A DNA stretch of 64,000 nt from Myxococcota bacterium (GCA_044344255.1 JBIJDH010000002.1:128001-192000), one strand, 5' to 3'. Counted from the first letter of the stretch, positions 1 through 64,000 are shown. Program-made: numbers and translations. The notes: generated by a model from the letters alone, not told the origin.

Positions 1-1469
1 AGGCTGCCGATGACTTCGAGTTTGCCTTCGACGTCCAACAGATCACGCCGGAGACCATCAAGCGCGTCTTCGTCCCGCCCGATCTCACGAAGGTGAAGAA
101 GCTCGACCTCCCGAACGGCGTGCGCGTGGTCCTGCTCCCGTATGGCGAGGCGCCCATCGTCCGCGCCAGCCTCTACTTGAACGGAAACGGTGAGACGAAC
201 CCGGAGCGGGGCCTGAACGCCTTCGCCGAGGCGCTGACCTGGCGTGGCGCCGGCATGCGAGAGGCCGACGACATCTCCCAGGTGGCCGGCGACGAGTACC
301 AGAGCGCCCTCGCGCTCGGCACGGCGATCACGGCGGAGGGTTCGTCCGGCAACCTCGACGCCGTATTGCGCACCGTACGCACCCGCGCCTCGACCTTCGA
401 TTGGCAGATGGCGGACAAGGGGCAGCAGATCAAGTCCTGGCGCAATGGCATGAAGGCGGATGGGAAGGAGCCCGAGGTCTGGGCGGGCCGCCTCATCGAC
501 GGCGCGGTCTTCGGCGAGCATCCCCTGGGCTGGTGGAACGGAAACGCGGTCTACGACAAGATGGAGACCTGGGGCGCCGCCGAGGTGAAGGGCTGGATGT
601 ACAAGAAGTACCAGCCGAAGAACGCCACGCTCGTCGTGGTGGGCAAGGTGGACCCTGCGGCGGCCGAGAAGTCGATCCGCGCCTTCTTCGAAGGTTGGAA
701 GGCCGAAGACGGCGCCGGTGAGCCGCCGGCGGGGACCTTGCCGGTCCCCTCCGTGTCCACCTCCCGAAAGGTGCTGATCTTCGACAAGGATGAGGCCACC
801 CAGTCCGAGATCAACACCGCCTGCCTGCTCAAGCCGGTCCAAGGCGCAGAGAAGGCCAAGCTCGACATCCTCGGCGACGCCATCTCGGAAGAGTACTGGC
901 GCATCCTCCGCGAGAAGAGCGCGGTGACCTACGGCGCCTACGCCTACGGTGAGTGGACGCCGGGCGGAACCGCCGCGCTCCGTGGCTACACGCTGGTCCA
1001 GAACAGCGCCGTGGGCCAGGGCGTGAGCTCGATGATCAAGCTCATCGAGAACACGGCCCAGGGCAAGGTCGATGAGAAGCGCATCGCCTCCGCAAAGTGG
1101 ACCCGCGCCCGGAAGTATGTGCAAGGCCAGCAGTCGGGCGGGCAGATGATGAACCGCCTCCAGAGCCAGCTCGCGACGGGCCTGGGCTTCGAGTACTTCC
1201 AGACCTATCCGGAGGCCCTCGGCGCCGTGAAGGCCTCGGACATCGCCGATCTGCTCAGCCCCTGCGTGGGCCATGAGGTGATCACGGTGGTCGGGCCCAA
1301 GGTGTTCGCGGAGGAGCAGCTCAAGGCCGCCAACATCCCCTACGAGGTGGTGGATTGGAAGGGCCTGTACCGCGCCCAGCTCACGCCCAAGGAGCAGGAG
1401 AAGTACGACGAGTCGGAGAAGAAGAAGGCTGAGGAGAAGGCCAAGAAGGCCTCGGAAGGCAAGAAGTAG
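1..1469 (+). CDS. M16 (insulinase/pitrilysin) family peptidase-like protein, C-terminal half; 5'-truncated by the window edge
   Basis: Frame is open from base 3. Motifs 'LPNGVRVVLL', 'HPLG', 'YQPKNATLVVVG' and 'ILREKSAVTYGAY' are typical of M16 domains. No HxxEH is present in the visible part. Confidence 0.8.
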   Translation, partial: AADDFEFAFDVQQITPETIKRVFVPPDLTKVKKLDLPNGVRVVLLPYGEAPIVRASLYLNGNGETNPERGLNAFAEALTWRGAGMREADDISQVAGDEYQSALALGTAITAEGSSGNLDAVLRTVRTRASTFDWQMADKGQQIKSWRNGMKADGKEPEVWAGRLIDGAVFGEHPLGWWNGNAVYDKMETWGAAEVKGWMYKKYQPKNATLVVVGKVDPAAAEKSIRAFFEGWKAEDGAGEPPAGTLPVPSVSTSRKVLIFDKDEATQSEINTACLLKPVQGAEKAKLDILGDAISEEYWRILREKSAVTYGAYAYGEWTPGGTAALRGYTLVQNSAVGQGVSSMIKLIENTAQGKVDEKRIASAKWTRARKYVQGQQSGGQMMNRLQSQLATGLGFEYFQTYPEALGAVKASDIADLLSPCVGHEVITVVGPKVFAEEQLKAANIPYEVVDWKGLYRAQLTPKEQEKYDESEKKKAEEKAKKASEGKK

Positions 1470-1473
1470 CCTC

Positions 1474-1540
1474 GGCCCCCTGGGTCAGCAGGGGGCCCAG
1501 GTGTCTCGCGGCGAGTGAGCCCATGGGCTCCCTCGCCGCG
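1474..1540. terminator. Two GC-rich hairpins between convergent genes (probable bidirectional terminator)
   Basis: ggccccctg/cagggggcc (1474-1497) and cgcggcgag-t-gagccc/gggctc-c-ctcgccgcg (1507-1540). Confidence 0.55.
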
Positions 1541-1575
1541 CTTCGTTTGGGGGGTGCCGCTGCGCGCGGCCCCGG

Positions 1576-3402
1576 TCAGTGGACCTGGGTGCCCCGGCCG
1601 CCCTGGTTGGCCTTGCCGGCGATGTGCTGCTGGAAGCGCTGGAGGTAGAGCTGGAGGTCGCCGAGGTTTCTCCGGTCGGCCGACTTCAAGAGGGCCATGC
1701 GCCCGCGCTTCAGCGCGGCCTCCAAGCCCGAGATGTCCTGCTTGTGCAGGTGGCCTTGGTTCTCCCGGAGGAAGCGCTCGAGCGCGACGAGCTGCTGCTC
1801 GATCTGCTCCCGCAGGGCCTTGAGCTCACGGTCGCCTTCATCTTCGGGCGCCGCAGCCGCCGTCGCCACGCCGGCCTTCATTCGCTCGAGCTCTTGCTTG
1901 CTGAGGCCGGTCGGGGAGTCGATCGTGATCTTCTCGGAGACGCCGGTGCGGAGGTCGCGCGCTGAGACGGCGACGATGCCGTTGGCGTCAATGGCGAACT
2001 TGACCTCAATGCGAGGCACGTTGCGGGGCGCCGGCTGAATGTTGCGGAGCTCGAAGTCGCCGAGGCTCACGTTGTCTCGGGCGAGCGTGTTCTCCCCCTG
2101 CAGGACGTGGATCTTCACCGTTCGCTGGTTGTCTACCACGGTGCTGACGAGCTGTGTCTTTTGCGCGGGGATGGTGGTGTTCTTGTCGATGAGGGGCGCA
2201 AAGCGCCCGCCCTGTGTCTCGATGCCGAGGGAGAAGTTGGTCACGTCGAGGAGGGTGACGCTCTTCACGTCGCCCTCGAGGATGCCGGCCTGGATGGCGG
2301 CGCCGATGGCCACCACCTCGTCGGGGTTGAAGCCCTTGTTGAGCGGGCGGCCGAAGAGCTTCTTCACCGCCTCTTGTACGAGGGGGATGCGGCTCGACCC
2401 ACCGACCAGGATGACCTCGTCGATGCGCCCGACCTCGATGCGCGACTCCGTGATGGCCCGTTGGCACTCTGAGATCGTGAGCTCGACCAGCGGGCGGATC
2501 AAGCCTTCGAATTGGCTGCGGGAGAGCGTACACTGGAGGTGCTTTGGCCCGCTGGCGTCGGCGACGAGGAAGGGCAGGTGGATGTCGGTGGAGGTCGAGG
2601 TGGAGAGCTCCAGCTTGGAGCGCTCCGCGGCGTCTCGCATCCGCTGCATCGCCACCCGGTCGCCGCTGATGTCCATGGAGTGCTGCGTCTGAAACTGCTG
2701 GAGCAGCCACTCGACGATCTTGCGATCGAGGTCAGCTCCGCCGAGGGCGTTGTTGCCGCGGGTGGCTCGCACTTCCGCAACATCTCGATCCACATCGAGG
2801 ATCGAGATGTCGAAGGTGCCCCCCCCGAAGTCATAGACCGCGATGGTGCTCGCCTTCTTTCGATCGTGAACGTATGCGAGCGCGGCGGCGGTGGGCTCGT
2901 TGATGATGCGCAAGACGTCCAGGCCGGCGATGGTGCCCGCATCGCGGGTCGCCTGACGTTGACGGTCGGTGAAGTAGGCGGGGACCGTGATGACCGCCTC
3001 GGTGACGGTGGCGCCCAAGGAGTCCTCGGCCGCTTTCTTCATCTTTTGGAGCACCATCGCCGACAGCTCTTGGGGTGAGTATTGACGCTCACCGATCTCG
3101 ACCAGACAATCACCGTTTCGGGCCTCGCTGACGCGGAAGTTCACCATCTCGACGTCGTGGCGGGCCTCCTTGAAGCGCCGGCCCATGAAGCGCTTGATGG
3201 TATAGACCGTCGCGTCCGGGTTGATCAGCATCTGGCGTTTGGCGATGTCCCCCACAAATCGTTCCCCGTCTTTCGCGAAGCCAACGACCGAAGGTGTGAC
3301 CCTCCCGCCTTCTTCGTTGATGATCACGCGCGGCTCACCGCGATCCATGTAGGCGCAGACCGAGTTGGTGGTTCCAAGATCGATGCCGATGATCGTGCCC
3401 AT
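1576..3402 (-). CDS. dnaK: Hsp70/DnaK-family chaperone paralogue
   Basis: GIDLGTTNS, TVPAYF, INEPTAAA, DFGGGTFDIS, linker VTLLDVT, complete SBD-beta and a divergent helical lid. Start placed at ATG 3402 (MGTIIGIDLG). Confidence 0.9.
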   Translation of the reverse strand: MGTIIGIDLGTTNSVCAYMDRGEPRVIINEEGGRVTPSVVGFAKDGERFVGDIAKRQMLINPDATVYTIKRFMGRRFKEARHDVEMVNFRVSEARNGDCLVEIGERQYSPQELSAMVLQKMKKAAEDSLGATVTEAVITVPAYFTDRQRQATRDAGTIAGLDVLRIINEPTAAALAYVHDRKKASTIAVYDFGGGTFDISILDVDRDVAEVRATRGNNALGGADLDRKIVEWLLQQFQTQHSMDISGDRVAMQRMRDAAERSKLELSTSTSTDIHLPFLVADASGPKHLQCTLSRSQFEGLIRPLVELTISECQRAITESRIEVGRIDEVILVGGSSRIPLVQEAVKKLFGRPLNKGFNPDEVVAIGAAIQAGILEGDVKSVTLLDVTNFSLGIETQGGRFAPLIDKNTTIPAQKTQLVSTVVDNQRTVKIHVLQGENTLARDNVSLGDFELRNIQPAPRNVPRIEVKFAIDANGIVAVSARDLRTGVSEKITIDSPTGLSKQELERMKAGVATAAAAPEDEGDRELKALREQIEQQLVALERFLRENQGHLHKQDISGLEAALKRGRMALLKSADRRNLGDLQLYLQRFQQHIAGKANQGGRGTQVH

Positions 3403-3633
3403 GGGGAGCGCCTCGTGGGGCCAGCGGGTCAGACGGAGGGAGCGTAGGGAGGGCGTCGGCGGGGACGTGACCTTGGCGGCCACGACGCCCCGTCAGCGGC
3501 GGCCGAGGCAGACCCACCGAAGCGCAGCTTATCACCCGGGAGGTCGTGGGCCTCGGCGGGAGGGCGAGTCTCGTCGGCGCCACGGAGTTAACCACTCGCG
3601 GGGCCGCTCGTGGCTGCGACGGGGGAGCGACGG

Positions 3634-4488
3634 ATGCAGCCGACACGTTGGTTCATTACCTTGTCCCTGCTGCTCATCGCCTGCGCCCATCGGTCGGGGC
3701 GGGACCCTGTGTCCCGTCAGCTCCGCAAGGCCGACGCGGAGCTCGCCGCCGCGCGGGACCCTGTGGCCCTCGACGCCGTGATCGACAGCTACCTCCTGAT
3801 CCACAGCGCGGCGGCGGGCGACCCGCGGGTGTTGGACCGCCTCAGCCGCGTCATCGCGCTTCGGGGCTACTGGCGTGGCGGGGTCTCCGGCGCCAGCGAC
3901 CTCGCCACAGCGCGCGACTTCGGCCTGCAGTGCCTCAAGCGGCAGCCTGCGTTCGCTGCTCGGACATTGGCGGCGGGAGAGCGCATCACCGCTCCGGCGG
4001 CGCGGGAGCTCGGCCCGGGTGCGCAGCCCTGCTTGGAGGAGACCGCCAGCGCCTGGGTCCGCTGGATGCACCTCCAGGGTGCGGGTGGGGCCTCACTCGA
4101 CCTCGCTCCGCTCGACCTCCTCACCGCCCGCTCCGTCCAGCTCGGCCAGCCGGGGCGCCCTGGCGCTCCGGAGGCCACGCGTGGCTTGCTTCTGAGCCTG
4201 TGGCCAAGCGTCCTGCCGGGGGGAGAGCCCGACCGGCACCTCGCGGGGGAGTCTGCCCTCCGCGACGCGCTCCAGAAGGCGCCTGGCCGGCGGACCATCT
4301 CCGTCGATCTGGTCGAGCTCGTCCTGCTCCCAGATGACCGTCAGGCGGAGGCGGCGACGTTGCTCGAGGCGGTGCTCATGGAGCCCCTCGATCAGGATGA
4401 TCCCGAGTGGATCGAGGACAGCGCGGCGATCGCCAGAGCCCAGCGCTTGCAGGACGCGATTCAGAGTCCGGACGCCGCTGCGCCCTGA
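3634..4488 (+). CDS. Helical (TPR-like) lipoprotein, possibly TRAP transporter TatT-component-like
   Basis: Signal peptide with lipobox 'LLLIAC'; all-helical Ala/Leu-rich body. The TatT resemblance is by eye only. Confidence 0.5.
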   Translation: MQPTRWFITLSLLLIACAHRSGRDPVSRQLRKADAELAAARDPVALDAVIDSYLLIHSAAAGDPRVLDRLSRVIALRGYWRGGVSGASDLATARDFGLQCLKRQPAFAARTLAAGERITAPAARELGPGAQPCLEETASAWVRWMHLQGAGGASLDLAPLDLLTARSVQLGQPGRPGAPEATRGLLLSLWPSVLPGGEPDRHLAGESALRDALQKAPGRRTISVDLVELVLLPDDRQAEAATLLEAVLMEPLDQDDPEWIEDSAAIARAQRLQDAIQSPDAAAP

Positions 4489-4528
4489 GAGGATCGTGTG
4501 GCACCACCGGCGACAGGCCGGGGCGTCC

Positions 4529-4591
4529 GCAAGACACCGAGGCTGCAAGACACCGAGGCTGCAAGACACCGAGGCTGCAAGACAACGAGGG
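4529..4591. repeat. 16-bp tandem repeat GCAAGACACCGAGGCT x3 plus a degenerate fourth copy
   Basis: Exact copies at 4529, 4545 and 4561; variant gcaagacaacgaggg at 4577. Confidence 0.95.
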
Positions 4592-4624
4592 CCCGCCCGA
4601 TCGTCGGGGGGCCCTCGTCGTGTC
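4581..4624. terminator. Hairpin between convergent genes, probable rpsU terminator
   Basis: acgagggccc ... gggccctcgt inverted repeat just past the rpsU stop. Confidence 0.55.
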
Positions 4625-4664
4625 TCTCGCGGCGAGCGAGCGCTCGCTGCGAAGCGCCCTTCGC

Positions 4665-4877
4665 TCAGTGCGTGGTGGCCTTGCGGATCGCGCGGCGCAT
4701 CGCCTTCCGGCGGCGCTTCTCGGCGAGGCGCTGCTTGAGGCGGCGCTTCTCGCCCGGCTTCAGGTAGAAGCTGTTCTTCTTGATGTCCTTGCGAATGCCT
4801 TCGCGCTCGACCTTGCGACGGAAGCGGCGAAGGGCCTTCTCGAAGGGCTCGTTCTCTCGGACGGTGACCAGGATCAA
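4665..4877 (-). CDS. rpsU: 30S ribosomal protein S21
   Basis: 'VTVRENEPFEKALRRFRRKVEREGI...FYLKPGEKR'. TTG start at 4877 with GGAG 6 nt upstream. Confidence 0.95.
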   Translation of the reverse strand: MILVTVRENEPFEKALRRFRRKVEREGIRKDIKKNSFYLKPGEKRRLKQRLAEKRRRKAMRRAIRKATTH

Positions 4878-4911
4878 GGCTAACTCCGGTAGGGGAAGAA
4901 TTCGGCTCGGC

Positions 4912-4940
4912 CGCTTAGCGCGCCATGCGCCAAGCGGCAA
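4912..4940 (-). promoter_or_regulatory. Putative sigma70-type promoter for rpsU
   Basis: Minus strand TTGCCG-N17-TAAGCG upstream of the rpsU start. Confidence 0.4.
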
Positions 4941-4959
4941 TGTCTCGACGGGCCTGGTC

Positions 4960-5772
4960 TCAGAAGACCCCGCCCATCGCGCCGCCCACGTAGAACATGT
5001 CATGCACGCCGAAGTCCACCCGGACGTTCGCCTTGTCGGCGAAGTTGACCCGGGCGCTGCCGGTCAGGTCGACGATGGGGAGCACGGTGGGGAAGCGCTT
5101 CTCCCCGTCCGGCGCGCATTGGTCCTTGCGCTCGTAGGACGGCGCGTCGGGGAGGCAGTCCAGCTCTGTGTTGTCGGGGTTGGACCCCGGGTGCCACTGC
5201 TCGAGCTCACCGGTGACGAAGCCGATGCCCAGGCCGCCGCCGAAGAGCAGGCTGAGCCAGACGTCGTTGGTGACCGGCGTGACCGGAATCTCGGTGGCGT
5301 AGTTCACGCCGAGCGAGTGCATCCCGAAATTCTTGGGGTTGATCCAGTCCCCGTCGTCATGCTCCGCCGGCTCTTCGACGTCGTCCCAGTAGCCCTCGCC
5401 CATCAGGCTGCCGGTGTATTCATAGTAGAAGATCCAGTTTGAGGGACGAGGCTTGAGGACATACTCGATCCCCACCGAGTAGAGTCGGATCTTCGGCCGC
5501 TCGTAAGGGTAGTTGACCCCCTCGTCGCCCTTGTCGAAGTACCAAGTGTCCATGATCCCGTTCGGGATGTTCAGGTACCGGGATCGGAGGTTGATCTCCA
5601 TCAGGGGGCGTGTGGTGGTGGTGGTGGTGGCCGTGGTGGCCGCGTCCGGATCGCCCAGGCCTTGGAGCAGCAGGTCGGTCGGCTCCGGCGCAGGCTCAGT
5701 CGCCGCGGTCGCCGTCGCGCTGAACAGGGAGAGCGAGGCGGTGAGGAGCAGCGAGGTCAGGGGAAGCGGCAT
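4960..5772 (-). CDS. Secreted protein, probable outer-membrane beta-barrel
   Basis: Signal peptide, Thr-rich linker, amphipathic aromatic strands, a Cys-pair loop and C-terminal Phe ('YVGGAMGGVF'). Confidence 0.6.
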   Translation of the reverse strand: MPLPLTSLLLTASLSLFSATATAATEPAPEPTDLLLQGLGDPDAATTATTTTTTRPLMEINLRSRYLNIPNGIMDTWYFDKGDEGVNYPYERPKIRLYSVGIEYVLKPRPSNWIFYYEYTGSLMGEGYWDDVEEPAEHDDGDWINPKNFGMHSLGVNYATEIPVTPVTNDVWLSLLFGGGLGIGFVTGELEQWHPGSNPDNTELDCLPDAPSYERKDQCAPDGEKRFPTVLPIVDLTGSARVNFADKANVRVDFGVHDMFYVGGAMGGVF

Positions 5773-5819
5773 GGCGGGTCCTGTCGGCAGGTCGTTATGG
5801 CGAATGGGAGGATATTCCC

Positions 5820-6380
5820 ATGGGCGGGTCGGCTGTCAACCGGTGGGCGGTGAGCCTTTTGTGCATGGCCGCCGTGGCGGGGTGCCACCTCGGACGTCCC
5901 GGGCCGACTTACTCCTACCACCTCGGGCACGTCGAGGTACCCGAGGTGGAGCCAGGGCTCAGCGATGCCCTCTCCCGGAGCGTCTCAGCCGCGCTGTCGG
6001 CGCGCTCGGCCCTCGGTGGGGGAGTGGCCCTGGACGTACGCATCCTCGAGGCGGTGGAGTCCGTGATCGCGGTCGATGGCGCTGGCGCGCGGGTGCACCG
6101 GGTCGGGCTGGTCCTCCGCTTGGAGGCCGCTGGCCCGGCGCCGCGGTCGCTGGTGGTGCGTGGTGAGCGGGGCTATGCGGTCTCCTCGGCGGACCCTACC
6201 GCCGCCGAGGCAGCGCGGTCGGCGGCCTTCGCGGCGCTCACGGTCGAGCTCAGCGAGGACGCTGTCACCTGGCTCGTCACGGGGCCGAGCGGTGGAGCGG
6301 CCGCGGTCAGGGGCGGCGCGAGAGCAGAGGAGCCAGGACGGAGCCATGACGGAGACAGCGGTTCGGATGATCCTCGGTGA
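5820..6380 (+). CDS. LptE-like lipoprotein
   Basis: Lipobox 'AVAGC', about 186 aa, directly upstream of holA (conserved lptE-holA adjacency). Confidence 0.5.
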   Translation: MGGSAVNRWAVSLLCMAAVAGCHLGRPGPTYSYHLGHVEVPEVEPGLSDALSRSVSAALSARSALGGGVALDVRILEAVESVIAVDGAGARVHRVGLVLRLEAAGPAPRSLVVRGERGYAVSSADPTAAEAARSAAFAALTVELSEDAVTWLVTGPSGGAAAVRGGARAEEPGRSHDGDSGSDDPR

Positions 6381-7320
6381 CGAGGGCCTCCTCGTTCAGG
6401 AGGCGGAGCAACGGGCGGTCTCCGAGGCCTTTGGCGGCGCGGCTCCCGGCTTCAACCACGCCGTCTTCTCTGCGGCGGGAGGGGCGGAGGCGGCCCTCGA
6501 TCTCGCGCGCACTCAGCCGATGATGGCCCGCCGTCGCGTGGTGGTCATCCGAGATCTCGAGAAGGCCTCGGTCGAGCTCCTCGACGTCCTGGCGGCCTAC
6601 GTAGAGAGCCCGAACCCAAGCACGCTCCTCTTGCTGGTCGGCTCCAAGCTGCCCGAGGCGACCGGCGGGGTCGATCGGGGGCGGCGGCTCGAGAACCGCC
6701 TGAAGAAGACCGACGCGGTCCTGAGATTTCAGGCGAAGGACCAGCACCCGATCGCCTTCGCCACCGAGCAGGCCGCCCTGCTGGGCTGCAAGCTCGATCG
6801 TCGGGCGGCGGAGCTGTTGGTGGAGCTGGTGGGCTCCGACCTCGGCCGACTTCGCATGGAGGTCGCCAAGGCGGCCGCGTGGCTCGGCGGTGCCGGCCTG
6901 ATCGACGTCGTGGCGGTGGAGGCGGTGTCGAGCCCGGTCGCGGAGGCGGTGGTCTGGGACCTCACCGACGCCATCCTCGTAGGCGACATCAACCGCGCGC
7001 TCACCACCACCCACCGCATGCTCGAGGACGCTGGGCCGGGGGACGGCGCCAGCCACCGCCTGCTCGCGCTGGTCACCTGGCAGGTGCGGCGCGTGCTCGA
7101 GCTGCAGTCCGGCCTCCGCTCGGGCGCGGGCGTCCCGGAGTCGTGGCAGCGGATGCCCGCGAACAAGCTCCGCCAGGCCCAGGACACCCTGCGCCGTCGC
7201 CCGATCGATCCTGCAGCCATCCTCGAGACCCTCAGCCGAGCGAACCGAGACTTCAACCGCTCCCCGGCGGGCGATCGGAGGATCTTCGAGGCGTTGGTGC
7301 TCGAGCTCTGCGCGCGGTGA
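6346..7320 (+). CDS. holA: DNA polymerase III subunit delta
   Basis: 'ILGDEGLLV', 'QPMMARRRVVVIRD', 'LVELVGSDLGRLRMEVAK', 'VWDLTDAI'; next to rpsT. Confidence 0.85.
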   Translation: MTETAVRMILGDEGLLVQEAEQRAVSEAFGGAAPGFNHAVFSAAGGAEAALDLARTQPMMARRRVVVIRDLEKASVELLDVLAAYVESPNPSTLLLLVGSKLPEATGGVDRGRRLENRLKKTDAVLRFQAKDQHPIAFATEQAALLGCKLDRRAAELLVELVGSDLGRLRMEVAKAAAWLGGAGLIDVVAVEAVSSPVAEAVVWDLTDAILVGDINRALTTTHRMLEDAGPGDGASHRLLALVTWQVRRVLELQSGLRSGAGVPESWQRMPANKLRQAQDTLRRRPIDPAAILETLSRANRDFNRSPAGDRRIFEALVLELCAR

Positions 7321-7358
7321 AGCGGAGCGGGGGTCGCTCGGGCAGGCTCCCCAAACGG

Positions 7359-7394
7359 CGAAGCGGGCGCATCCCGGAGGAGGCGCCCGCTTCG
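7359..7394. terminator. Hairpin between convergent holA and rpsT
   Basis: cgaagcgggcgc ... gcgcccgcttcg 12-bp stem. Confidence 0.6.
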
Positions 7395-7425
7395 GGCCGC
7401 GATCGCCCCCGTGGGGGCGAGGAGG

Positions 7426-7749
7426 CTAACGACCCTTGCCGGAGACCACGGGGGCCTTGGGCTTGGCGGCGGCGACGGCCTTGGCGAGGCGGCTCACCCG
7501 GCGGGCGGCCTGGCTCTTGTGGATGATGCCCTTCTGAGCGACCTTCTGGATGGTGCTCACGGTGTTGCTGAGCTCGGCCTTGGCCTCATCGACCTTGCCG
7601 GCCTCGATCAGCGCCCGGAGCTTCTTGATGCCGGTGCGGAGCGTGCTCTTGTAGTGACGGTTCCGCGCGCGGTTCTCGAGGCTCTGACGATGGCGCTTGA
7701 CGGTGTCCTGGACCTTGACGGGGCCCTTCTTGCTGTCCTTGGATGCCAC
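7426..7749 (-). CDS. rpsT: 30S ribosomal protein S20
   Basis: 'KRHRQSLENRARNRHYKSTLRTGIKK...KGIIHKSQAARRVSRL'. Confidence 0.95.
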   Translation of the reverse strand: MASKDSKKGPVKVQDTVKRHRQSLENRARNRHYKSTLRTGIKKLRALIEAGKVDEAKAELSNTVSTIQKVAQKGIIHKSQAARRVSRLAKAVAAAKPKAPVVSGKGR

Positions 7750-7890
7750 GGGATTCTCACCTTGGGCGACCCAAATTGGGCCGCGTCGTAGAGTGCTGAA
7801 TGGAGAGGATGGAGCGCGGGGGACTCTCTCTGGACCGCCGGACCTGAGCGTTCAGGTTCGGAAGGACAGCCAGAGGCCGCGAGACGGCCG

Positions 7891-7920
7891 GCTCTATCGC
7901 GACCCTCGGCGACATGTCAA
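7891..7920 (-). promoter_or_regulatory. Putative sigma70-type promoter for rpsT
   Basis: Minus strand TTGACA-N18-TAGAGC. Confidence 0.5.
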
Positions 7921-8105
7921 GCGTCGAGCCCGCCGTCTTCGCCTTGTTTGACTGGACCCGGGGTGAGCGCTATCGGAGCCCGGCGCGACCGCGCGGGTGG
8001 AGATCCGCGCCCGTCGCGTACACTGGGCGCTCCCGCGAGCGCCGGGTCACGAGCGCTTCGACACGAGAGGTCCCCGGCCGCGGCGTCGGGAGAGGCAGCC
8101 GGCAC

Positions 8106-9407
8106 ATGGACATCTGCGTCATCGGTACAGGCTACGTCGGGCTGGTGGTCGGCACCTGCATGGCTGACCTCGGCTTCCACATCTCCTGTGTGGACCACGA
8201 TCGGAGCAAGATCGAGCAACTGCGACGCGGTGAGGTGCCCATCTACGAGCCTGGGCTCGACGCCATCTTACGCCGCAACATCCGAGAGGGCCGAATCACC
8301 TTCACCGATCAGGCCGCCCCGGCCATCGCCTCCGCCGAGGTGGTCTACATCGCGGTGGGCACGCCGGGGCTGGCGGATGGTTCGGCTGACCTCTCCGGGG
8401 TCTTTGCCGTCGCCGCATTGGTGGGCGAGCACATGTCCCGCTCGACGGTGGTGATCATCAAGTCCACCGTGCCGGTGGGGACAGCGGATCGGGTGAGGGA
8501 GGTGGTCGCCGCTTCGGCCCGCTTCCCCTTCGACGTGGTCTCGAACCCCGAGTTCCTCAAGGAGGGCGCGGCGATCGAGGACTTTACTCACCCCGATCGC
8601 ATCGTGATCGGCTGCCGCACCGAGCGGGCCCGGGAGGTGATGAGCCACCTGTACGCGGGCCTCGTCCGCTCCGGAAAGCCCATCTTCTTCATGGACAACC
8701 GCAGCGCCGAGCTCACGAAGTACGCGTCGAACGCCATGCTCGCCACCAAGATCTCCTTCATGAACGAGCTCGCCCGCCTCTGCGAGGTGGTGGGGGCCGA
8801 CATCGAGATGGTGCGTAAGGGCACCGGCAGCGACTCCCGCATCGGCCCTCGCTTCCTCTTCCCGGGTGTCGGCTACGGCGGTTCTTGCTTCCCGAAGGAC
8901 GTCAAGGCCCTCATCGACACCGCGGAGAAGGTCGGCGTCACCCTCAAGGTCGCCAACGCCGTCGAAGAGGTGAACGCCGAGCAGAAGCACGTCCTCGCCG
9001 ACAAGGTGCTGGCTCGTTTCGGCGACGACCTCTCCGGGCGCCGCTTCGCCGTCTGGGGGCTCGCCTTCAAGCCCGAGACCGACGACATGCGCGAGGCGCC
9101 CTCCCTCGTGATCATCGAGCGCCTGCTGGCCCGTGGCGCAGAGATCCGGGCCTACGACCCCGAGGCGGTGCACACCGCGCGCCAGGCCTTGGGCGACCGG
9201 GTCACCTTCGCCAGCTCCTCGATGGACGCCGCCGAGGGGGCTCACGCGGTCCTGCTCGTGACGGAGTGGAATGAGTTCCGGAACCCAGACCTCGCTGACC
9301 TCCGGGACCGCATGGCCAGCCCCGTGATCTTCGACGGGCGCAACATCTACGACCCCGCCGAGCTCCGTCGAGCCGGCTTCGAGTACGTCGGCATCGGCCG
9401 GCCCTGA
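8106..9407 (+). CDS. ugd: UDP-glucose 6-dehydrogenase
   Basis: GTGYVG Rossmann motif, SNPEFLKEG, catalytic GYGGSCFPKD, GLAFKPETDDMRE. Confidence 0.95.
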   Translation: MDICVIGTGYVGLVVGTCMADLGFHISCVDHDRSKIEQLRRGEVPIYEPGLDAILRRNIREGRITFTDQAAPAIASAEVVYIAVGTPGLADGSADLSGVFAVAALVGEHMSRSTVVIIKSTVPVGTADRVREVVAASARFPFDVVSNPEFLKEGAAIEDFTHPDRIVIGCRTERAREVMSHLYAGLVRSGKPIFFMDNRSAELTKYASNAMLATKISFMNELARLCEVVGADIEMVRKGTGSDSRIGPRFLFPGVGYGGSCFPKDVKALIDTAEKVGVTLKVANAVEEVNAEQKHVLADKVLARFGDDLSGRRFAVWGLAFKPETDDMREAPSLVIIERLLARGAEIRAYDPEAVHTARQALGDRVTFASSSMDAAEGAHAVLLVTEWNEFRNPDLADLRDRMASPVIFDGRNIYDPAELRRAGFEYVGIGRP

Positions 9408-9413
9408 ACCGCG

Positions 9414-9454
9414 CGCCGCAGGGTTCGCCGTAGGGTTCGCGGCAGGGTTCGCCG
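9414..9454. repeat. 12-bp imperfect tandem repeat (CGCCGCAGGGTT) x3.4, intergenic
   Basis: cgccgcagggtt / cgccgtagggtt / cgcggcagggtt / cgccg. Confidence 0.85.
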
Positions 9455-9503
9455 GGGGGCGCTGCTGGGGTTAGCCGGGTCGGCCTCTCGGGTCACCGGG
9501 GGC

Positions 9504-11354
<1,851 letters not shown>

Positions 11355-11444
11355 GCCGCGGGCTGTGCCGGGGCTGTGCAGGTGCGGAGGCTCAGCGGCG
11401 CCGCCCTCTGGTACACTCCGGGTGGGCCGTACGAGAGGAGTCCC

Positions 11445-11885
11445 ATGGAAACCACAGCCTCGCATGTCAGCAGGAAGGGGGCAGCGCTCACCCATCGTCG
11501 GCGCCGCATGCGCGGGGGGCGTGTCAACGTCCTCGGCGTGCTCTTGGTGCTGCTCTTTATCGGCGGCGCAGGCTGGGCTTGGATCTTCGGGCCTTACTTC
11601 TGGGACTATCAGGTCATGCGCGAGGCTACGGCCGCCGCGGCGCGGGAGTGGCGCACGGCCGAGAGCAAGGACAAGGGCGTCATCAAGCTGTGGCGCCGCG
11701 TCGAGAAGGAGGAGATGACCTACATCCCCGAGACGGCCTGCTCCTTCCAGGAGGAGGGCACCAATCGGATGATCTTCTGCGCCTGGGACGTCAACGTCTA
11801 CTATCCGGGCACCGAGTATTACCGGACGCTCAGCTTCTCCCTCGACACCACCTGTGACGCCGAGGGAGACATCGAGCAGGGTTAA
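11445..11885 (+). CDS. Single-pass membrane protein, DUF4845/pilin-like
   Basis: ATG with GAGGAG SD; basic N-terminus, then 'RG-GRVNVLGVLLVLLFIGG...PYFWDY'; follows lepA. Confidence 0.5.
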   Translation: METTASHVSRKGAALTHRRRRMRGGRVNVLGVLLVLLFIGGAGWAWIFGPYFWDYQVMREATAAAAREWRTAESKDKGVIKLWRRVEKEEMTYIPETACSFQEEGTNRMIFCAWDVNVYYPGTEYYRTLSFSLDTTCDAEGDIEQG

Positions 11886-11945
11886 GGGGCCGCGGGGGCG
11901 TGGGGCCCGGTCAAGGGGGCGCGGCTCCCCCGAAGGAGACGAGCC

Positions 11946-12563
11946 ATGGACGGTGAGATGGGGGCGCTCGAGCTTCGGCGGACCCTCGGGCGGCTGGCCA
12001 GCGAGCTCTCGGAGCGCTTGGGGGATCCGAGCCAGTACGTGTTGGTGGGCATCGTCACGGGCGGGCGCTTCGTCGCCGAGCGGCTGGCCGAGATCGTCAC
12101 GGCCAACGAGGGCAAGGCGCCCCAGGTCGGCTGGCTCGACATCACGCTCTACCGCGATGACCTCTACACCGGCATCGAGAAGCCCGTCCTCGGTGAGACC
12201 CGGCTCCCCGTCGAGGATCTCGAGGGTCGCGGGGTCGTGCTCGTCGATGACGTGCTCTTCACCGGACGCACCGTGCGGGCCGCCCTCGACGAGCTGATGG
12301 ACTACGGGCGGCCCCGCTTCATCAAGCTCCTCGTGCTCGTAGACCGTGGCCACCGGGAGCTGCCGATCTCCGCTGACTTCGTCGGCCGCACCTTGGCGAC
12401 CTCGAAGGCCGACCGCGTGCGGGTCGACCTCGTGGAAGACGGATCGGCCGAGGACGCCGTCCGGGTCATCCGGGCCCGGCCCTCGGGGGAGCCCGCGCCG
12501 CCGGACTCGATGATCGAGCCGGTGGGGACCCGCCAGCAGGGGGGGAGAGCCGATGAAACGTGA
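11946..12563 (+). CDS. pyrR: PyrR, pyr attenuation protein / uracil phosphoribosyltransferase
   Basis: LDITLYRDD, VLVDDVLFTGRTVRAALD, DRGHRELPI. Confidence 0.95.
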   Translation: MDGEMGALELRRTLGRLASELSERLGDPSQYVLVGIVTGGRFVAERLAEIVTANEGKAPQVGWLDITLYRDDLYTGIEKPVLGETRLPVEDLEGRGVVLVDDVLFTGRTVRAALDELMDYGRPRFIKLLVLVDRGHRELPISADFVGRTLATSKADRVRVDLVEDGSAEDAVRVIRARPSGEPAPPDSMIEPVGTRQQGGRADET

Positions 12564-13494
12564 GCCCAAGAAGGACCTCCTCGGACTCCGCGACATGCCA
12601 AAGGAGGAGATCGTGCGGGTGCTCGACACCGCAGCCCGCTTTCGGATGGTGAACGAGCGGCGCATCAAAAAGGTGCCGACCCTGCGCGGGCGCACGGTGG
12701 TGACGGCCTTCTTCGAGGACTCGACCCGCACCCGCATCAGCTTCGATCTCGCCGCCAAGCGCCTCAGCGCCGACACCGTGGCCTTCTCGTCCTCCGGCAG
12801 CTCGACCACCAAGGGCGAGAGCCTGATGGACACGGCGCGGAACCTCGACGCGATGCGCCCGGACTGCATGATCATCCGGCACCCGGCGAGCGGCGCCCCC
12901 CATATGCTCGCCCGCGCCTTTCCCTGGCCGGTGATCAACGCAGGGGATGGGATCAACGAGCACCCCACGCAGGGGCTGCTTGATCTCCTCACCATGCGGG
13001 ATCACCTCGGCCAGCTCGAAGGCAAGACCGTCGCCATCGTGGGGGACGTCTACCACTCGCGCGTGGCCCGCTCGAACATCTTCGGCCTGCGCACCATGGG
13101 GGCGCGGGTGCTCGTCGCCGGTCCCGGCACCATCTGCCCACCGGAGATGGCCGAGCTCGGCGTGGAGCTGCGGCACCGCATCGACGACGTGGTCGAAGAG
13201 GCCGACGTCGTGATGATGCTCCGCATCCAGCGGGAGCGCCTCGGGCGGGCGATGGTCACCTCGGTGCGGGAGTATGCCCACCTCTACGGGCTCGACCTCG
13301 ACCGCCTCAAGAAGGCGCGCGCGGACGTGCTGGTGATGCACCCAGGCCCGATCAACCGTGGGGTCGAGATGAGCCCCGAGGTCGCGGACGGCGAGCGCTC
13401 CGTCATCCTCGAGCAGGTCACCAACGGGCTGGCCGTCCGGATGGCCCTGCTCTACCTCTTGCTCGGCGGAGAGAGCCCAGATGCTGCTGCTTGA
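12553..13494 (+). CDS. pyrB: Aspartate carbamoyltransferase catalytic subunit
   Basis: FFEDSTRTR, NAGDGINEHPTQ, HPGPINRG. Confidence 0.97.
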   Translation: MKREPKKDLLGLRDMPKEEIVRVLDTAARFRMVNERRIKKVPTLRGRTVVTAFFEDSTRTRISFDLAAKRLSADTVAFSSSGSSTTKGESLMDTARNLDAMRPDCMIIRHPASGAPHMLARAFPWPVINAGDGINEHPTQGLLDLLTMRDHLGQLEGKTVAIVGDVYHSRVARSNIFGLRTMGARVLVAGPGTICPPEMAELGVELRHRIDDVVEEADVVMMLRIQRERLGRAMVTSVREYAHLYGLDLDRLKKARADVLVMHPGPINRGVEMSPEVADGERSVILEQVTNGLAVRMALLYLLLGGESPDAAA

Positions 13495-14755
13495 GGGTGG
13501 GAGGGTGGTCTGCCCGGCGTCGGGCAAGGACGTCGTGGAGGACGTGCTCATCGACGGCGGGCACATCGTCGCCGTGGGCCCCGGGCTGCGCGCCGCGGCG
13601 GGGGAGGGCGTGCGGGTGATCGACTGCGAAGGCGTCGTCGTGGCGCCTGGCTTCGTGGAGCTGGGGGCCGAGCTGGCGGATCCCGGGCACCCGGAACGGG
13701 AGACGCTCTGCTCGGGGAGCGAGGCCGCGGCGGCCGGCGGCTACACCACGGTGGTCGCGTCGCCGAACACCGATCCTTGCGTAGACGGTCCCTCGGTCGC
13801 CCGGGACATCCTCGGCCGGGCCGCGGCCCTGACCGGCGCCCGGGTGTTGCAGGCGGGCGCGCTCACGATGGGCCTGCGCGGGGAGGAGCCGGCGGAGCTC
13901 GGGCTGCTCGTGCTCGCCGGCTGCGTGGCCCTCTCCGACGGCCGGGCCCTGGTGGCCGACACCGAGGTGCTGCGCCGCTGCCTCGAGTATGCGCGTCCCT
14001 TCGATGTCCCCGTGATGCTGCGCCCCGGCGAGGCCGCCCTGGAGCGCGCCGGCGTGATGCACGAGGGCAGCGTTTCCCTGCGCATCGGGCTCCGAGGCAT
14101 CCCCGCCGAGTCCGAAGAGATCGGCCTCCATCGCCTGATCGCCTTGGCCCGCCGCACCGGGGCCCGCGTCCACATCAGCCACCTCAGCACGGGTCGAAGC
14201 CTCGCCGCCTTCCGCGCGGCGGTGGCCGACGGCCTCTCGATCACCGCCACCGTTCCTGCGCGGTCCCTCGTCCTCACCGACGTCGCGGTCGAACGGTCCG
14301 GCTATGACCCCCTGCTGCGCCTGGTGCCGCCCCTCCGCCCCGAGGCTGACCGCCTCGCCTTGGTGGGTGCGGTACGGGCCGGCGAGGTCGGCGTGTGTGC
14401 CGATCATGTGCCTTGCTCGATCGTAGACAAGGAGGTGGAGCTCGTCCGCGCCCGACCCGGCGCGGTCGGCCTCGAGACGGCCCTCGGCGCGACCCTCGCC
14501 GCCCTGGGCGGAGACGTGGTGGCGGCGGTTCGTGCCCTGTCCATCCTGCCCGGTCGGGTTATCGGTCTCCACCCACGCGTCGTCGTCGGGTCTCCAGCCG
14601 ACCTCGTCCTCTTTGATCCGGTCCGGCACCGGGACCTCTCCCGCTCCCCCCGGAGCCGGGGTCGAAACGAGCCGCTGCGCGGTCACGTCCTACCGGGGCG
14701 AGTCCGGGCGACGGTGGTGGCTGGCCACGTGGTCTTCGGGCCGATACCCGACTGA
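13481..14755 (+). CDS. pyrC: Dihydroorotase-like protein, probably inactive PyrC'
   Basis: Amidohydrolase fold motifs (AAAGGYTTV, PNTDP, PPLR, DHVP, GAVGLET), but the HxH Zn motif reads 'ELGAE'. Confidence 0.85.
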   Translation: MLLLEGGRVVCPASGKDVVEDVLIDGGHIVAVGPGLRAAAGEGVRVIDCEGVVVAPGFVELGAELADPGHPERETLCSGSEAAAAGGYTTVVASPNTDPCVDGPSVARDILGRAAALTGARVLQAGALTMGLRGEEPAELGLLVLAGCVALSDGRALVADTEVLRRCLEYARPFDVPVMLRPGEAALERAGVMHEGSVSLRIGLRGIPAESEEIGLHRLIALARRTGARVHISHLSTGRSLAAFRAAVADGLSITATVPARSLVLTDVAVERSGYDPLLRLVPPLRPEADRLALVGAVRAGEVGVCADHVPCSIVDKEVELVRARPGAVGLETALGATLAALGGDVVAAVRALSILPGRVIGLHPRVVVGSPADLVLFDPVRHRDLSRSPRSRGRNEPLRGHVLPGRVRATVVAGHVVFGPIPD

Positions 14756-14807
14756 TCCTTCTCCCTTCTCGCGCCCCCAGCACGGCGCTCACTTCGAGGA
14801 TTTTTTC

Positions 14808-15284
14808 ATGAAGCGCATCCCGATGACGCCGGCGGGCTTCGCGCGGCTCTCGGCCGAGCTGAAGGTGCTCAAGGAGCACACCCGACTCAAGATCGTGCGT
14901 GACATCGAAGAGGCCCGGGAGCACGGCGACATCTCCGAAAACTCGGAGTTCGAAGACGCCAAGCACCGCCAGTCGCTCTGTGAGGGCCGCATCCAGGAGC
15001 TCGAGAGTAAGCTCGGCGCCTCTGAGGTCATCGACGTCCGGACGCTCAAGCCGTCGGATCGCGTGGTCTTTGGCACCACCGTGGTCCTCCAAGACCTCGA
15101 GACCGAGGAGGAGGTCCGCTACACCATCGTCGGCACAGACGAGGCCGACGTGAAGGCGGGCCTCATCTCGATGAGCGCGCCGATCGGCCGCGCCATCGTG
15201 GGACGCAGCACCGGCGACGAGGTCGCGGTGGAGACACCCCGTGGCCAGCGCCGCTTCAGCATCGCGGACGTGTTGTACCGCTAG
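14808..15284 (+). CDS. greA: Transcription elongation factor GreA
   Basis: AREHGDISENSEFEDAK, ISMSAPIGRAIVG. Confidence 0.95.
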   Translation: MKRIPMTPAGFARLSAELKVLKEHTRLKIVRDIEEAREHGDISENSEFEDAKHRQSLCEGRIQELESKLGASEVIDVRTLKPSDRVVFGTTVVLQDLETEEEVRYTIVGTDEADVKAGLISMSAPIGRAIVGRSTGDEVAVETPRGQRRFSIADVLYR

Positions 15285-15292
15285 GGGTCCCT

Positions 15293-18200
15293 GTGGAAGT
15301 CGCTGTGGAAGGCACTGTGGAAGGCACTGAAGCTCAGACCGACGCCCCGATCGACGGCCGGCCGCTCGCGCAGATCGACGCGGTCCGCCGCACGATGCGC
15401 TGGGCGGCCGCCGGCGGTGCCGCCCGGTACCTCGGCGTCAACTGCGCCCGTCTGGTCACGGCGAGCCTCGATGCGCTGCCCCGGGAGGGCGAAGGTGCGG
15501 AGCGCGTCCGAGACGAGCTGTCCCACCTGGTCGGCCTGCTGGGCGACCTCGACTCGCTACCGTCCGGGGAGCGGGCCGAGCGGCTGGGGGCCCTGCTGGG
15601 GGTCCTCGAGCGGGTCCCCGCGGGGCCGGCCCCACGTCTCCCCACGCGCGCTCCCGCACCGGTCGAGCCCGCCCTCCTCGCGGAGGATGGGGGCGCGCCG
15701 GTCGAAGGGGAGGCCGCCCCAGCCCAGCGCGGGGGCGACGACCCCAGCGGCGAGGCCCGCGAGCGCGACGGTCGGGATCGTGATCGGCGTGGCCGCCGCC
15801 GGGAGCGCGGCGACCGCGCCGAGCGGCCAGAGGGCGTCGAGCCCCGAGGGCCCCGACCGGAGCGAAACGAGCGCGCCGAGGGTGTCGAGGCTCGTGGTCC
15901 CCGACCCGAGCGAGGCCAACGCCCCGAGCGCGGGGAGCGCGTCGACCGCCCCGAAGGCGCCGAGGGCTCGGAGGCCCGTGGATCGCGCCCAGAGCGCGCT
16001 CCTCGCGGAGAGCGCAACGAGCGGGGCGAGCGCAACGAGCGGGGCGAGCGCAACGAGCGCAACGAGCGTGGAGAGCGCAACGAGCGCGCCACTTCGGTCG
16101 AGAAGCCCGAAGGAGAGGAGCCCACCCCGGAGCGGTCCGCCCGCGCGGAGGGTTCGGGGCGACGGGAGCGCGGACGTGGCGATCGACCCGGCCGCGGAGA
16201 GCGTAACGACCGCGGAGAGCGCAACGAGCGCGGAGAGCGCAACGAGCGCGGAGAGCGCAACGAGCGCGGAGAGAAGCCCGAGAGGGCGGAGAAGGCCGAG
16301 CGTCCGGTGGAGGTGCCTGCGGCGGATGTGCGGAGGCTCCCGCTGGGCCATCCGGAGGGCACCGGGGCCCCGCTGAGCTCGCTCGGGGTGTTCACCGATG
16401 AGCTGCTGGAGCGGCTGGGTGACGAGGGCATCAGCACGGTCGCCGAGCTCCTCCTCCTGCCTCCGACCAGCTACGATCGGCCGCCGCTGGTGCCGATCGC
16501 CGCCTCGATGCCAGAGGGCCCGGCGGTGGTGCGGGGGTCTGTGGTCAGCCGCAGCGTGCGCTTCGTGCCGGGCGGGCAGCGGGTGGAGGTCGTGCTCGCA
16601 GGGCCAGACGGCCACAGCCTCCGGCTCCGCTGGCCGGGGAGGGGCCCGCGGGGGTGGGAGCGCTGGAGCGTCGGCTCGGAGCTGGGCTTCATCGGGCGTA
16701 TCTCCGAGATTGAAGAGGGCACCTTCGCCTTCTACGAGGGTGAGCCCGTCGGACTGGACGGTCGCGGCAGCGGCATCGTCCCCCTGTACAGCGTCGAGGG
16801 CGTCGAAGATCGGCTGATCCGGGAGGCTGTGGCCCTCTCCCTCGGCCTCATCCAAGGCGCGCTGAAGGACACCGTCAGCGCCGAGCTCATCGAGCAGCAC
16901 CGCCTGCTCCCCCTCGACGAGGCCCTCCGCGACGCGCACTTCCCCGCCAACGCGGCCGGCCGGGGTCGCATCCGCATGGCCTTTGAGGAGCTCTTCCTCC
17001 TCCAGCTCGGCATCGCCTGGCGGGCCGGGCGTGGGCAGGCGGAGCGCGGCTTCGCGCACACCATTGTGCACGGCGCGGTGGGGCAGCTCGCGGTGCAGCA
17101 CCAGATCACGTTGTCCGACGGCCAGGAGTCGGCCTTCTGCGACATCCGGCGAGACCTCCTCAAGCCCAACCCCATGACCCGCCTCCTCCAGGGTGACGTC
17201 GGGGCGGGCAAGGGCCTCGTGGCGCTGCTCACCGCGGTGGTGGTCGCCGAGAGCGGGCACCAGGTGGCGATGATCGCGCCCGATCCGCTCACGGCCGAGC
17301 GACGCTTCCTTCACGCGGAGGCCGTCCTTCGCTCGGTCGGTCTCGTGCCGCTGCTGGTCGGCGACACGGTGAACCACGCGATGACCGACGCCATCCGGCG
17401 CGGCGAGGTCCACGTCGTCTTCGGCACCCGCAGGATCCTCGAGGAGCAGGTCCATTGGAAGCGGCTCGGGCTCGTCATCGTCGAGGAGCGCGGTCCCTAC
17501 GGCACGGTCAGCCCGCAGAGCCTCAGCAGCCGCAGCGTGGTCCCCGATCTCCTCGTGGTCACCAAGGCGCCCATCCCTTCAAGCCTCTCGCTGACGGTCT
17601 TCGGGGACTTTGACCTCTCCATCGTGCCCTCGGTCGAGCGCCCGCGGGTGACGGTCAAGGTCTTTGGCGCCGACGCCCGCGCCGAAGCCTACGCACGCGC
17701 CTGGGAGGAGGTCGAGAAGGGCCGCCAGGCCTTCGTCGTCTTCCCGGTCCGTGACGGCCGAGACCTGCTCGGCGTCGAGGACGCCCAGCGCATGGCCAAG
17801 GCCCTCCAGGCCGAGGGGCTCCCCGGAGCGCGCATCGGCACCTACTGCTCGGCGATGAGCCGCGAGGAGCGCTTCCGCGTCTTCGACGACTTCCAGCACC
17901 GCCGCGTAGACGTGCTCGTCTGCACGACCTACATCGAAGACGCGCCGCCGGTCGACAACGCCAGCGTCGTGGTCGTCGAGTACGCCGACATGCACGACCT
18001 CGTCCGCCTGCACCGCCTCCGCGGCCACGTGGCCCAGGGGCGCCACCCCGGCACCTGCCTGTTCGTGCTGTCGAACAACGCCGCCGAGGGGGCGAGCCAG
18101 GTCGTGAGCACGGTCATCAACGAGCGGGACGGCTTCCGCCTCGCCGAGGTTGACCTGCAGGTGCGGGGCGCCGAGGCCCTCCTCGGAGACCGCGCCACCG

Positions 18201-18439
18201 AGATGCCCGAGTTCCGCTGGGCCGATCCGCCGCGCGACCGAGACCTCCTCCTGCGGGCCCGCGCCGAGGCCTTCCAGCTCGTGGCCGCGGATCCCGGCCT
18301 CCGAAAGAGCCCCGACCTCGCCCGCGCGGTCTCGCTGCGGTGGGGAGACTGGCTCGGTCAGGCCAGCGCCACGCCGGAGTCCGCCAAGGCCGCCGACAAT
18401 CGCAGCCGCAAGGGCCGTCGCCGTCGTCGGCGGCGGTAG
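15293..18439 (+). CDS. RecG-like helicase paralogue with degenerate motor motifs and a long N-terminal extension
   Basis: RecG-like wedge region, 'RMAFEELFLLQL', 'PMTRLLQGDVGAGK', 'DGFRLAEVDLQVRG'; motifs I, II and VI are altered. Confidence 0.8.
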   Translation: MEVAVEGTVEGTEAQTDAPIDGRPLAQIDAVRRTMRWAAAGGAARYLGVNCARLVTASLDALPREGEGAERVRDELSHLVGLLGDLDSLPSGERAERLGALLGVLERVPAGPAPRLPTRAPAPVEPALLAEDGGAPVEGEAAPAQRGGDDPSGEARERDGRDRDRRGRRRERGDRAERPEGVEPRGPRPERNERAEGVEARGPRPERGQRPERGERVDRPEGAEGSEARGSRPERAPRGERNERGERNERGERNERNERGERNERATSVEKPEGEEPTPERSARAEGSGRRERGRGDRPGRGERNDRGERNERGERNERGERNERGEKPERAEKAERPVEVPAADVRRLPLGHPEGTGAPLSSLGVFTDELLERLGDEGISTVAELLLLPPTSYDRPPLVPIAASMPEGPAVVRGSVVSRSVRFVPGGQRVEVVLAGPDGHSLRLRWPGRGPRGWERWSVGSELGFIGRISEIEEGTFAFYEGEPVGLDGRGSGIVPLYSVEGVEDRLIREAVALSLGLIQGALKDTVSAELIEQHRLLPLDEALRDAHFPANAAGRGRIRMAFEELFLLQLGIAWRAGRGQAERGFAHTIVHGAVGQLAVQHQITLSDGQESAFCDIRRDLLKPNPMTRLLQGDVGAGKGLVALLTAVVVAESGHQVAMIAPDPLTAERRFLHAEAVLRSVGLVPLLVGDTVNHAMTDAIRRGEVHVVFGTRRILEEQVHWKRLGLVIVEERGPYGTVSPQSLSSRSVVPDLLVVTKAPIPSSLSLTVFGDFDLSIVPSVERPRVTVKVFGADARAEAYARAWEEVEKGRQAFVVFPVRDGRDLLGVEDAQRMAKALQAEGLPGARIGTYCSAMSREERFRVFDDFQHRRVDVLVCTTYIEDAPPVDNASVVVVEYADMHDLVRLHRLRGHVAQGRHPGTCLFVLSNNAAEGASQVVSTVINERDGFRLAEVDLQVRGAEALLGDRATEMPEFRWADPPRDRDLLLRARAEAFQLVAADPGLRKSPDLARAVSLRWGDWLGQASATPESAKAADNRSRKGRRRRRRR
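16007..16272 (+). repeat. Two coding 18-bp tandem arrays encoding (GERNER)n
   Basis: gagcgcaacgagcggggc and ggagagcgcaacgagcgc units at about 16007-16090 and 16195-16272. Confidence 0.9.
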
Positions 18440-18448
18440 GAGTCGTCG

Positions 18449-19261
18449 ATGCCAGCCGCCACGCGCCGGGCCCTGCTCCCCGCGAGCCAAGAGGCCGTGA
18501 TGGCGGTGCTCACCGACTTCGGGGCCTACCCTCGGATCTTTCCGATCCTGGAGGCCGTGGAGGTCAGCCGCGCGAGCGCTCGCGAGTGGGAGGTGCGCTT
18601 CACCCTCTTCTACCTGCGGCGCCTCCGCTACGCGCTGCTGATCCAGCGCCCCGAGCCCGGCCGGCTCCTCTGGTCGCTGATCGAGGGTGACCTCAAGGCC
18701 GCCGAGGGCAGCTGGCAGGTCGAGCCGAGGCCCGGCGGGCAGGTCGAGGTGGAGCTCCGGCTCGACGTACAGACGACGATGCGCCTCCCCGGCCCCTTCC
18801 TCCGGTCGCTGGAGGAGGTGGAGCTGCCGCGCGTGCTCATGGGCCTGCGCGCCGAGCTCGAGCGTCGGGCGGCCCTCGCCGTCACTGCCTCAAATGGCGC
18901 GGAGGCGCTCGCGGAAGAAGCGGTCCATCCGGTGGTGGATCGTCTCGGGCTGCTCGACGAGGGCGGCGTGGGTGGCGTCGGCGAGCTCGAAGAGCTCCGC
19001 CCCGGGGATGAGGCGGGCGATCTTCCGCGAGCACCACATCGGCGTGAAGAGGTCGCGCTCCGCGGCGATGATCAGCACGGGCACGCCGATCCCGGGCAGG
19101 ACGTCCCAGGCGTCGTGCGCGTCGGTGGCGAGCACGGCGGTGAGGAAGAGGCGCAGATCGAGGGTGGAGAGGTGGGCGGAGTAGGACGCGAGGTCCTCCT
19201 CGCGGGTGTAGTGCCGATCGACCCAGTCGAGGGCGGTGGCGGTCGGGAAGGCGAGGGGTGA
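18449..19261 (+). CDS. SRPBCC/START (cyclase-like) protein; the domain ends near 18885 but the frame runs on antisense to the next gene
   Basis: 'VLTDFGAYPRIFP...WSLIEGDLKAAEGSWQVEP' SRPBCC pattern. Confidence 0.7.
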   Translation: MPAATRRALLPASQEAVMAVLTDFGAYPRIFPILEAVEVSRASAREWEVRFTLFYLRRLRYALLIQRPEPGRLLWSLIEGDLKAAEGSWQVEPRPGGQVEVELRLDVQTTMRLPGPFLRSLEEVELPRVLMGLRAELERRAALAVTASNGAEALAEEAVHPVVDRLGLLDEGGVGGVGELEELRPGDEAGDLPRAPHRREEVALRGDDQHGHADPGQDVPGVVRVGGEHGGEEEAQIEGGEVGGVGREVLLAGVVPIDPVEGGGGREGEG

Positions 19262-19837
19262 CTCGAGCAGCGGTCGGACGAGGTTGTTGATCCGCGGCCC
19301 GATCGCGTGCACCACCCGGTGGAGGCCGCGGAACATCGCCGCCGACCCGCTCCAGTCGTAGAAGGTGTGGAGGGCCTTGCCGGCGGTGCCGAGCATGAGG
19401 ACCGCGGCTCGGGCCCGCTGCGGGTAGAGGCGGATGGCCTCCAACACCACCTGGCAGCCCATGCTGTGGCCGACCAGCACGGCGGGCTCGGTGACGCCGG
19501 CCGCCGTAAGCACGATCGCGAGATCGAGGGCGTGGCGACGGATGGAGAGGTCGGCGGTGAGGGGGTCGAGGCGGCGGTCGCTGCGACCATGGCCTCTGTA
19601 GTCCCACAGCAGGACGGTGAACTGCCCCTTGAAGTGCTCAGCGAGGTACTTCCAGAAGAAGAGGCTGACTCCAACGCCGTTGTTGCAGACGATGGCCGGA
19701 CCTTGGCCGATCGCCCGCCAATACAGAGAGACGCCGTCTTCGGCGCGGGCGAAGCCGCTCCGGACCTCGGGCTCCACGTTGGCCCCGTCGGTCGCCCGTG
19801 TCGCCGCGCCCCCTGGCTTGCCCGCTGTGACCTCCAC
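18890..19837 (-). CDS. Alpha/beta hydrolase
   Basis: WDYRGHGRS, nucleophile GHSMG, triad-like 'AERDLFTP' and 'DATH'. Confidence 0.9.
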   Translation of the reverse strand: MEVTAGKPGGAATRATDGANVEPEVRSGFARAEDGVSLYWRAIGQGPAIVCNNGVGVSLFFWKYLAEHFKGQFTVLLWDYRGHGRSDRRLDPLTADLSIRRHALDLAIVLTAAGVTEPAVLVGHSMGCQVVLEAIRLYPQRARAAVLMLGTAGKALHTFYDWSGSAAMFRGLHRVVHAIGPRINNLVRPLLESPLAFPTATALDWVDRHYTREEDLASYSAHLSTLDLRLFLTAVLATDAHDAWDVLPGIGVPVLIIAAERDLFTPMWCSRKIARLIPGAELFELADATHAALVEQPETIHHRMDRFFRERLRAI

Positions 19838-19887
19838 GCTGCCTCCTCGCCGGGTCCTCGCCGCAGGCCCGGCTCCCCGGATTAACG

Positions 19888-21417
19888 ATGGGGCGCAGCC
19901 TGTGCGAGAATCGAGGGATGCAGATGCAGCGATGGCGGGCGATCCTCGGGACCCGGGCCCTCCTCGTCGGGGTCACCGTCGGCGTCGCGGGGGCGTGGCG
20001 CATCTGGCTGGCCGGGCACTACGCCGGCTGGGAGGAGAGCGACTACGGCAACCTCGCGATGATCCGCGGTGTGCTCGACGGTGGCTTCCGGCACTACGAC
20101 ATGAACCACATGCCCGGCTACTACGCGCTGGGCGCCGCGGTCCTGGCCGTGGTGGGCGACACCGTGCTGGCGGCGCGGGGCACAGCGGTGGTCATGGGGC
20201 TGCTGGCCTACATCCTGGCCGTGCTCCTGGCCGACCGCCTGGCCGGGCGGCGGGTGGCCTGGCTCACCGGCCTGCTGCTCGCCTTCCAGCCAGAGCTCGC
20301 GCTCTACTCCTCGACCTCTCTGCGGGAGCCCATCTACGCCGGGTGGGTGCTGGCTGCGCTGTTCTCGCTGGTCTCCGAGCGGCTCCTGCTGGCCGGCGTC
20401 TTCGCGGCCCTGGCCTTCTCCGTGCGCATGGACGGTGCCCTCGCCCTCGCCCCAGCGCTGCTCGTCCACGCCCTCGGCCGAGGCGACCGTGTGCGGCGCC
20501 TCCTCTCCGCCTTCCTGCCCCTCTTGTTGGCGATGGGGGCGTGGTCCGCCTACTGCGCGGCGGAGCACGGCACGGCCCTCTTCTGGTCGCACTCGGTGGA
20601 GGTCAACATCGAGACTGGCCTGGGCGCGGAGGCGGTCGATCGTTGGAGCTGGGTGGAGAACGGGCTGTCGGTCGTCTTCGGCTTGGCCGCGGGGCTCCTC
20701 CCGTCGCGGATCGGCTGGGCGGTGTGGGCGGGGGTCTTCTATGCGGTGGTCCACACCCCCTGGCTCCGCCACGATCCGCGCCGCACCTGGGCGATCCAGG
20801 GCATCGTGATGGCGGGGGTCTGGTGCGGCATCGGCTTCGTCGGCCAGCACGCCCCCGACCACAACCTCTATTGGAAGTGGATGTCTCCCTTCGTGCCGCT
20901 GCTGGTGCCGATCGGGCTCAGCGGGCTGCTCGGCGCCCTCGATCGCCTCCGCGCGCGGCTGCCGGCGGCGCCGCCGCTCCTGCTCGGCCTCGCGCTCGCG
21001 CAGGCCCTCGTCGGCTACGGCTTCGAGACGCACCGCCAGTTCTGGCTCTCCGAGGCCCTGTATCGACCGCAAGAGGAGCTCGCGCAGTGGGTCGAGGCGA
21101 ACGTGCCCGAGTCCGTGCCGATGCTCTTTGACGACATCCCCGCCTGCTACATCAACCGGAACCCGCACGAGCGCCGCATGGTGAGCTGGTTCGACGTGCC
21201 GAGCGAGCCCGGCGACCCGGAGTCTTTCGCGGCCTTCCTCCAAGCGGAGCACATCGGCTGGGTGTTGTGGTTCGCCGAGGATTGGACGCAGGCCCCGCGC
21301 TTCGCGCCCTTCCTTCGGGAGGGGGGCACCTGGGAGTCGGGAGGCGTGCGGCTGGTCGAGGTGCGCCGGGAAGACCAATACGGCTGGATCTTCTTCGAGG
21401 CGCAAGGCACCGACTGA
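19888..21417 (+). CDS. Polytopic membrane protein, GT-C (PMT/ArnT-like) glycosyltransferase
   Basis: About 10 or more TM segments, acidic 'WEESD' first loop, 'HMPGYY', 'LREPIY', 'VRMDG'. Confidence 0.6.
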   Translation: MGRSLCENRGMQMQRWRAILGTRALLVGVTVGVAGAWRIWLAGHYAGWEESDYGNLAMIRGVLDGGFRHYDMNHMPGYYALGAAVLAVVGDTVLAARGTAVVMGLLAYILAVLLADRLAGRRVAWLTGLLLAFQPELALYSSTSLREPIYAGWVLAALFSLVSERLLLAGVFAALAFSVRMDGALALAPALLVHALGRGDRVRRLLSAFLPLLLAMGAWSAYCAAEHGTALFWSHSVEVNIETGLGAEAVDRWSWVENGLSVVFGLAAGLLPSRIGWAVWAGVFYAVVHTPWLRHDPRRTWAIQGIVMAGVWCGIGFVGQHAPDHNLYWKWMSPFVPLLVPIGLSGLLGALDRLRARLPAAPPLLLGLALAQALVGYGFETHRQFWLSEALYRPQEELAQWVEANVPESVPMLFDDIPACYINRNPHERRMVSWFDVPSEPGDPESFAAFLQAEHIGWVLWFAEDWTQAPRFAPFLREGGTWESGGVRLVEVRREDQYGWIFFEAQGTD

Positions 21418-21430
21418 GGCGGCCGCGGCC

Positions 21431-21460
21431 AAAAAAAAGACCCCGCCTTTCGGCGGGGCC
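21431..21460 (-). terminator. Intrinsic terminator of the tRNA-Ala gene
   Basis: ccccgcc/ggcgggg stem followed by a T8 run on the minus strand. Confidence 0.9.
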
Positions 21461-21465
21461 CTATC

Positions 21466-21540
21466 TGGTGGAGGAAAGGGGAGTTGAACCCCCGACCCCT
21501 GGAGTGCGATTCCAGTGCTCTCCCACTGAGCTATTCCCCC
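21466..21540 (-). tRNA. tRNA-Ala (anticodon CGC)
   Basis: GGGGGAA/TTCCTCC acceptor stem with G3:U70, anticodon arm CTGGA-ATCGCAC-TCCAG, GGTTCAAC T-loop and encoded CCA. Confidence 0.97.
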
Positions 21541-21566
21541 GATTGGGGCTGCCCCAGACGGGGCTG

Positions 21567-21595
21567 CGTTTATGGTGTGGGGCCTCCGCTGTCAA
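21567..21595 (-). promoter_or_regulatory. Putative sigma70-type promoter for tRNA-Ala
   Basis: Minus strand TTGACA-N17-TAAACG, 26 nt before the tRNA. Confidence 0.65.
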
Positions 21596-21627
21596 GGCGC
21601 CTGACGCCTCTCCGGCGCGCCCATGGC

Positions 21628-22458
21628 TCAGTCGAGGCCGCGCTCCGCGAGGTCTTCTTCGTCGAGGCCGAGGAAGTGCCCGATCTCGTGAAAGAGCGTG
21701 ATGCGCAGCTCCTCGATGATCTGCTCCCGATCGGCCGCCATCCGCTCCAGGTTGTTGCGGAAGAGCGTGATGGTGGGCGGCAGGTTGCTCCAGGGGTTGT
21801 CCATCGACCGATCGACGAGGGAGTGACCGCTGAAGTAGCCGAGGAGGTCTAGGGGCGAGGCCGGCGGGTCATAGCTGCGGAGGATCTCCTCGCGGGGGAG
21901 GTCTTCAAGGAGGATCGCCACGTTGGCCAGCCAGGCCTGCAGATCGGGGTGGAGCGAGCCGACAGCCTCCTCGACGATGTCCTCGACGACCTCATCGCTC
22001 AGCGAGTGTGGCACGAGGAAGCTGTCGGGCTCCAGCCAGCGGGCCCGGGTCAGCGCGCGGCGTCGGCCGGCCTTGTCGCCCTTCCACTCGAGCAGCAGCG
22101 AGCGGGCCCACCATGCTTCGGGGTTCCGCGGGTCCTCCCGGAGGGCGCGGGCGGCCGCACGGGAGGCCTCGTCGAAGCGGAGGAGGTCGAAGCAGGTCGT
22201 CGACAGGGCCGCCCAGGAGGAGGAGTGGCCGGGGTCGGCGAGGGCTGCGCTGCGGTAGGCCTCGGCGGCCTCGCTGTCCCGCGAGAGGGCCCGCAGCGCG
22301 TCGCCGCGCACGAACCAGGCGCCCGGGTGCGTCGAGTTGAAGGTCAGGGCGCGGTCCGCGAAGCGCAGCGCCTCCTCCGGCGCGGCCCGATCGAGGGCCT
22401 CTTCCGCTTGATCCAGCAGCTCTTCAATCGCCACCACGGAGGCACCCACGTTCGTCAC
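21628..22458 (-). CDS. TPR repeats plus minimal zincin (DUF1025-like) metallopeptidase
   Basis: TPR motifs (AWFVRGDAL, PRNPEAWW); C-terminal 'ITLFRNNLER...ITLFHEIGHFLGLDEEDL'. GTGA overlap with the upstream gene. Confidence 0.85.
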   Translation of the reverse strand: MTNVGASVVAIEELLDQAEEALDRAAPEEALRFADRALTFNSTHPGAWFVRGDALRALSRDSEAAEAYRSAALADPGHSSSWAALSTTCFDLLRFDEASRAAARALREDPRNPEAWWARSLLLEWKGDKAGRRRALTRARWLEPDSFLVPHSLSDEVVEDIVEEAVGSLHPDLQAWLANVAILLEDLPREEILRSYDPPASPLDLLGYFSGHSLVDRSMDNPWSNLPPTITLFRNNLERMAADREQIIEELRITLFHEIGHFLGLDEEDLAERGLD

Positions 22459-24347
22459 CCCTTCTTCGGCTCACGTACGACGTAACGAAGGCTGGTCCGG
22501 AAGGTCGCGTAGTCCCCCTGGACCAGCGAGAACTTGATCGCGCGGAGCTCCCGCTTGATGCACCGCTGGACCTCGCCGCCGAGGAGCGTCGCCTTCTCGA
22601 AGTTGACGCCCATGACGTAGCCACGAGGCGACACGTAGGCGGTGAGCTCGGTGGAGGCGACGCTGCCGGGCTCGGCGGTCAGGTGCTGGGCGAAGCAGGC
22701 GTCGAGGCGGTCCGCGCGCCGCTGGACGAGCGCTCGGGCCCCCTCGTCATCGAAGGGGGCGGGCGTCTGCTCGGCGGTGGGCGTGAAGCCCATGGGATCG
22801 GTGAGCTTGAGGACGGGCTCGACGGTCTCGGTGGCGCCGTCCTCGATCGTCACCTCGCGGGTGAAGGGCTCGAAGCCGTCGAGCTCCACCTTGATGGCGA
22901 CGGGCTGGCCGGGGGGGACCCGATGCTCGCGGAGCACGCCCTCGGAGGTCGCGAACGTACCGGCCACGGTGACCTCGCCGGCGGGGGGATCGCAGATCAC
23001 GTTAAGGATCCCGTGCGGAGGGTCCACGACGGGAGGGTCGCCCCACTCGATCCGAGAGGCGACGAAGGCGGAGACGCCGACGATCATCAGCGCCGCGAGG
23101 CCGATCAGCCAGGGCAAGGGGTTGGGCCGCTCGGCCTCGATGGTGATGGCCTTACGCTCCTGGTCATCGGTGGCGACCGTGACCAGCGCTACGGCCTTGT
23201 TGCGGGGCATCTTCCGCGGATCGATGGTGACCTGGATGATCTGCTCGGCCGCGCCGGGATCCAGGCGGGAGGGGTTTACCTCCACCCAGTCGCGGTCGAC
23301 GAAGACCCTCCCGGGCATTCGGCCCGAGCCGCCATTGCGGATGGTGAGCCGGAGCTGGACCGGCGCCTTCCGCGCCTTGATCGAGATGACCTCGGGGCCA
23401 TCGACGTGGAGGCGGGCGGCGCGCTCGGGGCGGGCCGGCTGCGCGGTGCCGCCGAGGTTGAGCGTGCGGCTTGGGTTGGTGAGCGCGTCGGGGACCCGAG
23501 GGGGAGGGGAACCTCGGGAGTGGCCCCCGGCCGTCGAGTGGGTGGTAGGGGCGTCCGAGACGTCCTCGGTGTCCTCCCCGGCCAGCGCGAGCCGGCGCAC
23601 ACGGAGCGGCTCCGGCTCCTTTTTGGGGGCCGCGGGCGGGACGATGCTGGTGCCAAGCACTTCTCGGCGCTTCTCGTCGTACCGGGCGCGGGTGATGGGG
23701 TCCTTCAGGATGTCCCAGGCCTGATCGAGGCGCCCGTAGATCTCGCCGGCTCGGCGGGTGTCTTGGAGCTGTCGGGCCCAATGGTACCGATCTCGGTGCG
23801 CCTGCTCGAGGACCTCGACCGAGGAGTGCGCGGGGACACCGAGTACGGCGTAGTGATCGATGAAGGAGGGGCGACCGGGAGGACCGGGATCCTCTGGGCC
23901 CGGGCTGCGGGCGGCGTGGCTCTCGCTCAACAGCTCCGCCACCTGGGCATCGACCGTCTCAACGTCGAGGCCGAGCTTCGCGCCCTGCTCTCGGATCGCC
24001 TCTTCGCCCTTGGGGGTCAGCACGCCGTCGGCGAGGGTGCCGAGCACGAAGAGGCGGAGCACCTGCAGCTTCCGGTCGCGATCCCGACCCTCGACCTCCG
24101 CTTGGTACTGCGCGCGCTCCTCGATGAGGGCGCGCCGGCAGAGCGTCACGCTCTTGATGACCCAGAGCGCCTCTTGCCGGTACTTGGGGTTGTTCTGCTG
24201 GCCCTGCGCCCAGGCGCGCCGCTGGCGGATCGCAGCCTCGGCCTCGTCGGAGGTCGCCTCCGTGGCGATCCCCAGGTACTCGAACAGCGTTGCCTTGCCG
24301 ACCGTGGCCAGGAATCGGTTGATTTCTTCGAAATCCCGCTGTTCCAT
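22455..24347 (-). CDS. Membrane protein: J-like, TerB-like, J-like, Ig/BACON-like, TM, PEGA, AgmX/PglI(TonB-C)-like
   Basis: 'LFEYLGIATEATSDE', 'LADGVLTPKGEEAIREQGAKLGL', 'DHYAVLGV...AWDILKDPITRARYD', 'LTIRNGGSGRMPG...WVEVNP', TM 'WLIGLAALMIVGVSAFVA', PEGA 'LNVICDPPAGEVTV...ELDGFEPF', 'LDACF...VQRCIKRELRAIKF'. Confidence 0.7.
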   Translation of the reverse strand: MEQRDFEEINRFLATVGKATLFEYLGIATEATSDEAEAAIRQRRAWAQGQQNNPKYRQEALWVIKSVTLCRRALIEERAQYQAEVEGRDRDRKLQVLRLFVLGTLADGVLTPKGEEAIREQGAKLGLDVETVDAQVAELLSESHAARSPGPEDPGPPGRPSFIDHYAVLGVPAHSSVEVLEQAHRDRYHWARQLQDTRRAGEIYGRLDQAWDILKDPITRARYDEKRREVLGTSIVPPAAPKKEPEPLRVRRLALAGEDTEDVSDAPTTHSTAGGHSRGSPPPRVPDALTNPSRTLNLGGTAQPARPERAARLHVDGPEVISIKARKAPVQLRLTIRNGGSGRMPGRVFVDRDWVEVNPSRLDPGAAEQIIQVTIDPRKMPRNKAVALVTVATDDQERKAITIEAERPNPLPWLIGLAALMIVGVSAFVASRIEWGDPPVVDPPHGILNVICDPPAGEVTVAGTFATSEGVLREHRVPPGQPVAIKVELDGFEPFTREVTIEDGATETVEPVLKLTDPMGFTPTAEQTPAPFDDEGARALVQRRADRLDACFAQHLTAEPGSVASTELTAYVSPRGYVMGVNFEKATLLGGEVQRCIKRELRAIKFSLVQGDYATFRTSLRYVVREPKKG

Positions 24348-24534
24348 TTACCGCCAGGGGGGTCCTCGTTGGGGGACCGAGCGCCGTTCGAGAGGAGGAA
24401 GGGGGGGGGCGATGTGCGTCGCCGGGGGGCGTGACGTTTGTACCGCCGAAGGATCTGAGGGTCAATGCCCGGCGACCGGGTGCGGTTGGTCTCGCCGGGG
24501 AGGCGAGGCACGACCGCTCACCCTACACGGTCCT

Positions 24535-26295
24535 TCAATGCACCTGAAACAGCGCCACCGTCTTCTGAGCCTGGCTCATGCGACCGGCGTCGAGGCCGCC
24601 TTTGAGGTCCATCCGGGCGCGCCGTACCCGCCGGGTCTCCACGTCGACGATGTCGATCTCCAGGATTTGGTTGAGCCCGTAGCGGTAGACCACCTCGATC
24701 GGGGTGCCCTTGGGACGCGGGGGGAGGTCGTCCAGCACCACCTCGCCGATCACCTTGACCTCGTCCCGGCGGGTGCCGGTCCCCTCGGTCACCTCGACCC
24801 GAACGGCGGTCATGTTGTCATAGGCATAGGCGAAGCGGCTCTTCTTCTCGCAGGGCACCGCCGTGGCCTCGGGGATCACAACGACCACGCGCTCGTTCAG
24901 GCTGCGGTCGAGGACCACGATGCCCAAGGGGTGACTGGTGACGTCGGTGATCTTGACCGGCGGCAGCCCGATGTAGCCGAAGACCTCACCGGCGGTGCCG
25001 ACGTCGGCCGGGGCCTCAGTCGCCTCCACCTGCGGGAGACGCGCGCCATCGGTGACCCCCTCGGGCGCCGTCGGGCCGGACAGCGGGCCTCGGCTCCCGC
25101 GTGGGAGCTCCCCGGGTCGCGGCGCGGCGCGCAGGGGAGCGAGGGCGGGGTGGTCCTGCTGCGGCTGCAGGGCGACCTCTCGGGCGCGGCGCGCGAGGGC
25201 CTGCCGGTGCGGCACGAGCGCGGGGTGGTTGGCGCGGTGGCGAAGCACGCCCGCGAGCGCCGCGCCCATCGCGACACACTCGTCGGGGTTGACGGTGGTC
25301 GCGGGCGTCTTCCCGGTGAGGGTGGCGAGCATCTCTCGCACCATCGGCATGCGGGTCGATCCTCCGACCAGCAGCACCTCGTCGAGGTCTTCCCACTTCA
25401 TCCCGGCCTTGTCGAGGACGAGGCGGGTGGTATCGGCGCACTGGTCGACGAGGTCGGCGGTCATCCGCTCGAACTCCTCTCGGGTGACGGTGACCACCAT
25501 GCGGTGGCCCCGGAAGTTCACCGGGATCACGGCCTTCGGCTTCGTGGAGAGCGAGATCTTGGCGTGCAGGCAGCGCTCGTACAGCTCCTGGTAGGGCTGT
25601 GGATCGTCGCGGGGGTCGAGGCCGAAGCGGTCCATGAACTGGTCGGCCACCGAATTCAGCAGGCGGTCGTCCCAGTCCTTTCCGCCGAGCTCGGCGTTTC
25701 CGTCGCTGGCGATGGTCTTGAAGGAGATCCCGCGGATCTCCATCAGCGTGACGTCGAAGGTGCCGCCGCCGAGGTCGAAGACCAGGAGGCGGCGATTGCC
25801 CCCCAGGCGCTCGATGCCGTAGGCGATGGCCGCCGTGGTGGGCTCGTTGATGATCGACAGCACGTTGAGGCCGGCGATGGTGCCCGCCTCGGCGGTGGCT
25901 TGGCGCTGCGAAGAGTTGAAGTAGGCGGGGACCGTGATCACCGCGTCCTTGATCGGGAAGCCGAGGGCCTCTTGGGCGTCCTCCTTGAGCTTCTTCAGGA
26001 TGATCGCCGAGAGCTCTTGTGGCGTGTAGCTGCGGCCGAAGAACTCGAGGGTGAAGTCTGGCTCGCCCATCGAGCGCTTGATGAAGCGGACGATGTTGGT
26101 GGGATCGACCACCACCATCTTGACGGCCTCATCACCCACCACGCAAGCGTCGCGGTCGTAGAAGTGGATCACGGAGGGGGTGGTCGGCTGCCCCTCGGAA
26201 TTGGGCACGATCACCGGCTTGCCGAAACGATCCACGATGGCCATCGCGGAGAAGGTCGTACCGAGGTCGATGCCGAGGACGGACTCGTCACTCAT
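24535..26295 (-). CDS. Hsp70-family protein with linker insertion, lacking the helical lid
   Basis: GIDLGTTFS, TVPAYF, EPTTAA, DLGGGTFDVT, LVGGSTRMP, PDECVAMGAA; Pro/Ala/Arg-rich insert before DVTSHPLG. Confidence 0.9.
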   Translation of the reverse strand: MSDESVLGIDLGTTFSAMAIVDRFGKPVIVPNSEGQPTTPSVIHFYDRDACVVGDEAVKMVVVDPTNIVRFIKRSMGEPDFTLEFFGRSYTPQELSAIILKKLKEDAQEALGFPIKDAVITVPAYFNSSQRQATAEAGTIAGLNVLSIINEPTTAAIAYGIERLGGNRRLLVFDLGGGTFDVTLMEIRGISFKTIASDGNAELGGKDWDDRLLNSVADQFMDRFGLDPRDDPQPYQELYERCLHAKISLSTKPKAVIPVNFRGHRMVVTVTREEFERMTADLVDQCADTTRLVLDKAGMKWEDLDEVLLVGGSTRMPMVREMLATLTGKTPATTVNPDECVAMGAALAGVLRHRANHPALVPHRQALARRAREVALQPQQDHPALAPLRAAPRPGELPRGSRGPLSGPTAPEGVTDGARLPQVEATEAPADVGTAGEVFGYIGLPPVKITDVTSHPLGIVVLDRSLNERVVVVIPEATAVPCEKKSRFAYAYDNMTAVRVEVTEGTGTRRDEVKVIGEVVLDDLPPRPKGTPIEVVYRYGLNQILEIDIVDVETRRVRRARMDLKGGLDAGRMSQAQKTVALFQVH

Positions 26296-26303
26296 GGCCA
26301 GCT

Positions 26304-26840
26304 CTACCGGGAGTCGTTGTTGGAGTCGGTCGGACGCTCGTGGCGCAGGAGCACCACCTCTTCCGCCCGGAGCAGTCGCCCGGCGCGGGTGAAGCCGCGC
26401 TTGACCACCTGCTGCACCTTGTAGTCGAGACCGGGGTCGGAGGTGGTGGTCACCTTGACGACCTTCTGGGTCTCGCGATCGAATTCATCCCGCGGGTCGA
26501 GGGGGAGCACGTCCCGGCGGTACAGCAGCTCCTGGAATTCGTCGAGCAGATACTGGAAGCTGTCGGCGATGACCTCGGCGCTCATCTCCTGGTTCACGAG
26601 GCTCTGCTTGAACCAGGAGAGGCTGTCGTGAAACAGCAGCAGATCGAGGAGCAGTGGCTTCTCGGTCTGAAAGATGAAGTCGTCCTTGTACTGTCGGAGC
26701 TCGGTGTAGAGCTGGTCAAAGGCCCGCTGTTGCAGGGCGTCCCGTGTGGACTGTTGATGCACGAAGTCCTTGAGGGTCCCCACCGACTCGGCGAGCCCAT
26801 CGAGGGTGATCTCTTCGTTCCGCGAGTCGGATGTTGCCAC
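26304..26840 (-). CDS. GrpE-like nucleotide exchange factor (atypical)
   Basis: N-terminal coiled coil, 'LLLDLLLFHDSL', 'EFDRETQKVV', 'VQQVVKRGFTRAGRLLRAEEVVL'; lies between two Hsp70 genes. Confidence 0.8.
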   Translation of the reverse strand: MATSDSRNEEITLDGLAESVGTLKDFVHQQSTRDALQQRAFDQLYTELRQYKDDFIFQTEKPLLLDLLLFHDSLSWFKQSLVNQEMSAEVIADSFQYLLDEFQELLYRRDVLPLDPRDEFDRETQKVVKVTTTSDPGLDYKVQQVVKRGFTRAGRLLRAEEVVLLRHERPTDSNNDSR

Positions 26841-26848
26841 TGACCCTC

Positions 26849-28849
26849 CTACCGACCGCTACCGAGCTCGGTGGCCAGGTTGATGAACGTGCCTTCCAAC
26901 TCGATGCTCTCGTTACAGTGGTGGTAGTCGGTCGGCAAGGAGCAGAGCGCCTCGAGGAAGTCGCGCTGCACCTGTCGGCCGACGCCCACGGTGATGACCC
27001 GCCCGCCCAGGCGCTTGATTCGCGTGGCCTCGGCGACGGTGGCGGCGGGGTCGTCGGGGTGGCCGTCGGTGAGCAGCAGGTAGACGCGCTGCACGCCCGC
27101 CTTGCCCTTGAGCGCGTCTCGCGCGGTGGCCAAGCCCTGGTGCATCGGCGTCGAGCCGATCGGCGTGAGGGAGTCGATCGCCGCCTCGATGCGGAGGCGC
27201 TCGTCGGTCAGCCCGCTCTTCAGCCCGCCGGGGAAGGCGACCACCGCCAGGCTCCGCTGCGCCGCGAGCGTGCGCCCGACAAAGGCGCGCGCCGCCTTTC
27301 GGGCCTCGATGATGTTCGTGCCGTACATCGAGCCGGAGCAGTCCATGATCAACGCGAGGTGCATCGGGACGCGGTTCAGCGCGATGTCCTCGAGGCTGGT
27401 CTGGGCGGTGGCGAGCCGGTGGGCGAGGGTCTGGCCGGTGGTGACGTCCATCGCCTCCACCTCCACGATCCCGTTGCTGTTGTACCGGAAGGTGACCGCC
27501 AGCCGAGAGTCTCCCGCGGCGCGGGGGTGGATGCCGTAGAACTCGAAGTGCCCGAGGACGCTGCACTGGAGCGGATCGGTCTCCTCGCCCTGCACCAGCC
27601 AGAGGTCCATCGAGGTCTGGCTGTTGTGGGTGGTGACGTAGTCGTCTCGGGTGCGCTCACAGGGGATGCGGCTGTTTCGGCGGATGATCGGGCTGTTGTG
27701 CAGCGCGCCATCCTTGTAGACCACCATCCCGAGCGAGTGGCTCGTCACGTCGTGGGTGCGCAGGTCGGTGGGGGGCTTTTGGCCGCTCAGCCTCGCCGAC
27801 TCGAGGGCCGCGGTGAGGGCGGCGCCGAGGGCCACGCACTCGTCGGGGTTGATGTCGGTGGAGGGGTCGCGCTGGAAGACATCGGTGATCAGCCGGCGCA
27901 CCATCGGCATGCGCGTCGAGCCGCCGGAGAGGAGGACGGTGTCGACCTCGTCGGGGCGCGACCTCGACTCTTCGAGCACCTCTCGGACCTTGGCCTCGCA
28001 GCGCTGCACGAGGGTCTTCGTGAGGTCCTCGAAGCGCTCCCGGGGGACCTCGAGGCGGAGGATCCGGCCCTGGTAGTCATAGAAGAGGTTGACCTTGGGC
28101 CGGCGGGAGAGCGAGAGCTTGGCGCTCACACACTTCTGTCGGAGGTCATGCGCGGCGGCGGGGTCCTCCAAGGGATCGATGCCGTGCTTCTTCTTGAACT
28201 CGTCTGCCGCGTAGGAGATGAGGGCGTCGTCGAAGTCCTTGCCGCCGAGCATGGAGTCGCCGGCGGTGGCGGACACGGTGATGTCTCGCCCCTCGATGTT
28301 GACGACCGTGACGTCGAAGGTCCCGCCGCCGAGGTCGAAGACCATGCAGCGCATGCTGCGACCGGCGTTCGCGAGTCCGTAGGCGAAGGCGGCGGCGGTG
28401 GGCTCGTTGATGAGCTTGAGGACGCGGAGACCGGCGAGCTCACCCGCCCGCATCGTCGCGCGGCGGTGCTTGTCGGCGAAGTAGGCAGGGACGGTGATGA
28501 CCGCCTCTTCGATCTTCTCACCGAGGCGCAGCTCGGCGTCGTGCTTGAGCTTAGCGAGGATGTAGCTGGAGAGCTGCTCGGGGCTGTATTCCTGGTTCCG
28601 GTACTTGAAGGAGTAGTTGTCGTCGCCCATGTGGCGCTTGACGAACTCCACCACCTGGTTGGGGAAGGCCACGGCCGCCTGCTTGGCGTAGTTTCCGACA
28701 ATGATCTCGTCGCCGTCAAAGAGGACGACGGAGGGGGTGATCCGGTCGCCTTCGGCGTTGTGCAGGATCTCGGGCACGCCGTGCTTGTTCACATAGGCGA
28801 TGGCGGAGAAGGTTGTTCCGAGGTCGATCCCGACTGCGGTCGTTGACAT
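26849..28849 (-). CDS. Hsp70-family protein fused to a C-terminal vWA domain
   Basis: Hsp70 NBD and SBD-beta motifs, then 'LALIMDCSGSM' (DxSxS), 'GSTPM', 'LLLTDGHPDD', 'VITVGVG'. Start ATG 28849. Confidence 0.9.
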   Translation of the reverse strand: MSTTAVGIDLGTTFSAIAYVNKHGVPEILHNAEGDRITPSVVLFDGDEIIVGNYAKQAAVAFPNQVVEFVKRHMGDDNYSFKYRNQEYSPEQLSSYILAKLKHDAELRLGEKIEEAVITVPAYFADKHRRATMRAGELAGLRVLKLINEPTAAAFAYGLANAGRSMRCMVFDLGGGTFDVTVVNIEGRDITVSATAGDSMLGGKDFDDALISYAADEFKKKHGIDPLEDPAAAHDLRQKCVSAKLSLSRRPKVNLFYDYQGRILRLEVPRERFEDLTKTLVQRCEAKVREVLEESRSRPDEVDTVLLSGGSTRMPMVRRLITDVFQRDPSTDINPDECVALGAALTAALESARLSGQKPPTDLRTHDVTSHSLGMVVYKDGALHNSPIIRRNSRIPCERTRDDYVTTHNSQTSMDLWLVQGEETDPLQCSVLGHFEFYGIHPRAAGDSRLAVTFRYNSNGIVEVEAMDVTTGQTLAHRLATAQTSLEDIALNRVPMHLALIMDCSGSMYGTNIIEARKAARAFVGRTLAAQRSLAVVAFPGGLKSGLTDERLRIEAAIDSLTPIGSTPMHQGLATARDALKGKAGVQRVYLLLTDGHPDDPAATVAEATRIKRLGGRVITVGVGRQVQRDFLEALCSLPTDYHHCNESIELEGTFINLATELGSGR

Positions 28850-29043
28850 CTTTGTCCAATCCCGTCCATCGGCGCGGGCGCCGCTCCAGGAGTCGATTCT
28901 GAGCGTCGCTCGCGTGCCAGCGAGCGAGCGGGCGAGGTATAGCCCCACCGGTAGTGCAAAGACCGTACTATACCGTGGCCCTCGCCGCCAGCTCCCGACA
29001 CTCGGAAGCGTTGTTAGCTGCGGTGGGGCACAGCGGAGCAGCC

Positions 29044-29652
29044 ATGAGCAGCCCTCGCCTCATCCTCGCCTCCACGAGCCCTTACCGCCAGGGTCTGCTC
29101 GCGGAGCTGGGCCTCGCCTGCCTCGCGGTCGCCCCGCCCGTCGATGAGGCCTCGGTCACCGCGGATGACCCCGTCGAGCTGGCGCGCGCCCGCGCGCTCG
29201 CGAAGGCCCGCAGCGTGGCCGCGGGGGCTCCGGACGCGCTCGTCATCGGCAGCGACCAGGTCGTTCACCTCCGAAGCGCGCCCTTCGGCAAGCCGCATTC
29301 GGACGAGTCGTGGCTTCAGACGCTCCGCTTGTTCCGGGGTGAGTGGCACACCCTCAGCACCGCCGTGGCGTTGGTGGGCCCGGGCGCGGAAGAGGAGGTC
29401 TTTGTCGAGCACAGCCGGGTGCGACTCCGCGCCGACCTCGAAGACGCCGAGCTGCTCGCCTACGTGCGCCTGGGCGAGGCTCGCGGCTGCGCCGGGGGCT
29501 ACATGGTGGAGCGCCGCGGTGCTTGGCTCATCGAAGACGTCGAGGGCGACTGGCAGAACGTGATCGGCCTGCCGATCTTTCCGTTGGTGACCCGCCTGCG
29601 CGCCCGCGGCTGGCGCCTCGGCCCGACCGGCCCGACCCGGGAGCACCCATGA
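29044..29652 (+). CDS. maf: Maf-family nucleotide pyrophosphatase
   Basis: LILASTSPYR, VDE, IGSDQVV, GKP, CAGGY, NVIGLP. Confidence 0.9.
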   Translation: MSSPRLILASTSPYRQGLLAELGLACLAVAPPVDEASVTADDPVELARARALAKARSVAAGAPDALVIGSDQVVHLRSAPFGKPHSDESWLQTLRLFRGEWHTLSTAVALVGPGAEEEVFVEHSRVRLRADLEDAELLAYVRLGEARGCAGGYMVERRGAWLIEDVEGDWQNVIGLPIFPLVTRLRARGWRLGPTGPTREHP

Positions 29653-30719
29653 GCGCCTCCCTGGCCGAGCGCCCGGGCCCGGGGGGGCCTGATGACCCGC
29701 CCGACCTGGAGGAGCTGGCCGCGCTGGTGATAGAGCTCGGCGCGTACGCGGACTGGGAGCGGATGACCGGAGCTCGGCTCATCCCCTGGGAGCCGCCGCT
29801 GCCGCCGAGCGCGCTGCCGGCGAGCGCGCAGCGTCCAATCGCGCCGCCGCCGAGCGCGCAGCGGCCGGTCGCGCCGCCTCCCCCTCGGGCGGCCGCTCCG
29901 CCCGTCGTGCCTCGCCCCGCGCCGCCCCGCGCCGCCCCGCCTGCCCCCCCGCCCCGGCCCGTCGGCCTCGCGGTCCCTCCGCCCCCTCCGCCTCGGCCCC
30001 CCCCCGTCACGGCCGCGCTCGCCCCTTTGGCGCCTGCTCCGTCCCCGCCGGCGCCGGCGGGGCAGCTCACGCTTGGGGCCTGGGGTCAATTTTTGGCGCC
30101 GGTGGCTCCCCGCCCTGAGGCCAGTGAGGCCGACAGCGCCCGCCTGGCTGCCGCCACCTCGCTCGCAGAGGTGAGGGAGATCCTCGGGACTTGTCAGCGC
30201 TGCGGGCTCTGCCAGGGGCGCACCAACATCGTCTACGGGGTCGGCGACCCCGCCGCTTCGCTCTTCGTGATCGGGGAGGGGCCCGGCCAACAGGAGGACC
30301 AGCTCGGGGAGCCCTTTGTCGGGCCGGCTGGTCAAATGCTCGACCGGATGCTCTCCGCGGTGCTGGGGCTGCCGCGCGAGCGGGTTTACATCGCCAACGT
30401 CGTGAAGTGCCGCCCGCCCAACAACCGCAACCCCGAGCCGGAGGAGGTGGCGGCCTGCCTCCCCTTCCTGCACGCTCAGCTGGCGCGGGTCCGGCCCCGC
30501 GTCGTGCTCGTGCTGGGCTCGGTGGCGGTGAAGGCCGTCTTTGAGACGAAGCAAGGGGTGACCGGCCTGCGCGGGGCCTGGCGCACGCTGACCTTCCCCG
30601 GGGGCGAGGCCCGCGCGATGGCCACCTTCCATCCTGCGTACTTGCTCCGGAAGCCCGAAGACAAGCCGCTCACCTTCGCAGACCTCAAGCTGGTCCGAGC
30701 GGCCCTCGACGCCCCTTGA
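29649..30719 (+). CDS. Uracil-DNA glycosylase family 4 with Pro-rich N-terminal linker
   Basis: CxxCxLC, GEGPGQQED, PFVGPAG, NVVKCRPPNNR, TFHPAYLLR; ATGA overlap with maf. Confidence 0.92.
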   Translation: MSASLAERPGPGGPDDPPDLEELAALVIELGAYADWERMTGARLIPWEPPLPPSALPASAQRPIAPPPSAQRPVAPPPPRAAAPPVVPRPAPPRAAPPAPPPRPVGLAVPPPPPPRPPPVTAALAPLAPAPSPPAPAGQLTLGAWGQFLAPVAPRPEASEADSARLAAATSLAEVREILGTCQRCGLCQGRTNIVYGVGDPAASLFVIGEGPGQQEDQLGEPFVGPAGQMLDRMLSAVLGLPRERVYIANVVKCRPPNNRNPEPEEVAACLPFLHAQLARVRPRVVLVLGSVAVKAVFETKQGVTGLRGAWRTLTFPGGEARAMATFHPAYLLRKPEDKPLTFADLKLVRAALDAP

Positions 30720-30737
30720 CGGGGCCCCGTCGGACGC

Positions 30738-32381
30738 TCAGCGGCGAGCCTTGGGCCCGGGGGCCGGCGGCGCGGTCTTGCTGGGGGCGGCCTTTGCCGG
30801 TGCCGGCTTCGGGCTCGAGACCTTCACGCCGCCCAGCAGATCGGCGAAGGTGCCGAGGCTCTCCTTGGCGCGGGGGGCCGGCGCGGCGCCGCGGGGCGCG
30901 GCGGGCTCCCAGTCTTCTGCGACCTGCTTGATCCCGAGCTCAAGGCGCTGGCGCTCGGGGTCCGCCGACAGGATGCGCACCGACACCTTCTGAGAGACGC
31001 TCAGCACCTCGGAGACCGAGCTGATGCGGCGGGGGGCGATGTTCGAGAGGTGGACGAGGCCCTCGAGCCCCGGCGCGAGGCGCACGAAGGCACCAAACTC
31101 GGAGATGCGCACCACGGTGCCCTCGTAGACCTCGCCGGGCAGGAAGTCCTGACCCACCCGGCTCCAGGGCCCGACCGCGTGGTCCTTTAGCGAGAGCGTG
31201 AGCTTGCGGTTGGTGGTGTCGACGTCGAGCACACGAACGACCACCCGGGTTCCGACCGGGGGGGCCTCGACCTGGTCGTCCCAGCCGACCTCGCGCTTGG
31301 GCACGAGGCCGCGGAGGCCGCCGACGTCGACGAAGAGGCCGAAGTCCTTGACCCCGGTGACGACGCCGTCCTTGGCGTCCCCCGGCTTGATCTCTGACCA
31401 GAGGCGCTCGGCGTCCTCCTGGGCCTGCTCGTTGACGATCGCGCGGTGGGACACCACCACGTCTCGATCGCGGACCTCCATCACGCGGAAGGCCAGGGTG
31501 CGGCCGACGTAGGCGTCGAGATCGGCCTCTGGGGCGCGATCGATCTGGGAGACCGGGCAGAAGGCTCGCACCGTGCCGATGCGGACCGTGAAGCCGCCGG
31601 AGTTACGAGACTCCACCCGCCCCTCGATGGGGACGCCGGTCTCCTGGGCCTGATCGAGCACGTCGCGGGCGGCGTTCCCGGTGAGGCGGCGGGCGAGGCG
31701 AATGCCCCGCTCGTCTACGCTCAGCACATAGCTTTGAATGAGGGAGCCGACCTCGGGGAGCTCGTCGACCATCTCGGCGGGATCGATGATCCCCTCCGCC
31801 TTGGCGCCGAGATCGACGAAGATGCCGTCGGTGCCGACTCGGACGACGCGCCCCTCGATGCGGTCGCCCTGTTGGGGGCGGTTGGGCGTCCCGGCGCGGA
31901 GCAGGGCGGCGAAGTCGTCCTCGCTGAGCTGGTCGAGCTCGGCCATCAAGGCGTCGGCGTCCATGCGGGGGCCGGGCGGCGGGCGCACGGCGGGGCGTGC
32001 GGCGGTGACCGGCGCTGAGGGGCCGCCGCCCGCCATGCTCTCGGCGAGGATGGCCTGCTCAGCGCTCTCGGCGGGGGCCTCGCCCTCTCGACGACGGCGA
32101 AGGGCTCGCCCGTCCCGCTCGCTTCGCAGCGAAGTGGACGGGCGGCTGCGGGCAGGCTCGGCGTTCGGCGCGGCGCTCGGCGCGGGTTGTTCACCGGAGG
32201 GCGTGGCGTTGGGGTCGGCGTGCCAACGGTCGGCCTGCTTCCGGTTCGAATTCTGCGGGTTTGTGTTCTCGGAATTCGCGGGCCGAGGGTTCGAGCTCTG
32301 GGAGCCTGAGCTCTGGGAGCCCGAGCTCCGAGACTCCGGCCTCCCTGACTCAACCTTGCTGCCACGGGACGATGCGCTCAC
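30738..32381 (-). CDS. Multi-S1-domain RNA-binding protein (ribosomal protein S1-like) with disordered N-terminus
   Basis: Four S1 repeats (FVDLGAKAEG, RAFCPVSQI, DFGLFVDVGGLRGLV, FGAFVRLAPGLEGLVHLS). Confidence 0.85.
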   Translation of the reverse strand: MSASSRGSKVESGRPESRSSGSQSSGSQSSNPRPANSENTNPQNSNRKQADRWHADPNATPSGEQPAPSAAPNAEPARSRPSTSLRSERDGRALRRRREGEAPAESAEQAILAESMAGGGPSAPVTAARPAVRPPPGPRMDADALMAELDQLSEDDFAALLRAGTPNRPQQGDRIEGRVVRVGTDGIFVDLGAKAEGIIDPAEMVDELPEVGSLIQSYVLSVDERGIRLARRLTGNAARDVLDQAQETGVPIEGRVESRNSGGFTVRIGTVRAFCPVSQIDRAPEADLDAYVGRTLAFRVMEVRDRDVVVSHRAIVNEQAQEDAERLWSEIKPGDAKDGVVTGVKDFGLFVDVGGLRGLVPKREVGWDDQVEAPPVGTRVVVRVLDVDTTNRKLTLSLKDHAVGPWSRVGQDFLPGEVYEGTVVRISEFGAFVRLAPGLEGLVHLSNIAPRRISSVSEVLSVSQKVSVRILSADPERQRLELGIKQVAEDWEPAAPRGAAPAPRAKESLGTFADLLGGVKVSSPKPAPAKAAPSKTAPPAPGPKARR

Positions 32382-32505
32382 GGGGATCTCCTGACGGGCG
32401 GCCCCGGTAACCGGTCCCGGCGGCGGGCGAGGCAGGCCGGAATTGTCAGCAGTGTAGGGCTGACCTGTTTCGGGCTGGGCAAGGTCGTTGGGAGGTCTTA
32501 TCAGT

Positions 32506-32535
32506 GCAGGGTGCGAAATTGATTTCGCACCCTGC
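32506..32535. promoter_or_regulatory. Perfect 14-bp inverted repeat (operator-like) between divergent genes
   Basis: GCAGGGTGCGAAAT-TG-ATTTCGCACCCTGC. Confidence 0.6.
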
Positions 32536-32601
32536 GTAGGGGATGACCCGGTCCCTCGTCAGCGGGAGCCGCTCGGTGGCGCTCGGGAACAGGAAGGTCG
32601 C

Positions 32602-32772
32602 ATGTTGGTGCTCACGCAGAAGGAAGGCGAGGTCCTCCAAGTGGGGCCGGATGTCCGGATCCTCATCAAGCGAGTGAAGGGCAACTGGGTGCGCCTGTGT
32701 ATCGAGGCGCCGCGGGACGTCGTCCTGCAGCGTCACGCCGCTCCAGAGCCAGAGGTGGTGTACCAGCGTTAG
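32602..32772 (+). CDS. csrA: CsrA/RsmA-family carbon storage regulator-like protein
   Basis: MLVLTQKEGEVLQVGPDVRILIKRVKGNWVRLCIEAPRDVVLQR matches the CsrA pattern; SD-like AGGAAGG upstream. Confidence 0.75.
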   Translation: MLVLTQKEGEVLQVGPDVRILIKRVKGNWVRLCIEAPRDVVLQRHAAPEPEVVYQR

Positions 32773-32816
32773 TCGAGCGGCTCCGCCGGGCCAGCCCGGC
32801 GCGGTCGGGAGGAGCG

Positions 32817-33920
32817 GTGTCCGCGGAGCACGACGAACGATTGGCGCCCTACGACTACGCTCTCCCCGAGGCGCTGGTCGCGCGGTACCCAGCTCCGCGG
32901 CGGGAGGACGCTCGGCTGATGGTCCTCCGCGGCGGCCGGCGTTCGCCTTGCGAGCCCGCTGAGCATCGGCGGGTCTTCGATCTCCCGGGCCTCCTCCTCC
33001 CCGGTGACCTCCTCGTCGTCAATGACACGAGGGTGCTCCCGGCCCGCCTCGGCGCGCGGCGGCGTTCAGGGGGGAGCGTCGAGCTCTTCGTCCTGGAGCC
33101 ACACGGGGCGGTGGCTCGCTGTCTCCTCCGACCCGGGCGTCGTCTCTCCGCGGGAGAGCGGCTGAAGCTCGAGCGGGCAGAGGGAGGTGCGGTCGAGGGC
33201 CCGTCGGCCGAGGGCGGAGCCGCCTCGGTCGAGCGTTGGGTCGAGCTGCTCTCCCTTCATGAGGACGGGAGCTGGGATGTGGCCTTTGACCGCCCCGTCA
33301 GCGAGGTCATGGAGGAGCTCGGGGCGATGCCGCTGCCGCCCTACCTCGGCCGACCGGCCGAGCGGCTGGACCGGGACCGCTATCAGACGGTGTACGCCGG
33401 TCCGAGCGGCGCGGTGGCGGCTCCGACGGCAGGGCTCCACCTGTCCGCCGAGGTGCTCGCAGCCCTACACGCCCGCGGCGTCGCGCTGGCGCGGGTGACT
33501 TTGCACGTGGGTGCGGGCACCTTTCGAAACCTCCGGCCGGCGGACCTCGACGCGGGCGAGCTGCACCCCGAACGATGGTCGATCCCCGTCGAGACCGCGG
33601 CCGCCATCACCACCGCCCAGGCGCGGGGCGGCCGGGTGGTCGCGGTGGGCACGACGACCACCCGGACGTTGGAGAGCGCGGCCGACGAGCGCGGCCGGAT
33701 CGAGGCCGGCGAAGGGGAGACTCGGATCTTCATTCGAGAGGGGCACCGCTTTCGGGTTGTGGGCGGGCTGCTCACCAACCTCCACCTCCCCAAGAGCTCG
33801 TTGTTGATGTTGGTGGCGGCCTTCGCGGGCCGAGCGCGGGTGATGGGTGCCTATGGGGTAGCGGTGGAGGAGGGGTATCGGTTCTTTAGCTACGGAGACG
33901 CCATGCTCCTCCTGCCCTGA
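32817..33920 (+). CDS. queA: S-adenosylmethionine:tRNA ribosyltransferase-isomerase
   Basis: YDYALPEALVA, PLPPY, YQTVYA, AVAAPTAGLH, VGTTTTRTLES, YRFFSYGDAML. Confidence 0.95.
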   Translation: MSAEHDERLAPYDYALPEALVARYPAPRREDARLMVLRGGRRSPCEPAEHRRVFDLPGLLLPGDLLVVNDTRVLPARLGARRRSGGSVELFVLEPHGAVARCLLRPGRRLSAGERLKLERAEGGAVEGPSAEGGAASVERWVELLSLHEDGSWDVAFDRPVSEVMEELGAMPLPPYLGRPAERLDRDRYQTVYAGPSGAVAAPTAGLHLSAEVLAALHARGVALARVTLHVGAGTFRNLRPADLDAGELHPERWSIPVETAAAITTAQARGGRVVAVGTTTTRTLESAADERGRIEAGEGETRIFIREGHRFRVVGGLLTNLHLPKSSLLMLVAAFAGRARVMGAYGVAVEEGYRFFSYGDAMLLLP

Positions 33921-35117
<1,197 letters not shown>

Positions 35118-35154
35118 AGGTCTGATCGAAGCGGCGCCTCAGGCCGGAGACATC

Positions 35155-35505
35155 ATGGAGAGCATCGCCCAAGCCCAGACCACCGAGACCACGGGGGCGT
35201 CCGCCGACGCGCCTGCGGGTGGACCCATGTCCAACCCGCTGGTCATGGTCCCCTTGATGATCCTCATCTTCTACTTCTTCATCATCCGTCCCCAGCGGAC
35301 GGAGCAGAAGCAGCACGAGACGATGATCGCCGGCCTCCAGAAGGGTGACCGGGTGGCGACCTCGAGTGGCCTTCATGGGCGGATCCACGAGGTGAAGGAC
35401 GGAGAGGTCCACCTCGACATCGCCGAGAAGGTGCGGGTCACGATGGACAAGGCGGCGATCAAGCGCAAGCTGCCGGCGGCCCTCTCTGACAACAAGGAGG
35501 GTTGA
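35155..35505 (+). CDS. yajC: Preprotein translocase subunit YajC
   Basis: 'IFYFFIIRPQ...LQKGDRVATSSGLHG'; synteny with tgt and secD. Confidence 0.93.
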   Translation: MESIAQAQTTETTGASADAPAGGPMSNPLVMVPLMILIFYFFIIRPQRTEQKQHETMIAGLQKGDRVATSSGLHGRIHEVKDGEVHLDIAEKVRVTMDKAAIKRKLPAALSDNKEG

Positions 35506-35508
35506 ACC

Positions 35509-37302
35509 ATGTCCGGCAGCTGGTGGACACGGGCGATGATCACGCTCCTCGCCTTCCTCTGGTCGATCTGGACCCTCGTCCCGAGCTTCCTCGACCAGTC
35601 CGCGATGGACCGCTTCAACGATCAGGCCGCTCAGGCAGAGGCCGCCGCGTCCGGACAGGACGCCGCCGCAGCCGCCGAGGTGCCTTGGTGGTTCCCCTAC
35701 ATGTCGAAGGCCCGCATCACCTTCGGCCTCGACCTGCAGGGCGGGATCGACCTCACCCTGAACGTGGACGTGGACGAGGCGCTGGCCTCGAGCGTGCAGC
35801 GCGACATCAAGCCCATCCTCGACACCGCGGAGAAGGAGGGGGTCCGCTTGGCCGAGGTGACTCGCGCCCGCGGTGAGCCCACCCTGCTGATCCTGCCCGG
35901 GGAGGGCACCACGCTCGTCGGCATCCAGGACCTGCTGAAGAAGCAGTACTCCGGCTACGAGTACGTCGAGACCCGCTCTTTGGATGGGAAGGATCGTTTT
36001 GCCTTCACCGTGACCTCCGAGCAGGCCGCTATCGTGAAGAAGCGGGCCGTCGAGCAGGCTCGCGAGACCCTGATGAACCGCATCGACGAGACCGGCGTAA
36101 AAGAGCCGAGCATCGTCCTCCGGGGTGAGAGCCAGATCAACGTCCAGCTTCCGGGCATCGACAACATCGAGCAGGCGACGCAGGCCATCGGGCAAGCCGC
36201 GGTCCTCGAGTTCATGCTGGTCGATGAAGACGTGATGCGCGGCGCCAACATCGGGCGCATCGTTCAGTCGGCGAAGGACAAGGCCCCCCCGGAGGCCGCC
36301 GCGGACGATGACCTGCTGACCGAGTGGCTGGTCGGACAGGGCCTCATCCCCGCGACCGACCGGGTGCTGTTCGAGTACGTCGAGCAGGTCGTGGACGGCA
36401 AGAAGATCAAGGTGCGGGACTGGGAGCAGGGCGTTTACGTCGTCAAGAGCGACGTCATCCTCACCGGCGACGACATCAACAACGCGCAAGTCGGCTGGAA
36501 TCAATACAACGAGCCCTACGTGTCGCTCGACTTCAAGCCGCGCGGCTCCCAGGTCTTCTGCGATGTCACCACCGAGAATGTGCGTCGGCGCTTCGCCATT
36601 GTCCTCGATGGTCAGGTCCGTTCGGCCCCGAACATCCGCGAGAAGATCTGCGGGGGGCGCGCCAGCATCGAGATGGGCACGCAAGACGCGCAGGCGTCGA
36701 TGAAGGAGGCTCAGGTCCTCTCCCTGGTGTTGCGCACCGGCGCCTTGCCGGCCCCCGTCCAGATCGGTCAGATCCAGGTGGTGGGCGCGAGCCTGGGCGC
36801 TGACGCGGTCCGCTCCGGCGTGCTCGCGGCGGCCTTCGGTTCGGCCATCGTCGTCTTCTACATGATCTTCTACTACCGGCTCTCGGGTGTGCTCTCGGTC
36901 GTCGCGCTGACGCTCAACGTGTTGATGAACATGGCCTTGCTGGCGATGGCCGGCGCGACCTTGACGCTCCCCGGGTTCTGCGGGATCGCGCTCACCGTCG
37001 CGATGGCGGTCGATTGCAACATCATCATCTACGAGCGGATCCGCGAGGAGATGCGAATCGGCAAGAACTCACGGGCCGCCGCTGACACCGGCTTTGACCG
37101 CGCGCTCTGGGCCATCCTCGACGGCCACATCACGATGTTCATCTCGGGTGTGGTGCTCTACACTTACGGCTCCGGTCCCATCAAGGGCTTTGCCGTGACG
37201 CTCATGATCGGCATCGTCACTACTTTGTTCACGGGCGTGATGTCTTCACGCGTGTTGATGGAGTGGGTGACCCGCCGGTCCACTGGCCGTCTCTCCATCT
37301 GA
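35509..37302 (+). CDS. secD: Protein translocase subunit SecD
   Basis: GLDLQGG, RIDETGVKEP, LRTGALPAP, MAVDCNIIIYERIREE. Confidence 0.96.
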   Translation: MSGSWWTRAMITLLAFLWSIWTLVPSFLDQSAMDRFNDQAAQAEAAASGQDAAAAAEVPWWFPYMSKARITFGLDLQGGIDLTLNVDVDEALASSVQRDIKPILDTAEKEGVRLAEVTRARGEPTLLILPGEGTTLVGIQDLLKKQYSGYEYVETRSLDGKDRFAFTVTSEQAAIVKKRAVEQARETLMNRIDETGVKEPSIVLRGESQINVQLPGIDNIEQATQAIGQAAVLEFMLVDEDVMRGANIGRIVQSAKDKAPPEAAADDDLLTEWLVGQGLIPATDRVLFEYVEQVVDGKKIKVRDWEQGVYVVKSDVILTGDDINNAQVGWNQYNEPYVSLDFKPRGSQVFCDVTTENVRRRFAIVLDGQVRSAPNIREKICGGRASIEMGTQDAQASMKEAQVLSLVLRTGALPAPVQIGQIQVVGASLGADAVRSGVLAAAFGSAIVVFYMIFYYRLSGVLSVVALTLNVLMNMALLAMAGATLTLPGFCGIALTVAMAVDCNIIIYERIREEMRIGKNSRAAADTGFDRALWAILDGHITMFISGVVLYTYGSGPIKGFAVTLMIGIVTTLFTGVMSSRVLMEWVTRRSTGRLSI

Positions 37303-37328
37303 AGTACGGTAGACACGGAGCTCTTGTC

Positions 37329-38573
37329 ATGATCGAAATGATCAAGCCCGGCACCCAGATTGACTTCGTCGGCTGGCGGCGGTTCTGGGCCATCTTCTCC
37401 TTTGTCGCCGTGATCTTTGGTCTCTCGCTCTTCATCTTCAAGGGGCCGCGCTGGAGCATCGAGTTCACCGGTGGCACCGAGGTCCAGCTGGACTTCGATT
37501 CGGCGATCGAGATCGGTGAGTTCAGAGACTCGCTCGAGACCCTGGGAATCTCCTCGGACTCCATTCAGCAGGTCGGTAAGGATGAGGATGGCGTCTACGT
37601 CGTCCGCATCCAGGACCCCACCTTCGGCACCGAGGCGCTTCGTCAGCAGGTCGAGTCGGCCCTGAAGGCCAAGTTCGGCGACACCTGGATTCAAGACGTT
37701 GTCTTCGACGCCCAGGTGGGCGCCCGGATGACCATCCGCTACGCCGGTGATCGTGTGAAGGTCGAGGACGTCGCGGCGGCGGTGGCGTCGGTGCCGAACG
37801 CCTCTGTTCAGGACGCGCCGGACGACAACACCGTCTACGTGAAGCTCGGCGGGCTGGCCTCGGAGATCGAGCGCACCATCCGCGGCTCGCTCACCGGTCA
37901 TGAGTTCAAGGTCACCGCCGTGAACTCGGTGGGCCCGAAGGTCGGTGGAGATCTGCGCACGAAGGGAATCTTCTCGATCGCGATCACCATCCTCCTCATC
38001 GTGGTCTACATCGCGTTCCGCTTTGAGCTGGCGTATGCGCCGGGGGCCATCTTGTGCCTCGTGCACGACGTCGCGCTCACGGTCGGCGTGTTCATCGTGC
38101 TCGACAAGGAGTTCAACACCTCCTTCATCGCGGCCTTGCTGACGATCATCGGGTACTCGCTGAACGACACGATCGTCATCTACGACCGAATCCGGGAGAA
38201 CTCCCGTCGGTACCGCCGGAAGGATCTCGGCCAGCTCATCAATGATTCGATCAATGAGACCCTGACCCGCACGATCTCCACCTCGCTCGTGACCGTGTTG
38301 GCGATGCTCGCCTTCCTCTTCGAGGGTGGCCAGGTCATCCAGGACTTCGCGCTCGCTATCACCCTCGGCGTCTTCTTCGGCACCTACTCCACCATCTACG
38401 TCGCCACGCCGACCGTGCTCCTCCTCCAGGAGTACAAGCCCTTGTTGGACAAGTGGTTCGGCTTCGCCAAGGTGGCGCCCGAGGTCGCGACCGCTGGGGC
38501 GGGGGCAGCCGGCGGGCGTCGGCGAAGGGAGTCTGCGGAGCCTGAGCTGGGCGCAGATGGTGAGGAGCCCTGA
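37329..38573 (+). CDS. secF: Protein translocase subunit SecF
   Basis: IEFTGG, SVGPKVG, GYSLNDTIVIYDRIRE. Confidence 0.96.
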   Translation: MIEMIKPGTQIDFVGWRRFWAIFSFVAVIFGLSLFIFKGPRWSIEFTGGTEVQLDFDSAIEIGEFRDSLETLGISSDSIQQVGKDEDGVYVVRIQDPTFGTEALRQQVESALKAKFGDTWIQDVVFDAQVGARMTIRYAGDRVKVEDVAAAVASVPNASVQDAPDDNTVYVKLGGLASEIERTIRGSLTGHEFKVTAVNSVGPKVGGDLRTKGIFSIAITILLIVVYIAFRFELAYAPGAILCLVHDVALTVGVFIVLDKEFNTSFIAALLTIIGYSLNDTIVIYDRIRENSRRYRRKDLGQLINDSINETLTRTISTSLVTVLAMLAFLFEGGQVIQDFALAITLGVFFGTYSTIYVATPTVLLLQEYKPLLDKWFGFAKVAPEVATAGAGAAGGRRRRESAEPELGADGEEP

Positions 38574-38588
38574 GGGGGAGGAGGTTCG

Positions 38589-38897
38589 ATGACGCGGTCT
38601 GAGCTGGTGGAGAGCCTGTCGAACCACCTGGTCCAGCCGACCTCGACGGTCGAGGCCGTGGTGGACACGGTCTTCGCCCAGATGCGAGAGGCGCTCGTTG
38701 AGGGCGGTCGGGTGGAGATCCGCGGCTTCGGCTCCTTTCAGACCAAGGACTACCCCGCCTATCGGGGGAGGAACCCGCGGACCGGCCGCCCCCTGGATGT
38801 CGCGGAGAAGCGGCTCCCCGTCTTTCGGGCGGGCAAGGAGCTTCGGGAGCGCCTCGAGCAGGAGCCCCTCTCGCCGATGACGGAGCCGAACCCATGA
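38589..38897 (+). CDS. ihfB: Integration host factor beta / HU-family DNA-binding protein
   Basis: MTRSELV, RVEIRGFGSF, GRNPRTG, FRAGKELRER. Confidence 0.8.
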   Translation: MTRSELVESLSNHLVQPTSTVEAVVDTVFAQMREALVEGGRVEIRGFGSFQTKDYPAYRGRNPRTGRPLDVAEKRLPVFRAGKELRERLEQEPLSPMTEPNP

Positions 38898-39469
38898 GCC
38901 GCCGACGAACAGGTGGGCTCCTCGTCTCCGGCGCCCTCGCTGGCCTCCTCTGGAGCCCTGCCGGTGTGGCCGCGACCTACCTCAACGGTGTTCGGGCCGA
39001 TGGCCTGAGCAACCTGGAGCTCAAGGACGTCGACGTCCGGGTGGACAAGGATGGCAACATCTGGATCGACGCTCCCCAATACAAGGTGGAGGTGGAAGCC
39101 GGCTCCGGCAGCCGCCGCGCTGATCCCCCGGTTGCGGCGGGTCGATATTGGATCGTGAGCGAAGATGTGGGCTCGTCGGGGCAGGCCATCGAGGTGCTGA
39201 TCAACGGCGGCCTCGTGCGGGTGTTCCGATCGGGGGAGGCGCAGCTCGTCCTCGATCTGGCGCCGTACCTCAAACATGGCCTCAACACCGTGCTCTTCGT
39301 GCCCCGCGCCGATGCCGCCGGAGCCGCGGGCTCGGTCTTCCTCCACGTGGGCACCGGCACCAGCCAGGCCGGCACCCTGCTCCTGGATCAGGCGCTGATT
39401 CGGTTCTCCCGTCGGGCCGACGCGCCCCCGGGTTCGGCCAACCAGTCCTTTGAGCTCCAGGTCCCTTAG
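38894..39469 (+). CDS. Secreted hypothetical protein (beta-rich)
   Basis: Signal peptide ending 'AGVAA'; ATGA overlap with the upstream gene. Confidence 0.65.
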   Translation: MSRRRTGGLLVSGALAGLLWSPAGVAATYLNGVRADGLSNLELKDVDVRVDKDGNIWIDAPQYKVEVEAGSGSRRADPPVAAGRYWIVSEDVGSSGQAIEVLINGGLVRVFRSGEAQLVLDLAPYLKHGLNTVLFVPRADAAGAAGSVFLHVGTGTSQAGTLLLDQALIRFSRRADAPPGSANQSFELQVP

Positions 39470-39496
39470 GCAACCGCACCCGCGAGAGGCCCCACC

Positions 39497-40903
39497 ATGT
39501 CGACCGCCTACACCCAGCCAGAGATCAGCGAGGGTGCCTCCCTGATCGTCGGGCGCCGCACCTACGTCCTCGACACCAATGTGCTGCTCTACGATCCAAA
39601 CGCGATCAACGTCTTCAAGGAGCATGTGCTGGTCATCCCGATCATCGTGATCGAGGAGATCGACAAGTTCAAGAAGGACCTGAACGAGACGGGCCGAAAC
39701 GCGCGCGCCGTCTCGCGCCGCCTCGATGACCTCCGCGCCGCGGGCAGCCTCTCCACGGGGGTGCCCCTCCCGAACGGCGGCCTCCTCCGCGTCGAGATGC
39801 CGCATGAGGACACGATCCTCCCCGACGGCTTCGGACCCCGCAGCAACGACAACATCATCCTGTCGACGGTGCTCGACCTCTCGAGGCGGGAGGGGCGAGA
39901 CCGGGTCGTCTTTGTCACCCGCGACACCAACATGCGCATCAAGGCCGATGCGCTCGGAATCTCCGTCGAGGACTACGAGCACGCACACATCAGCGTCGAC
40001 GAGAACTACACCGGCGTGATGGAGCGGGTCCTCTCTTCGAGCCGCCTGCAGGAGCTGTACACGAAGACCAGCATCCCCCTCGAAGAGGGAGAGGCCGCTG
40101 AGCTCGGGGTCTTCCCCAACCAGTTCCTCGTCTTGCACGCTCAGGACAACCCGGCTCAGACCGCCCTTGCTCGTTATGATCACCGAAAGGCGAGGATCAA
40201 GCTGGTGGGTCGCCACAAGGAGGGGGTCTGGGGAATCTTCGCGCGAAACAAGGAGCAGCTCTTCGCGTTGGAGCTCCTGCTCGATGACAGCGTCTCGCTG
40301 GTCACCCTCGACGGCATGGCCGGCACCGGCAAGACCTTGCTCGCGATCGCCTGCGGGCTGCGCATGGTGACCGATGAGAGCCGGTACCGGCGCCTCGTGG
40401 TGAGCCGACCGATCTTCCCGATGGGGCGCGATCTCGGCTTCCTCCCCGGGGACATCTCCGAGAAGCTCAACCCCTGGATGAAGCCGATCTACGACAACCT
40501 CGAGCTGCTCACCGGCTCCGCCGAGACCGAGGAGCGGCCGAACAAGCGGAGCGGGCCGCAGCAGCCTCCGGGCTACCAGGCCTTGATGGATCAGGGGATG
40601 ATCGAGGTCGAGCCGCTCACCTACATCCGCGGGCGGTCGATACCTCGCCAGTACCTCGTGGTCGACGAGGCCCAGAATCTCACGCCCCATGAGGTCAAGA
40701 CGGTGATCACCCGCGCGGGGGAGGGCACCAAGATCGTGCTCACCGGCGATCCGTACCAGATCGACAACCCCTACGTGGACGCCATGTCGAACGGCCTGAC
40801 CTACGTGGTGGAGCGCATGAAGCAGAGCGCCGTCGCAGGGCACGTCACCCTTCGGAAGGGGGAGCGCTCCGAGCTCGCCGAGCTCGCGGCGAGGATGCTC
40901 TGA
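39497..40903 (+). CDS. PIN-PhoH (PhoH2/YlaK-like) protein
   Basis: PIN 'YVLDTNVLL'; Walker A GMAGTGKT, RGRS, DEAQN, GDPYQID. Confidence 0.93.
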   Translation: MSTAYTQPEISEGASLIVGRRTYVLDTNVLLYDPNAINVFKEHVLVIPIIVIEEIDKFKKDLNETGRNARAVSRRLDDLRAAGSLSTGVPLPNGGLLRVEMPHEDTILPDGFGPRSNDNIILSTVLDLSRREGRDRVVFVTRDTNMRIKADALGISVEDYEHAHISVDENYTGVMERVLSSSRLQELYTKTSIPLEEGEAAELGVFPNQFLVLHAQDNPAQTALARYDHRKARIKLVGRHKEGVWGIFARNKEQLFALELLLDDSVSLVTLDGMAGTGKTLLAIACGLRMVTDESRYRRLVVSRPIFPMGRDLGFLPGDISEKLNPWMKPIYDNLELLTGSAETEERPNKRSGPQQPPGYQALMDQGMIEVEPLTYIRGRSIPRQYLVVDEAQNLTPHEVKTVITRAGEGTKIVLTGDPYQIDNPYVDAMSNGLTYVVERMKQSAVAGHVTLRKGERSELAELAARML

Positions 40904-40904
40904 C

Positions 40905-41705
40905 ATGGCCGGTGGGGCGGGCGCGCAACAGCTTGAAGGGCGAAATGTGGTGGTGGAGGCTCTGGAGCGCCGCCGCCGCCGGGTGATTCGGGTGCTGCTG
41001 GACGATCGCGCCAAGCCGGATCCGAAGGTCGCGCACCTCTTGGAGCTGGCCTCGGCGGCGCGGGTGGAGGTTCGACGGGTACCGCGGGGCGAGCTCGATC
41101 GGATGAGCCTCACCGGCGTGCACAACGGGGTCATCGCGCTGGTGGATCCGCTGCCCGAATGGAGCGTGGCCGGCTTGCTCGAGTCCCTGGAGCGGGAAGG
41201 CAAAGATCCCTTCCTCGTGCTCGTGGACGAGATCCAGTATGAGCACAACCTCGGCGCCGTTCTCCGGAGCGCGCTGGGCGCCGGCGTTGACGGGCTGGTG
41301 ATCCCGGTCCAACGCGGCAAGGGCATCACACCGGTGGTCCAGCGCGTAGCGATGGGGGCCGCCGAGGTCGTACCCGTCGTGCGCGAGGGCCTGTCTTCGG
41401 CCCTGGCCACCCTCCGTCGCGCGGGCATCCGGATCGTGGGCGCCGACATGGGGGGCGATCCGTGCTGGTCGGTGCCGCTGACGGGCCCCATCGCGCTCGT
41501 GCTCGGGGGGGAGGACAAGGGCCTCAGCTCTACCCTCCGTTCCCGCTGTGACAGCATCGCCGCCGTCCCGCTCGGCGGCGGTCTGGAGTCGCTGAACGTG
41601 AGCGTCACCGCCGGGATCCTCATGTTCGAGAAGCGCCGGCAGGAGCTCGCGCTCGCCGCAGGCGTTTCTCGCCCCTGGATGGGACCGCCTCCGTCTGGGG
41701 GTTAG
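40905..41705 (+). CDS. rlmB: TrmH/SpoU-family 23S rRNA methyltransferase
   Basis: HNLGAVLRSA, VLGGEDKGL, ESLNVSV. Confidence 0.85.
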   Translation: MAGGAGAQQLEGRNVVVEALERRRRRVIRVLLDDRAKPDPKVAHLLELASAARVEVRRVPRGELDRMSLTGVHNGVIALVDPLPEWSVAGLLESLEREGKDPFLVLVDEIQYEHNLGAVLRSALGAGVDGLVIPVQRGKGITPVVQRVAMGAAEVVPVVREGLSSALATLRRAGIRIVGADMGGDPCWSVPLTGPIALVLGGEDKGLSSTLRSRCDSIAAVPLGGGLESLNVSVTAGILMFEKRRQELALAAGVSRPWMGPPPSGG

Positions 41706-41725
41706 GCACCCGCCGAGGTGGATCG

Positions 41726-43474
41726 TTGGGCTACCAGTCTCTCGCCGGTGTGCTGCTCCTGGCGCTGCTCGTCTTCATACACGAGCTCGGCCACTACTTG
41801 GTGGCCAAGGCCTGTGGGGTTCAGGTCACGGTCTTCTCGATCGGGATGGGGCCGCGCGTCTTCGGCTTCGTGCGAGGGGGCACCGACTATCGGCTCTCCG
41901 CCTTCCCGTTCGGCGGCTACGTAAAGCTGGCGGGCGCCGACCCCTTCGCCTTCACGGAGGATGAAGGCGAGTCCCTCGAAGACCCTCGCACATCCTTCCT
42001 GCTCCGGCCGGTGTGGCAGCGCATCGCGGTCATCGCGGCGGGGCCCGTCTTCAACCTGCTGCTGCCCTTCGTCGTCTTCACGGCGGTGTTGATGGCGGGT
42101 GAGCCCCAGCCGGCGGCGGAGGTGGGGCGGATCTACCCCCGCACTGTGGCGGAGTCCGCGGGCCTGCGCCCAGGTGACCGCATCACCGCGCTCAACGGTG
42201 AGCCGGTAGTCTCCTGGATGCACCTCGCTCGGCTCGTGGGTGAGCGGGGTGCGGGCGCGGTCGAGCTCGACGTCTTCCGGCCCCTCGTCCCCGGCTCGAC
42301 GCCGGAGGAGGCGGCGGGAGAGCGGCTCGGGCTGAGCCTCTCGATCACCACCCCGTTGGACCCCGACTCCGGTGACCTCTCTGCTGCGCTGGGGGTCGGC
42401 TACTACCGACCTGCCCCGGTGGTCGGCCTCGATGACCCTGCGTCCCCCGCCAGCCGAGCGGGCCTGAAGGGCGGCGACCTCATCCAGATGGTCGGGGACG
42501 TCGCCGTCACGGACTGGCTCCAGTTGGACGCCGCGATCGCGCGCTCCAGCGGGCCCTGGGCCCTGAAGGTGCGGCGAGGCGAGGAGACCCTCGACCTCCA
42601 GGTCGGCGTGGATCCGGCCTGGGCGCCCCGGCTCGTAGAGGGGGGCATCGCAGGTCCGGCGGTGTCGATCGGCCTCTTCCCCCAGACCCTCTTCGTCGGG
42701 GAGGTCTCCGAGACGGTCGACCCGGAGCACAAGCTCATCCCCGACCTCACCCTGGCCTCGGAGCCCTCGCCAGCGCGCCTCGCGGGGGTCCTCGCCGGAG
42801 ATCGGTTCCTGCGCATCGACGGAGAGGGCATCCGGGCTTGGGGGGATGTTCAGCGCACGGTCCGCGCGACGATGGAGGGCACCGGCGTCGGCGCCACGGC
42901 CCGCCCCGTGGCCTTGGAGGTCGTGCGGGCCGGCCAGGTGCTCTCGCTCACGCTCACCCCACGGGTGATCGAGCTCACCGACGAGATGAGCCGCTACGAG
43001 CGACGGCCAATCCTCGGTGTCTTCAGCGCCGGCTACGAGGTGGGAGGGGCCAGCGTCCGCTACTACTACGGCTTCTTCGAGGCCTTCGCGAAGGCCACCG
43101 ATCAGACCGTCTCCATCGTTCGGAGCATCCTGGAGCAGCTCGGCATGCTCATCACCGGCCGGGCCTCGATGGAGCGCTCCTTCGCGGGGCCCATCGAGAT
43201 GATGCGGCAGGCTGGCTATGCCGCCGAGGCGGGCATCTTCAGCTACGCGCGGCTGATGGGAATGCTCTCGATCTCGCTGGGCGTGATGAACCTGCTGCCG
43301 GTGCCCGTCCTGGATGGCGGGCAGCTGCTCTTCTTCATCATCGAGGCCATCCGCGGTCGCCCGGTCTCCTTGCGCCTCCGCGAGCGGGCCCTGCAGGTCG
43401 GCGTAATCTTCCTGCTCCTGCTCATGATGTTCGTCGTCGTGCTCGATGTGCGGAGGTGTGTCGGTGCCGACTGA
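41726..43474 (+). CDS. rseP: Site-2 (RIP) metalloprotease RseP with multiple PDZ domains
   Basis: HELGH, AGPVFN, NLLPVPVLDGG and three PDZ-like segments. Confidence 0.93.
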   Translation: MGYQSLAGVLLLALLVFIHELGHYLVAKACGVQVTVFSIGMGPRVFGFVRGGTDYRLSAFPFGGYVKLAGADPFAFTEDEGESLEDPRTSFLLRPVWQRIAVIAAGPVFNLLLPFVVFTAVLMAGEPQPAAEVGRIYPRTVAESAGLRPGDRITALNGEPVVSWMHLARLVGERGAGAVELDVFRPLVPGSTPEEAAGERLGLSLSITTPLDPDSGDLSAALGVGYYRPAPVVGLDDPASPASRAGLKGGDLIQMVGDVAVTDWLQLDAAIARSSGPWALKVRRGEETLDLQVGVDPAWAPRLVEGGIAGPAVSIGLFPQTLFVGEVSETVDPEHKLIPDLTLASEPSPARLAGVLAGDRFLRIDGEGIRAWGDVQRTVRATMEGTGVGATARPVALEVVRAGQVLSLTLTPRVIELTDEMSRYERRPILGVFSAGYEVGGASVRYYYGFFEAFAKATDQTVSIVRSILEQLGMLITGRASMERSFAGPIEMMRQAGYAAEAGIFSYARLMGMLSISLGVMNLLPVPVLDGGQLLFFIIEAIRGRPVSLRLRERALQVGVIFLLLLMMFVVVLDVRRCVGAD

Positions 43475-44174
43475 GCGGAGGTGGTGCTTGGGCATCGACA
43501 CGGCGGGCCCGGTGGTCGGTGTGGCCCTGTGGTGGGCGGGTGAGCCCGAGCCGGCCTTCGAGCGCACGGAGCGGGTGGCGCGGGGGGCGGACGGGCTGCT
43601 CGTCCCCTGGATCGCGGCCGCCCTCGCTCAGGTGGATGACGATGGGGATCTCGGTGCGGGGCGGGGGTTGGTGGCGGTCTCCGCCGGCCCGGGGGCCTTC
43701 ACCGGGCTCCGGGTGGGGCTCGCCTTGGCGATGGGCCTCGGCGTCGCGCGGCGGCTCGAGGTCGTGCCTGTCTCTTCGCTCGCGGCCCGGGCCGCGATGG
43801 TCGGAGCGCCGGTGCTGGTCCTCCTCGATGCGCGGAAGGACCGTGTCTATGCAGGCGCCTACACCTTCCTCGACGGTCTACCCCAGCTGGAGGGAGTGGA
43901 GCAGGACGTGAGCCTCGCCGAGGTCCTGCCCGCCGCGCCCTTCCGGTGTGTGGGGGAGGGCGCTGTCGTGTATCGGGCGCAGATCGAGGCCGCGGGCGGG
44001 GAGGTGGTCCCTGCGGCCGATCGGTGCCCCGCCGCCGCGTTGGCCGCGCTCGGGCTCCGGCTCCCCGCCTCCTGCCGAGTGAGCCCGGCGGCCGTGAGCC
44101 CACACTACATCCGCCCGGCTGACATCACCCCGCCCCGGGGCGGCGGCCCGGCGGGCGCCTTCCCGGTCGGATAA
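43464..44174 (+). CDS. tsaB: tRNA threonylcarbamoyladenosine biosynthesis protein TsaB
   Basis: LGIDTA, GPGAFTGLRVG, LDARKDRVY. Confidence 0.9.
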   Translation: MPTERRWCLGIDTAGPVVGVALWWAGEPEPAFERTERVARGADGLLVPWIAAALAQVDDDGDLGAGRGLVAVSAGPGAFTGLRVGLALAMGLGVARRLEVVPVSSLAARAAMVGAPVLVLLDARKDRVYAGAYTFLDGLPQLEGVEQDVSLAEVLPAAPFRCVGEGAVVYRAQIEAAGGEVVPAADRCPAAALAALGLRLPASCRVSPAAVSPHYIRPADITPPRGGGPAGAFPVG

Positions 44175-44215
44175 GGGGCCCGGCTCCTCCCACCGTGGGG
44201 GGGGCAGGAGAGGGA

Positions 44216-45256
44216 ATGTCTGACCAAGAGCTGGCGAGCCCCACGCAGGGCGAGCCGTCGTACACCGTCGCAGTGCTCGGGGCGACCGGCGCGGTCGGTC
44301 AGGATCTGCTGCGGGCCCTCGGTCGGAGCGGCCTCTCCATCGGTGAGCTGCGCCTGATGGCCGGCCCGGGCAGCCGAGGCACCTCGGTCGAGGTGGACGA
44401 CAAGGCGCACCGCGTCCACGCGCTCCCCGCCGAGCCGGAGTCGAGCACCCTCTTCGAGGGCGTGCAGATCGCCTTCCTCTGCTTGCCCCCCGACGTGGCG
44501 CGCGCCCAGGCGCGGTCCCTCGCGGACCGCGGGATCCTGGTGATCGACCTCAGCGGCGTGTCCGCCGGGGAGGCGCCGATCACCCTCGCCGGCGTGTCCG
44601 AGCTGCCCTCGGAGATCCCCGACGCCGGTCGCCTGTTGGTCGCCCCCTCGGCGCCCGCGGCGGTCCTGGCCACCGTCCTGGGTGCGCTTCGCGGTCTCGG
44701 GGTCAGCGGCTGTCGCGGCACGATCCTGCAGTCCGCCGGAGCAGCGGGCAAGGCGGGCGTCGAGGAGCTCTCCCAGCAGGTGGTCGCCCTCTTCAATCAA
44801 GGGGAGCCCCCGCGCAAGGTCTTCCCGGGCGGGCTCGCCTTCGATCTGATCGGCCAGAGCGGCTCTCTCATCGAGGGCTGGACCAGCGGTGAGCGTCGGA
44901 TCGCCGAAGAGGTGGCCCTGCTCACCGGCCTGCCGGCTACCGAGATCGGCCTCACGCTCATCACCGTGCCGCTCTTCGCCGGCCTCTCCGTCTCCATCCA
45001 TGTACGCTTCGACGAGGAGGTGGGCCTGGACGACGTCCTCGCGGCCCTCGGCGACTCCCCCTCCTTGCGGGTGGGCGATCCGGTGCCCGGGCCGCGGCGC
45101 GTGGTCGGCAAGGGGGCGGTGCACGTCGGTCGGGTCCGCCTCGATCCCGCTGGAGACGGCATCCACCTCTGGGCGGTGGCCGATAATCTTCGCTTTGGCG
45201 CCTCGGCCAGCGCGATCGGCCTCGCCCTCGCCGCGATCGAGGCGGGCTGGCTGTGA
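44216..45256 (+). CDS. Aspartate-semialdehyde dehydrogenase-like protein lacking catalytic residues (Usg-like)
   Basis: VAVLGATGAVG, VIDLS, QSAGAAG, WAVADNLR, but NPNC reads 'APSA' and the GHS His reads 'GLS'. Confidence 0.8.
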   Translation: MSDQELASPTQGEPSYTVAVLGATGAVGQDLLRALGRSGLSIGELRLMAGPGSRGTSVEVDDKAHRVHALPAEPESSTLFEGVQIAFLCLPPDVARAQARSLADRGILVIDLSGVSAGEAPITLAGVSELPSEIPDAGRLLVAPSAPAAVLATVLGALRGLGVSGCRGTILQSAGAAGKAGVEELSQQVVALFNQGEPPRKVFPGGLAFDLIGQSGSLIEGWTSGERRIAEEVALLTGLPATEIGLTLITVPLFAGLSVSIHVRFDEEVGLDDVLAALGDSPSLRVGDPVPGPRRVVGKGAVHVGRVRLDPAGDGIHLWAVADNLRFGASASAIGLALAAIEAGWL

Positions 45257-45347
45257 GCCGCCTCGCCCCCCGGGCCCTCGCGCGGCCAGCTGTGACAGCC
45301 TGACAATCTCGCCTTGACGGCGCGGTCGAACACGACGGGATCGTTGC

Positions 45348-45363
45348 TGGCACGATGCCTGCA
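45348..45363 (+). promoter_or_regulatory. Sigma54 (-24/-12) promoter
   Basis: TGGCACGATGCCTGCA, GG-N10-GC, 40 nt upstream of ATG 45403. Confidence 0.7.
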
Positions 45364-45402
45364 TCCTCCTCTCGGTGGGCGAACCGGCCCCTTGGGAACT
45401 CG

Positions 45403-47886
45403 ATGCTCCTGCTCCTCCTCCTGCCCTCCGTGTTCGCCGCTGATCCGTCGGTGAAGGCCGCGTTCACCCTCGGCGCGGACCCTGTCGACCTCGGCAGCCT
45501 CGCGGGCGGCGGTTCCCTCCCTCGCTGGGTCGGCGCGCGGACGGCCGGAGACTGGGTGGACCTCTTCGACACCCTGACCTGGGACGATCCCGTCTCGGTC
45601 TCCGTCGGCTGCGAGGGAGGGGAGGGGCCGGACGGCCACGCGGGCGGGGTGGCCTTCACCGGCTCGGACGTCTCACCTCGGCTGTGGACGGGCTGCGCCG
45701 ACGGTACGGTGCGCTGGTTCGATCGCAGCGCCGGGCTCTGGTCCGAGACCGGCAGCGTGAGCGCGGCCTCCAACGGCATCTACGGCCTCTTCAGCCCCGA
45801 TGGCGCCTCGATCTTCGGGGTCTCGGGCCCCTCTTCGGCGCCGGTGCTCTTCGAGCTCGATCCCGACTCTGGCGCCGTCACCACCCTCGCGGCGCTCAGC
45901 TACAGCGGCTTCACGGACCTCTCGGGAGACCTCTCTTACTTGCTCGTCGGCCAGGGCTCGGAGGGGGTGGCCGCCCTCTCGTACGCGGGCGGCACGGGCA
46001 ACCAGGGGATCGGGAGCGGGGTCACGGTCCGAGACCTCCTCGTCCCCACGAACGAGCTCTACTTGCTCGCCGGGGGAGAGGCGGGGGTGCTTCGGTTCTT
46101 CCCGACCGAGACCAGCGGCAGCAACCTGACCGTCCTCTCGAACGACCCCAGCGACGCCGCGGCCCTCTCCCTCCACGACGCGAGCACCCTCCTCGTCGCC
46201 GATGACGGCGCGGCCGATCTCATCGGCTACGCCTACTCGAGCGGCAGCCTGACCGGGGAGGAGCTCTTCTCCTTGGCGTACCCCGGGAGCGGCGACGTGG
46301 TCGAGCTCGTCGGTGGCTCGGGCTACACGGTGGGGGCGGCGCTGACAGGGGACGGCAACGACAACTTGTGGGTGATCACCGACAAGCCGTGGGTTGAGGC
46401 CGAGGTCGACTCCCTGTCTGCGGACGCCGGCGGCACGGTGAACCTGAGCTTCCAGTCCGATGAGACGGGCACGTGGTCGATCTACGGCCTCGACGCCTCG
46501 GGGGCTCGGCTCAGCGACACCGCCCTCGCGACGGGTGATCTCGGCGACACTCTCAGCGGCACGGCGGCCGTGGTCCTCGATCCCACCCTCTTCCTGACCG
46601 ACACGCCGGGGCCGGACGGCACGACCACCTATTACCTCCAAGTGGAGGTCACGGGGTCGGGGGAGCGGGTCGGCGCCGACGCGGTCTCGCTGTCGGTCGG
46701 TGGAGATCCGACCCGACCCGAGATCGAGCTCGCCTTCGGGGAGGAGCGCCTCATCGTCGATGCCACCGCCGAAAACACGGTGCGCTTCGAGGTCTACGTC
46801 ACCCGAAAGGAGGACGAGGCCGAATTCACGCCCTTCCTCGAAGAGTGTGGGGCGGGCGGCTCCGACACCGGCGCGGCCTCGGACTGTGGCCCCACCTTCA
46901 GCGTCGACGGCGACGACGCAGCCGAATACCCGAAGAGCCAAGAGGTCGAAGTGGGGAGCGCCGTGCGCTTCACCGTCGCGCCCCTCGAGAATGACCACGA
47001 ATACTGCGTCGCCGTACGCGGCTTCGGATCAGATGGACAGGAGAGCCCCATGAGCGAGATCCTCTGTGAGATCCCCCGCAAGACGTACACCTTCGAGGAG
47101 CGCACCGGCGGCGCCCCTGGCTGGTGCGGCGCTCCCCTCCCAGTCTCCGGTCTGGCCGCCGCCGCTGGTGTCGCGCTCGCGGTGTCGCGTCGTCGGCGCC
47201 GCGCCGCCGCGGGCCTCGGCCTGCTCGCCCTGATCGGCCTCACCACCTCCTCCGCCCCAGCGGCCGCCGCCGACAAGTCGGTGTTGGGTGACAAGTTCGA
47301 CAGTCACTCGAATTTCCAGATTCGGTACGGCAGCGCCAGCTTTGATGATCCGGACGTCACCGCCGGCCTGGAGGACGACTCCAACCGGATGTTGTGGCTC
47401 GAGGGCGGCCCGCACATCATCAAGTACTTCGAGCCCACGCTGGCCTTCGGCTTCATGCAGGGCGCTGGAATGCAGACCGACTCCAAGGGCATCCTGTCGG
47501 GCGACTTCGACACCCTCACCGTCTTCCCGATCGCGCTCAAGGCCACCGGGCGGCTGGACGTGCTCGACGACCAGATCCTCGTCCCCTACTTTGGGCTCGG
47601 CCTCGACTACTGGCTGGTGCGCACCCACTCCGCCACCGACGGCAGCGACGACACCAACACCGGCGGCCGCTACGGCTGGTCTTGGGCTTGGGGGGGGCAG
47701 CTCCTCCTCAACAACCTCGAGCCCGAGCGGGCGAGCCTCCTCCAGGCTCGCTCTGGCATCGAGAGCGTGTACGCGACCTTCGAGTACCGCCGCCAGGACG
47801 TGGGCACGATGCAGTTCGAGCGGGACGGGAAGGGCGTCGTGCTCACCGGAGACGAGCTCACCTTCGGCCTGAAGTTCGACTACTGA
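45403..47886 (+). CDS. Large secreted protein: beta-rich and FN3-like domains, internal sorting-like segment, second signal peptide, C-terminal OM beta-barrel (MXAN_2561/MXAN_2562-like fusion)
   Basis: Signal 'MLLLLLLPSVFA'; FN3-like 'LENDHEYCVAVRGFGSDGQESPMS'; 'GWCG...VSRRRRR'; barrel ending 'LTFGLKFDY'. Confidence 0.65.
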   Translation: MLLLLLLPSVFAADPSVKAAFTLGADPVDLGSLAGGGSLPRWVGARTAGDWVDLFDTLTWDDPVSVSVGCEGGEGPDGHAGGVAFTGSDVSPRLWTGCADGTVRWFDRSAGLWSETGSVSAASNGIYGLFSPDGASIFGVSGPSSAPVLFELDPDSGAVTTLAALSYSGFTDLSGDLSYLLVGQGSEGVAALSYAGGTGNQGIGSGVTVRDLLVPTNELYLLAGGEAGVLRFFPTETSGSNLTVLSNDPSDAAALSLHDASTLLVADDGAADLIGYAYSSGSLTGEELFSLAYPGSGDVVELVGGSGYTVGAALTGDGNDNLWVITDKPWVEAEVDSLSADAGGTVNLSFQSDETGTWSIYGLDASGARLSDTALATGDLGDTLSGTAAVVLDPTLFLTDTPGPDGTTTYYLQVEVTGSGERVGADAVSLSVGGDPTRPEIELAFGEERLIVDATAENTVRFEVYVTRKEDEAEFTPFLEECGAGGSDTGAASDCGPTFSVDGDDAAEYPKSQEVEVGSAVRFTVAPLENDHEYCVAVRGFGSDGQESPMSEILCEIPRKTYTFEERTGGAPGWCGAPLPVSGLAAAAGVALAVSRRRRRAAAGLGLLALIGLTTSSAPAAAADKSVLGDKFDSHSNFQIRYGSASFDDPDVTAGLEDDSNRMLWLEGGPHIIKYFEPTLAFGFMQGAGMQTDSKGILSGDFDTLTVFPIALKATGRLDVLDDQILVPYFGLGLDYWLVRTHSATDGSDDTNTGGRYGWSWAWGGQLLLNNLEPERASLLQARSGIESVYATFEYRRQDVGTMQFERDGKGVVLTGDELTFGLKFDY

Positions 47887-47915
47887 GCGAGGCTGGGCGA
47901 GCGCCAGGAGCGCCT

Positions 47916-48755
47916 GTGCTGCCGACGGGCGCCGTTGCCCGGGGGGGCGGGCCGGCCGGCGGGCAGGCCTGGCGGCTCGATCTCGCCTGGAACGGTGCGC
48001 GTTACTGCGGCTGGCAGCGGCAGGCCAACGGTCGGTCAGTGCAGCAGGTGCTGGAAGAGGCGCTCTGCACCCTGTTTGGCGGAGAGGTGATCGCCGCCAA
48101 GGCCACCGGGCGCACCGACGCTGGCGTGCACGCTGCCCAGCAGGTGGTGGGCTTCTGCGCCTGGACCCCCCGCAGCGCGGAGGCGGTGCAGCGAGGCCTA
48201 AACGCGCTCCTCCCCGACGACATCTGCTGCCTCGCCGCGGCCCACGCTCCGTCGAATTTCGACCCGCGGGGATGGACGCTCCGCAAGCAGTACCGCTACC
48301 GCCTGTTGCTCCGCGAGGCGCGTTGCCCGTTCCGTGATCCCTTCGTGTGGCAGCTCCGCGCGGCGGTCGATCGCGGGCGGATCGCCGCGGCGGCGCCTGC
48401 GCTGGTGGGCCGCCATGACTTCTCGAGCTTCCGCGCCACGGGCTGCGGGGCCCTCCACCCGGTCCGCCAGGTGGAGTCGGTGACCATCACCGACGCGGAC
48501 GACGAGCTTCAGCTCGACTTTGTCGGCAACGGCTTCCTTCGTCACCAAGTGCGCATCATGGTCGGCACCTTGGTGGAGATCGGTCGGGGTCGCCTGCCGC
48601 TCGACGCTCTTCCGAGCATCCTCGAGGCCCGCGACCGCAAGCGAGCCGGCCCAACGGCGCCCCCGCAGGGCCTGTGTCTACACTCGGTCACCCTCGGGGA
48701 GGGGCCTCGCGTCGTCTTCGACCTGGCGGATGCCGAGCTCGAAGACGAGGGCTGA
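47916..48755 (+). CDS. truA: tRNA pseudouridine(38-40) synthase
   Basis: GWQRQ, GRTDAGVHA, GRHDFSSF, GNGFLRHQVRIMVG, TAPPQGL; GTG start with AGGAG SD. Confidence 0.93.
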   Translation: MLPTGAVARGGGPAGGQAWRLDLAWNGARYCGWQRQANGRSVQQVLEEALCTLFGGEVIAAKATGRTDAGVHAAQQVVGFCAWTPRSAEAVQRGLNALLPDDICCLAAAHAPSNFDPRGWTLRKQYRYRLLLREARCPFRDPFVWQLRAAVDRGRIAAAAPALVGRHDFSSFRATGCGALHPVRQVESVTITDADDELQLDFVGNGFLRHQVRIMVGTLVEIGRGRLPLDALPSILEARDRKRAGPTAPPQGLCLHSVTLGEGPRVVFDLADAELEDEG

Positions 48756-48838
48756 CGCTCGAAGGCGATGCCGACCGAGGCCGGGCGGGACCCAGAGGGG
48801 GAGGGGATCGCGGGTGAGGAGCCCCACCCGCGGGTGCG

Positions 48839-49132
48839 CTACCAGTCTTCTTCTTCGCCCTCGGGGGACTCCTCTTCGTCTTCGAAGGCGTCCTCCTCTT
48901 CGTCGAGATCGATGTCCTCATCCGGCTCATCGAGGTCGGGGACCATCTCCTTGGCGCTGGGGCGGTTCGTCTTGTACCGGGCCATCACCGCGACGCGGGG
49001 ATCGGGGGCCGGGTCTTCGCGCTGGTCGGCGTTGCACTTGGGGCAGACCGGCTCCGGCTTGTTGAGGTCGTAGAACTTGCAGCTACAGTTGAAGCAAGTG
49101 TACCGACGGCCCAGGCGGGCTTTGTCCTGCAT
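48839..49132 (-). CDS. FYDLN acid-domain zinc-ribbon protein
   Basis: 'LGRRYTCFNCSCKFYDLNKPEPVCPKC' plus acidic tail. Confidence 0.9.
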   Translation of the reverse strand: MQDKARLGRRYTCFNCSCKFYDLNKPEPVCPKCNADQREDPAPDPRVAVMARYKTNRPSAKEMVPDLDEPDEDIDLDEEEDAFEDEEESPEGEEEDW

Positions 49133-49216
49133 GACGGGGTCCTGGTCGGAGGTGAGCGGACAGAGCGCGCGCGGGCGCCGGGTCCGGGTCGCGATCGGGG
49201 GGAATAAGGGGCGCAC

Positions 49217-49244
49217 TGGATACCACGGCCGCACGTTGAGTCAA
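49217..49244 (-). promoter_or_regulatory. Putative sigma70-type promoter for the FYDLN gene
   Basis: Minus strand TTGACT-N16-TATCCA with TG upstream of the -10. Confidence 0.4.
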
Positions 49245-49309
49245 GGCGGCGAGGTGAAGGGCCGCGGGGCCCGACCGATGGGAGCGGCATTGCGAGCGGC
49301 GGCCCCTGC

Positions 49310-49338
49310 TTGACATCACCCTCCGGGCACACTAATCA
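49310..49338 (+). promoter_or_regulatory. Putative sigma70-type promoter for rplM-rpsI
   Basis: TTGACA-N17-TAATCA. Confidence 0.55.
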
Positions 49339-49531
49339 GCGCCGTCCTTCGGTTGGGGGCACCTCTTCCGCGTCCAGCGGATCAATTGGGCCGCCTATCG
49401 GTAGATCCGTGGCCTTGTCCCCGAATTCTCTCCCGAAGCCCGGGTCGCTCGTCGCCCAGTGGTTGACGAATGGCGAACCCCGGGTGATGTGGCTGCGCTT
49501 CGATACCCCCTGAATTCTCCTGGTGACCCTC

Positions 49532-49966
49532 ATGAGCTCTACCATCGCCAAGCCGGCCGACGTCCAGCACGGCTGGTTCGTCATTGACGCCGAGAACGAG
49601 ACCCTTGGCCGCCTCGCCTCCCGCATCGCCGTTGTCCTGCGGGGCAAGCACAAGCCGACCTTCACTCCCCACGTGGACAGCGGTGACTTCGTCATCGTCG
49701 TCAACGTCGAGAAGGTCCAGCTCACGGGTCGCAAGCTCGATCAGAAGTTCTACCATGCCTACTCGGGCTACCCGAGCGGTCTCCGCAGCCGCAACGCCCG
49801 CGAGCTGTTGAGCACCTACCCGGAGCGGGTCCTTGAGCACGCCATCCGCGGCATGCTCCCGAAGAACCGCCTCGCCCGGCAGGTGATCAAGAAGCTGAAG
49901 CTCTACGCTGGGCCCAGCCACCCGCACGTGGCTCAACAGCCCCAGCCCTTCCCCTCCTACGTCTGA
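49532..49966 (+). CDS. rplM: 50S ribosomal protein L13
   Basis: [33 protein letters not shown]. Confidence 0.97.
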
Positions 49967-49990
49967 CACCCGGTCCAGGACGGCGCAATC

Positions 49991-50386
49991 ATGGCCAACA
50001 TCACCCAGTACTACGGCACCGGTCGCCGCAAGACGGCGGTCGCTCGCGTCTTCCTTCGGCCCGGTCACGGCAAGATCGTCGTGAACCACAAGCCCTTCGA
50101 GACCTACTTCGAGCGCGAGAGCAGCAAGCTGATCATCCGTCAGCCGCTGGAGCTCACCGGCTCGGGTGTCTCCTTTGACATCGTCGTCAACGTGAACGGT
50201 GGTGGCAAGTCGGGCCAGGCCGGCGCGGTCCGCCTCGGGATCGCCCGCGCGCTGATCGAGTCCAACCCGTCGCTCCGCGGCGTCCTCAAGGCGAACGGCC
50301 TCCTCACCCGCGACTCCCGTAAGGTCGAGCGGAAGAAGTACGGTCAGCCTGGCGCCCGTAAGCGCTTCCAGTTCAGCAAGCGCTAG
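49991..50386 (+). CDS. rpsI: 30S ribosomal protein S9
   Basis: [28 protein letters not shown]...QFSKR. Confidence 0.97.
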
Positions 50387-50436
50387 TCTCTTCGGGGGGT
50401 GGTTCGAGCTTCGACTGGAGCCGCCCTCCTGCTCTG

Positions 50437-50467
50437 GGCCCTGCGATATTCGCAGGGCCTGCTTTTT
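50437..50467 (+). terminator. Intrinsic terminator after rpsI
   Basis: ggccctgcga-tat-tcgcagggcc followed by tgcttttt. Confidence 0.8.
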
Positions 50468-50547
50468 GGTGCCCCGCGGCCTCTCGTGGGGCCCACTTCG
50501 GCAGGAGCCGCGCCGCTCAGTGGCGCGCGATCGGCCGGGGAGGAGCG

Positions 50548-51312
50548 GTGCCGCAGTCGGACCCAACGGCCATCGCCGTGATCCCGGCGCGATACGGCTC
50601 GCAGCGCCTGCCGGGGAAGGCGCTCGCGGATGTCGCGGGCCGTCCGCTGGTGGTCCGTGTCCTGGAGCGCGCCCGTCGCTGTCGGCGGCTCCACCAGATC
50701 GTCGTCGCGACGGATGACACCCGCATCTTCGAGGCCGTGCGCGCGGCGGGGGGCGAGGCCCGCTGGACCCGCGCCGACCACAGCTCTGGCACCGATCGGG
50801 TGGCCGAGGTGGTCGCATCCTTCCCAGAAGACCGCCTCGTGGTGAACATCCAGGGTGATGAGCCCCTGTTGAACCCCGCCGCTGTGGACGCGCTGATCGA
50901 CGCCTATGAGCCCGACGGGCCCGGCATCCTCACCGCGAGCGCGGCCTTCGAGGGTGACCCCTCCGATGCGTCTCGCGTGAAGGTCGTCACCGACGCGGCC
51001 GGGCGGGCCCTCTACTTCTCTCGCGCCCCGATCCCGGTGGGCGGCCCCTATCGGCTCCATGTCGGCCTCTACGCCTTTCGGGCTGGCACCCTCCGCGCCC
51101 TCGCCGCCCTCCCGGTCGGCGCGTTGGAGCGTTCGGAGCGCCTGGAGCAGCTCCGCTGGTTGGAGGCGGGCTACGCCATCCGGGTGGTGCCGGTCGAGAG
51201 CGGGGGGCCGTCGGTGGACACCGCGGCCGACCTCGAGCGGGTGCGTGCGCTCTTTCTGGCGGCCGAGCTGGCCCCGTCTCCCTTGGCTACCCTCCATCCT
51301 CCTCCGAGGTGA
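50548..51312 (+). CDS. kdsB: 3-deoxy-manno-octulosonate cytidylyltransferase
   Basis: IPARYGSQRLPGK, SGTDR, NIQGDEP, LYFSRAPIP, LEQLRWLE. Confidence 0.93.
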   Translation: MPQSDPTAIAVIPARYGSQRLPGKALADVAGRPLVVRVLERARRCRRLHQIVVATDDTRIFEAVRAAGGEARWTRADHSSGTDRVAEVVASFPEDRLVVNIQGDEPLLNPAAVDALIDAYEPDGPGILTASAAFEGDPSDASRVKVVTDAAGRALYFSRAPIPVGGPYRLHVGLYAFRAGTLRALAALPVGALERSERLEQLRWLEAGYAIRVVPVESGGPSVDTAADLERVRALFLAAELAPSPLATLHPPPR

Positions 51313-51315
51313 CTC

Positions 51316-52943
<1,628 letters not shown>

Positions 52944-52947
<4 letters not shown>

Positions 52948-53585
52948 TCTGGCTGCTGCTCGCGTGCGCGGGCGCGGCGCCGCCGCCCTCCGCGGCGACC
53001 GTGCCCGCTGTGGCGGCTGGGGCGGTCGCAGAGGCGGTGCCGGCCGAGCCCAGGGCCGTCTTCGAGGGGGTGGAGCTGGCGCTGCCCGGGCGCCTCGTGG
53101 CTCAGGCGAGCACCCTCACCGTGGGTCGAAGCGGGGAGGGGGCCGCGGAGGCCGTGGCCGCGGCCGTGCAGACGGCTCCGGCCCGGGGGGAGGAGCCGCC
53201 GCCGCCGCTCAACATCGCCGCGGCCCGCTCCGATTGGGACTTCGCCGCCCGGCGGGTGCGCTTCGAAGGGGAGGTGGTGGCCACGCGTGGTGAGGTCACC
53301 CTCCGCTGCGATCGGCTGCTGGTCACCTTCTCCACCCCTGAGCAGGTCGAGCTGGCCACGGCCTCGGGCCACGTGGTGGTCGAGCGGGGGGCGCGCTCGG
53401 CCCGCGGAGCCCAGGCTGTGCTCGACGCCCGAACCGGGCAGGTGGTGCTCACTGGGGCCCCCGAGCTCTCCGAGGGTAGAAACCGGATGTCGGGAGAGCG
53501 AATCGTCCTCTGGCTCGACGACGAGCGGGTCGAGTGTGAGCGCTGCCAGCTGCGGGTCGACGGTGCCAGCTTCAAGCGCCCCTGA
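52944..53585 (+). CDS. LptA/OstA-family beta-jellyroll protein
   Basis: '[19 protein letters not shown]...ASGHVVV...LTGAPEL...MSGERIVL'; upstream of lptB. Confidence 0.7.
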
Positions 53586-54324
53586 GCCCGCGGTGGAGGG
53601 GGAGGGCCTGCGAGGGCGCGGCCTGCGGCGCGTCCACGGCGGGCGAGCGGTGCTCGCCGGTCTCGACCTCCTCGTGCGGCCGGGGGAGGTGCTCGGCCTC
53701 CTCGGGCCGAACGGCGCTGGCAAGACCACCTGCTTTCGCATCCTGGCCGGCCTCGACGAGGCCGACGCCGGCGCCGTGACCCTCGACGGGCTCCCCCTCG
53801 ACGGGCTCCCCCTCTGGCGGCGGGTGCGGGCCGGCCTCGGCTACCTCGCGCAGGAGCCGTCGGTCTTCCGCGATCTGAGCGTCGAGGACAACCTCCGCGT
53901 CCCCCTCGAGGCGCGGGGAGCGGGTGTGGGTGAGGCCGAAGGGCTGCTCGATCAGCTCGGCCTCCTCCCGCTGCGGCGCGCGCGGGCCGGCACGCTCTCC
54001 GGCGGCGAGCGACGGCGCCTCGAGATCGCGCGCAGCCTCGCCGCCCGGCCCCGGGTGCTGCTGCTCGATGAGCCTTTCGCTGGTGTGGATCCCGTGGCCG
54101 TCGCGGTGCTCCAGCGCCACATCCGGGGCCTGGCCGCCGCTGGCATCGGCGTGCTGCTCACCGATCACGCGGTCCATGAGGCCCTCCACATCTGCGACGC
54201 CGCCATCCTGCTCGACGCGGGGCAGGCGATGGTGCGGGGCAGCCCCGAGGCGGTCGCGGCCGATCCCTTCGCGCGCGCACGCTACCTCGGCCCGGACTTC
54301 CGCCTCCGCCGCTCCGACCGGTGA
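53563..54324 (+). CDS. lptB: LPS export ABC ATPase LptB (start uncertain, 53563 or 53593)
   Basis: GPNGAGKTT, GYLAQEPSVF, LSGGERRRLEIAR, DEPFAGVDP, YLG; upstream of rpoN. Confidence 0.88.
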   Translation: MPASSAPEPAVEGEGLRGRGLRRVHGGRAVLAGLDLLVRPGEVLGLLGPNGAGKTTCFRILAGLDEADAGAVTLDGLPLDGLPLWRRVRAGLGYLAQEPSVFRDLSVEDNLRVPLEARGAGVGEAEGLLDQLGLLPLRRARAGTLSGGERRRLEIARSLAARPRVLLLDEPFAGVDPVAVAVLQRHIRGLAAAGIGVLLTDHAVHEALHICDAAILLDAGQAMVRGSPEAVAADPFARARYLGPDFRLRRSDR

Positions 54325-54336
54325 TCTGGTTTTTCC

Positions 54337-54352
54337 TGCAAGCCTCGTGCCA
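54337..54352 (-). promoter_or_regulatory. Consensus sigma54 site in reverse orientation upstream of rpoN
   Basis: Minus strand TGGCACGAGGCTTGCA; overlaps the -35 position of a plus-strand GTGCCA-N18-TATGAT promoter. Confidence 0.75.
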
Positions 54353-54466
54353 CGCGTCGAGGGGAAGCGGTATGATCCCAGTGTCCCCTTCAGGCTGTCA
54401 CAGCCCTCGTCTCGACGCGCTCTCGGAACCTCGACGCCTCGAGGTTTGAACGCAGGATCCCGCCTC

Positions 54467-55933
54467 ATGTCCCAGCGCCTCGGCCTCGGTCAGCACCTCA
54501 AGCAGACCCAGAACCTCGTCCTCACCCAGCAGATGCAGCAGGCGATCAAGATCCTGCAGCTCAACCACCTGGAGCTGATCAACGAGATCCAAGAGGAGCT
54601 CTCCCAGAACCCGACCCTCGAAGAGGCGAGCACCAGCCAGACCACCGAGTACGACGAAGGGCAGGCCTCCCTGGAGCGGGGCGCGGCCGCACAAGCGGAG
54701 GACGTGGTCGATCAGAACAACGGCAGCACCGAGGCCCCCGGCGGGGAGCGCGACTGGGGCCAGCTCCTCCAAGAGCAAGGGAGCGCCCCCGGCGACTTCA
54801 AGAACGCCGCTGGGCCGAGCCCCTTCGATGACCTGCCCTCCATCGATCAGACGCTGGCGGCCTCAGAGAGCCTCTCCCAGCACCTCATCGCGCAGATCGG
54901 CACCGTGAGCTGCCGCTCGGAGGTCCGTCAGGCCTGTGTGGCCATCGTGCTCAACCTGGACGGTCGGGGTTGGCTCGAGATGTCCCTGGAAGAGGTGGCG
55001 ACGGAGGCCGAGGTCAGCCTGGAGGACGCCCAGGATGCCCTGGACATTGTCCAGTCCCTCGATCCGATCGGCTGCGGCGCTCGCTCGCTGGTGGAGTGCC
55101 TCTGCGTGCAGGCCGCGCTGCTCTGGCCGGAGGACCCCTCTTTCGCCCGAATCATCACCCACCACCTCTCAGACCTGCAAGCCCGAAACTACCCGTCCAT
55201 CGGCCGGGCCATGGACATGCACCTCGAAGATGTGGTCGAATACCACAAGATGATCCAGACCCTCGAGCCCTGGCCGGGTCGGCCCTACGGCGAGCCCCCC
55301 AACCCCTACATCACGCCGGATGTAGAGGTGGTCAAGATGGGCGGCCGCTGGCAGATCCGCCAAAATGAGGACGGTCTCCCTCGGCTTCGGGTCAGCCCGT
55401 ACTACCGTGGTGTGCTTCAGGACGGGGGCTCCACCCGCGAAGAGAAGAAGTTCATCAAGGAGCGGCTAGAGGCCGCAGAGTTCCTGATCAAGAGCATCTA
55501 CCAGCGGCAGAGCACCATCCAGAAGGTCATGAACGTGATCTTGGAGCGGCAGGAGGGCTTCTTCGATCGAGGCCCCGAGCAGCTTCGACCGATGATCCTG
55601 CGAAATGTGGCCGAAGAGATCGGCGTCCACGAGAGCACGGTCTCCCGGGCCACATCAAACAAGTATGTGCTTACACCGCATGGGATCTTCGAGCTCAAGT
55701 ACTTCTTTGACGCCGCCATCCAACGGACTCACGGGGAAGACCTTGCCGGCGAGGCGGTCCGTGAAAAGCTTAGGAAGCTGATACAAGAGGAGGATAGGAA
55801 GAACCCACTGTCAGACGAAGCGCTCGTTCAACTGCTGACGAAACAAAACGTCAAGATCGCCCGTCGAACGGTCGCAAAGTACCGCGATCAAATGGGAATC
55901 TTGCCGTCGAGTCAGCGGAAGCAGATGTTCTAA
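54467..55933 (+). CDS. rpoN: RNA polymerase sigma-54 factor
   Basis: Gln-rich region I, 'HESTVSRATSNKY', RpoN box ARRTVAKYR. Confidence 0.97.
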   Translation: MSQRLGLGQHLKQTQNLVLTQQMQQAIKILQLNHLELINEIQEELSQNPTLEEASTSQTTEYDEGQASLERGAAAQAEDVVDQNNGSTEAPGGERDWGQLLQEQGSAPGDFKNAAGPSPFDDLPSIDQTLAASESLSQHLIAQIGTVSCRSEVRQACVAIVLNLDGRGWLEMSLEEVATEAEVSLEDAQDALDIVQSLDPIGCGARSLVECLCVQAALLWPEDPSFARIITHHLSDLQARNYPSIGRAMDMHLEDVVEYHKMIQTLEPWPGRPYGEPPNPYITPDVEVVKMGGRWQIRQNEDGLPRLRVSPYYRGVLQDGGSTREEKKFIKERLEAAEFLIKSIYQRQSTIQKVMNVILERQEGFFDRGPEQLRPMILRNVAEEIGVHESTVSRATSNKYVLTPHGIFELKYFFDAAIQRTHGEDLAGEAVREKLRKLIQEEDRKNPLSDEALVQLLTKQNVKIARRTVAKYRDQMGILPSSQRKQMF

Positions 55934-55984
55934 TCGAGGGTCAATCCGGCCCGCCAGCAAGGTAACTACCGAGGGAGTCAAGCG

Positions 55985-56323
55985 ATGAGCCTGGAGATCA
56001 CCTTTCGTCACATGGAACCCAGTGATGCGGTCCGCGAGCGTGCCGAGAAGAAGTTCAAGAAGGTGGCCAAGCACTTGCGTCCCCCGATCGAAGGCCACCT
56101 CGTCGTCAAGGTGGAGAAGCACCGCCACAGCGCCGAGCTCACGGTTTCGGGCGGCGGGGAGCACTTCAGCGCGCACGACGTGACGGAAGACCTCTACGCC
56201 ACGATCGACACCGTGATGGAGAAGGTCGAGCGGGCGGTGCAGCGCGCCAAGGAGCGCCACATCGATCAGGCGCACCACGTCCCCGACCCGCTGCTCGTCG
56301 ACGGCTTCACGTCGTCGAAGTAG
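55985..56323 (+). CDS. hpf: Ribosome hibernation promoting factor (HPF/RaiA, short form)
   Basis: ITFRHME, DLYATID; directly after rpoN. Confidence 0.9.
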   Translation: MSLEITFRHMEPSDAVRERAEKKFKKVAKHLRPPIEGHLVVKVEKHRHSAELTVSGGGEHFSAHDVTEDLYATIDTVMEKVERAVQRAKERHIDQAHHVPDPLLVDGFTSSK

Positions 56324-56383
56324 GCGCCACGGGCGATCCCGGGCGGGCCGCAGGGCCGCCCGGGGCTCGCCGAGCCACGGGGC

Positions 56384-57586
56384 TCAGCGGCGGCGGCGGC
56401 TGACCAGGCCGAGCAGGGCGATCAAGACGAGCCCGCTCGCCTCCACCGGCACGGCGGCGCAGCGGCTGCCACCGCCCCGCAGGTAGGGGTTCAGGTCGCA
56501 CTTGTCGCCGATGCCGTCCCCGTCGCGGTCCAGCTGGGAGGGGTTTGGCTCCAGCGGGCAGTTGTCGCAGACGTCGCCGATGCGGTCGCCGTCGGAGTCG
56601 ATCTTGTCGAGCTCCTTTACATTGGGGCACAAGTCGCAGGCGTCGCCGTTGCCGTCGAGGTCGCTGTCCTCTTGGAAGCCGTTCGGCGTCTCGACGCAGT
56701 TGTCGCAGCTGTCGCCGACCAGGTCTTCGTCGGTGTCGATCTGGTCTGGGTCGGCCGCCGTGGGGCAGATGTCGCAGAGGTCGCCGACGCCGTCCTGATC
56801 AGAGTCGGACTGGTCTTCGTTGAAGTCGTAGGGACAGTTGTCGCAGACGTCGCCGAGGCCGTCCCCGTCGAGGTCACCCTGGTCGATGTTGGTGACCTCG
56901 GGGCAGTTGTCACACTCGTCTCCGACCTCATCGGCGTCGATGTCGGCCTGGTCGTCATTCTCGGTGACGGGGCAGTTGTCGCACTGGTCGCCCACGAGGT
57001 CGTAGTCGGTGTCGTCTTGCGAGGGGTTGAATTCCTCGGGACAGTTGTCGCAGGCGTCACCGAGCTCATCTTCGTCGCTGTCGAGCTGGTCTTCGTTGGC
57101 GACGTAGATGCAGTTGTCGCAGTAGTCCCCGAGCGTGTCGTCGTCGTGGTTCTCTTGCTGGTTGTTGGAGACGGTCGGGCAGTTGTCGCAGGGGTCACCG
57201 ACGTCGTCGCAGTCATCGTCCCGCTGATCGGGGTTGTAGTCCTCGGGGCAATTGTCACACTTGAGGATGCCCATGACGTCTGGGTAGGTGGCGTCCTCCG
57301 GATACTGTACGGTGCCGGACGAGAGCCCGTCGCCGTCCCCGTCGTACATCGACACCGGGAACTGACAACCGTACGACCAGTAGTCGTAGTAATAGTCAGC
57401 GTTGGGGTATGGGTTCCCGTCCTCGTCCACCTGCTCGAGGCACTCGGGATCGGTCAGATCGACCGGCCGTTCGTCCACCACGTCGATCGTGTTGCAGTTC
57501 AGATCCTGCTGCAGGTCGTTGTAGCAGGCGTCCTGCGCGAAGGCCGAAGAGCCGAGGAGGAGGCTGAGGAGGGTCAGGATCGTCAT
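56384..57586 (-). CDS. Thrombospondin type-3 repeat surface protein with MYXO-CTERM-like tail
   Basis: Signal peptide; 11 tandem 23-aa CDNCPxxxNxDQxDxDxDxxGD repeats; tail GGGSRC...LVLIALLGLVSRRRR. Confidence 0.85.
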   Translation of the reverse strand: MTILTLLSLLLGSSAFAQDACYNDLQQDLNCNTIDVVDERPVDLTDPECLEQVDEDGNPYPNADYYYDYWSYGCQFPVSMYDGDGDGLSSGTVQYPEDATYPDVMGILKCDNCPEDYNPDQRDDDCDDVGDPCDNCPTVSNNQQENHDDDTLGDYCDNCIYVANEDQLDSDEDELGDACDNCPEEFNPSQDDTDYDLVGDQCDNCPVTENDDQADIDADEVGDECDNCPEVTNIDQGDLDGDGLGDVCDNCPYDFNEDQSDSDQDGVGDLCDICPTAADPDQIDTDEDLVGDSCDNCVETPNGFQEDSDLDGNGDACDLCPNVKELDKIDSDGDRIGDVCDNCPLEPNPSQLDRDGDGIGDKCDLNPYLRGGGSRCAAVPVEASGLVLIALLGLVSRRRR

Positions 57587-59268
57587 GGGCCGTTCCCTGG
57601 GGGTGGCGCTGCGGGTGTGCCGCCGCTGGGCTGCTTCTCGCTGGGGATCTCGACCGGTTCATCCTCCTCGAGGAAGGCGTTCAGGTCGAGGGGGTCTCCC
57701 GGCTTGGCCTTCGGCTTCTCCTTGGGGGGGAGCGGCGGCGGCGGCGGCGGGTTGATGATGGTGGCGGGGTCGCCGCTCCAGGGGAGACGTACGTTTTCGC
57801 GGAGGGGAGGGGGCGTGTCGCCCATCTCGTACTGCTTGATGATGTCGAACTCGACCCGCCGGTTCGTCGCGAGGCTGGCCTCGTCGCCGCCGCCGATGCT
57901 GGGCACCGTCTCGCCCATGCCGCGGTAGCTGATGCGGTCTGGGTGGACGCCCACGCGGATGAGCTCCTCCCAGACCGCGCGGGCGCGGCGGATGGAGAGG
58001 TCGTAGTTGTAGACGAAGCTGCCCTCTTCGCTGGCGTGCCCCTCGACCACCACGTGGGCGATCTGCCAGTTCTTGTCCATGAGGTCGGCGACGTAGCGGA
58101 GGGTCGGCAGCGAGGCCGGCAGGATCCGTTCGGTGTTGAACTCGAACTGGATGGGGTCGCGGATGACGATCTGCTCGCCCTTGACCTTGGCGAGCTCCTC
58201 CTCTCCCCACTTCTCCTCGACCGGCGGCGGCTCGGGGGGAGGGTTGCGCGGCGGAGGGGCCTCCTCGGGGACCTCGGTGACCACGATGCGCGGCGGCGGC
58301 TCGGCCGGCGGCTTGTGGTGGATCCAGGTCAGGCCCACCATCGCGCGGAGGCCCGTGGTGCCGTAGCCGTCGGCTACGCCCTTCCCGACGCCGGCGTCGA
58401 TGAGCAGGTCTCGGCTCGGCCAGATCTGGAGGCTGGAGGTGAGCTCCGCCGGGTTCTCCGCCCCTGCGAGGCCGATGAAGCCCAGGCCGCCACGGGTGAT
58501 CAGGCCAGCGCCCACCGAGGCCCGCTCGGGCCAGACGTTGTAGCGGACGCCGAGGCCGGTCACGAGCTCGGAGCCGAGGGTGAAGTCGGCCGGGGTCTCG
58601 ACGGGGGGCCGAGCGGTGAAGTTGACGTCGGCCAGGATGTCGAAGAGGCGAATGCGGCCCATCATCAAGGGGCCGGCGATCACGCGGGGCGTGTCCTCTC
58701 CCATCCAGGCCTGCTTGGTGCCGGAAGGGAAGGCGCCGTCGGCGCGGAGCGTCAGCCAGAAGCCCTTGGTCAGGGTGCGCGGGCGCACGAGGCCGAGGCG
58801 GAAGCCTGCGACCACGTCGCCGGCGACGGGCCCGTCGTGGGCGAACTGGTCTACATCGCTGCCCCACTGGAGCGCCACCGGGTACATCACCCGCATCGAG
58901 GCGAACCGCCCGAAGTCCCAAGCGCCGCCGATCTGGAGGGTCTGGCGGTTGCTCACCACCGGGCCGATCTCCTCGGGGTTGCGGTCGCGGAGCTCATAGA
59001 GGATGAGCGGGTCCTTCTCGTACTGGGTGAGCCCGCCGATGCGGAAGGTCCCCCCGTCGATCACCGGGCTGTCAATGCCGGGCAGCGACAGGTAGGACCA
59101 GGTGGGGCGAACGAGCTCGATGTCGGCCGAGGTGCCGGCGGCGCGCGCGTCGGGGGCCCAGCCGAGGAGCCCGAGGGCGCCGAGGGTGCCCCACGCGGCG
59201 AGGCTGCCCCACGCGGCGAGGCGCGGAGGGGTGCGGGAGCTGGATGGGGCGGTCGGGCGGCGGGTCAT
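57583..59268 (-). CDS. OM beta-barrel plus Pro-rich linker plus OmpA-like peptidoglycan-binding domain (TraB-like)
   Basis: 'IQFEFNTERIL...VEGHAS...NYDLSIRRARAV...GMGET...NRRVEF'; N-terminal amphipathic strands. Confidence 0.85.
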   Translation of the reverse strand: MTRRPTAPSSSRTPPRLAAWGSLAAWGTLGALGLLGWAPDARAAGTSADIELVRPTWSYLSLPGIDSPVIDGGTFRIGGLTQYEKDPLILYELRDRNPEEIGPVVSNRQTLQIGGAWDFGRFASMRVMYPVALQWGSDVDQFAHDGPVAGDVVAGFRLGLVRPRTLTKGFWLTLRADGAFPSGTKQAWMGEDTPRVIAGPLMMGRIRLFDILADVNFTARPPVETPADFTLGSELVTGLGVRYNVWPERASVGAGLITRGGLGFIGLAGAENPAELTSSLQIWPSRDLLIDAGVGKGVADGYGTTGLRAMVGLTWIHHKPPAEPPPRIVVTEVPEEAPPPRNPPPEPPPVEEKWGEEELAKVKGEQIVIRDPIQFEFNTERILPASLPTLRYVADLMDKNWQIAHVVVEGHASEEGSFVYNYDLSIRRARAVWEELIRVGVHPDRISYRGMGETVPSIGGGDEASLATNRRVEFDIIKQYEMGDTPPPLRENVRLPWSGDPATIINPPPPPPLPPKEKPKAKPGDPLDLNAFLEEDEPVEIPSEKQPSGGTPAAPPPGNGP

Positions 59269-60134
59269 CGGCCACCTCCCTGGCCTGAAGAGGCGGGCGG
59301 CGCGGCGGTGGCCGGCGCGGAGGGGGGCTCAGCGGGGGCGGCCCCGGCGGCAGGGGGCGACTCGGCGGCAGGGGGCGACTCGGCGGCGGGCGAGGCGACG
59401 GGGCCGGGCGCCGGCGGGGCCTCGGGGGCCGCGCTCGTGGAGCGCGCCTGTTCGAGGCCGAGATCGACGAAGAGCTGTCGGTTGAAGGCGCCGGAGAGCT
59501 CCTCGGCGGTGCCCTCGTCGTAGTAGTTGTTGGGGATGGCCTGCCGCTCGACGAGGCCGCGGTGTGTCATCGGCGTCGCGCCGAGCACGAAGCCGCCGGT
59601 GGCCGCGATGGCGAGGGTGGTCCAGGTCCGATCGAGGTTTCGGGAAGACTCGCCGGACCGCATCGTGAAGAGGGGCACCGGGCTCAGCGCGAGGAGGCCG
59701 ATGCCGGTCCATCGGAGGACGCGGCCTCGTTTCACGGCGCGATCCCGCTCCTCGGTGATGCGGGCGCTGACCTCGTCATCATGCACCAGCTCGGCGAAGC
59801 GGCGCGCGGTGATGGGGTTGCCGACCCCGTCCAACACGGCCCAGCGCGACTGGTCGAAGCTGCCGGGGACGGGCTTGTGCTCCTCGACGCGGAGCTTCTG
59901 GAGCTGGAAGCGGGCCTCCAGCTCGGCGAGCCGGGGGTCCTCCGCGACCTGAACGGCCGGCGGGGGCAAGGTGACCCGAATCGGGGCCAAATCCTTCGCG
60001 ACGTCCTTCGCGGCGTCGCCTGGGACGTCGGTCGGGGCGTCCTTCGAAGCTTCAATTTGGGTGGTCTCCGGCGTGCTCGCGGGTGGACTCGCCTCTCCCG
60101 CGGCCAGAGCGCCGGACACCAGCAACAACCACAT
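59265..60134 (-). CDS. Exported or membrane hypothetical protein with two hydrophobic helices
   Basis: Signal 'MWLLLVSGALA'; overlapping stop and start with the OmpA-family gene. Confidence 0.6.
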   Translation of the reverse strand: MWLLLVSGALAAGEASPPASTPETTQIEASKDAPTDVPGDAAKDVAKDLAPIRVTLPPPAVQVAEDPRLAELEARFQLQKLRVEEHKPVPGSFDQSRWAVLDGVGNPITARRFAELVHDDEVSARITEERDRAVKRGRVLRWTGIGLLALSPVPLFTMRSGESSRNLDRTWTTLAIAATGGFVLGATPMTHRGLVERQAIPNNYYDEGTAEELSGAFNRQLFVDLGLEQARSTSAAPEAPPAPGPVASPAAESPPAAESPPAAGAAPAEPPSAPATAAPPASSGQGGGR

Positions 60135-60233
60135 CAGCTTCCTCCGGGCGGCGCGACTGCGGACACCGAGGGGCACCCGACCCCGGCCCAGGATAACCAA
60201 CCCGCCCTGGCTTCGCTGGCATGAGGTGCACGC

Positions 60234-61106
60234 ATGTCTGGATTCGCTCCCTCTTCATCGGTCCGCCCCTCGCGGGCGGTGGTTCCAGCATGGGCCGCCC
60301 TGATCGGCCTCTGCAGCCTCTTTGCGCTCGCCTGCTCCGGTGACGGTGGGAAGGCTGGGGGCGACGGCGGGGGCGGTGACGGCTCCTCGACCCCCCCCGA
60401 CGACACCGGCGGCGGCGACGGGACGGACGGCGGCACCGCCCTCGATCCCGTCTGCACCGAGGCCACCGAGCCGGCCTGTGTAGACGCGATGATCCTCGAC
60501 CTCTCGCTCCACGACGACAAGGTGAGCGAGGGAGAGGTGGTCACCACCGCGGACGGCGCCGACTTCCTCACCCTCGTGGACGCCACGGCTGGGGGCTACA
60601 ACGCCTACACCCGCAACGCCTGGACGTACGTGAAGTTCACCCCCGAGGGTGCCGTTCGGGTGGACATCGACGACGAGACGGCCCTCGAGAGCCTGGACTG
60701 GGACCTCTCCCTCCGTCGGTACCTGATCCGCATGAACAGCGGGGTCTCCGGCCCCTCCTGCGTGGGAGCCGCCTCCCTCACAGACGTCGAGTATGAAGAC
60801 GTCACCGAGATCCCCACGGGGGTCACCTACGACGTCGAAGACTTCTACGACGAGGCCTGTGACCTCCGGGGCGACCAATCCGGCCTCCCCGACAGCCCAG
60901 ACGTTCAGCTCGGGGACTGGTGGAAATACAAGGGCCAGTGTGTGGCGACCACCGGTGTGCCCCATCTGATCCAGCTCGCCGACGGGCACATCCTCAAATT
61001 GAGAGTTGAGGCCTACTATGGCTCCGGCCAGGAGGACTGCAACGCGAGCGGCAAGACGGGGGAAGACTCCGCGATGATCTCCCTTCGCTGGCAGATGCTG
61101 AATTGA
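60234..61106 (+). CDS. HmuY-family lipoprotein
   Basis: Lipobox 'ALACS'; 'DATAGG...WTYVKF', 'DWDLSLRRYLIRMNSGVSGP', 'LKLRVEAYY'. Confidence 0.7.
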   Translation: MSGFAPSSSVRPSRAVVPAWAALIGLCSLFALACSGDGGKAGGDGGGGDGSSTPPDDTGGGDGTDGGTALDPVCTEATEPACVDAMILDLSLHDDKVSEGEVVTTADGADFLTLVDATAGGYNAYTRNAWTYVKFTPEGAVRVDIDDETALESLDWDLSLRRYLIRMNSGVSGPSCVGAASLTDVEYEDVTEIPTGVTYDVEDFYDEACDLRGDQSGLPDSPDVQLGDWWKYKGQCVATTGVPHLIQLADGHILKLRVEAYYGSGQEDCNASGKTGEDSAMISLRWQMLN

Positions 61107-62581
61107 TCGCGCTGCTGTTGGGTTTCGTCTCGTCTGCGGCGGCCGCCCGACCGGACTCGGGCAGCGGCATGTTTGCCTTTGACGCAGCGGATGAGCTGGC
61201 CTGGGTCGAAGGGCCGGAGGGGCGGGTGCGCGTCACCTACAGCCTCTCGGGGCCGAACCAGACCCTCCTCGCCGACGACGATGGCTCCGGCTCCCCGGAC
61301 TACGCCGAGGATGTGGCCGCCTCCGCCGAGGCCGTGCTCGACTTCTACGCCGAGCTCGGCTTCCTCCGGCCCCTGTCCGAGGCCGACATGGGGCTCGGGG
61401 AGCTCGGCGGCAGCGGCGCCTTCGACTTCTACCTGCTTGACTTCGGCGGGTCGGCCGACGGCCAGTTCGTGACCGACACCTGCTCCGGCGGGCGCTGCTC
61501 GGGCTTCATGAACATGGAGAACGACTTCGCGGGCTACGGCTACAGCTCTCTCGCTGTCGCCATCCGCGTGCTGACGAGCCACGAGCTCTTTCATGCGGTG
61601 CAGGCCGCCTACAACGGCACCCAGGCCGCTTGGCTGAGCGAGGGCACGGCGGTCTGGGCCGAGTACCAGTACGACCCCGGCACGGAGGACTTCATCAGCC
61701 TCTGTGGGAGCTATCTGGCGGAGACCACCCGCTCCCTCGACTCCCCTCCGGCGGGCTCGGTCACGGGCTGGTCGTACGGGACCGCCCTCTTCTTCCAATT
61801 CCTGACGGAGCGTTACGCGCCGGGCGTGATCGTGGCCCTCGAGGAGGCGATGGAGGGGCGCGCGGCGGAGGGTGAGATCGCCGCGATCACCGACGTGCTC
61901 GCCGATTGGGGGACGGATTGGGCTACGGAGTGGCCGGTCTTCGCGCGGTGGAACCTCGCCGTGGGCAGCAGGGCCGGTGTGGCGGAGAGCTACCCCTTCG
62001 CGGCCTCCCTTCGAAAGATCGTCGAGGAGGCCGAGGGGAGCGAGATCGTCGATGACAACCGCTTCTACCCCCTCGCCGCCACCTACTTCCGCCTCGACCA
62101 CGCAGGCGGCCCGCTCTTCCTCGGCACCGCCGAGGACGCGGCCGGACTCGTCTTCACGGTACACCCCGTCGTCGATGGTGGTGACGACGGCCCGGTCGCC
62201 GACGCCATCGCCACCTGGGCCCCTGCCGGCCCCGAGACCCTCGAGCTCGGTGAGCAGCCGGCGGGGGGCTACTGGCTGGTCGGGAGCTACCCGGCGGTGG
62301 CCGATCAGAGCGTCAAGGTGCTCTTCTGCTTCGGTGGAGAGGCCGCCCTGGAGGCCTGCGCGGCCGGCCCCGTAGACTCCGGCGACCCCGCGGACAGCGG
62401 CGAGCCCGATGACACGGCGGGCGGGGAGGCCCCCGGGACGGGCGGAGAGGCTGACGAGGGGAAGGGCTGCGGCTGCGCCAGCGCCAAGCGCGCCGGTTCA
62501 GCGGCCAGCGGGCTCACGCTCCTGCTCAGCCTGGGCCTCGCGCTCGGCGCACGTAGGCGGCCCAGTCCTCCGGCGTGTTGA
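61103..62581 (+). CDS. Surface metalloprotease (MXAN_6640-like) with MYXO-CTERM tail
   Basis: HELFHAVQ...WLSEGTAVW; tail GKGCGC...LLLSLGLALGARRR. Confidence 0.75.
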   Translation: MIALLLGFVSSAAAARPDSGSGMFAFDAADELAWVEGPEGRVRVTYSLSGPNQTLLADDDGSGSPDYAEDVAASAEAVLDFYAELGFLRPLSEADMGLGELGGSGAFDFYLLDFGGSADGQFVTDTCSGGRCSGFMNMENDFAGYGYSSLAVAIRVLTSHELFHAVQAAYNGTQAAWLSEGTAVWAEYQYDPGTEDFISLCGSYLAETTRSLDSPPAGSVTGWSYGTALFFQFLTERYAPGVIVALEEAMEGRAAEGEIAAITDVLADWGTDWATEWPVFARWNLAVGSRAGVAESYPFAASLRKIVEEAEGSEIVDDNRFYPLAATYFRLDHAGGPLFLGTAEDAAGLVFTVHPVVDGGDDGPVADAIATWAPAGPETLELGEQPAGGYWLVGSYPAVADQSVKVLFCFGGEAALEACAAGPVDSGDPADSGEPDDTAGGEAPGTGGEADEGKGCGCASAKRAGSAASGLTLLLSLGLALGARRRPSPPAC

Positions 62582-63185
62582 GGTTGAGGGCGAGGTCCGG
62601 CCAGTCCACCGGCGCTCGCCGCGCCTCGGTGAGCGCCTGCTGGAGCGTGCCCTGCCGCAGCGCCTCCCGGGTCTCTCCCACCCGCACCCACACGGGATGA
62701 CCGGGCAGGCCCTCCCAGGTCGGGACGGCCGGAGCCCCACCGGAGAGCAGCGCCGCGAGCGCGGTGGCGGGCGCAGGGGCGACGTCGACCGGCGTGAGGA
62801 GGGCGGTGGCGTCGGCTGGGAGATCGGCGAGGGCCCGCTGCAAGGACTCCCGCGGCCCCGTGGTCGCCCAGTCGGGGTTGAGGACGATCGAGGGGGATAG
62901 ATCACAGGGCGCGAGCGCGCCGAAGGCCGCGAGGTAACGCTCCGCCTCGGCGCCGAGGACCACCCGGAGGGCGCGGGCGGCGGGGCGGAGCGCCCGGAGG
63001 TGGTGTTCGATCAGCGGCCGACCGTCGAGCCGCAGCAAGCCCTTCGGGCTCCCCATGCGCCGCGAGCCTCCTGCGGCGAGGATGATGGCCACGTCGGCGC
63101 GGAGGCCCTCTGCGATGGGGGTGTCCAGTAGGCCCCCCCGGTCGAATGCGCCACTGGTCAAGGCTCGGAGCCTCCCTCCGCCCAT
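62526..63185 (-). CDS. MobA/MocA-like nucleotidyltransferase
   Basis: IILAAGGSRRMGSPKGLL, NPDW, TPVD, GHPV, NLNTPED. Confidence 0.85.
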   Translation of the reverse strand: MGGGRLRALTSGAFDRGGLLDTPIAEGLRADVAIILAAGGSRRMGSPKGLLRLDGRPLIEHHLRALRPAARALRVVLGAEAERYLAAFGALAPCDLSPSIVLNPDWATTGPRESLQRALADLPADATALLTPVDVAPAPATALAALLSGGAPAVPTWEGLPGHPVWVRVGETREALRQGTLQQALTEARRAPVDWPDLALNLNTPEDWAAYVRRARGPG

Positions 63186-63199
63186 GTTACCGCTGGCGG

Positions 63200-64000
63200 A
63201 TGAACGTACCCTCCCAGGCCGCGAGGCGCCGCGCCCTCCCTGTCGCGGTCGGGCTGAGCGTCGGCCTCGGCGCGGTCGCCGCTGGCTGTGTGGGGCGGAG
63301 CGGCCGCGAGGTGCCCCAGCCTGCTCCCGTCCGCTACCACGTGTCGGTCCAGGCTCAGTTTGAGACCAGCGGCCAGGACGGCGAAGGCGCAGCCTTGAGC
63401 GCCCTCCAGGGCCTCGGCTCCCGCGCCGAGGCGCTCGAGCTGGACTTGTCGCTCCGCTGGGCGCGTGAGTACCGCGACGGCTCGGAGGGCCTGCTCGTGG
63501 CCTTTGATCGCGCGGCCGGGACCGCGCGGGGCCCCGAGGGCGAACGGCGCATCGATCCCCACCCCCTGCAGGGTCGGAGCGTGGAGCTGCGCCGCTTCCC
63601 CGACGGGGAGCTGCTGCGGGTCGGGCTGCTCGAACACGTGGCCGGCGGCGATCGAGGTGGGGAGCTCTGGGCGCCGGTCCTCGCGGCCTTGAGCCCGCGC
63701 CCCCCCGACATCCGTGGCGAGGGGGAGCACGCCGCCCGGACGGCGCGCTGGCCGCTCTTCCTCAACCCCGGGCGCGGGGCCTGGGAGACGATCGACGCCG
63801 ACTGGACCCTCCTCCCCATGGCACGGATCGGCTCAGACCGATGCTGGAACCTCCGCTACGCCGGTGACTGGCGCACCGAAGGGGGAGACGCCGCCGCGTC
63901 GCCGAGCCTGGTCATCCGCGCCCAAGGGCGGGCCGAGGGCGAGGTGTGGATCTCGCGCGCGGACCACGGTCTCGTGCGCCACACGCTGCGCTGGAGCCGT
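63200..64000 (+). CDS. Hypothetical lipoprotein, 3'-truncated by the window edge (absent from the ORF track)
   Basis: ATG 63200, MNVPSQAARRRALPVAVGLSVGLGAVAAGC lipobox; frame stays open to the window end. Confidence 0.65.
   Translation, partial: MNVPSQAARRRALPVAVGLSVGLGAVAAGCVGRSGREVPQPAPVRYHVSVQAQFETSGQDGEGAALSALQGLGSRAEALELDLSLRWAREYRDGSEGLLVAFDRAAGTARGPEGERRIDPHPLQGRSVELRRFPDGELLRVGLLEHVAGGDRGGELWAPVLAALSPRPPDIRGEGEHAARTARWPLFLNPGRGAWETIDADWTLLPMARIGSDRCWNLRYAGDWRTEGGDAAASPSLVIRAQGRAEGEVWISRADHGLVRHTLRWSR

Follow-up and report, generated by a model that had tools for sequence, protein, structure and literature searches.

We analyzed a gene cluster within a 64,000-nt stretch of a Myxococcota genome (hereafter, the window). 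ORF calling on the window yielded five co-oriented genes on the minus strand that together span 21628-28849 and are designated A to E. Gene A (26849..28849) encodes an Hsp70 fused to a von Willebrand factor A (vWA) domain (666 aa), gene B (26304..26840) a GrpE-like protein (178 aa), gene C (24535..26295) a lidless Hsp70 (586 aa), gene D (22455..24347) a bitopic membrane protein (630 aa), and gene E (21628..22458) a TPR protein with a mini-zincin domain; these assignments rest on ORFs and Pfam, and in the case of D on alignments and AlphaFold models. The open frame of gene A covers 26849..28948, and its start is likely the ATG at 28849, as the resulting 666 aa match the length of database orthologues. 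Spacings are 8 nt between A and B, 8 nt between B and C, and 187 nt between C and D (24348..24534, minus strand), and D and E overlap by 4 nt (GTGA), exactly as an earlier note made from this DNA had described. Its domain assignments for the five genes, apart from a TerB domain, were likewise reproduced by profile searches. GC3 was of the coding type in all five frames (0.87-0.92).

Near-identical contigs from an RNA library span the A/B and B/C junctions, and one extends from gene C into 125 nt of the C-D spacer; no contig bridged the C-D or D-E junction. The evidence for transcription is limited to contigs, from a type of library that can also contain DNA. The C-D spacer varies between orthologous loci, with coordinates elsewhere giving approximately 2 to 100 nt. 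Downstream of E by 87 nt, and on the same strand, lies a tRNA-Ala(CGC) gene (21466..21540, minus strand; Rfam tRNA, 64.9 bits; ARAGORN). Of 21 other loci, 15 also have this tRNA next to the cluster, on one strand or the other; it is a conserved neighbor, and only putatively a member of the system. Directly after the tRNA is a terminator-like hairpin with an 11-bp stem and a T run (21437..21462, minus strand), which is the sole such site on the minus strand in 21300-29300 and also the first downstream of the cluster, although such sites were no more numerous than in shuffled sequence. The cluster is located between maf and housekeeping genes, and Pfam annotation of 30 flanking gene products identified maf, UDG, S1, a PMT_2 glycosyltransferase, and a hydrolase as the immediate flanks.

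The Hsp70s encoded by A and C are unusual in domain composition. Gene A matched Pfam HSP70 (450 bits) and VWA (42.7 bits), and the HSP70 match stopped at profile position 501 of 599. An ATPase domain (residues ~1-355) is followed by an altered linker (DLRTHDVTSH), a beta substrate-binding domain, and the vWA domain, which occupies the place of the helical lid. This vWA contains the complete metal-binding MIDAS motif (DxSxS...T...D): in the alignment, DCSGS lies at residues 503-507 (27329..27343, minus strand) and is completed by a later Thr (GSTP, 565-569) and Asp (TDG, 593-597), with DxSGS conserved in 20/20, the Thr in 19/20, and the Asp in 20/20 orthologues. The mean pairwise identity of A among 20 orthologues was 0.70. 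Gene C matched Pfam HSP70 in two stretches (412 bits) and also lacks the lid; after its ATPase domain come a basic helix that is conserved, a Pro/Ala/Arg-rich linker that varies from almost nothing to ~90 residues among orthologues, and a beta substrate-binding domain with a short tail behind it.

The ATPase motifs of A and C are intact in the orthologue alignments, and both proteins scored below the cut-off of the DnaK equivalog model NF001413 (440 and 422 bits, respectively, against 648). In a phylogenetic tree, they formed sister paralogues (support 100/100) apart from eight other paralogues. The genome encodes approximately 11 Hsp70-family proteins, and its canonical grpE-dnaK-dnaJ genes are located elsewhere. 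A more canonical DnaK paralogue, which the earlier note had pointed out at 1576-3402 in the window, is indeed present there, with 696 bits and a lid. At the position aligned to DnaK Arg167, which we take to be the partner of the HPD Asp of J proteins, this paralogue carries Arg, C carries Ser in 19/20 orthologues, and A carries Lys in 17/21. The HscC model was absent among the NCBIfam matches of A and C, and a plasmid-encoded HscC shared only 26% identity with the beta-domain of A.

In the product of gene B, the Pfam GrpE match reached 37.6 bits, above the cut-off of 25.8, and extended over profile positions 20-162 of 165; the NCBIfam GrpE equivalog scores were far below cut-off (31.7 vs 266). 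A genome-wide search gave three GrpE matches in total, B being the third member of the family. We consider B a divergent GrpE with putative nucleotide exchange activity.

Gene D encodes the only protein of the cluster with a membrane-grade segment. Its product comprises an N-terminal cytoplasmic half with two J-like domains, a disordered Pro-rich stretch, an Ig-like sandwich, a membrane helix, and two predicted periplasmic domains, and its AlphaFold models had pLDDT values of 92.5 and 95.0. The second J-like domain (residues 158-232; 23652..23876, minus strand) was recognized as a four-helix J fold by both sequence and structure: a PDB profile search matched J domains at E 4.4e-13, the fold comparison gave Z ~10, and Pfam DnaJ (PF00226) matched 74/74 orthologues. 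In the window's own D, PF00226 scored 29.9 bits on a 240-aa fragment (cut-off, 27.8) and 26.3 bits, slightly below the cut-off, on the whole protein. The first domain (residues 1-86; 24090..24347, minus strand) is tied to the J fold solely through its hhalign match to the second (probability 93%, E 2.9e-7). Its near-invariant (R/K)RxWAQ(G/A)QQxNPK(Y/F) motif lies at the site of the J-domain HPD loop, and F12, R44, Q48, Q51, N53, K55, and A60 are invariant among 74 sequences. The HPD motif is generally held necessary for stimulation of the Hsp70 ATPase. At the loop between helices II and III, HPD was found in 0/74 D orthologues; the second domain carries HWA at this position in the window and RWA in the consensus. 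J-like domains without HPD may have no action on Hsp70.

Between the J-like domains lies a three-helix module (residues 87-150 in the AlphaFold model; 23898..24089, minus strand). The earlier note had brought up TerB domains and Ter loci, and we found little to sustain such a link: the module had generic helical fold matches (Z 5-7), including the TerB-like chain 2ou3 at only Z 6.1, Pfam TerB matched 1/74 orthologues (E 0.011), and the TerB rows of the Atlas were below the bar. Next to the membrane, on the predicted cytoplasmic side, is an Ig-like beta-sandwich of the PapD/MSP/ASH type (residues 309-410; 23118..23423, minus strand), identified from the model and by fold search (VIA-align Z 10-12.6 to PapD-like, MSP, and ASH domains over model residues 1-105), with which Foldseek agreed. 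The single transmembrane helix (residues 411-432; 23052..23117, minus strand) is helical in the model, and its 19-residue Kyte-Doolittle average is 2.25 at residue 411, whereas A, B, C, and E have no such segment that exceeds 1.6.

Approximately 200 predicted periplasmic residues follow this helix. They include a PEGA-like beta-sandwich (residues 446-509; 22821..23012, minus strand), which is all-beta in the model, and an alpha/beta domain of the AgmX/PglI C-terminal type (residues 533-618; 22494..22751, minus strand; NF033768). Both had been named in the earlier note, and both were recovered with qualifications. Pfam PEGA (PF08308) gave no match in the window's D, although 28/58 orthologues matched at E <= 0.01 (best, 1.9e-6). 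NF033768 matched 20/58 orthologues at E <= 0.001, but in the window's D its score of 36.9-38.5 bits was just below the cut-off of 40. The tail also weakly resembles GltG; the fold searches did not reach the AgmX/PglI-type part. The periplasmic part was long in 57 of 66 complete orthologues and short or absent in the other nine. The earlier description of D as trans-envelope goes beyond these results, which comprise one membrane helix and predicted periplasmic domains.

The product of gene E carries TPR repeats at residues ~14-150 and a mini-zincin domain at residues 159-274, and no signal peptide or membrane helix was found in it; we therefore place it in the cytoplasm. It matched Pfam Zincin_1 with 83 bits (cut-off, 22.4), as well as TPR families, and PDB entry 3e11, a 'predicted zincin-like metalloprotease', at E 1.1e-8. 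In the alignment, residues 257-267 read HEIGHFLGLDE (21658..21690, minus strand), which conforms to the Asp-zincin motif HEXXHXXGXXD as defined in PMC3890501. HExxH was conserved in 19/19 orthologues, and the third ligand was Asp in 16, Ser in two, and Asn in one. The C-terminal domain of E thus has the motif of the DUF1025/Zincin_1 mini-zincins (Acel_2062, PDB 3E11), a family for which peptidase activity is unproven as a whole (PMC3890501). The TPR+DUF1025 architecture appears in the legend of Figure 5 of that paper, whereas the text available from it names neither a partner for the family nor the link to Hsp70 genes seen here. Gene E was not found in three of five genomes of one family (f7) that keep A-D (genome completeness, 86-94%).

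We then examined the distribution of the cluster among genomes. A search with the C-terminal half of A detected the Hsp70-vWA gene in 42 of 43 genomes sampled from the order to which the window belongs and in none of 14 from other orders of its class; among 243 genomes from the remainder of the phylum, there was a single, weak match. The earlier note had called for a gene-neighborhood survey, and the gene order proved to be conserved: of 55 species loci with at least 5 kb of upstream sequence, 53 have A, B, and C ahead of D. In 57 of the 64 loci that were informative on this point, D is followed by E. Among 20 fetched loci, 17 had the same five-gene order, two lacked E, and one had D-E alone; maf flanked the cluster in 18. 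Some small genomes carry reduced or very divergent versions, such as one with A and B only (G032). Hence, the cluster is a vertically inherited, near-universal, and syntenic core feature of one Myxococcota order, not a mobile island; conserved order and flanks within a single order could nevertheless result from inheritance alone and do not prove joint function. The earlier view of a dedicated set outside general proteostasis is in agreement with the separate canonical grpE-dnaK-dnaJ genes, the A+C clade, and the order-wide gene order. We found no paper that describes this gene set.

The same distribution bears on the suggestion that the cluster belongs to the chaperone-based anti-phage or other conflict systems that have been predicted in multicellular bacteria, with the peptidase as the effector. 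The likeness to the HSP70/GrpE theme of the GAP1-N2 GTPase systems, as described in PMC7159879 (Kaur, Burroughs, Iyer and Aravind 2020), is considerable: a private HSP70 and GrpE, a truncated second HSP70, DnaJ- or TPR-fused partners, PEGA, and vWA recur there, and those systems likewise have a membrane-proximal setting and occur preferentially in bacteria of multicellular habit. HSP70+VWA architectures are also seen in several phyla, which we treat only as a lead. However, those systems occur mainly in actinobacteria and firmicutes (PMC7159879) and are patchy, whereas the present locus is core, with its position fixed between housekeeping genes throughout the order, and the sequence identities of A and C exceed those of the genes on either side. 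The second Hsp70 here, C, retains its beta substrate-binding domain, unlike in the GAP1-N2 systems, and the J-like partner, D, is devoid of FNIII repeats. GAP1, zinc-ribbon GTPase, and FNIII-repeat genes are neither in nor beside the cluster; Pfam annotation of the five proteins and the 30 flanking products detected no GTPase except the translation factor LepA, 10 kb away, and GAP1 has no model in the profile libraries used. Furthermore, no variable effector is present, and E, the effector in this reading, is the very gene that proves dispensable. Searches against PADLOC-DB 2.0 gave only chance-level matches (PDC-M61B, E 0.0031; the TPR stretch to PrimPol, E 8.4e-5), and no plasmid record contained the fused substrate-binding domain and vWA at 80% coverage or more. 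A defence role, the anti-phage option of the earlier note, is unlikely, and this particular form of it appears very improbable to us.

We regard a lineage-specific, membrane-tethered, and private two-Hsp70 system as the likely nature of the cluster. That all five genes form one such set, working as a single machine at the cytoplasmic face of the inner membrane, is about as probable as not. According to this proposal, the two J-like domains of D would bring A and C to the membrane, perhaps one each, through an interface that may have taken the place of the HPD-Arg contact. Resetting the ATPases of A and C would be the task of B, and the vWA metal site of A, together with the beta-domains of both Hsp70s, could hold a client or partner, for which membrane or envelope proteins are candidates. 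In genomes that have it, E may cleave the client or even D, and the PEGA and AgmX-type domains in the periplasm might position the machine at the cell wall or regulate it there. Because some lineages have lost the zincin gene and nine of 66 orthologues of D have a short periplasmic part, the core of the system would consist of Hsp70-vWA, GrpE-like protein, Hsp70, and the cytoplasmic J-like anchor. The same two observations weaken the relay of the earlier note, in which the periplasm senses and the peptidase ends the pathway.

Alternatively, A-B-C could be an extra cytosolic chaperone set and D-E a membrane protein with its peptidase, two independent modules whose adjacency is historical. The abundance of Hsp70-family genes in the genome would suit this explanation, as would the flanking genes, which are equally syntenic. 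The C-D spacer is the sole long gap, and no RNA contig runs fully across it. In addition, D-E occurs without adjacent A-B-C in four loci (L078, L091, L113, and L115) and in one genus (g25). In that genus, however, the split cluster keeps both halves, with A-B-C still beside maf, and A-B-C adjoins D in 62 of 69 informative loci. Moreover, the J-like domains are the only recognizable cytoplasmic domains of D, Hsp70s are the known partners of this fold, and the cluster has no other J-type gene. The loss of HPD in D also parallels the loss in C of the Arg at the presumed J-contact position. On balance, we consider two independent modules unlikely, while giving the idea some weight.

Compared with the canonical DnaK-DnaJ-GrpE system, A and C are lidless and below the equivalog score, and D lacks the HPD loop. 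HscA/HscB and HscC/DjlC are examples of dedicated Hsp70 systems, in which a general chaperone has become a specialised tool. HscC of Escherichia coli, as described in PMC8215388, is a specialised Hsp70 with the membrane-anchored J proteins DjlB and DjlC, and the cluster resembles it in pairing, at one locus, an Hsp70 other than DnaK with a J-type partner of its own that is anchored in the membrane, beyond the housekeeping DnaK system, with a proposed role at the plasma membrane. In contrast to HscC/DjlC, the cluster has two lidless Hsp70s, one of them fused to vWA, its own GrpE-like gene, and an attached TPR-zincin gene, and D is bitopic with periplasmic domains instead of tail-anchored and is devoid of HPD.

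The mitochondrial import motor comprises mtHsp70, Mge1 (a GrpE), Pam18 (a J protein), and Pam16, a J-like protein without HPD that is regulatory. Like the proposed machine, it brings an Hsp70 and a GrpE-type factor to a membrane via J-type domains, one of which lacks HPD, although the likeness is a functional analogy only; the Tim14-Tim16 chain 2guz matched the D model with a weak fold score (Z 5.8). Unlike in mitochondria, both J-like domains of D lack HPD, two Hsp70s are present, and no translocon is known here. The cluster might even be the bacterial equivalent of an Hsp70 motor tethered to a membrane, in which D would hold C, B, and A, the latter with its vWA as a metal clamp, at the inner membrane, and envelope-anchored proteins would be pulled, remodelled, or extracted and passed to E. 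Such a lineage-defining machine for envelope quality control or assembly, operating through a non-HPD J-Hsp70 interface, is a speculative and rather doubtful extension.

The AgmX/PglI match of the D tail, with its weak similarity to GltG, raises another possibility: the cluster may regulate or assemble gliding motility or exopolysaccharide (EPS), in the manner of StkA and SglK, with the tail seating it in a motility or envelope complex. These two Myxococcus xanthus proteins are, like A and C, extra Myxococcota Hsp70s; they are not induced by heat shock and, as reported in PMC4319316 and PMC8265645, control EPS, social motility, and development. This reading would also fit within the membrane-tethered machine as a particular choice of client. 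Conversely, A-type proteins were not found in other sampled classes of the phylum and are therefore not orthologues of StkA or SglK. The stk locus, in the accounts available, has SCP2-like and PhaE-like genes and no GrpE, second Hsp70, J-like anchor, or zincin. No motility or EPS gene was detected among the flanking gene products, and the tail is short or missing in the nine orthologues mentioned above and matches its model below the cut-off. We thus judge a dedicated role in motility or EPS improbable, less so than a conflict system.

As a private, membrane-tethered Hsp70 machine, the cluster would add an unusual design to such systems, with two lidless sister Hsp70s, a vWA in place of the lid, a private GrpE, and a membrane anchor whose two J-like domains carry another, nearly invariant motif instead of HPD. 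If the J-like domains of D bind A or C, they would constitute a natural test of J-Hsp70 coupling without HPD. The order to which the window belongs is common in fresh water, and the cluster, being near-universal in this one order, is a candidate lineage-defining trait.

We analyzed five co-oriented genes on the minus strand of the window, hereafter A (26849..28849), B (26304..26840), C (24535..26295), D (22455..24347), and E (21628..22458). Gene A probably starts at the ATG at 28849, which gives 666 aa, as in database orthologues, in a frame that is open up to 28948. Genes B to E are likewise open frames, and third-position GC is of the coding type in all five (0.87–0.92). The layout described in an earlier note, which was made from the sequence alone, was confirmed: intergenic distances are 8 nt (A–B), 8 nt (B–C), and 187 nt (C–D), and D and E share a 4-nt GTGA overlap. 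Pfam and NCBIfam matches also agreed with the domains assigned in that note, TerB excepted, namely HSP70 (450 bits) and VWA in A, GrpE in B (37.6 bits; cut-off, 25.8), HSP70 split into two stretches without a lid in C, a DnaJ-like stretch and an AgmX/PglI C-terminal domain (36.9 bits; cut-off, 40) in D, and TPR and Zincin_1 (83 bits) in E. We conclude that the cluster is a real, well-conserved, and new form of dedicated Hsp70 system.

The genome contains approximately 11 Hsp70-family genes, 3 GrpE-family genes, and 12 J-domain matches. The canonical grpE-dnaK-dnaJ operon sits on another contig (C59), indicating that the cluster is an addition to the housekeeping system. The lidded DnaK-like paralogue noticed previously is present at 1576-3402 (minus strand); it is not the canonical dnaK, which adjoins grpE and dnaJ on C59. 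In a maximum-likelihood tree of ATPase domains, built with every second row of the A and C alignments and with bootstrap values that are not fully settled, A orthologues (99/99) were sister to C orthologues (100/98), and the two formed a 100/100 clade on a long stem, separate from the eight other paralogues of the genome. Together with the location of the canonical operon, this clade supports the previous proposal of a dedicated set distinct from general proteostasis. A and C are well conserved, with mean pairwise identities of 0.70 and 0.64, respectively; the values for B, E, and D were 0.56, 0.51, and 0.32.

Both A and C contain the phosphate-binding and catalytic motifs GIDLGTT, NEPTAA, DLGGGTFD, and GGSTRMP, which are invariant or nearly so among their orthologues, and both lack the helical lid; the beta-domain is followed by the vWA domain in A and only by a short tail in C. 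These sequence features identify A and C as lidless Hsp70 paralogues that are predicted to be ATPase-competent. Between its ATPase domain and beta-domain, C additionally has a basic helix that is conserved and a linker whose length varies widely. Where DnaK has the hydrophobic interdomain linker VLLLDVTP, the sequence is DIRTHDVT in A and VKITDVT in C. The MIDAS of the A vWA domain is kept among orthologues (DxSGS, 20/20; Thr, 19/20; Asp, 20/20). The HSP70–VWA architecture is not unique to this lineage, judging beyond the phylum by the composition of Atlas clusters, since both domains occur in every member of clusters from Planctomycetota, Bacillota, Actinomycetota, and Myxococcota (the similarity scores serve as leads only).

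Pieces of a second Hsp70-vWA gene, 83–88% identical to A, occur on two tiny contigs of the window's own assembly (C68:1-3220, locus L038, and C12:125-637). The copy on C68 differs at its C-terminal end, and next to it lies no GrpE-like gene but a convergent ORF encoding a P-loop (GPSGSGKS); this copy may come from a co-binned relative or be a true paralogue in another context. Furthermore, a locus in another family of the phylum (L037; G074:C356:1-4419, a contig of 4.4 kb) has an Hsp70 gene followed by an Hsp70-vWA gene, with 34–35% identity to C and A, in the reverse of the order in the window. A search of that genome with the D profile found no D-like gene.

D contains the sole membrane-grade hydrophobic segment among the five proteins (Kyte–Doolittle mean of 2.25 at residue 411). 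Two confident AlphaFold models, derived from alignments of orthologues, cover residues 1-240 (pLDDT 92.5) and 305-630 (pLDDT 95.0). The second J-like domain (residues 158-232) matched solved J domains in profile searches (E = 4.4e-13) and, as modelled, in fold (Z of approximately 10, rmsd 1.2–3 over 66–69 aligned residues; Foldseek target TM-scores up to 0.83), and Pfam DnaJ matched D in 74 of 74 orthologues. HPD was found in none of these 74 at the loop between helices II and III, where the window protein has HWA against a consensus of RWA; the four HPD tripeptides seen elsewhere in the 240 residues are at positions unrelated to this loop. In the model, the first J-like domain (residues 1-86) shows the J-domain helix pattern, and it aligned with the second over helices I–II (hhalign probability 93%, E = 2.9e-7). 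Its assignment is weaker and rests on hhalign, because the fold search of residues 1-240 matched residues 1-86 to no J domain. This domain nevertheless holds the most constrained site of D, (R/K)RxWAQ(G/A)QQxNPK(Y/F), in which R44, Q48, Q51, N53, and K55 are invariant across 74 sequences. Residues 87-150 form a three-helix module with generic helical matches only. A TerB label for this module is not supported, given a weak fold match (Z = 6.1 to the TerB-like chain 2ou3) and a Pfam match in only 1 of 74 orthologues (E = 0.011).

After a variable Pro-rich stretch, D is modelled with a cytoplasmic Ig-like sandwich of the PapD/MSP/ASH type (Z = 10–12.6), and a beta-sandwich and an alpha/beta domain lie beyond the membrane segment. 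Pfam PEGA matched this beta-sandwich in 28 of 58 orthologues, the window protein not being among them, and the AgmX/PglI tail model matched the last domain in 20 of 58 (38.5 bits in the window protein, slightly below the cut-off of 40). Fold-search lists for residues 305-630 were dominated by the Ig-like domain, and the PEGA and TonB-C-like folds of the periplasmic part are putative. Of 66 complete orthologues, 57 have a long periplasmic part, which is short or missing in the other 9. D is thus a membrane protein carrying two HPD-less J-like domains, which its probable N-in topology, judged from the families on each side, would place on the cytoplasmic face; the previous label "trans-envelope" goes beyond the evidence. 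A stand-alone paralogue of the N-terminal J-like region (41% identity) was also found in a relative (L117; G039:C47, match at 8001-9152), just downstream of imuB- and dnaE2-like genes and without an Hsp70 gene nearby, and similar short matches occurred in G034:C14, G011:C14, and G001:C13.

The Asp of HPD contacts Arg167 of DnaK, and substitutions of this Asp can be suppressed by substitutions of Arg167. The position taken to correspond to this Arg in the alignment is Ser in 19 and Thr in 1 of 20 C orthologues, and Lys in 17, Ser in 2, Gln in 1, and Arg in 1 of 21 A orthologues; the DnaK-like paralogue of the window has Arg. The loss of Asp in D and of Arg in C would be consistent with a re-made interface.

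E combines three to four TPR repeats with a mini-zincin domain that matches PDB 3E11 (E = 1.1e-8). The Asp-zincin motif HEXXHXXGXXD reads HEIGHFLGLDE, and among orthologues HExxH is present in 19 of 19, with Asp (16), Ser (2), or Asn (1) as the third ligand. No signal peptide or membrane helix was found in E, and the DUF1025 family is described as intracellular in the relevant sections of its source, which also list a TPR+DUF1025 architecture and call the family a putative peptidase whose experimental characterization is still lacking (PMC3890501). E is a cytoplasmic TPR mini-zincin that is often attached to the set.

With confidence and doubt about evenly matched, we read A–E as a membrane-tethered private Hsp70 machine at the inner membrane. 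In this reading, the J-like domains of D would serve as the docking site for A, C, or both, B would act as the nucleotide exchange factor, and a partner or client would be bound at the vWA metal site. Accessory roles would fall to E and the periplasmic domains, because each is lost in some lineages; the putative relay proposed previously, from periplasmic sensing to the peptidase, is in part dispensable. The earlier note also considered assembly of motility complexes, and a specific role in motility or EPS would be compatible with such a machine. Specific roles are known for StkA and SglK of Myxococcus xanthus, which are also Hsp70 paralogues from Myxococcota, but neither is orthologous to the cluster Hsp70s, and we regard this narrower role as quite unlikely. 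The tandem HPD-less J-like anchor and the Hsp70-vWA/lidless-Hsp70 pair of the proposed inner-membrane machine would surprise chaperone specialists and are open to direct test.

HPD-less Pam16 is a component of the mitochondrial import motor, to which the cluster bears a possible likeness by functional analogy only. The nearest described design is HscC with DjlB/DjlC, a specialized Hsp70 beside membrane-anchored J proteins; as portrayed in the sections of PMC8215388 that treat it, however, that system has one Hsp70, HPD-bearing J domains, and tail anchors, and neither vWA nor peptidase. In the literature searched (StkA/SglK, Hsp70/vWA/GrpE conflict systems, HscC/Djl, HPD/J-like, DUF1025/PF06262, and Hsp70-vWA), we found no description of this gene set; the supplements of eLife 2020, which lie outside this scope, may list related neighborhoods.

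We investigated the distribution of the cluster using the C-terminal 300 residues of A (beta-domain and vWA) as a query against 300 further genomes of the phylum (E ≤ 1e-20); the assembly of the window itself comprises 8.18 Mb in 83 contigs and is 95% complete. Matches were found in 42 of 43 genomes of the same order, across six families, in none of 14 genomes of other orders of the class, and in 1 of 243 genomes elsewhere in the phylum (31% identity). Among 20 fetched loci of the order, 17 had all five genes in the same order, 2 had A–D without E, and 1 had only D–E, and maf adjoined A in 18. Co-occurrence in conserved order, which the earlier note had left to a survey of genomes, is thus found across the order. 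A second survey, a D-motif pattern scan of one genome per species, gave 106 relatives, of which 80 were kept; all 80 carry MAG labels, mostly of the Myxococcota or "Deltaproteobacteria" type, although several labels are plainly wrong (e.g., "uncultured Enterobacterales"). A, B, and C lay upstream of D in 53 of 55 loci with at least 5 kb of upstream sequence, C was adjacent to D in 62 of 69 with at least 1.9 kb, and E was directly 3' of D in 57 of 64 with at least 1.2 kb downstream, the frames mostly overlapping or abutting.

D–E occurred without neighboring A–B–C at L078, L091, L113, and L115, and in genus g25 A–B–C is next to maf and D–E on another contig, with all five genes retained. It is at such loci that a reading as two independent neighboring modules has to be weighed, and we consider it rather unlikely. 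E was found nowhere in three of five genomes of family f7 (94, 86, and 94% complete) and adjoined the cluster in the other two. Small genomes had divergent or reduced versions in the same syntenic place, such as A and B only (G032) or short D-like genes (G030 and G147). The gene set is therefore a conserved, order-specific core set, and its distribution indicates vertical inheritance within one order, unlike a mobile defence island. The nearest described gene combination is the HSP70/GrpE theme of GAP1-N2 conflict systems, as presented in the corresponding part of PMC7159879, but the GAP1, zinc-ribbon GTPases, and FNIII protein that define those systems were not found here. Moreover, no component matched a PADLOC defence model at a meaningful level, no plasmid record had a fused beta-domain-vWA like that of A covering at least 80% of the query, and the genomic behavior of the cluster, an order-wide vertical core trait, is the opposite of that of a conflict system. 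The anti-phage role suggested previously is accordingly unlikely, and a conflict system is highly improbable.

The flanks consist of housekeeping genes. On the side of A, divergent maf (28954-29652) is followed by a uracil-DNA glycosylase family gene and an S1 protein gene; on the side of E are a PMT_2-type glycosyltransferase and an alpha/beta hydrolase. Pyrimidine genes, greA, queA, tgt, yajC-secDF, and HU are more distant, and a PIN-PhoH fusion gene (39497-40903, plus strand) stands among the housekeeping genes. The PMT_2-type (GT-C) membrane glycosyltransferase gene (19888-21417, plus strand), convergent to the cluster, adjoins it in 12 of 20 fetched loci and did not travel with D–E in the genus in which the cluster is split. 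A tRNA-Ala(CGC) gene (21466-21540, minus strand), identified by Rfam and ARAGORN, lies 87 nt 3' of E on the same strand and was the only Rfam hit. It adjoins the cluster in 15 of 21 other loci, and its orientation relative to the cluster differs, which suggests repeated local inversion.

A strong terminator-like hairpin with a T run (21437-21462, minus strand) directly 3' of the tRNA is the sole such minus-strand site of the region, in a scan whose count of such sites was no higher than chance; a promoter scan of the region found no sigma-70-type site. In the freshwater metatranscriptome library X19, near-identical contigs covered 24 of 30 bins of the region; several bins were uncovered, and no contig bridged the C–D or D–E junction. 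One contig spanned the A/B junction (26669-27099), one the B/C junction (26051-26463), one ran from C into 125 nt of the C–D spacer, and one covered the start of A and upstream sequence. These contigs, from a type of library that can contain DNA, weakly support a polycistronic A–B–C transcript and expression in nature. In addition, DNA of the organism was recurrent in lake and river metagenomes, with at least half of the sampled words in 18 DNA runs from 14 studies, one of which is possibly the source of the window's DNA.
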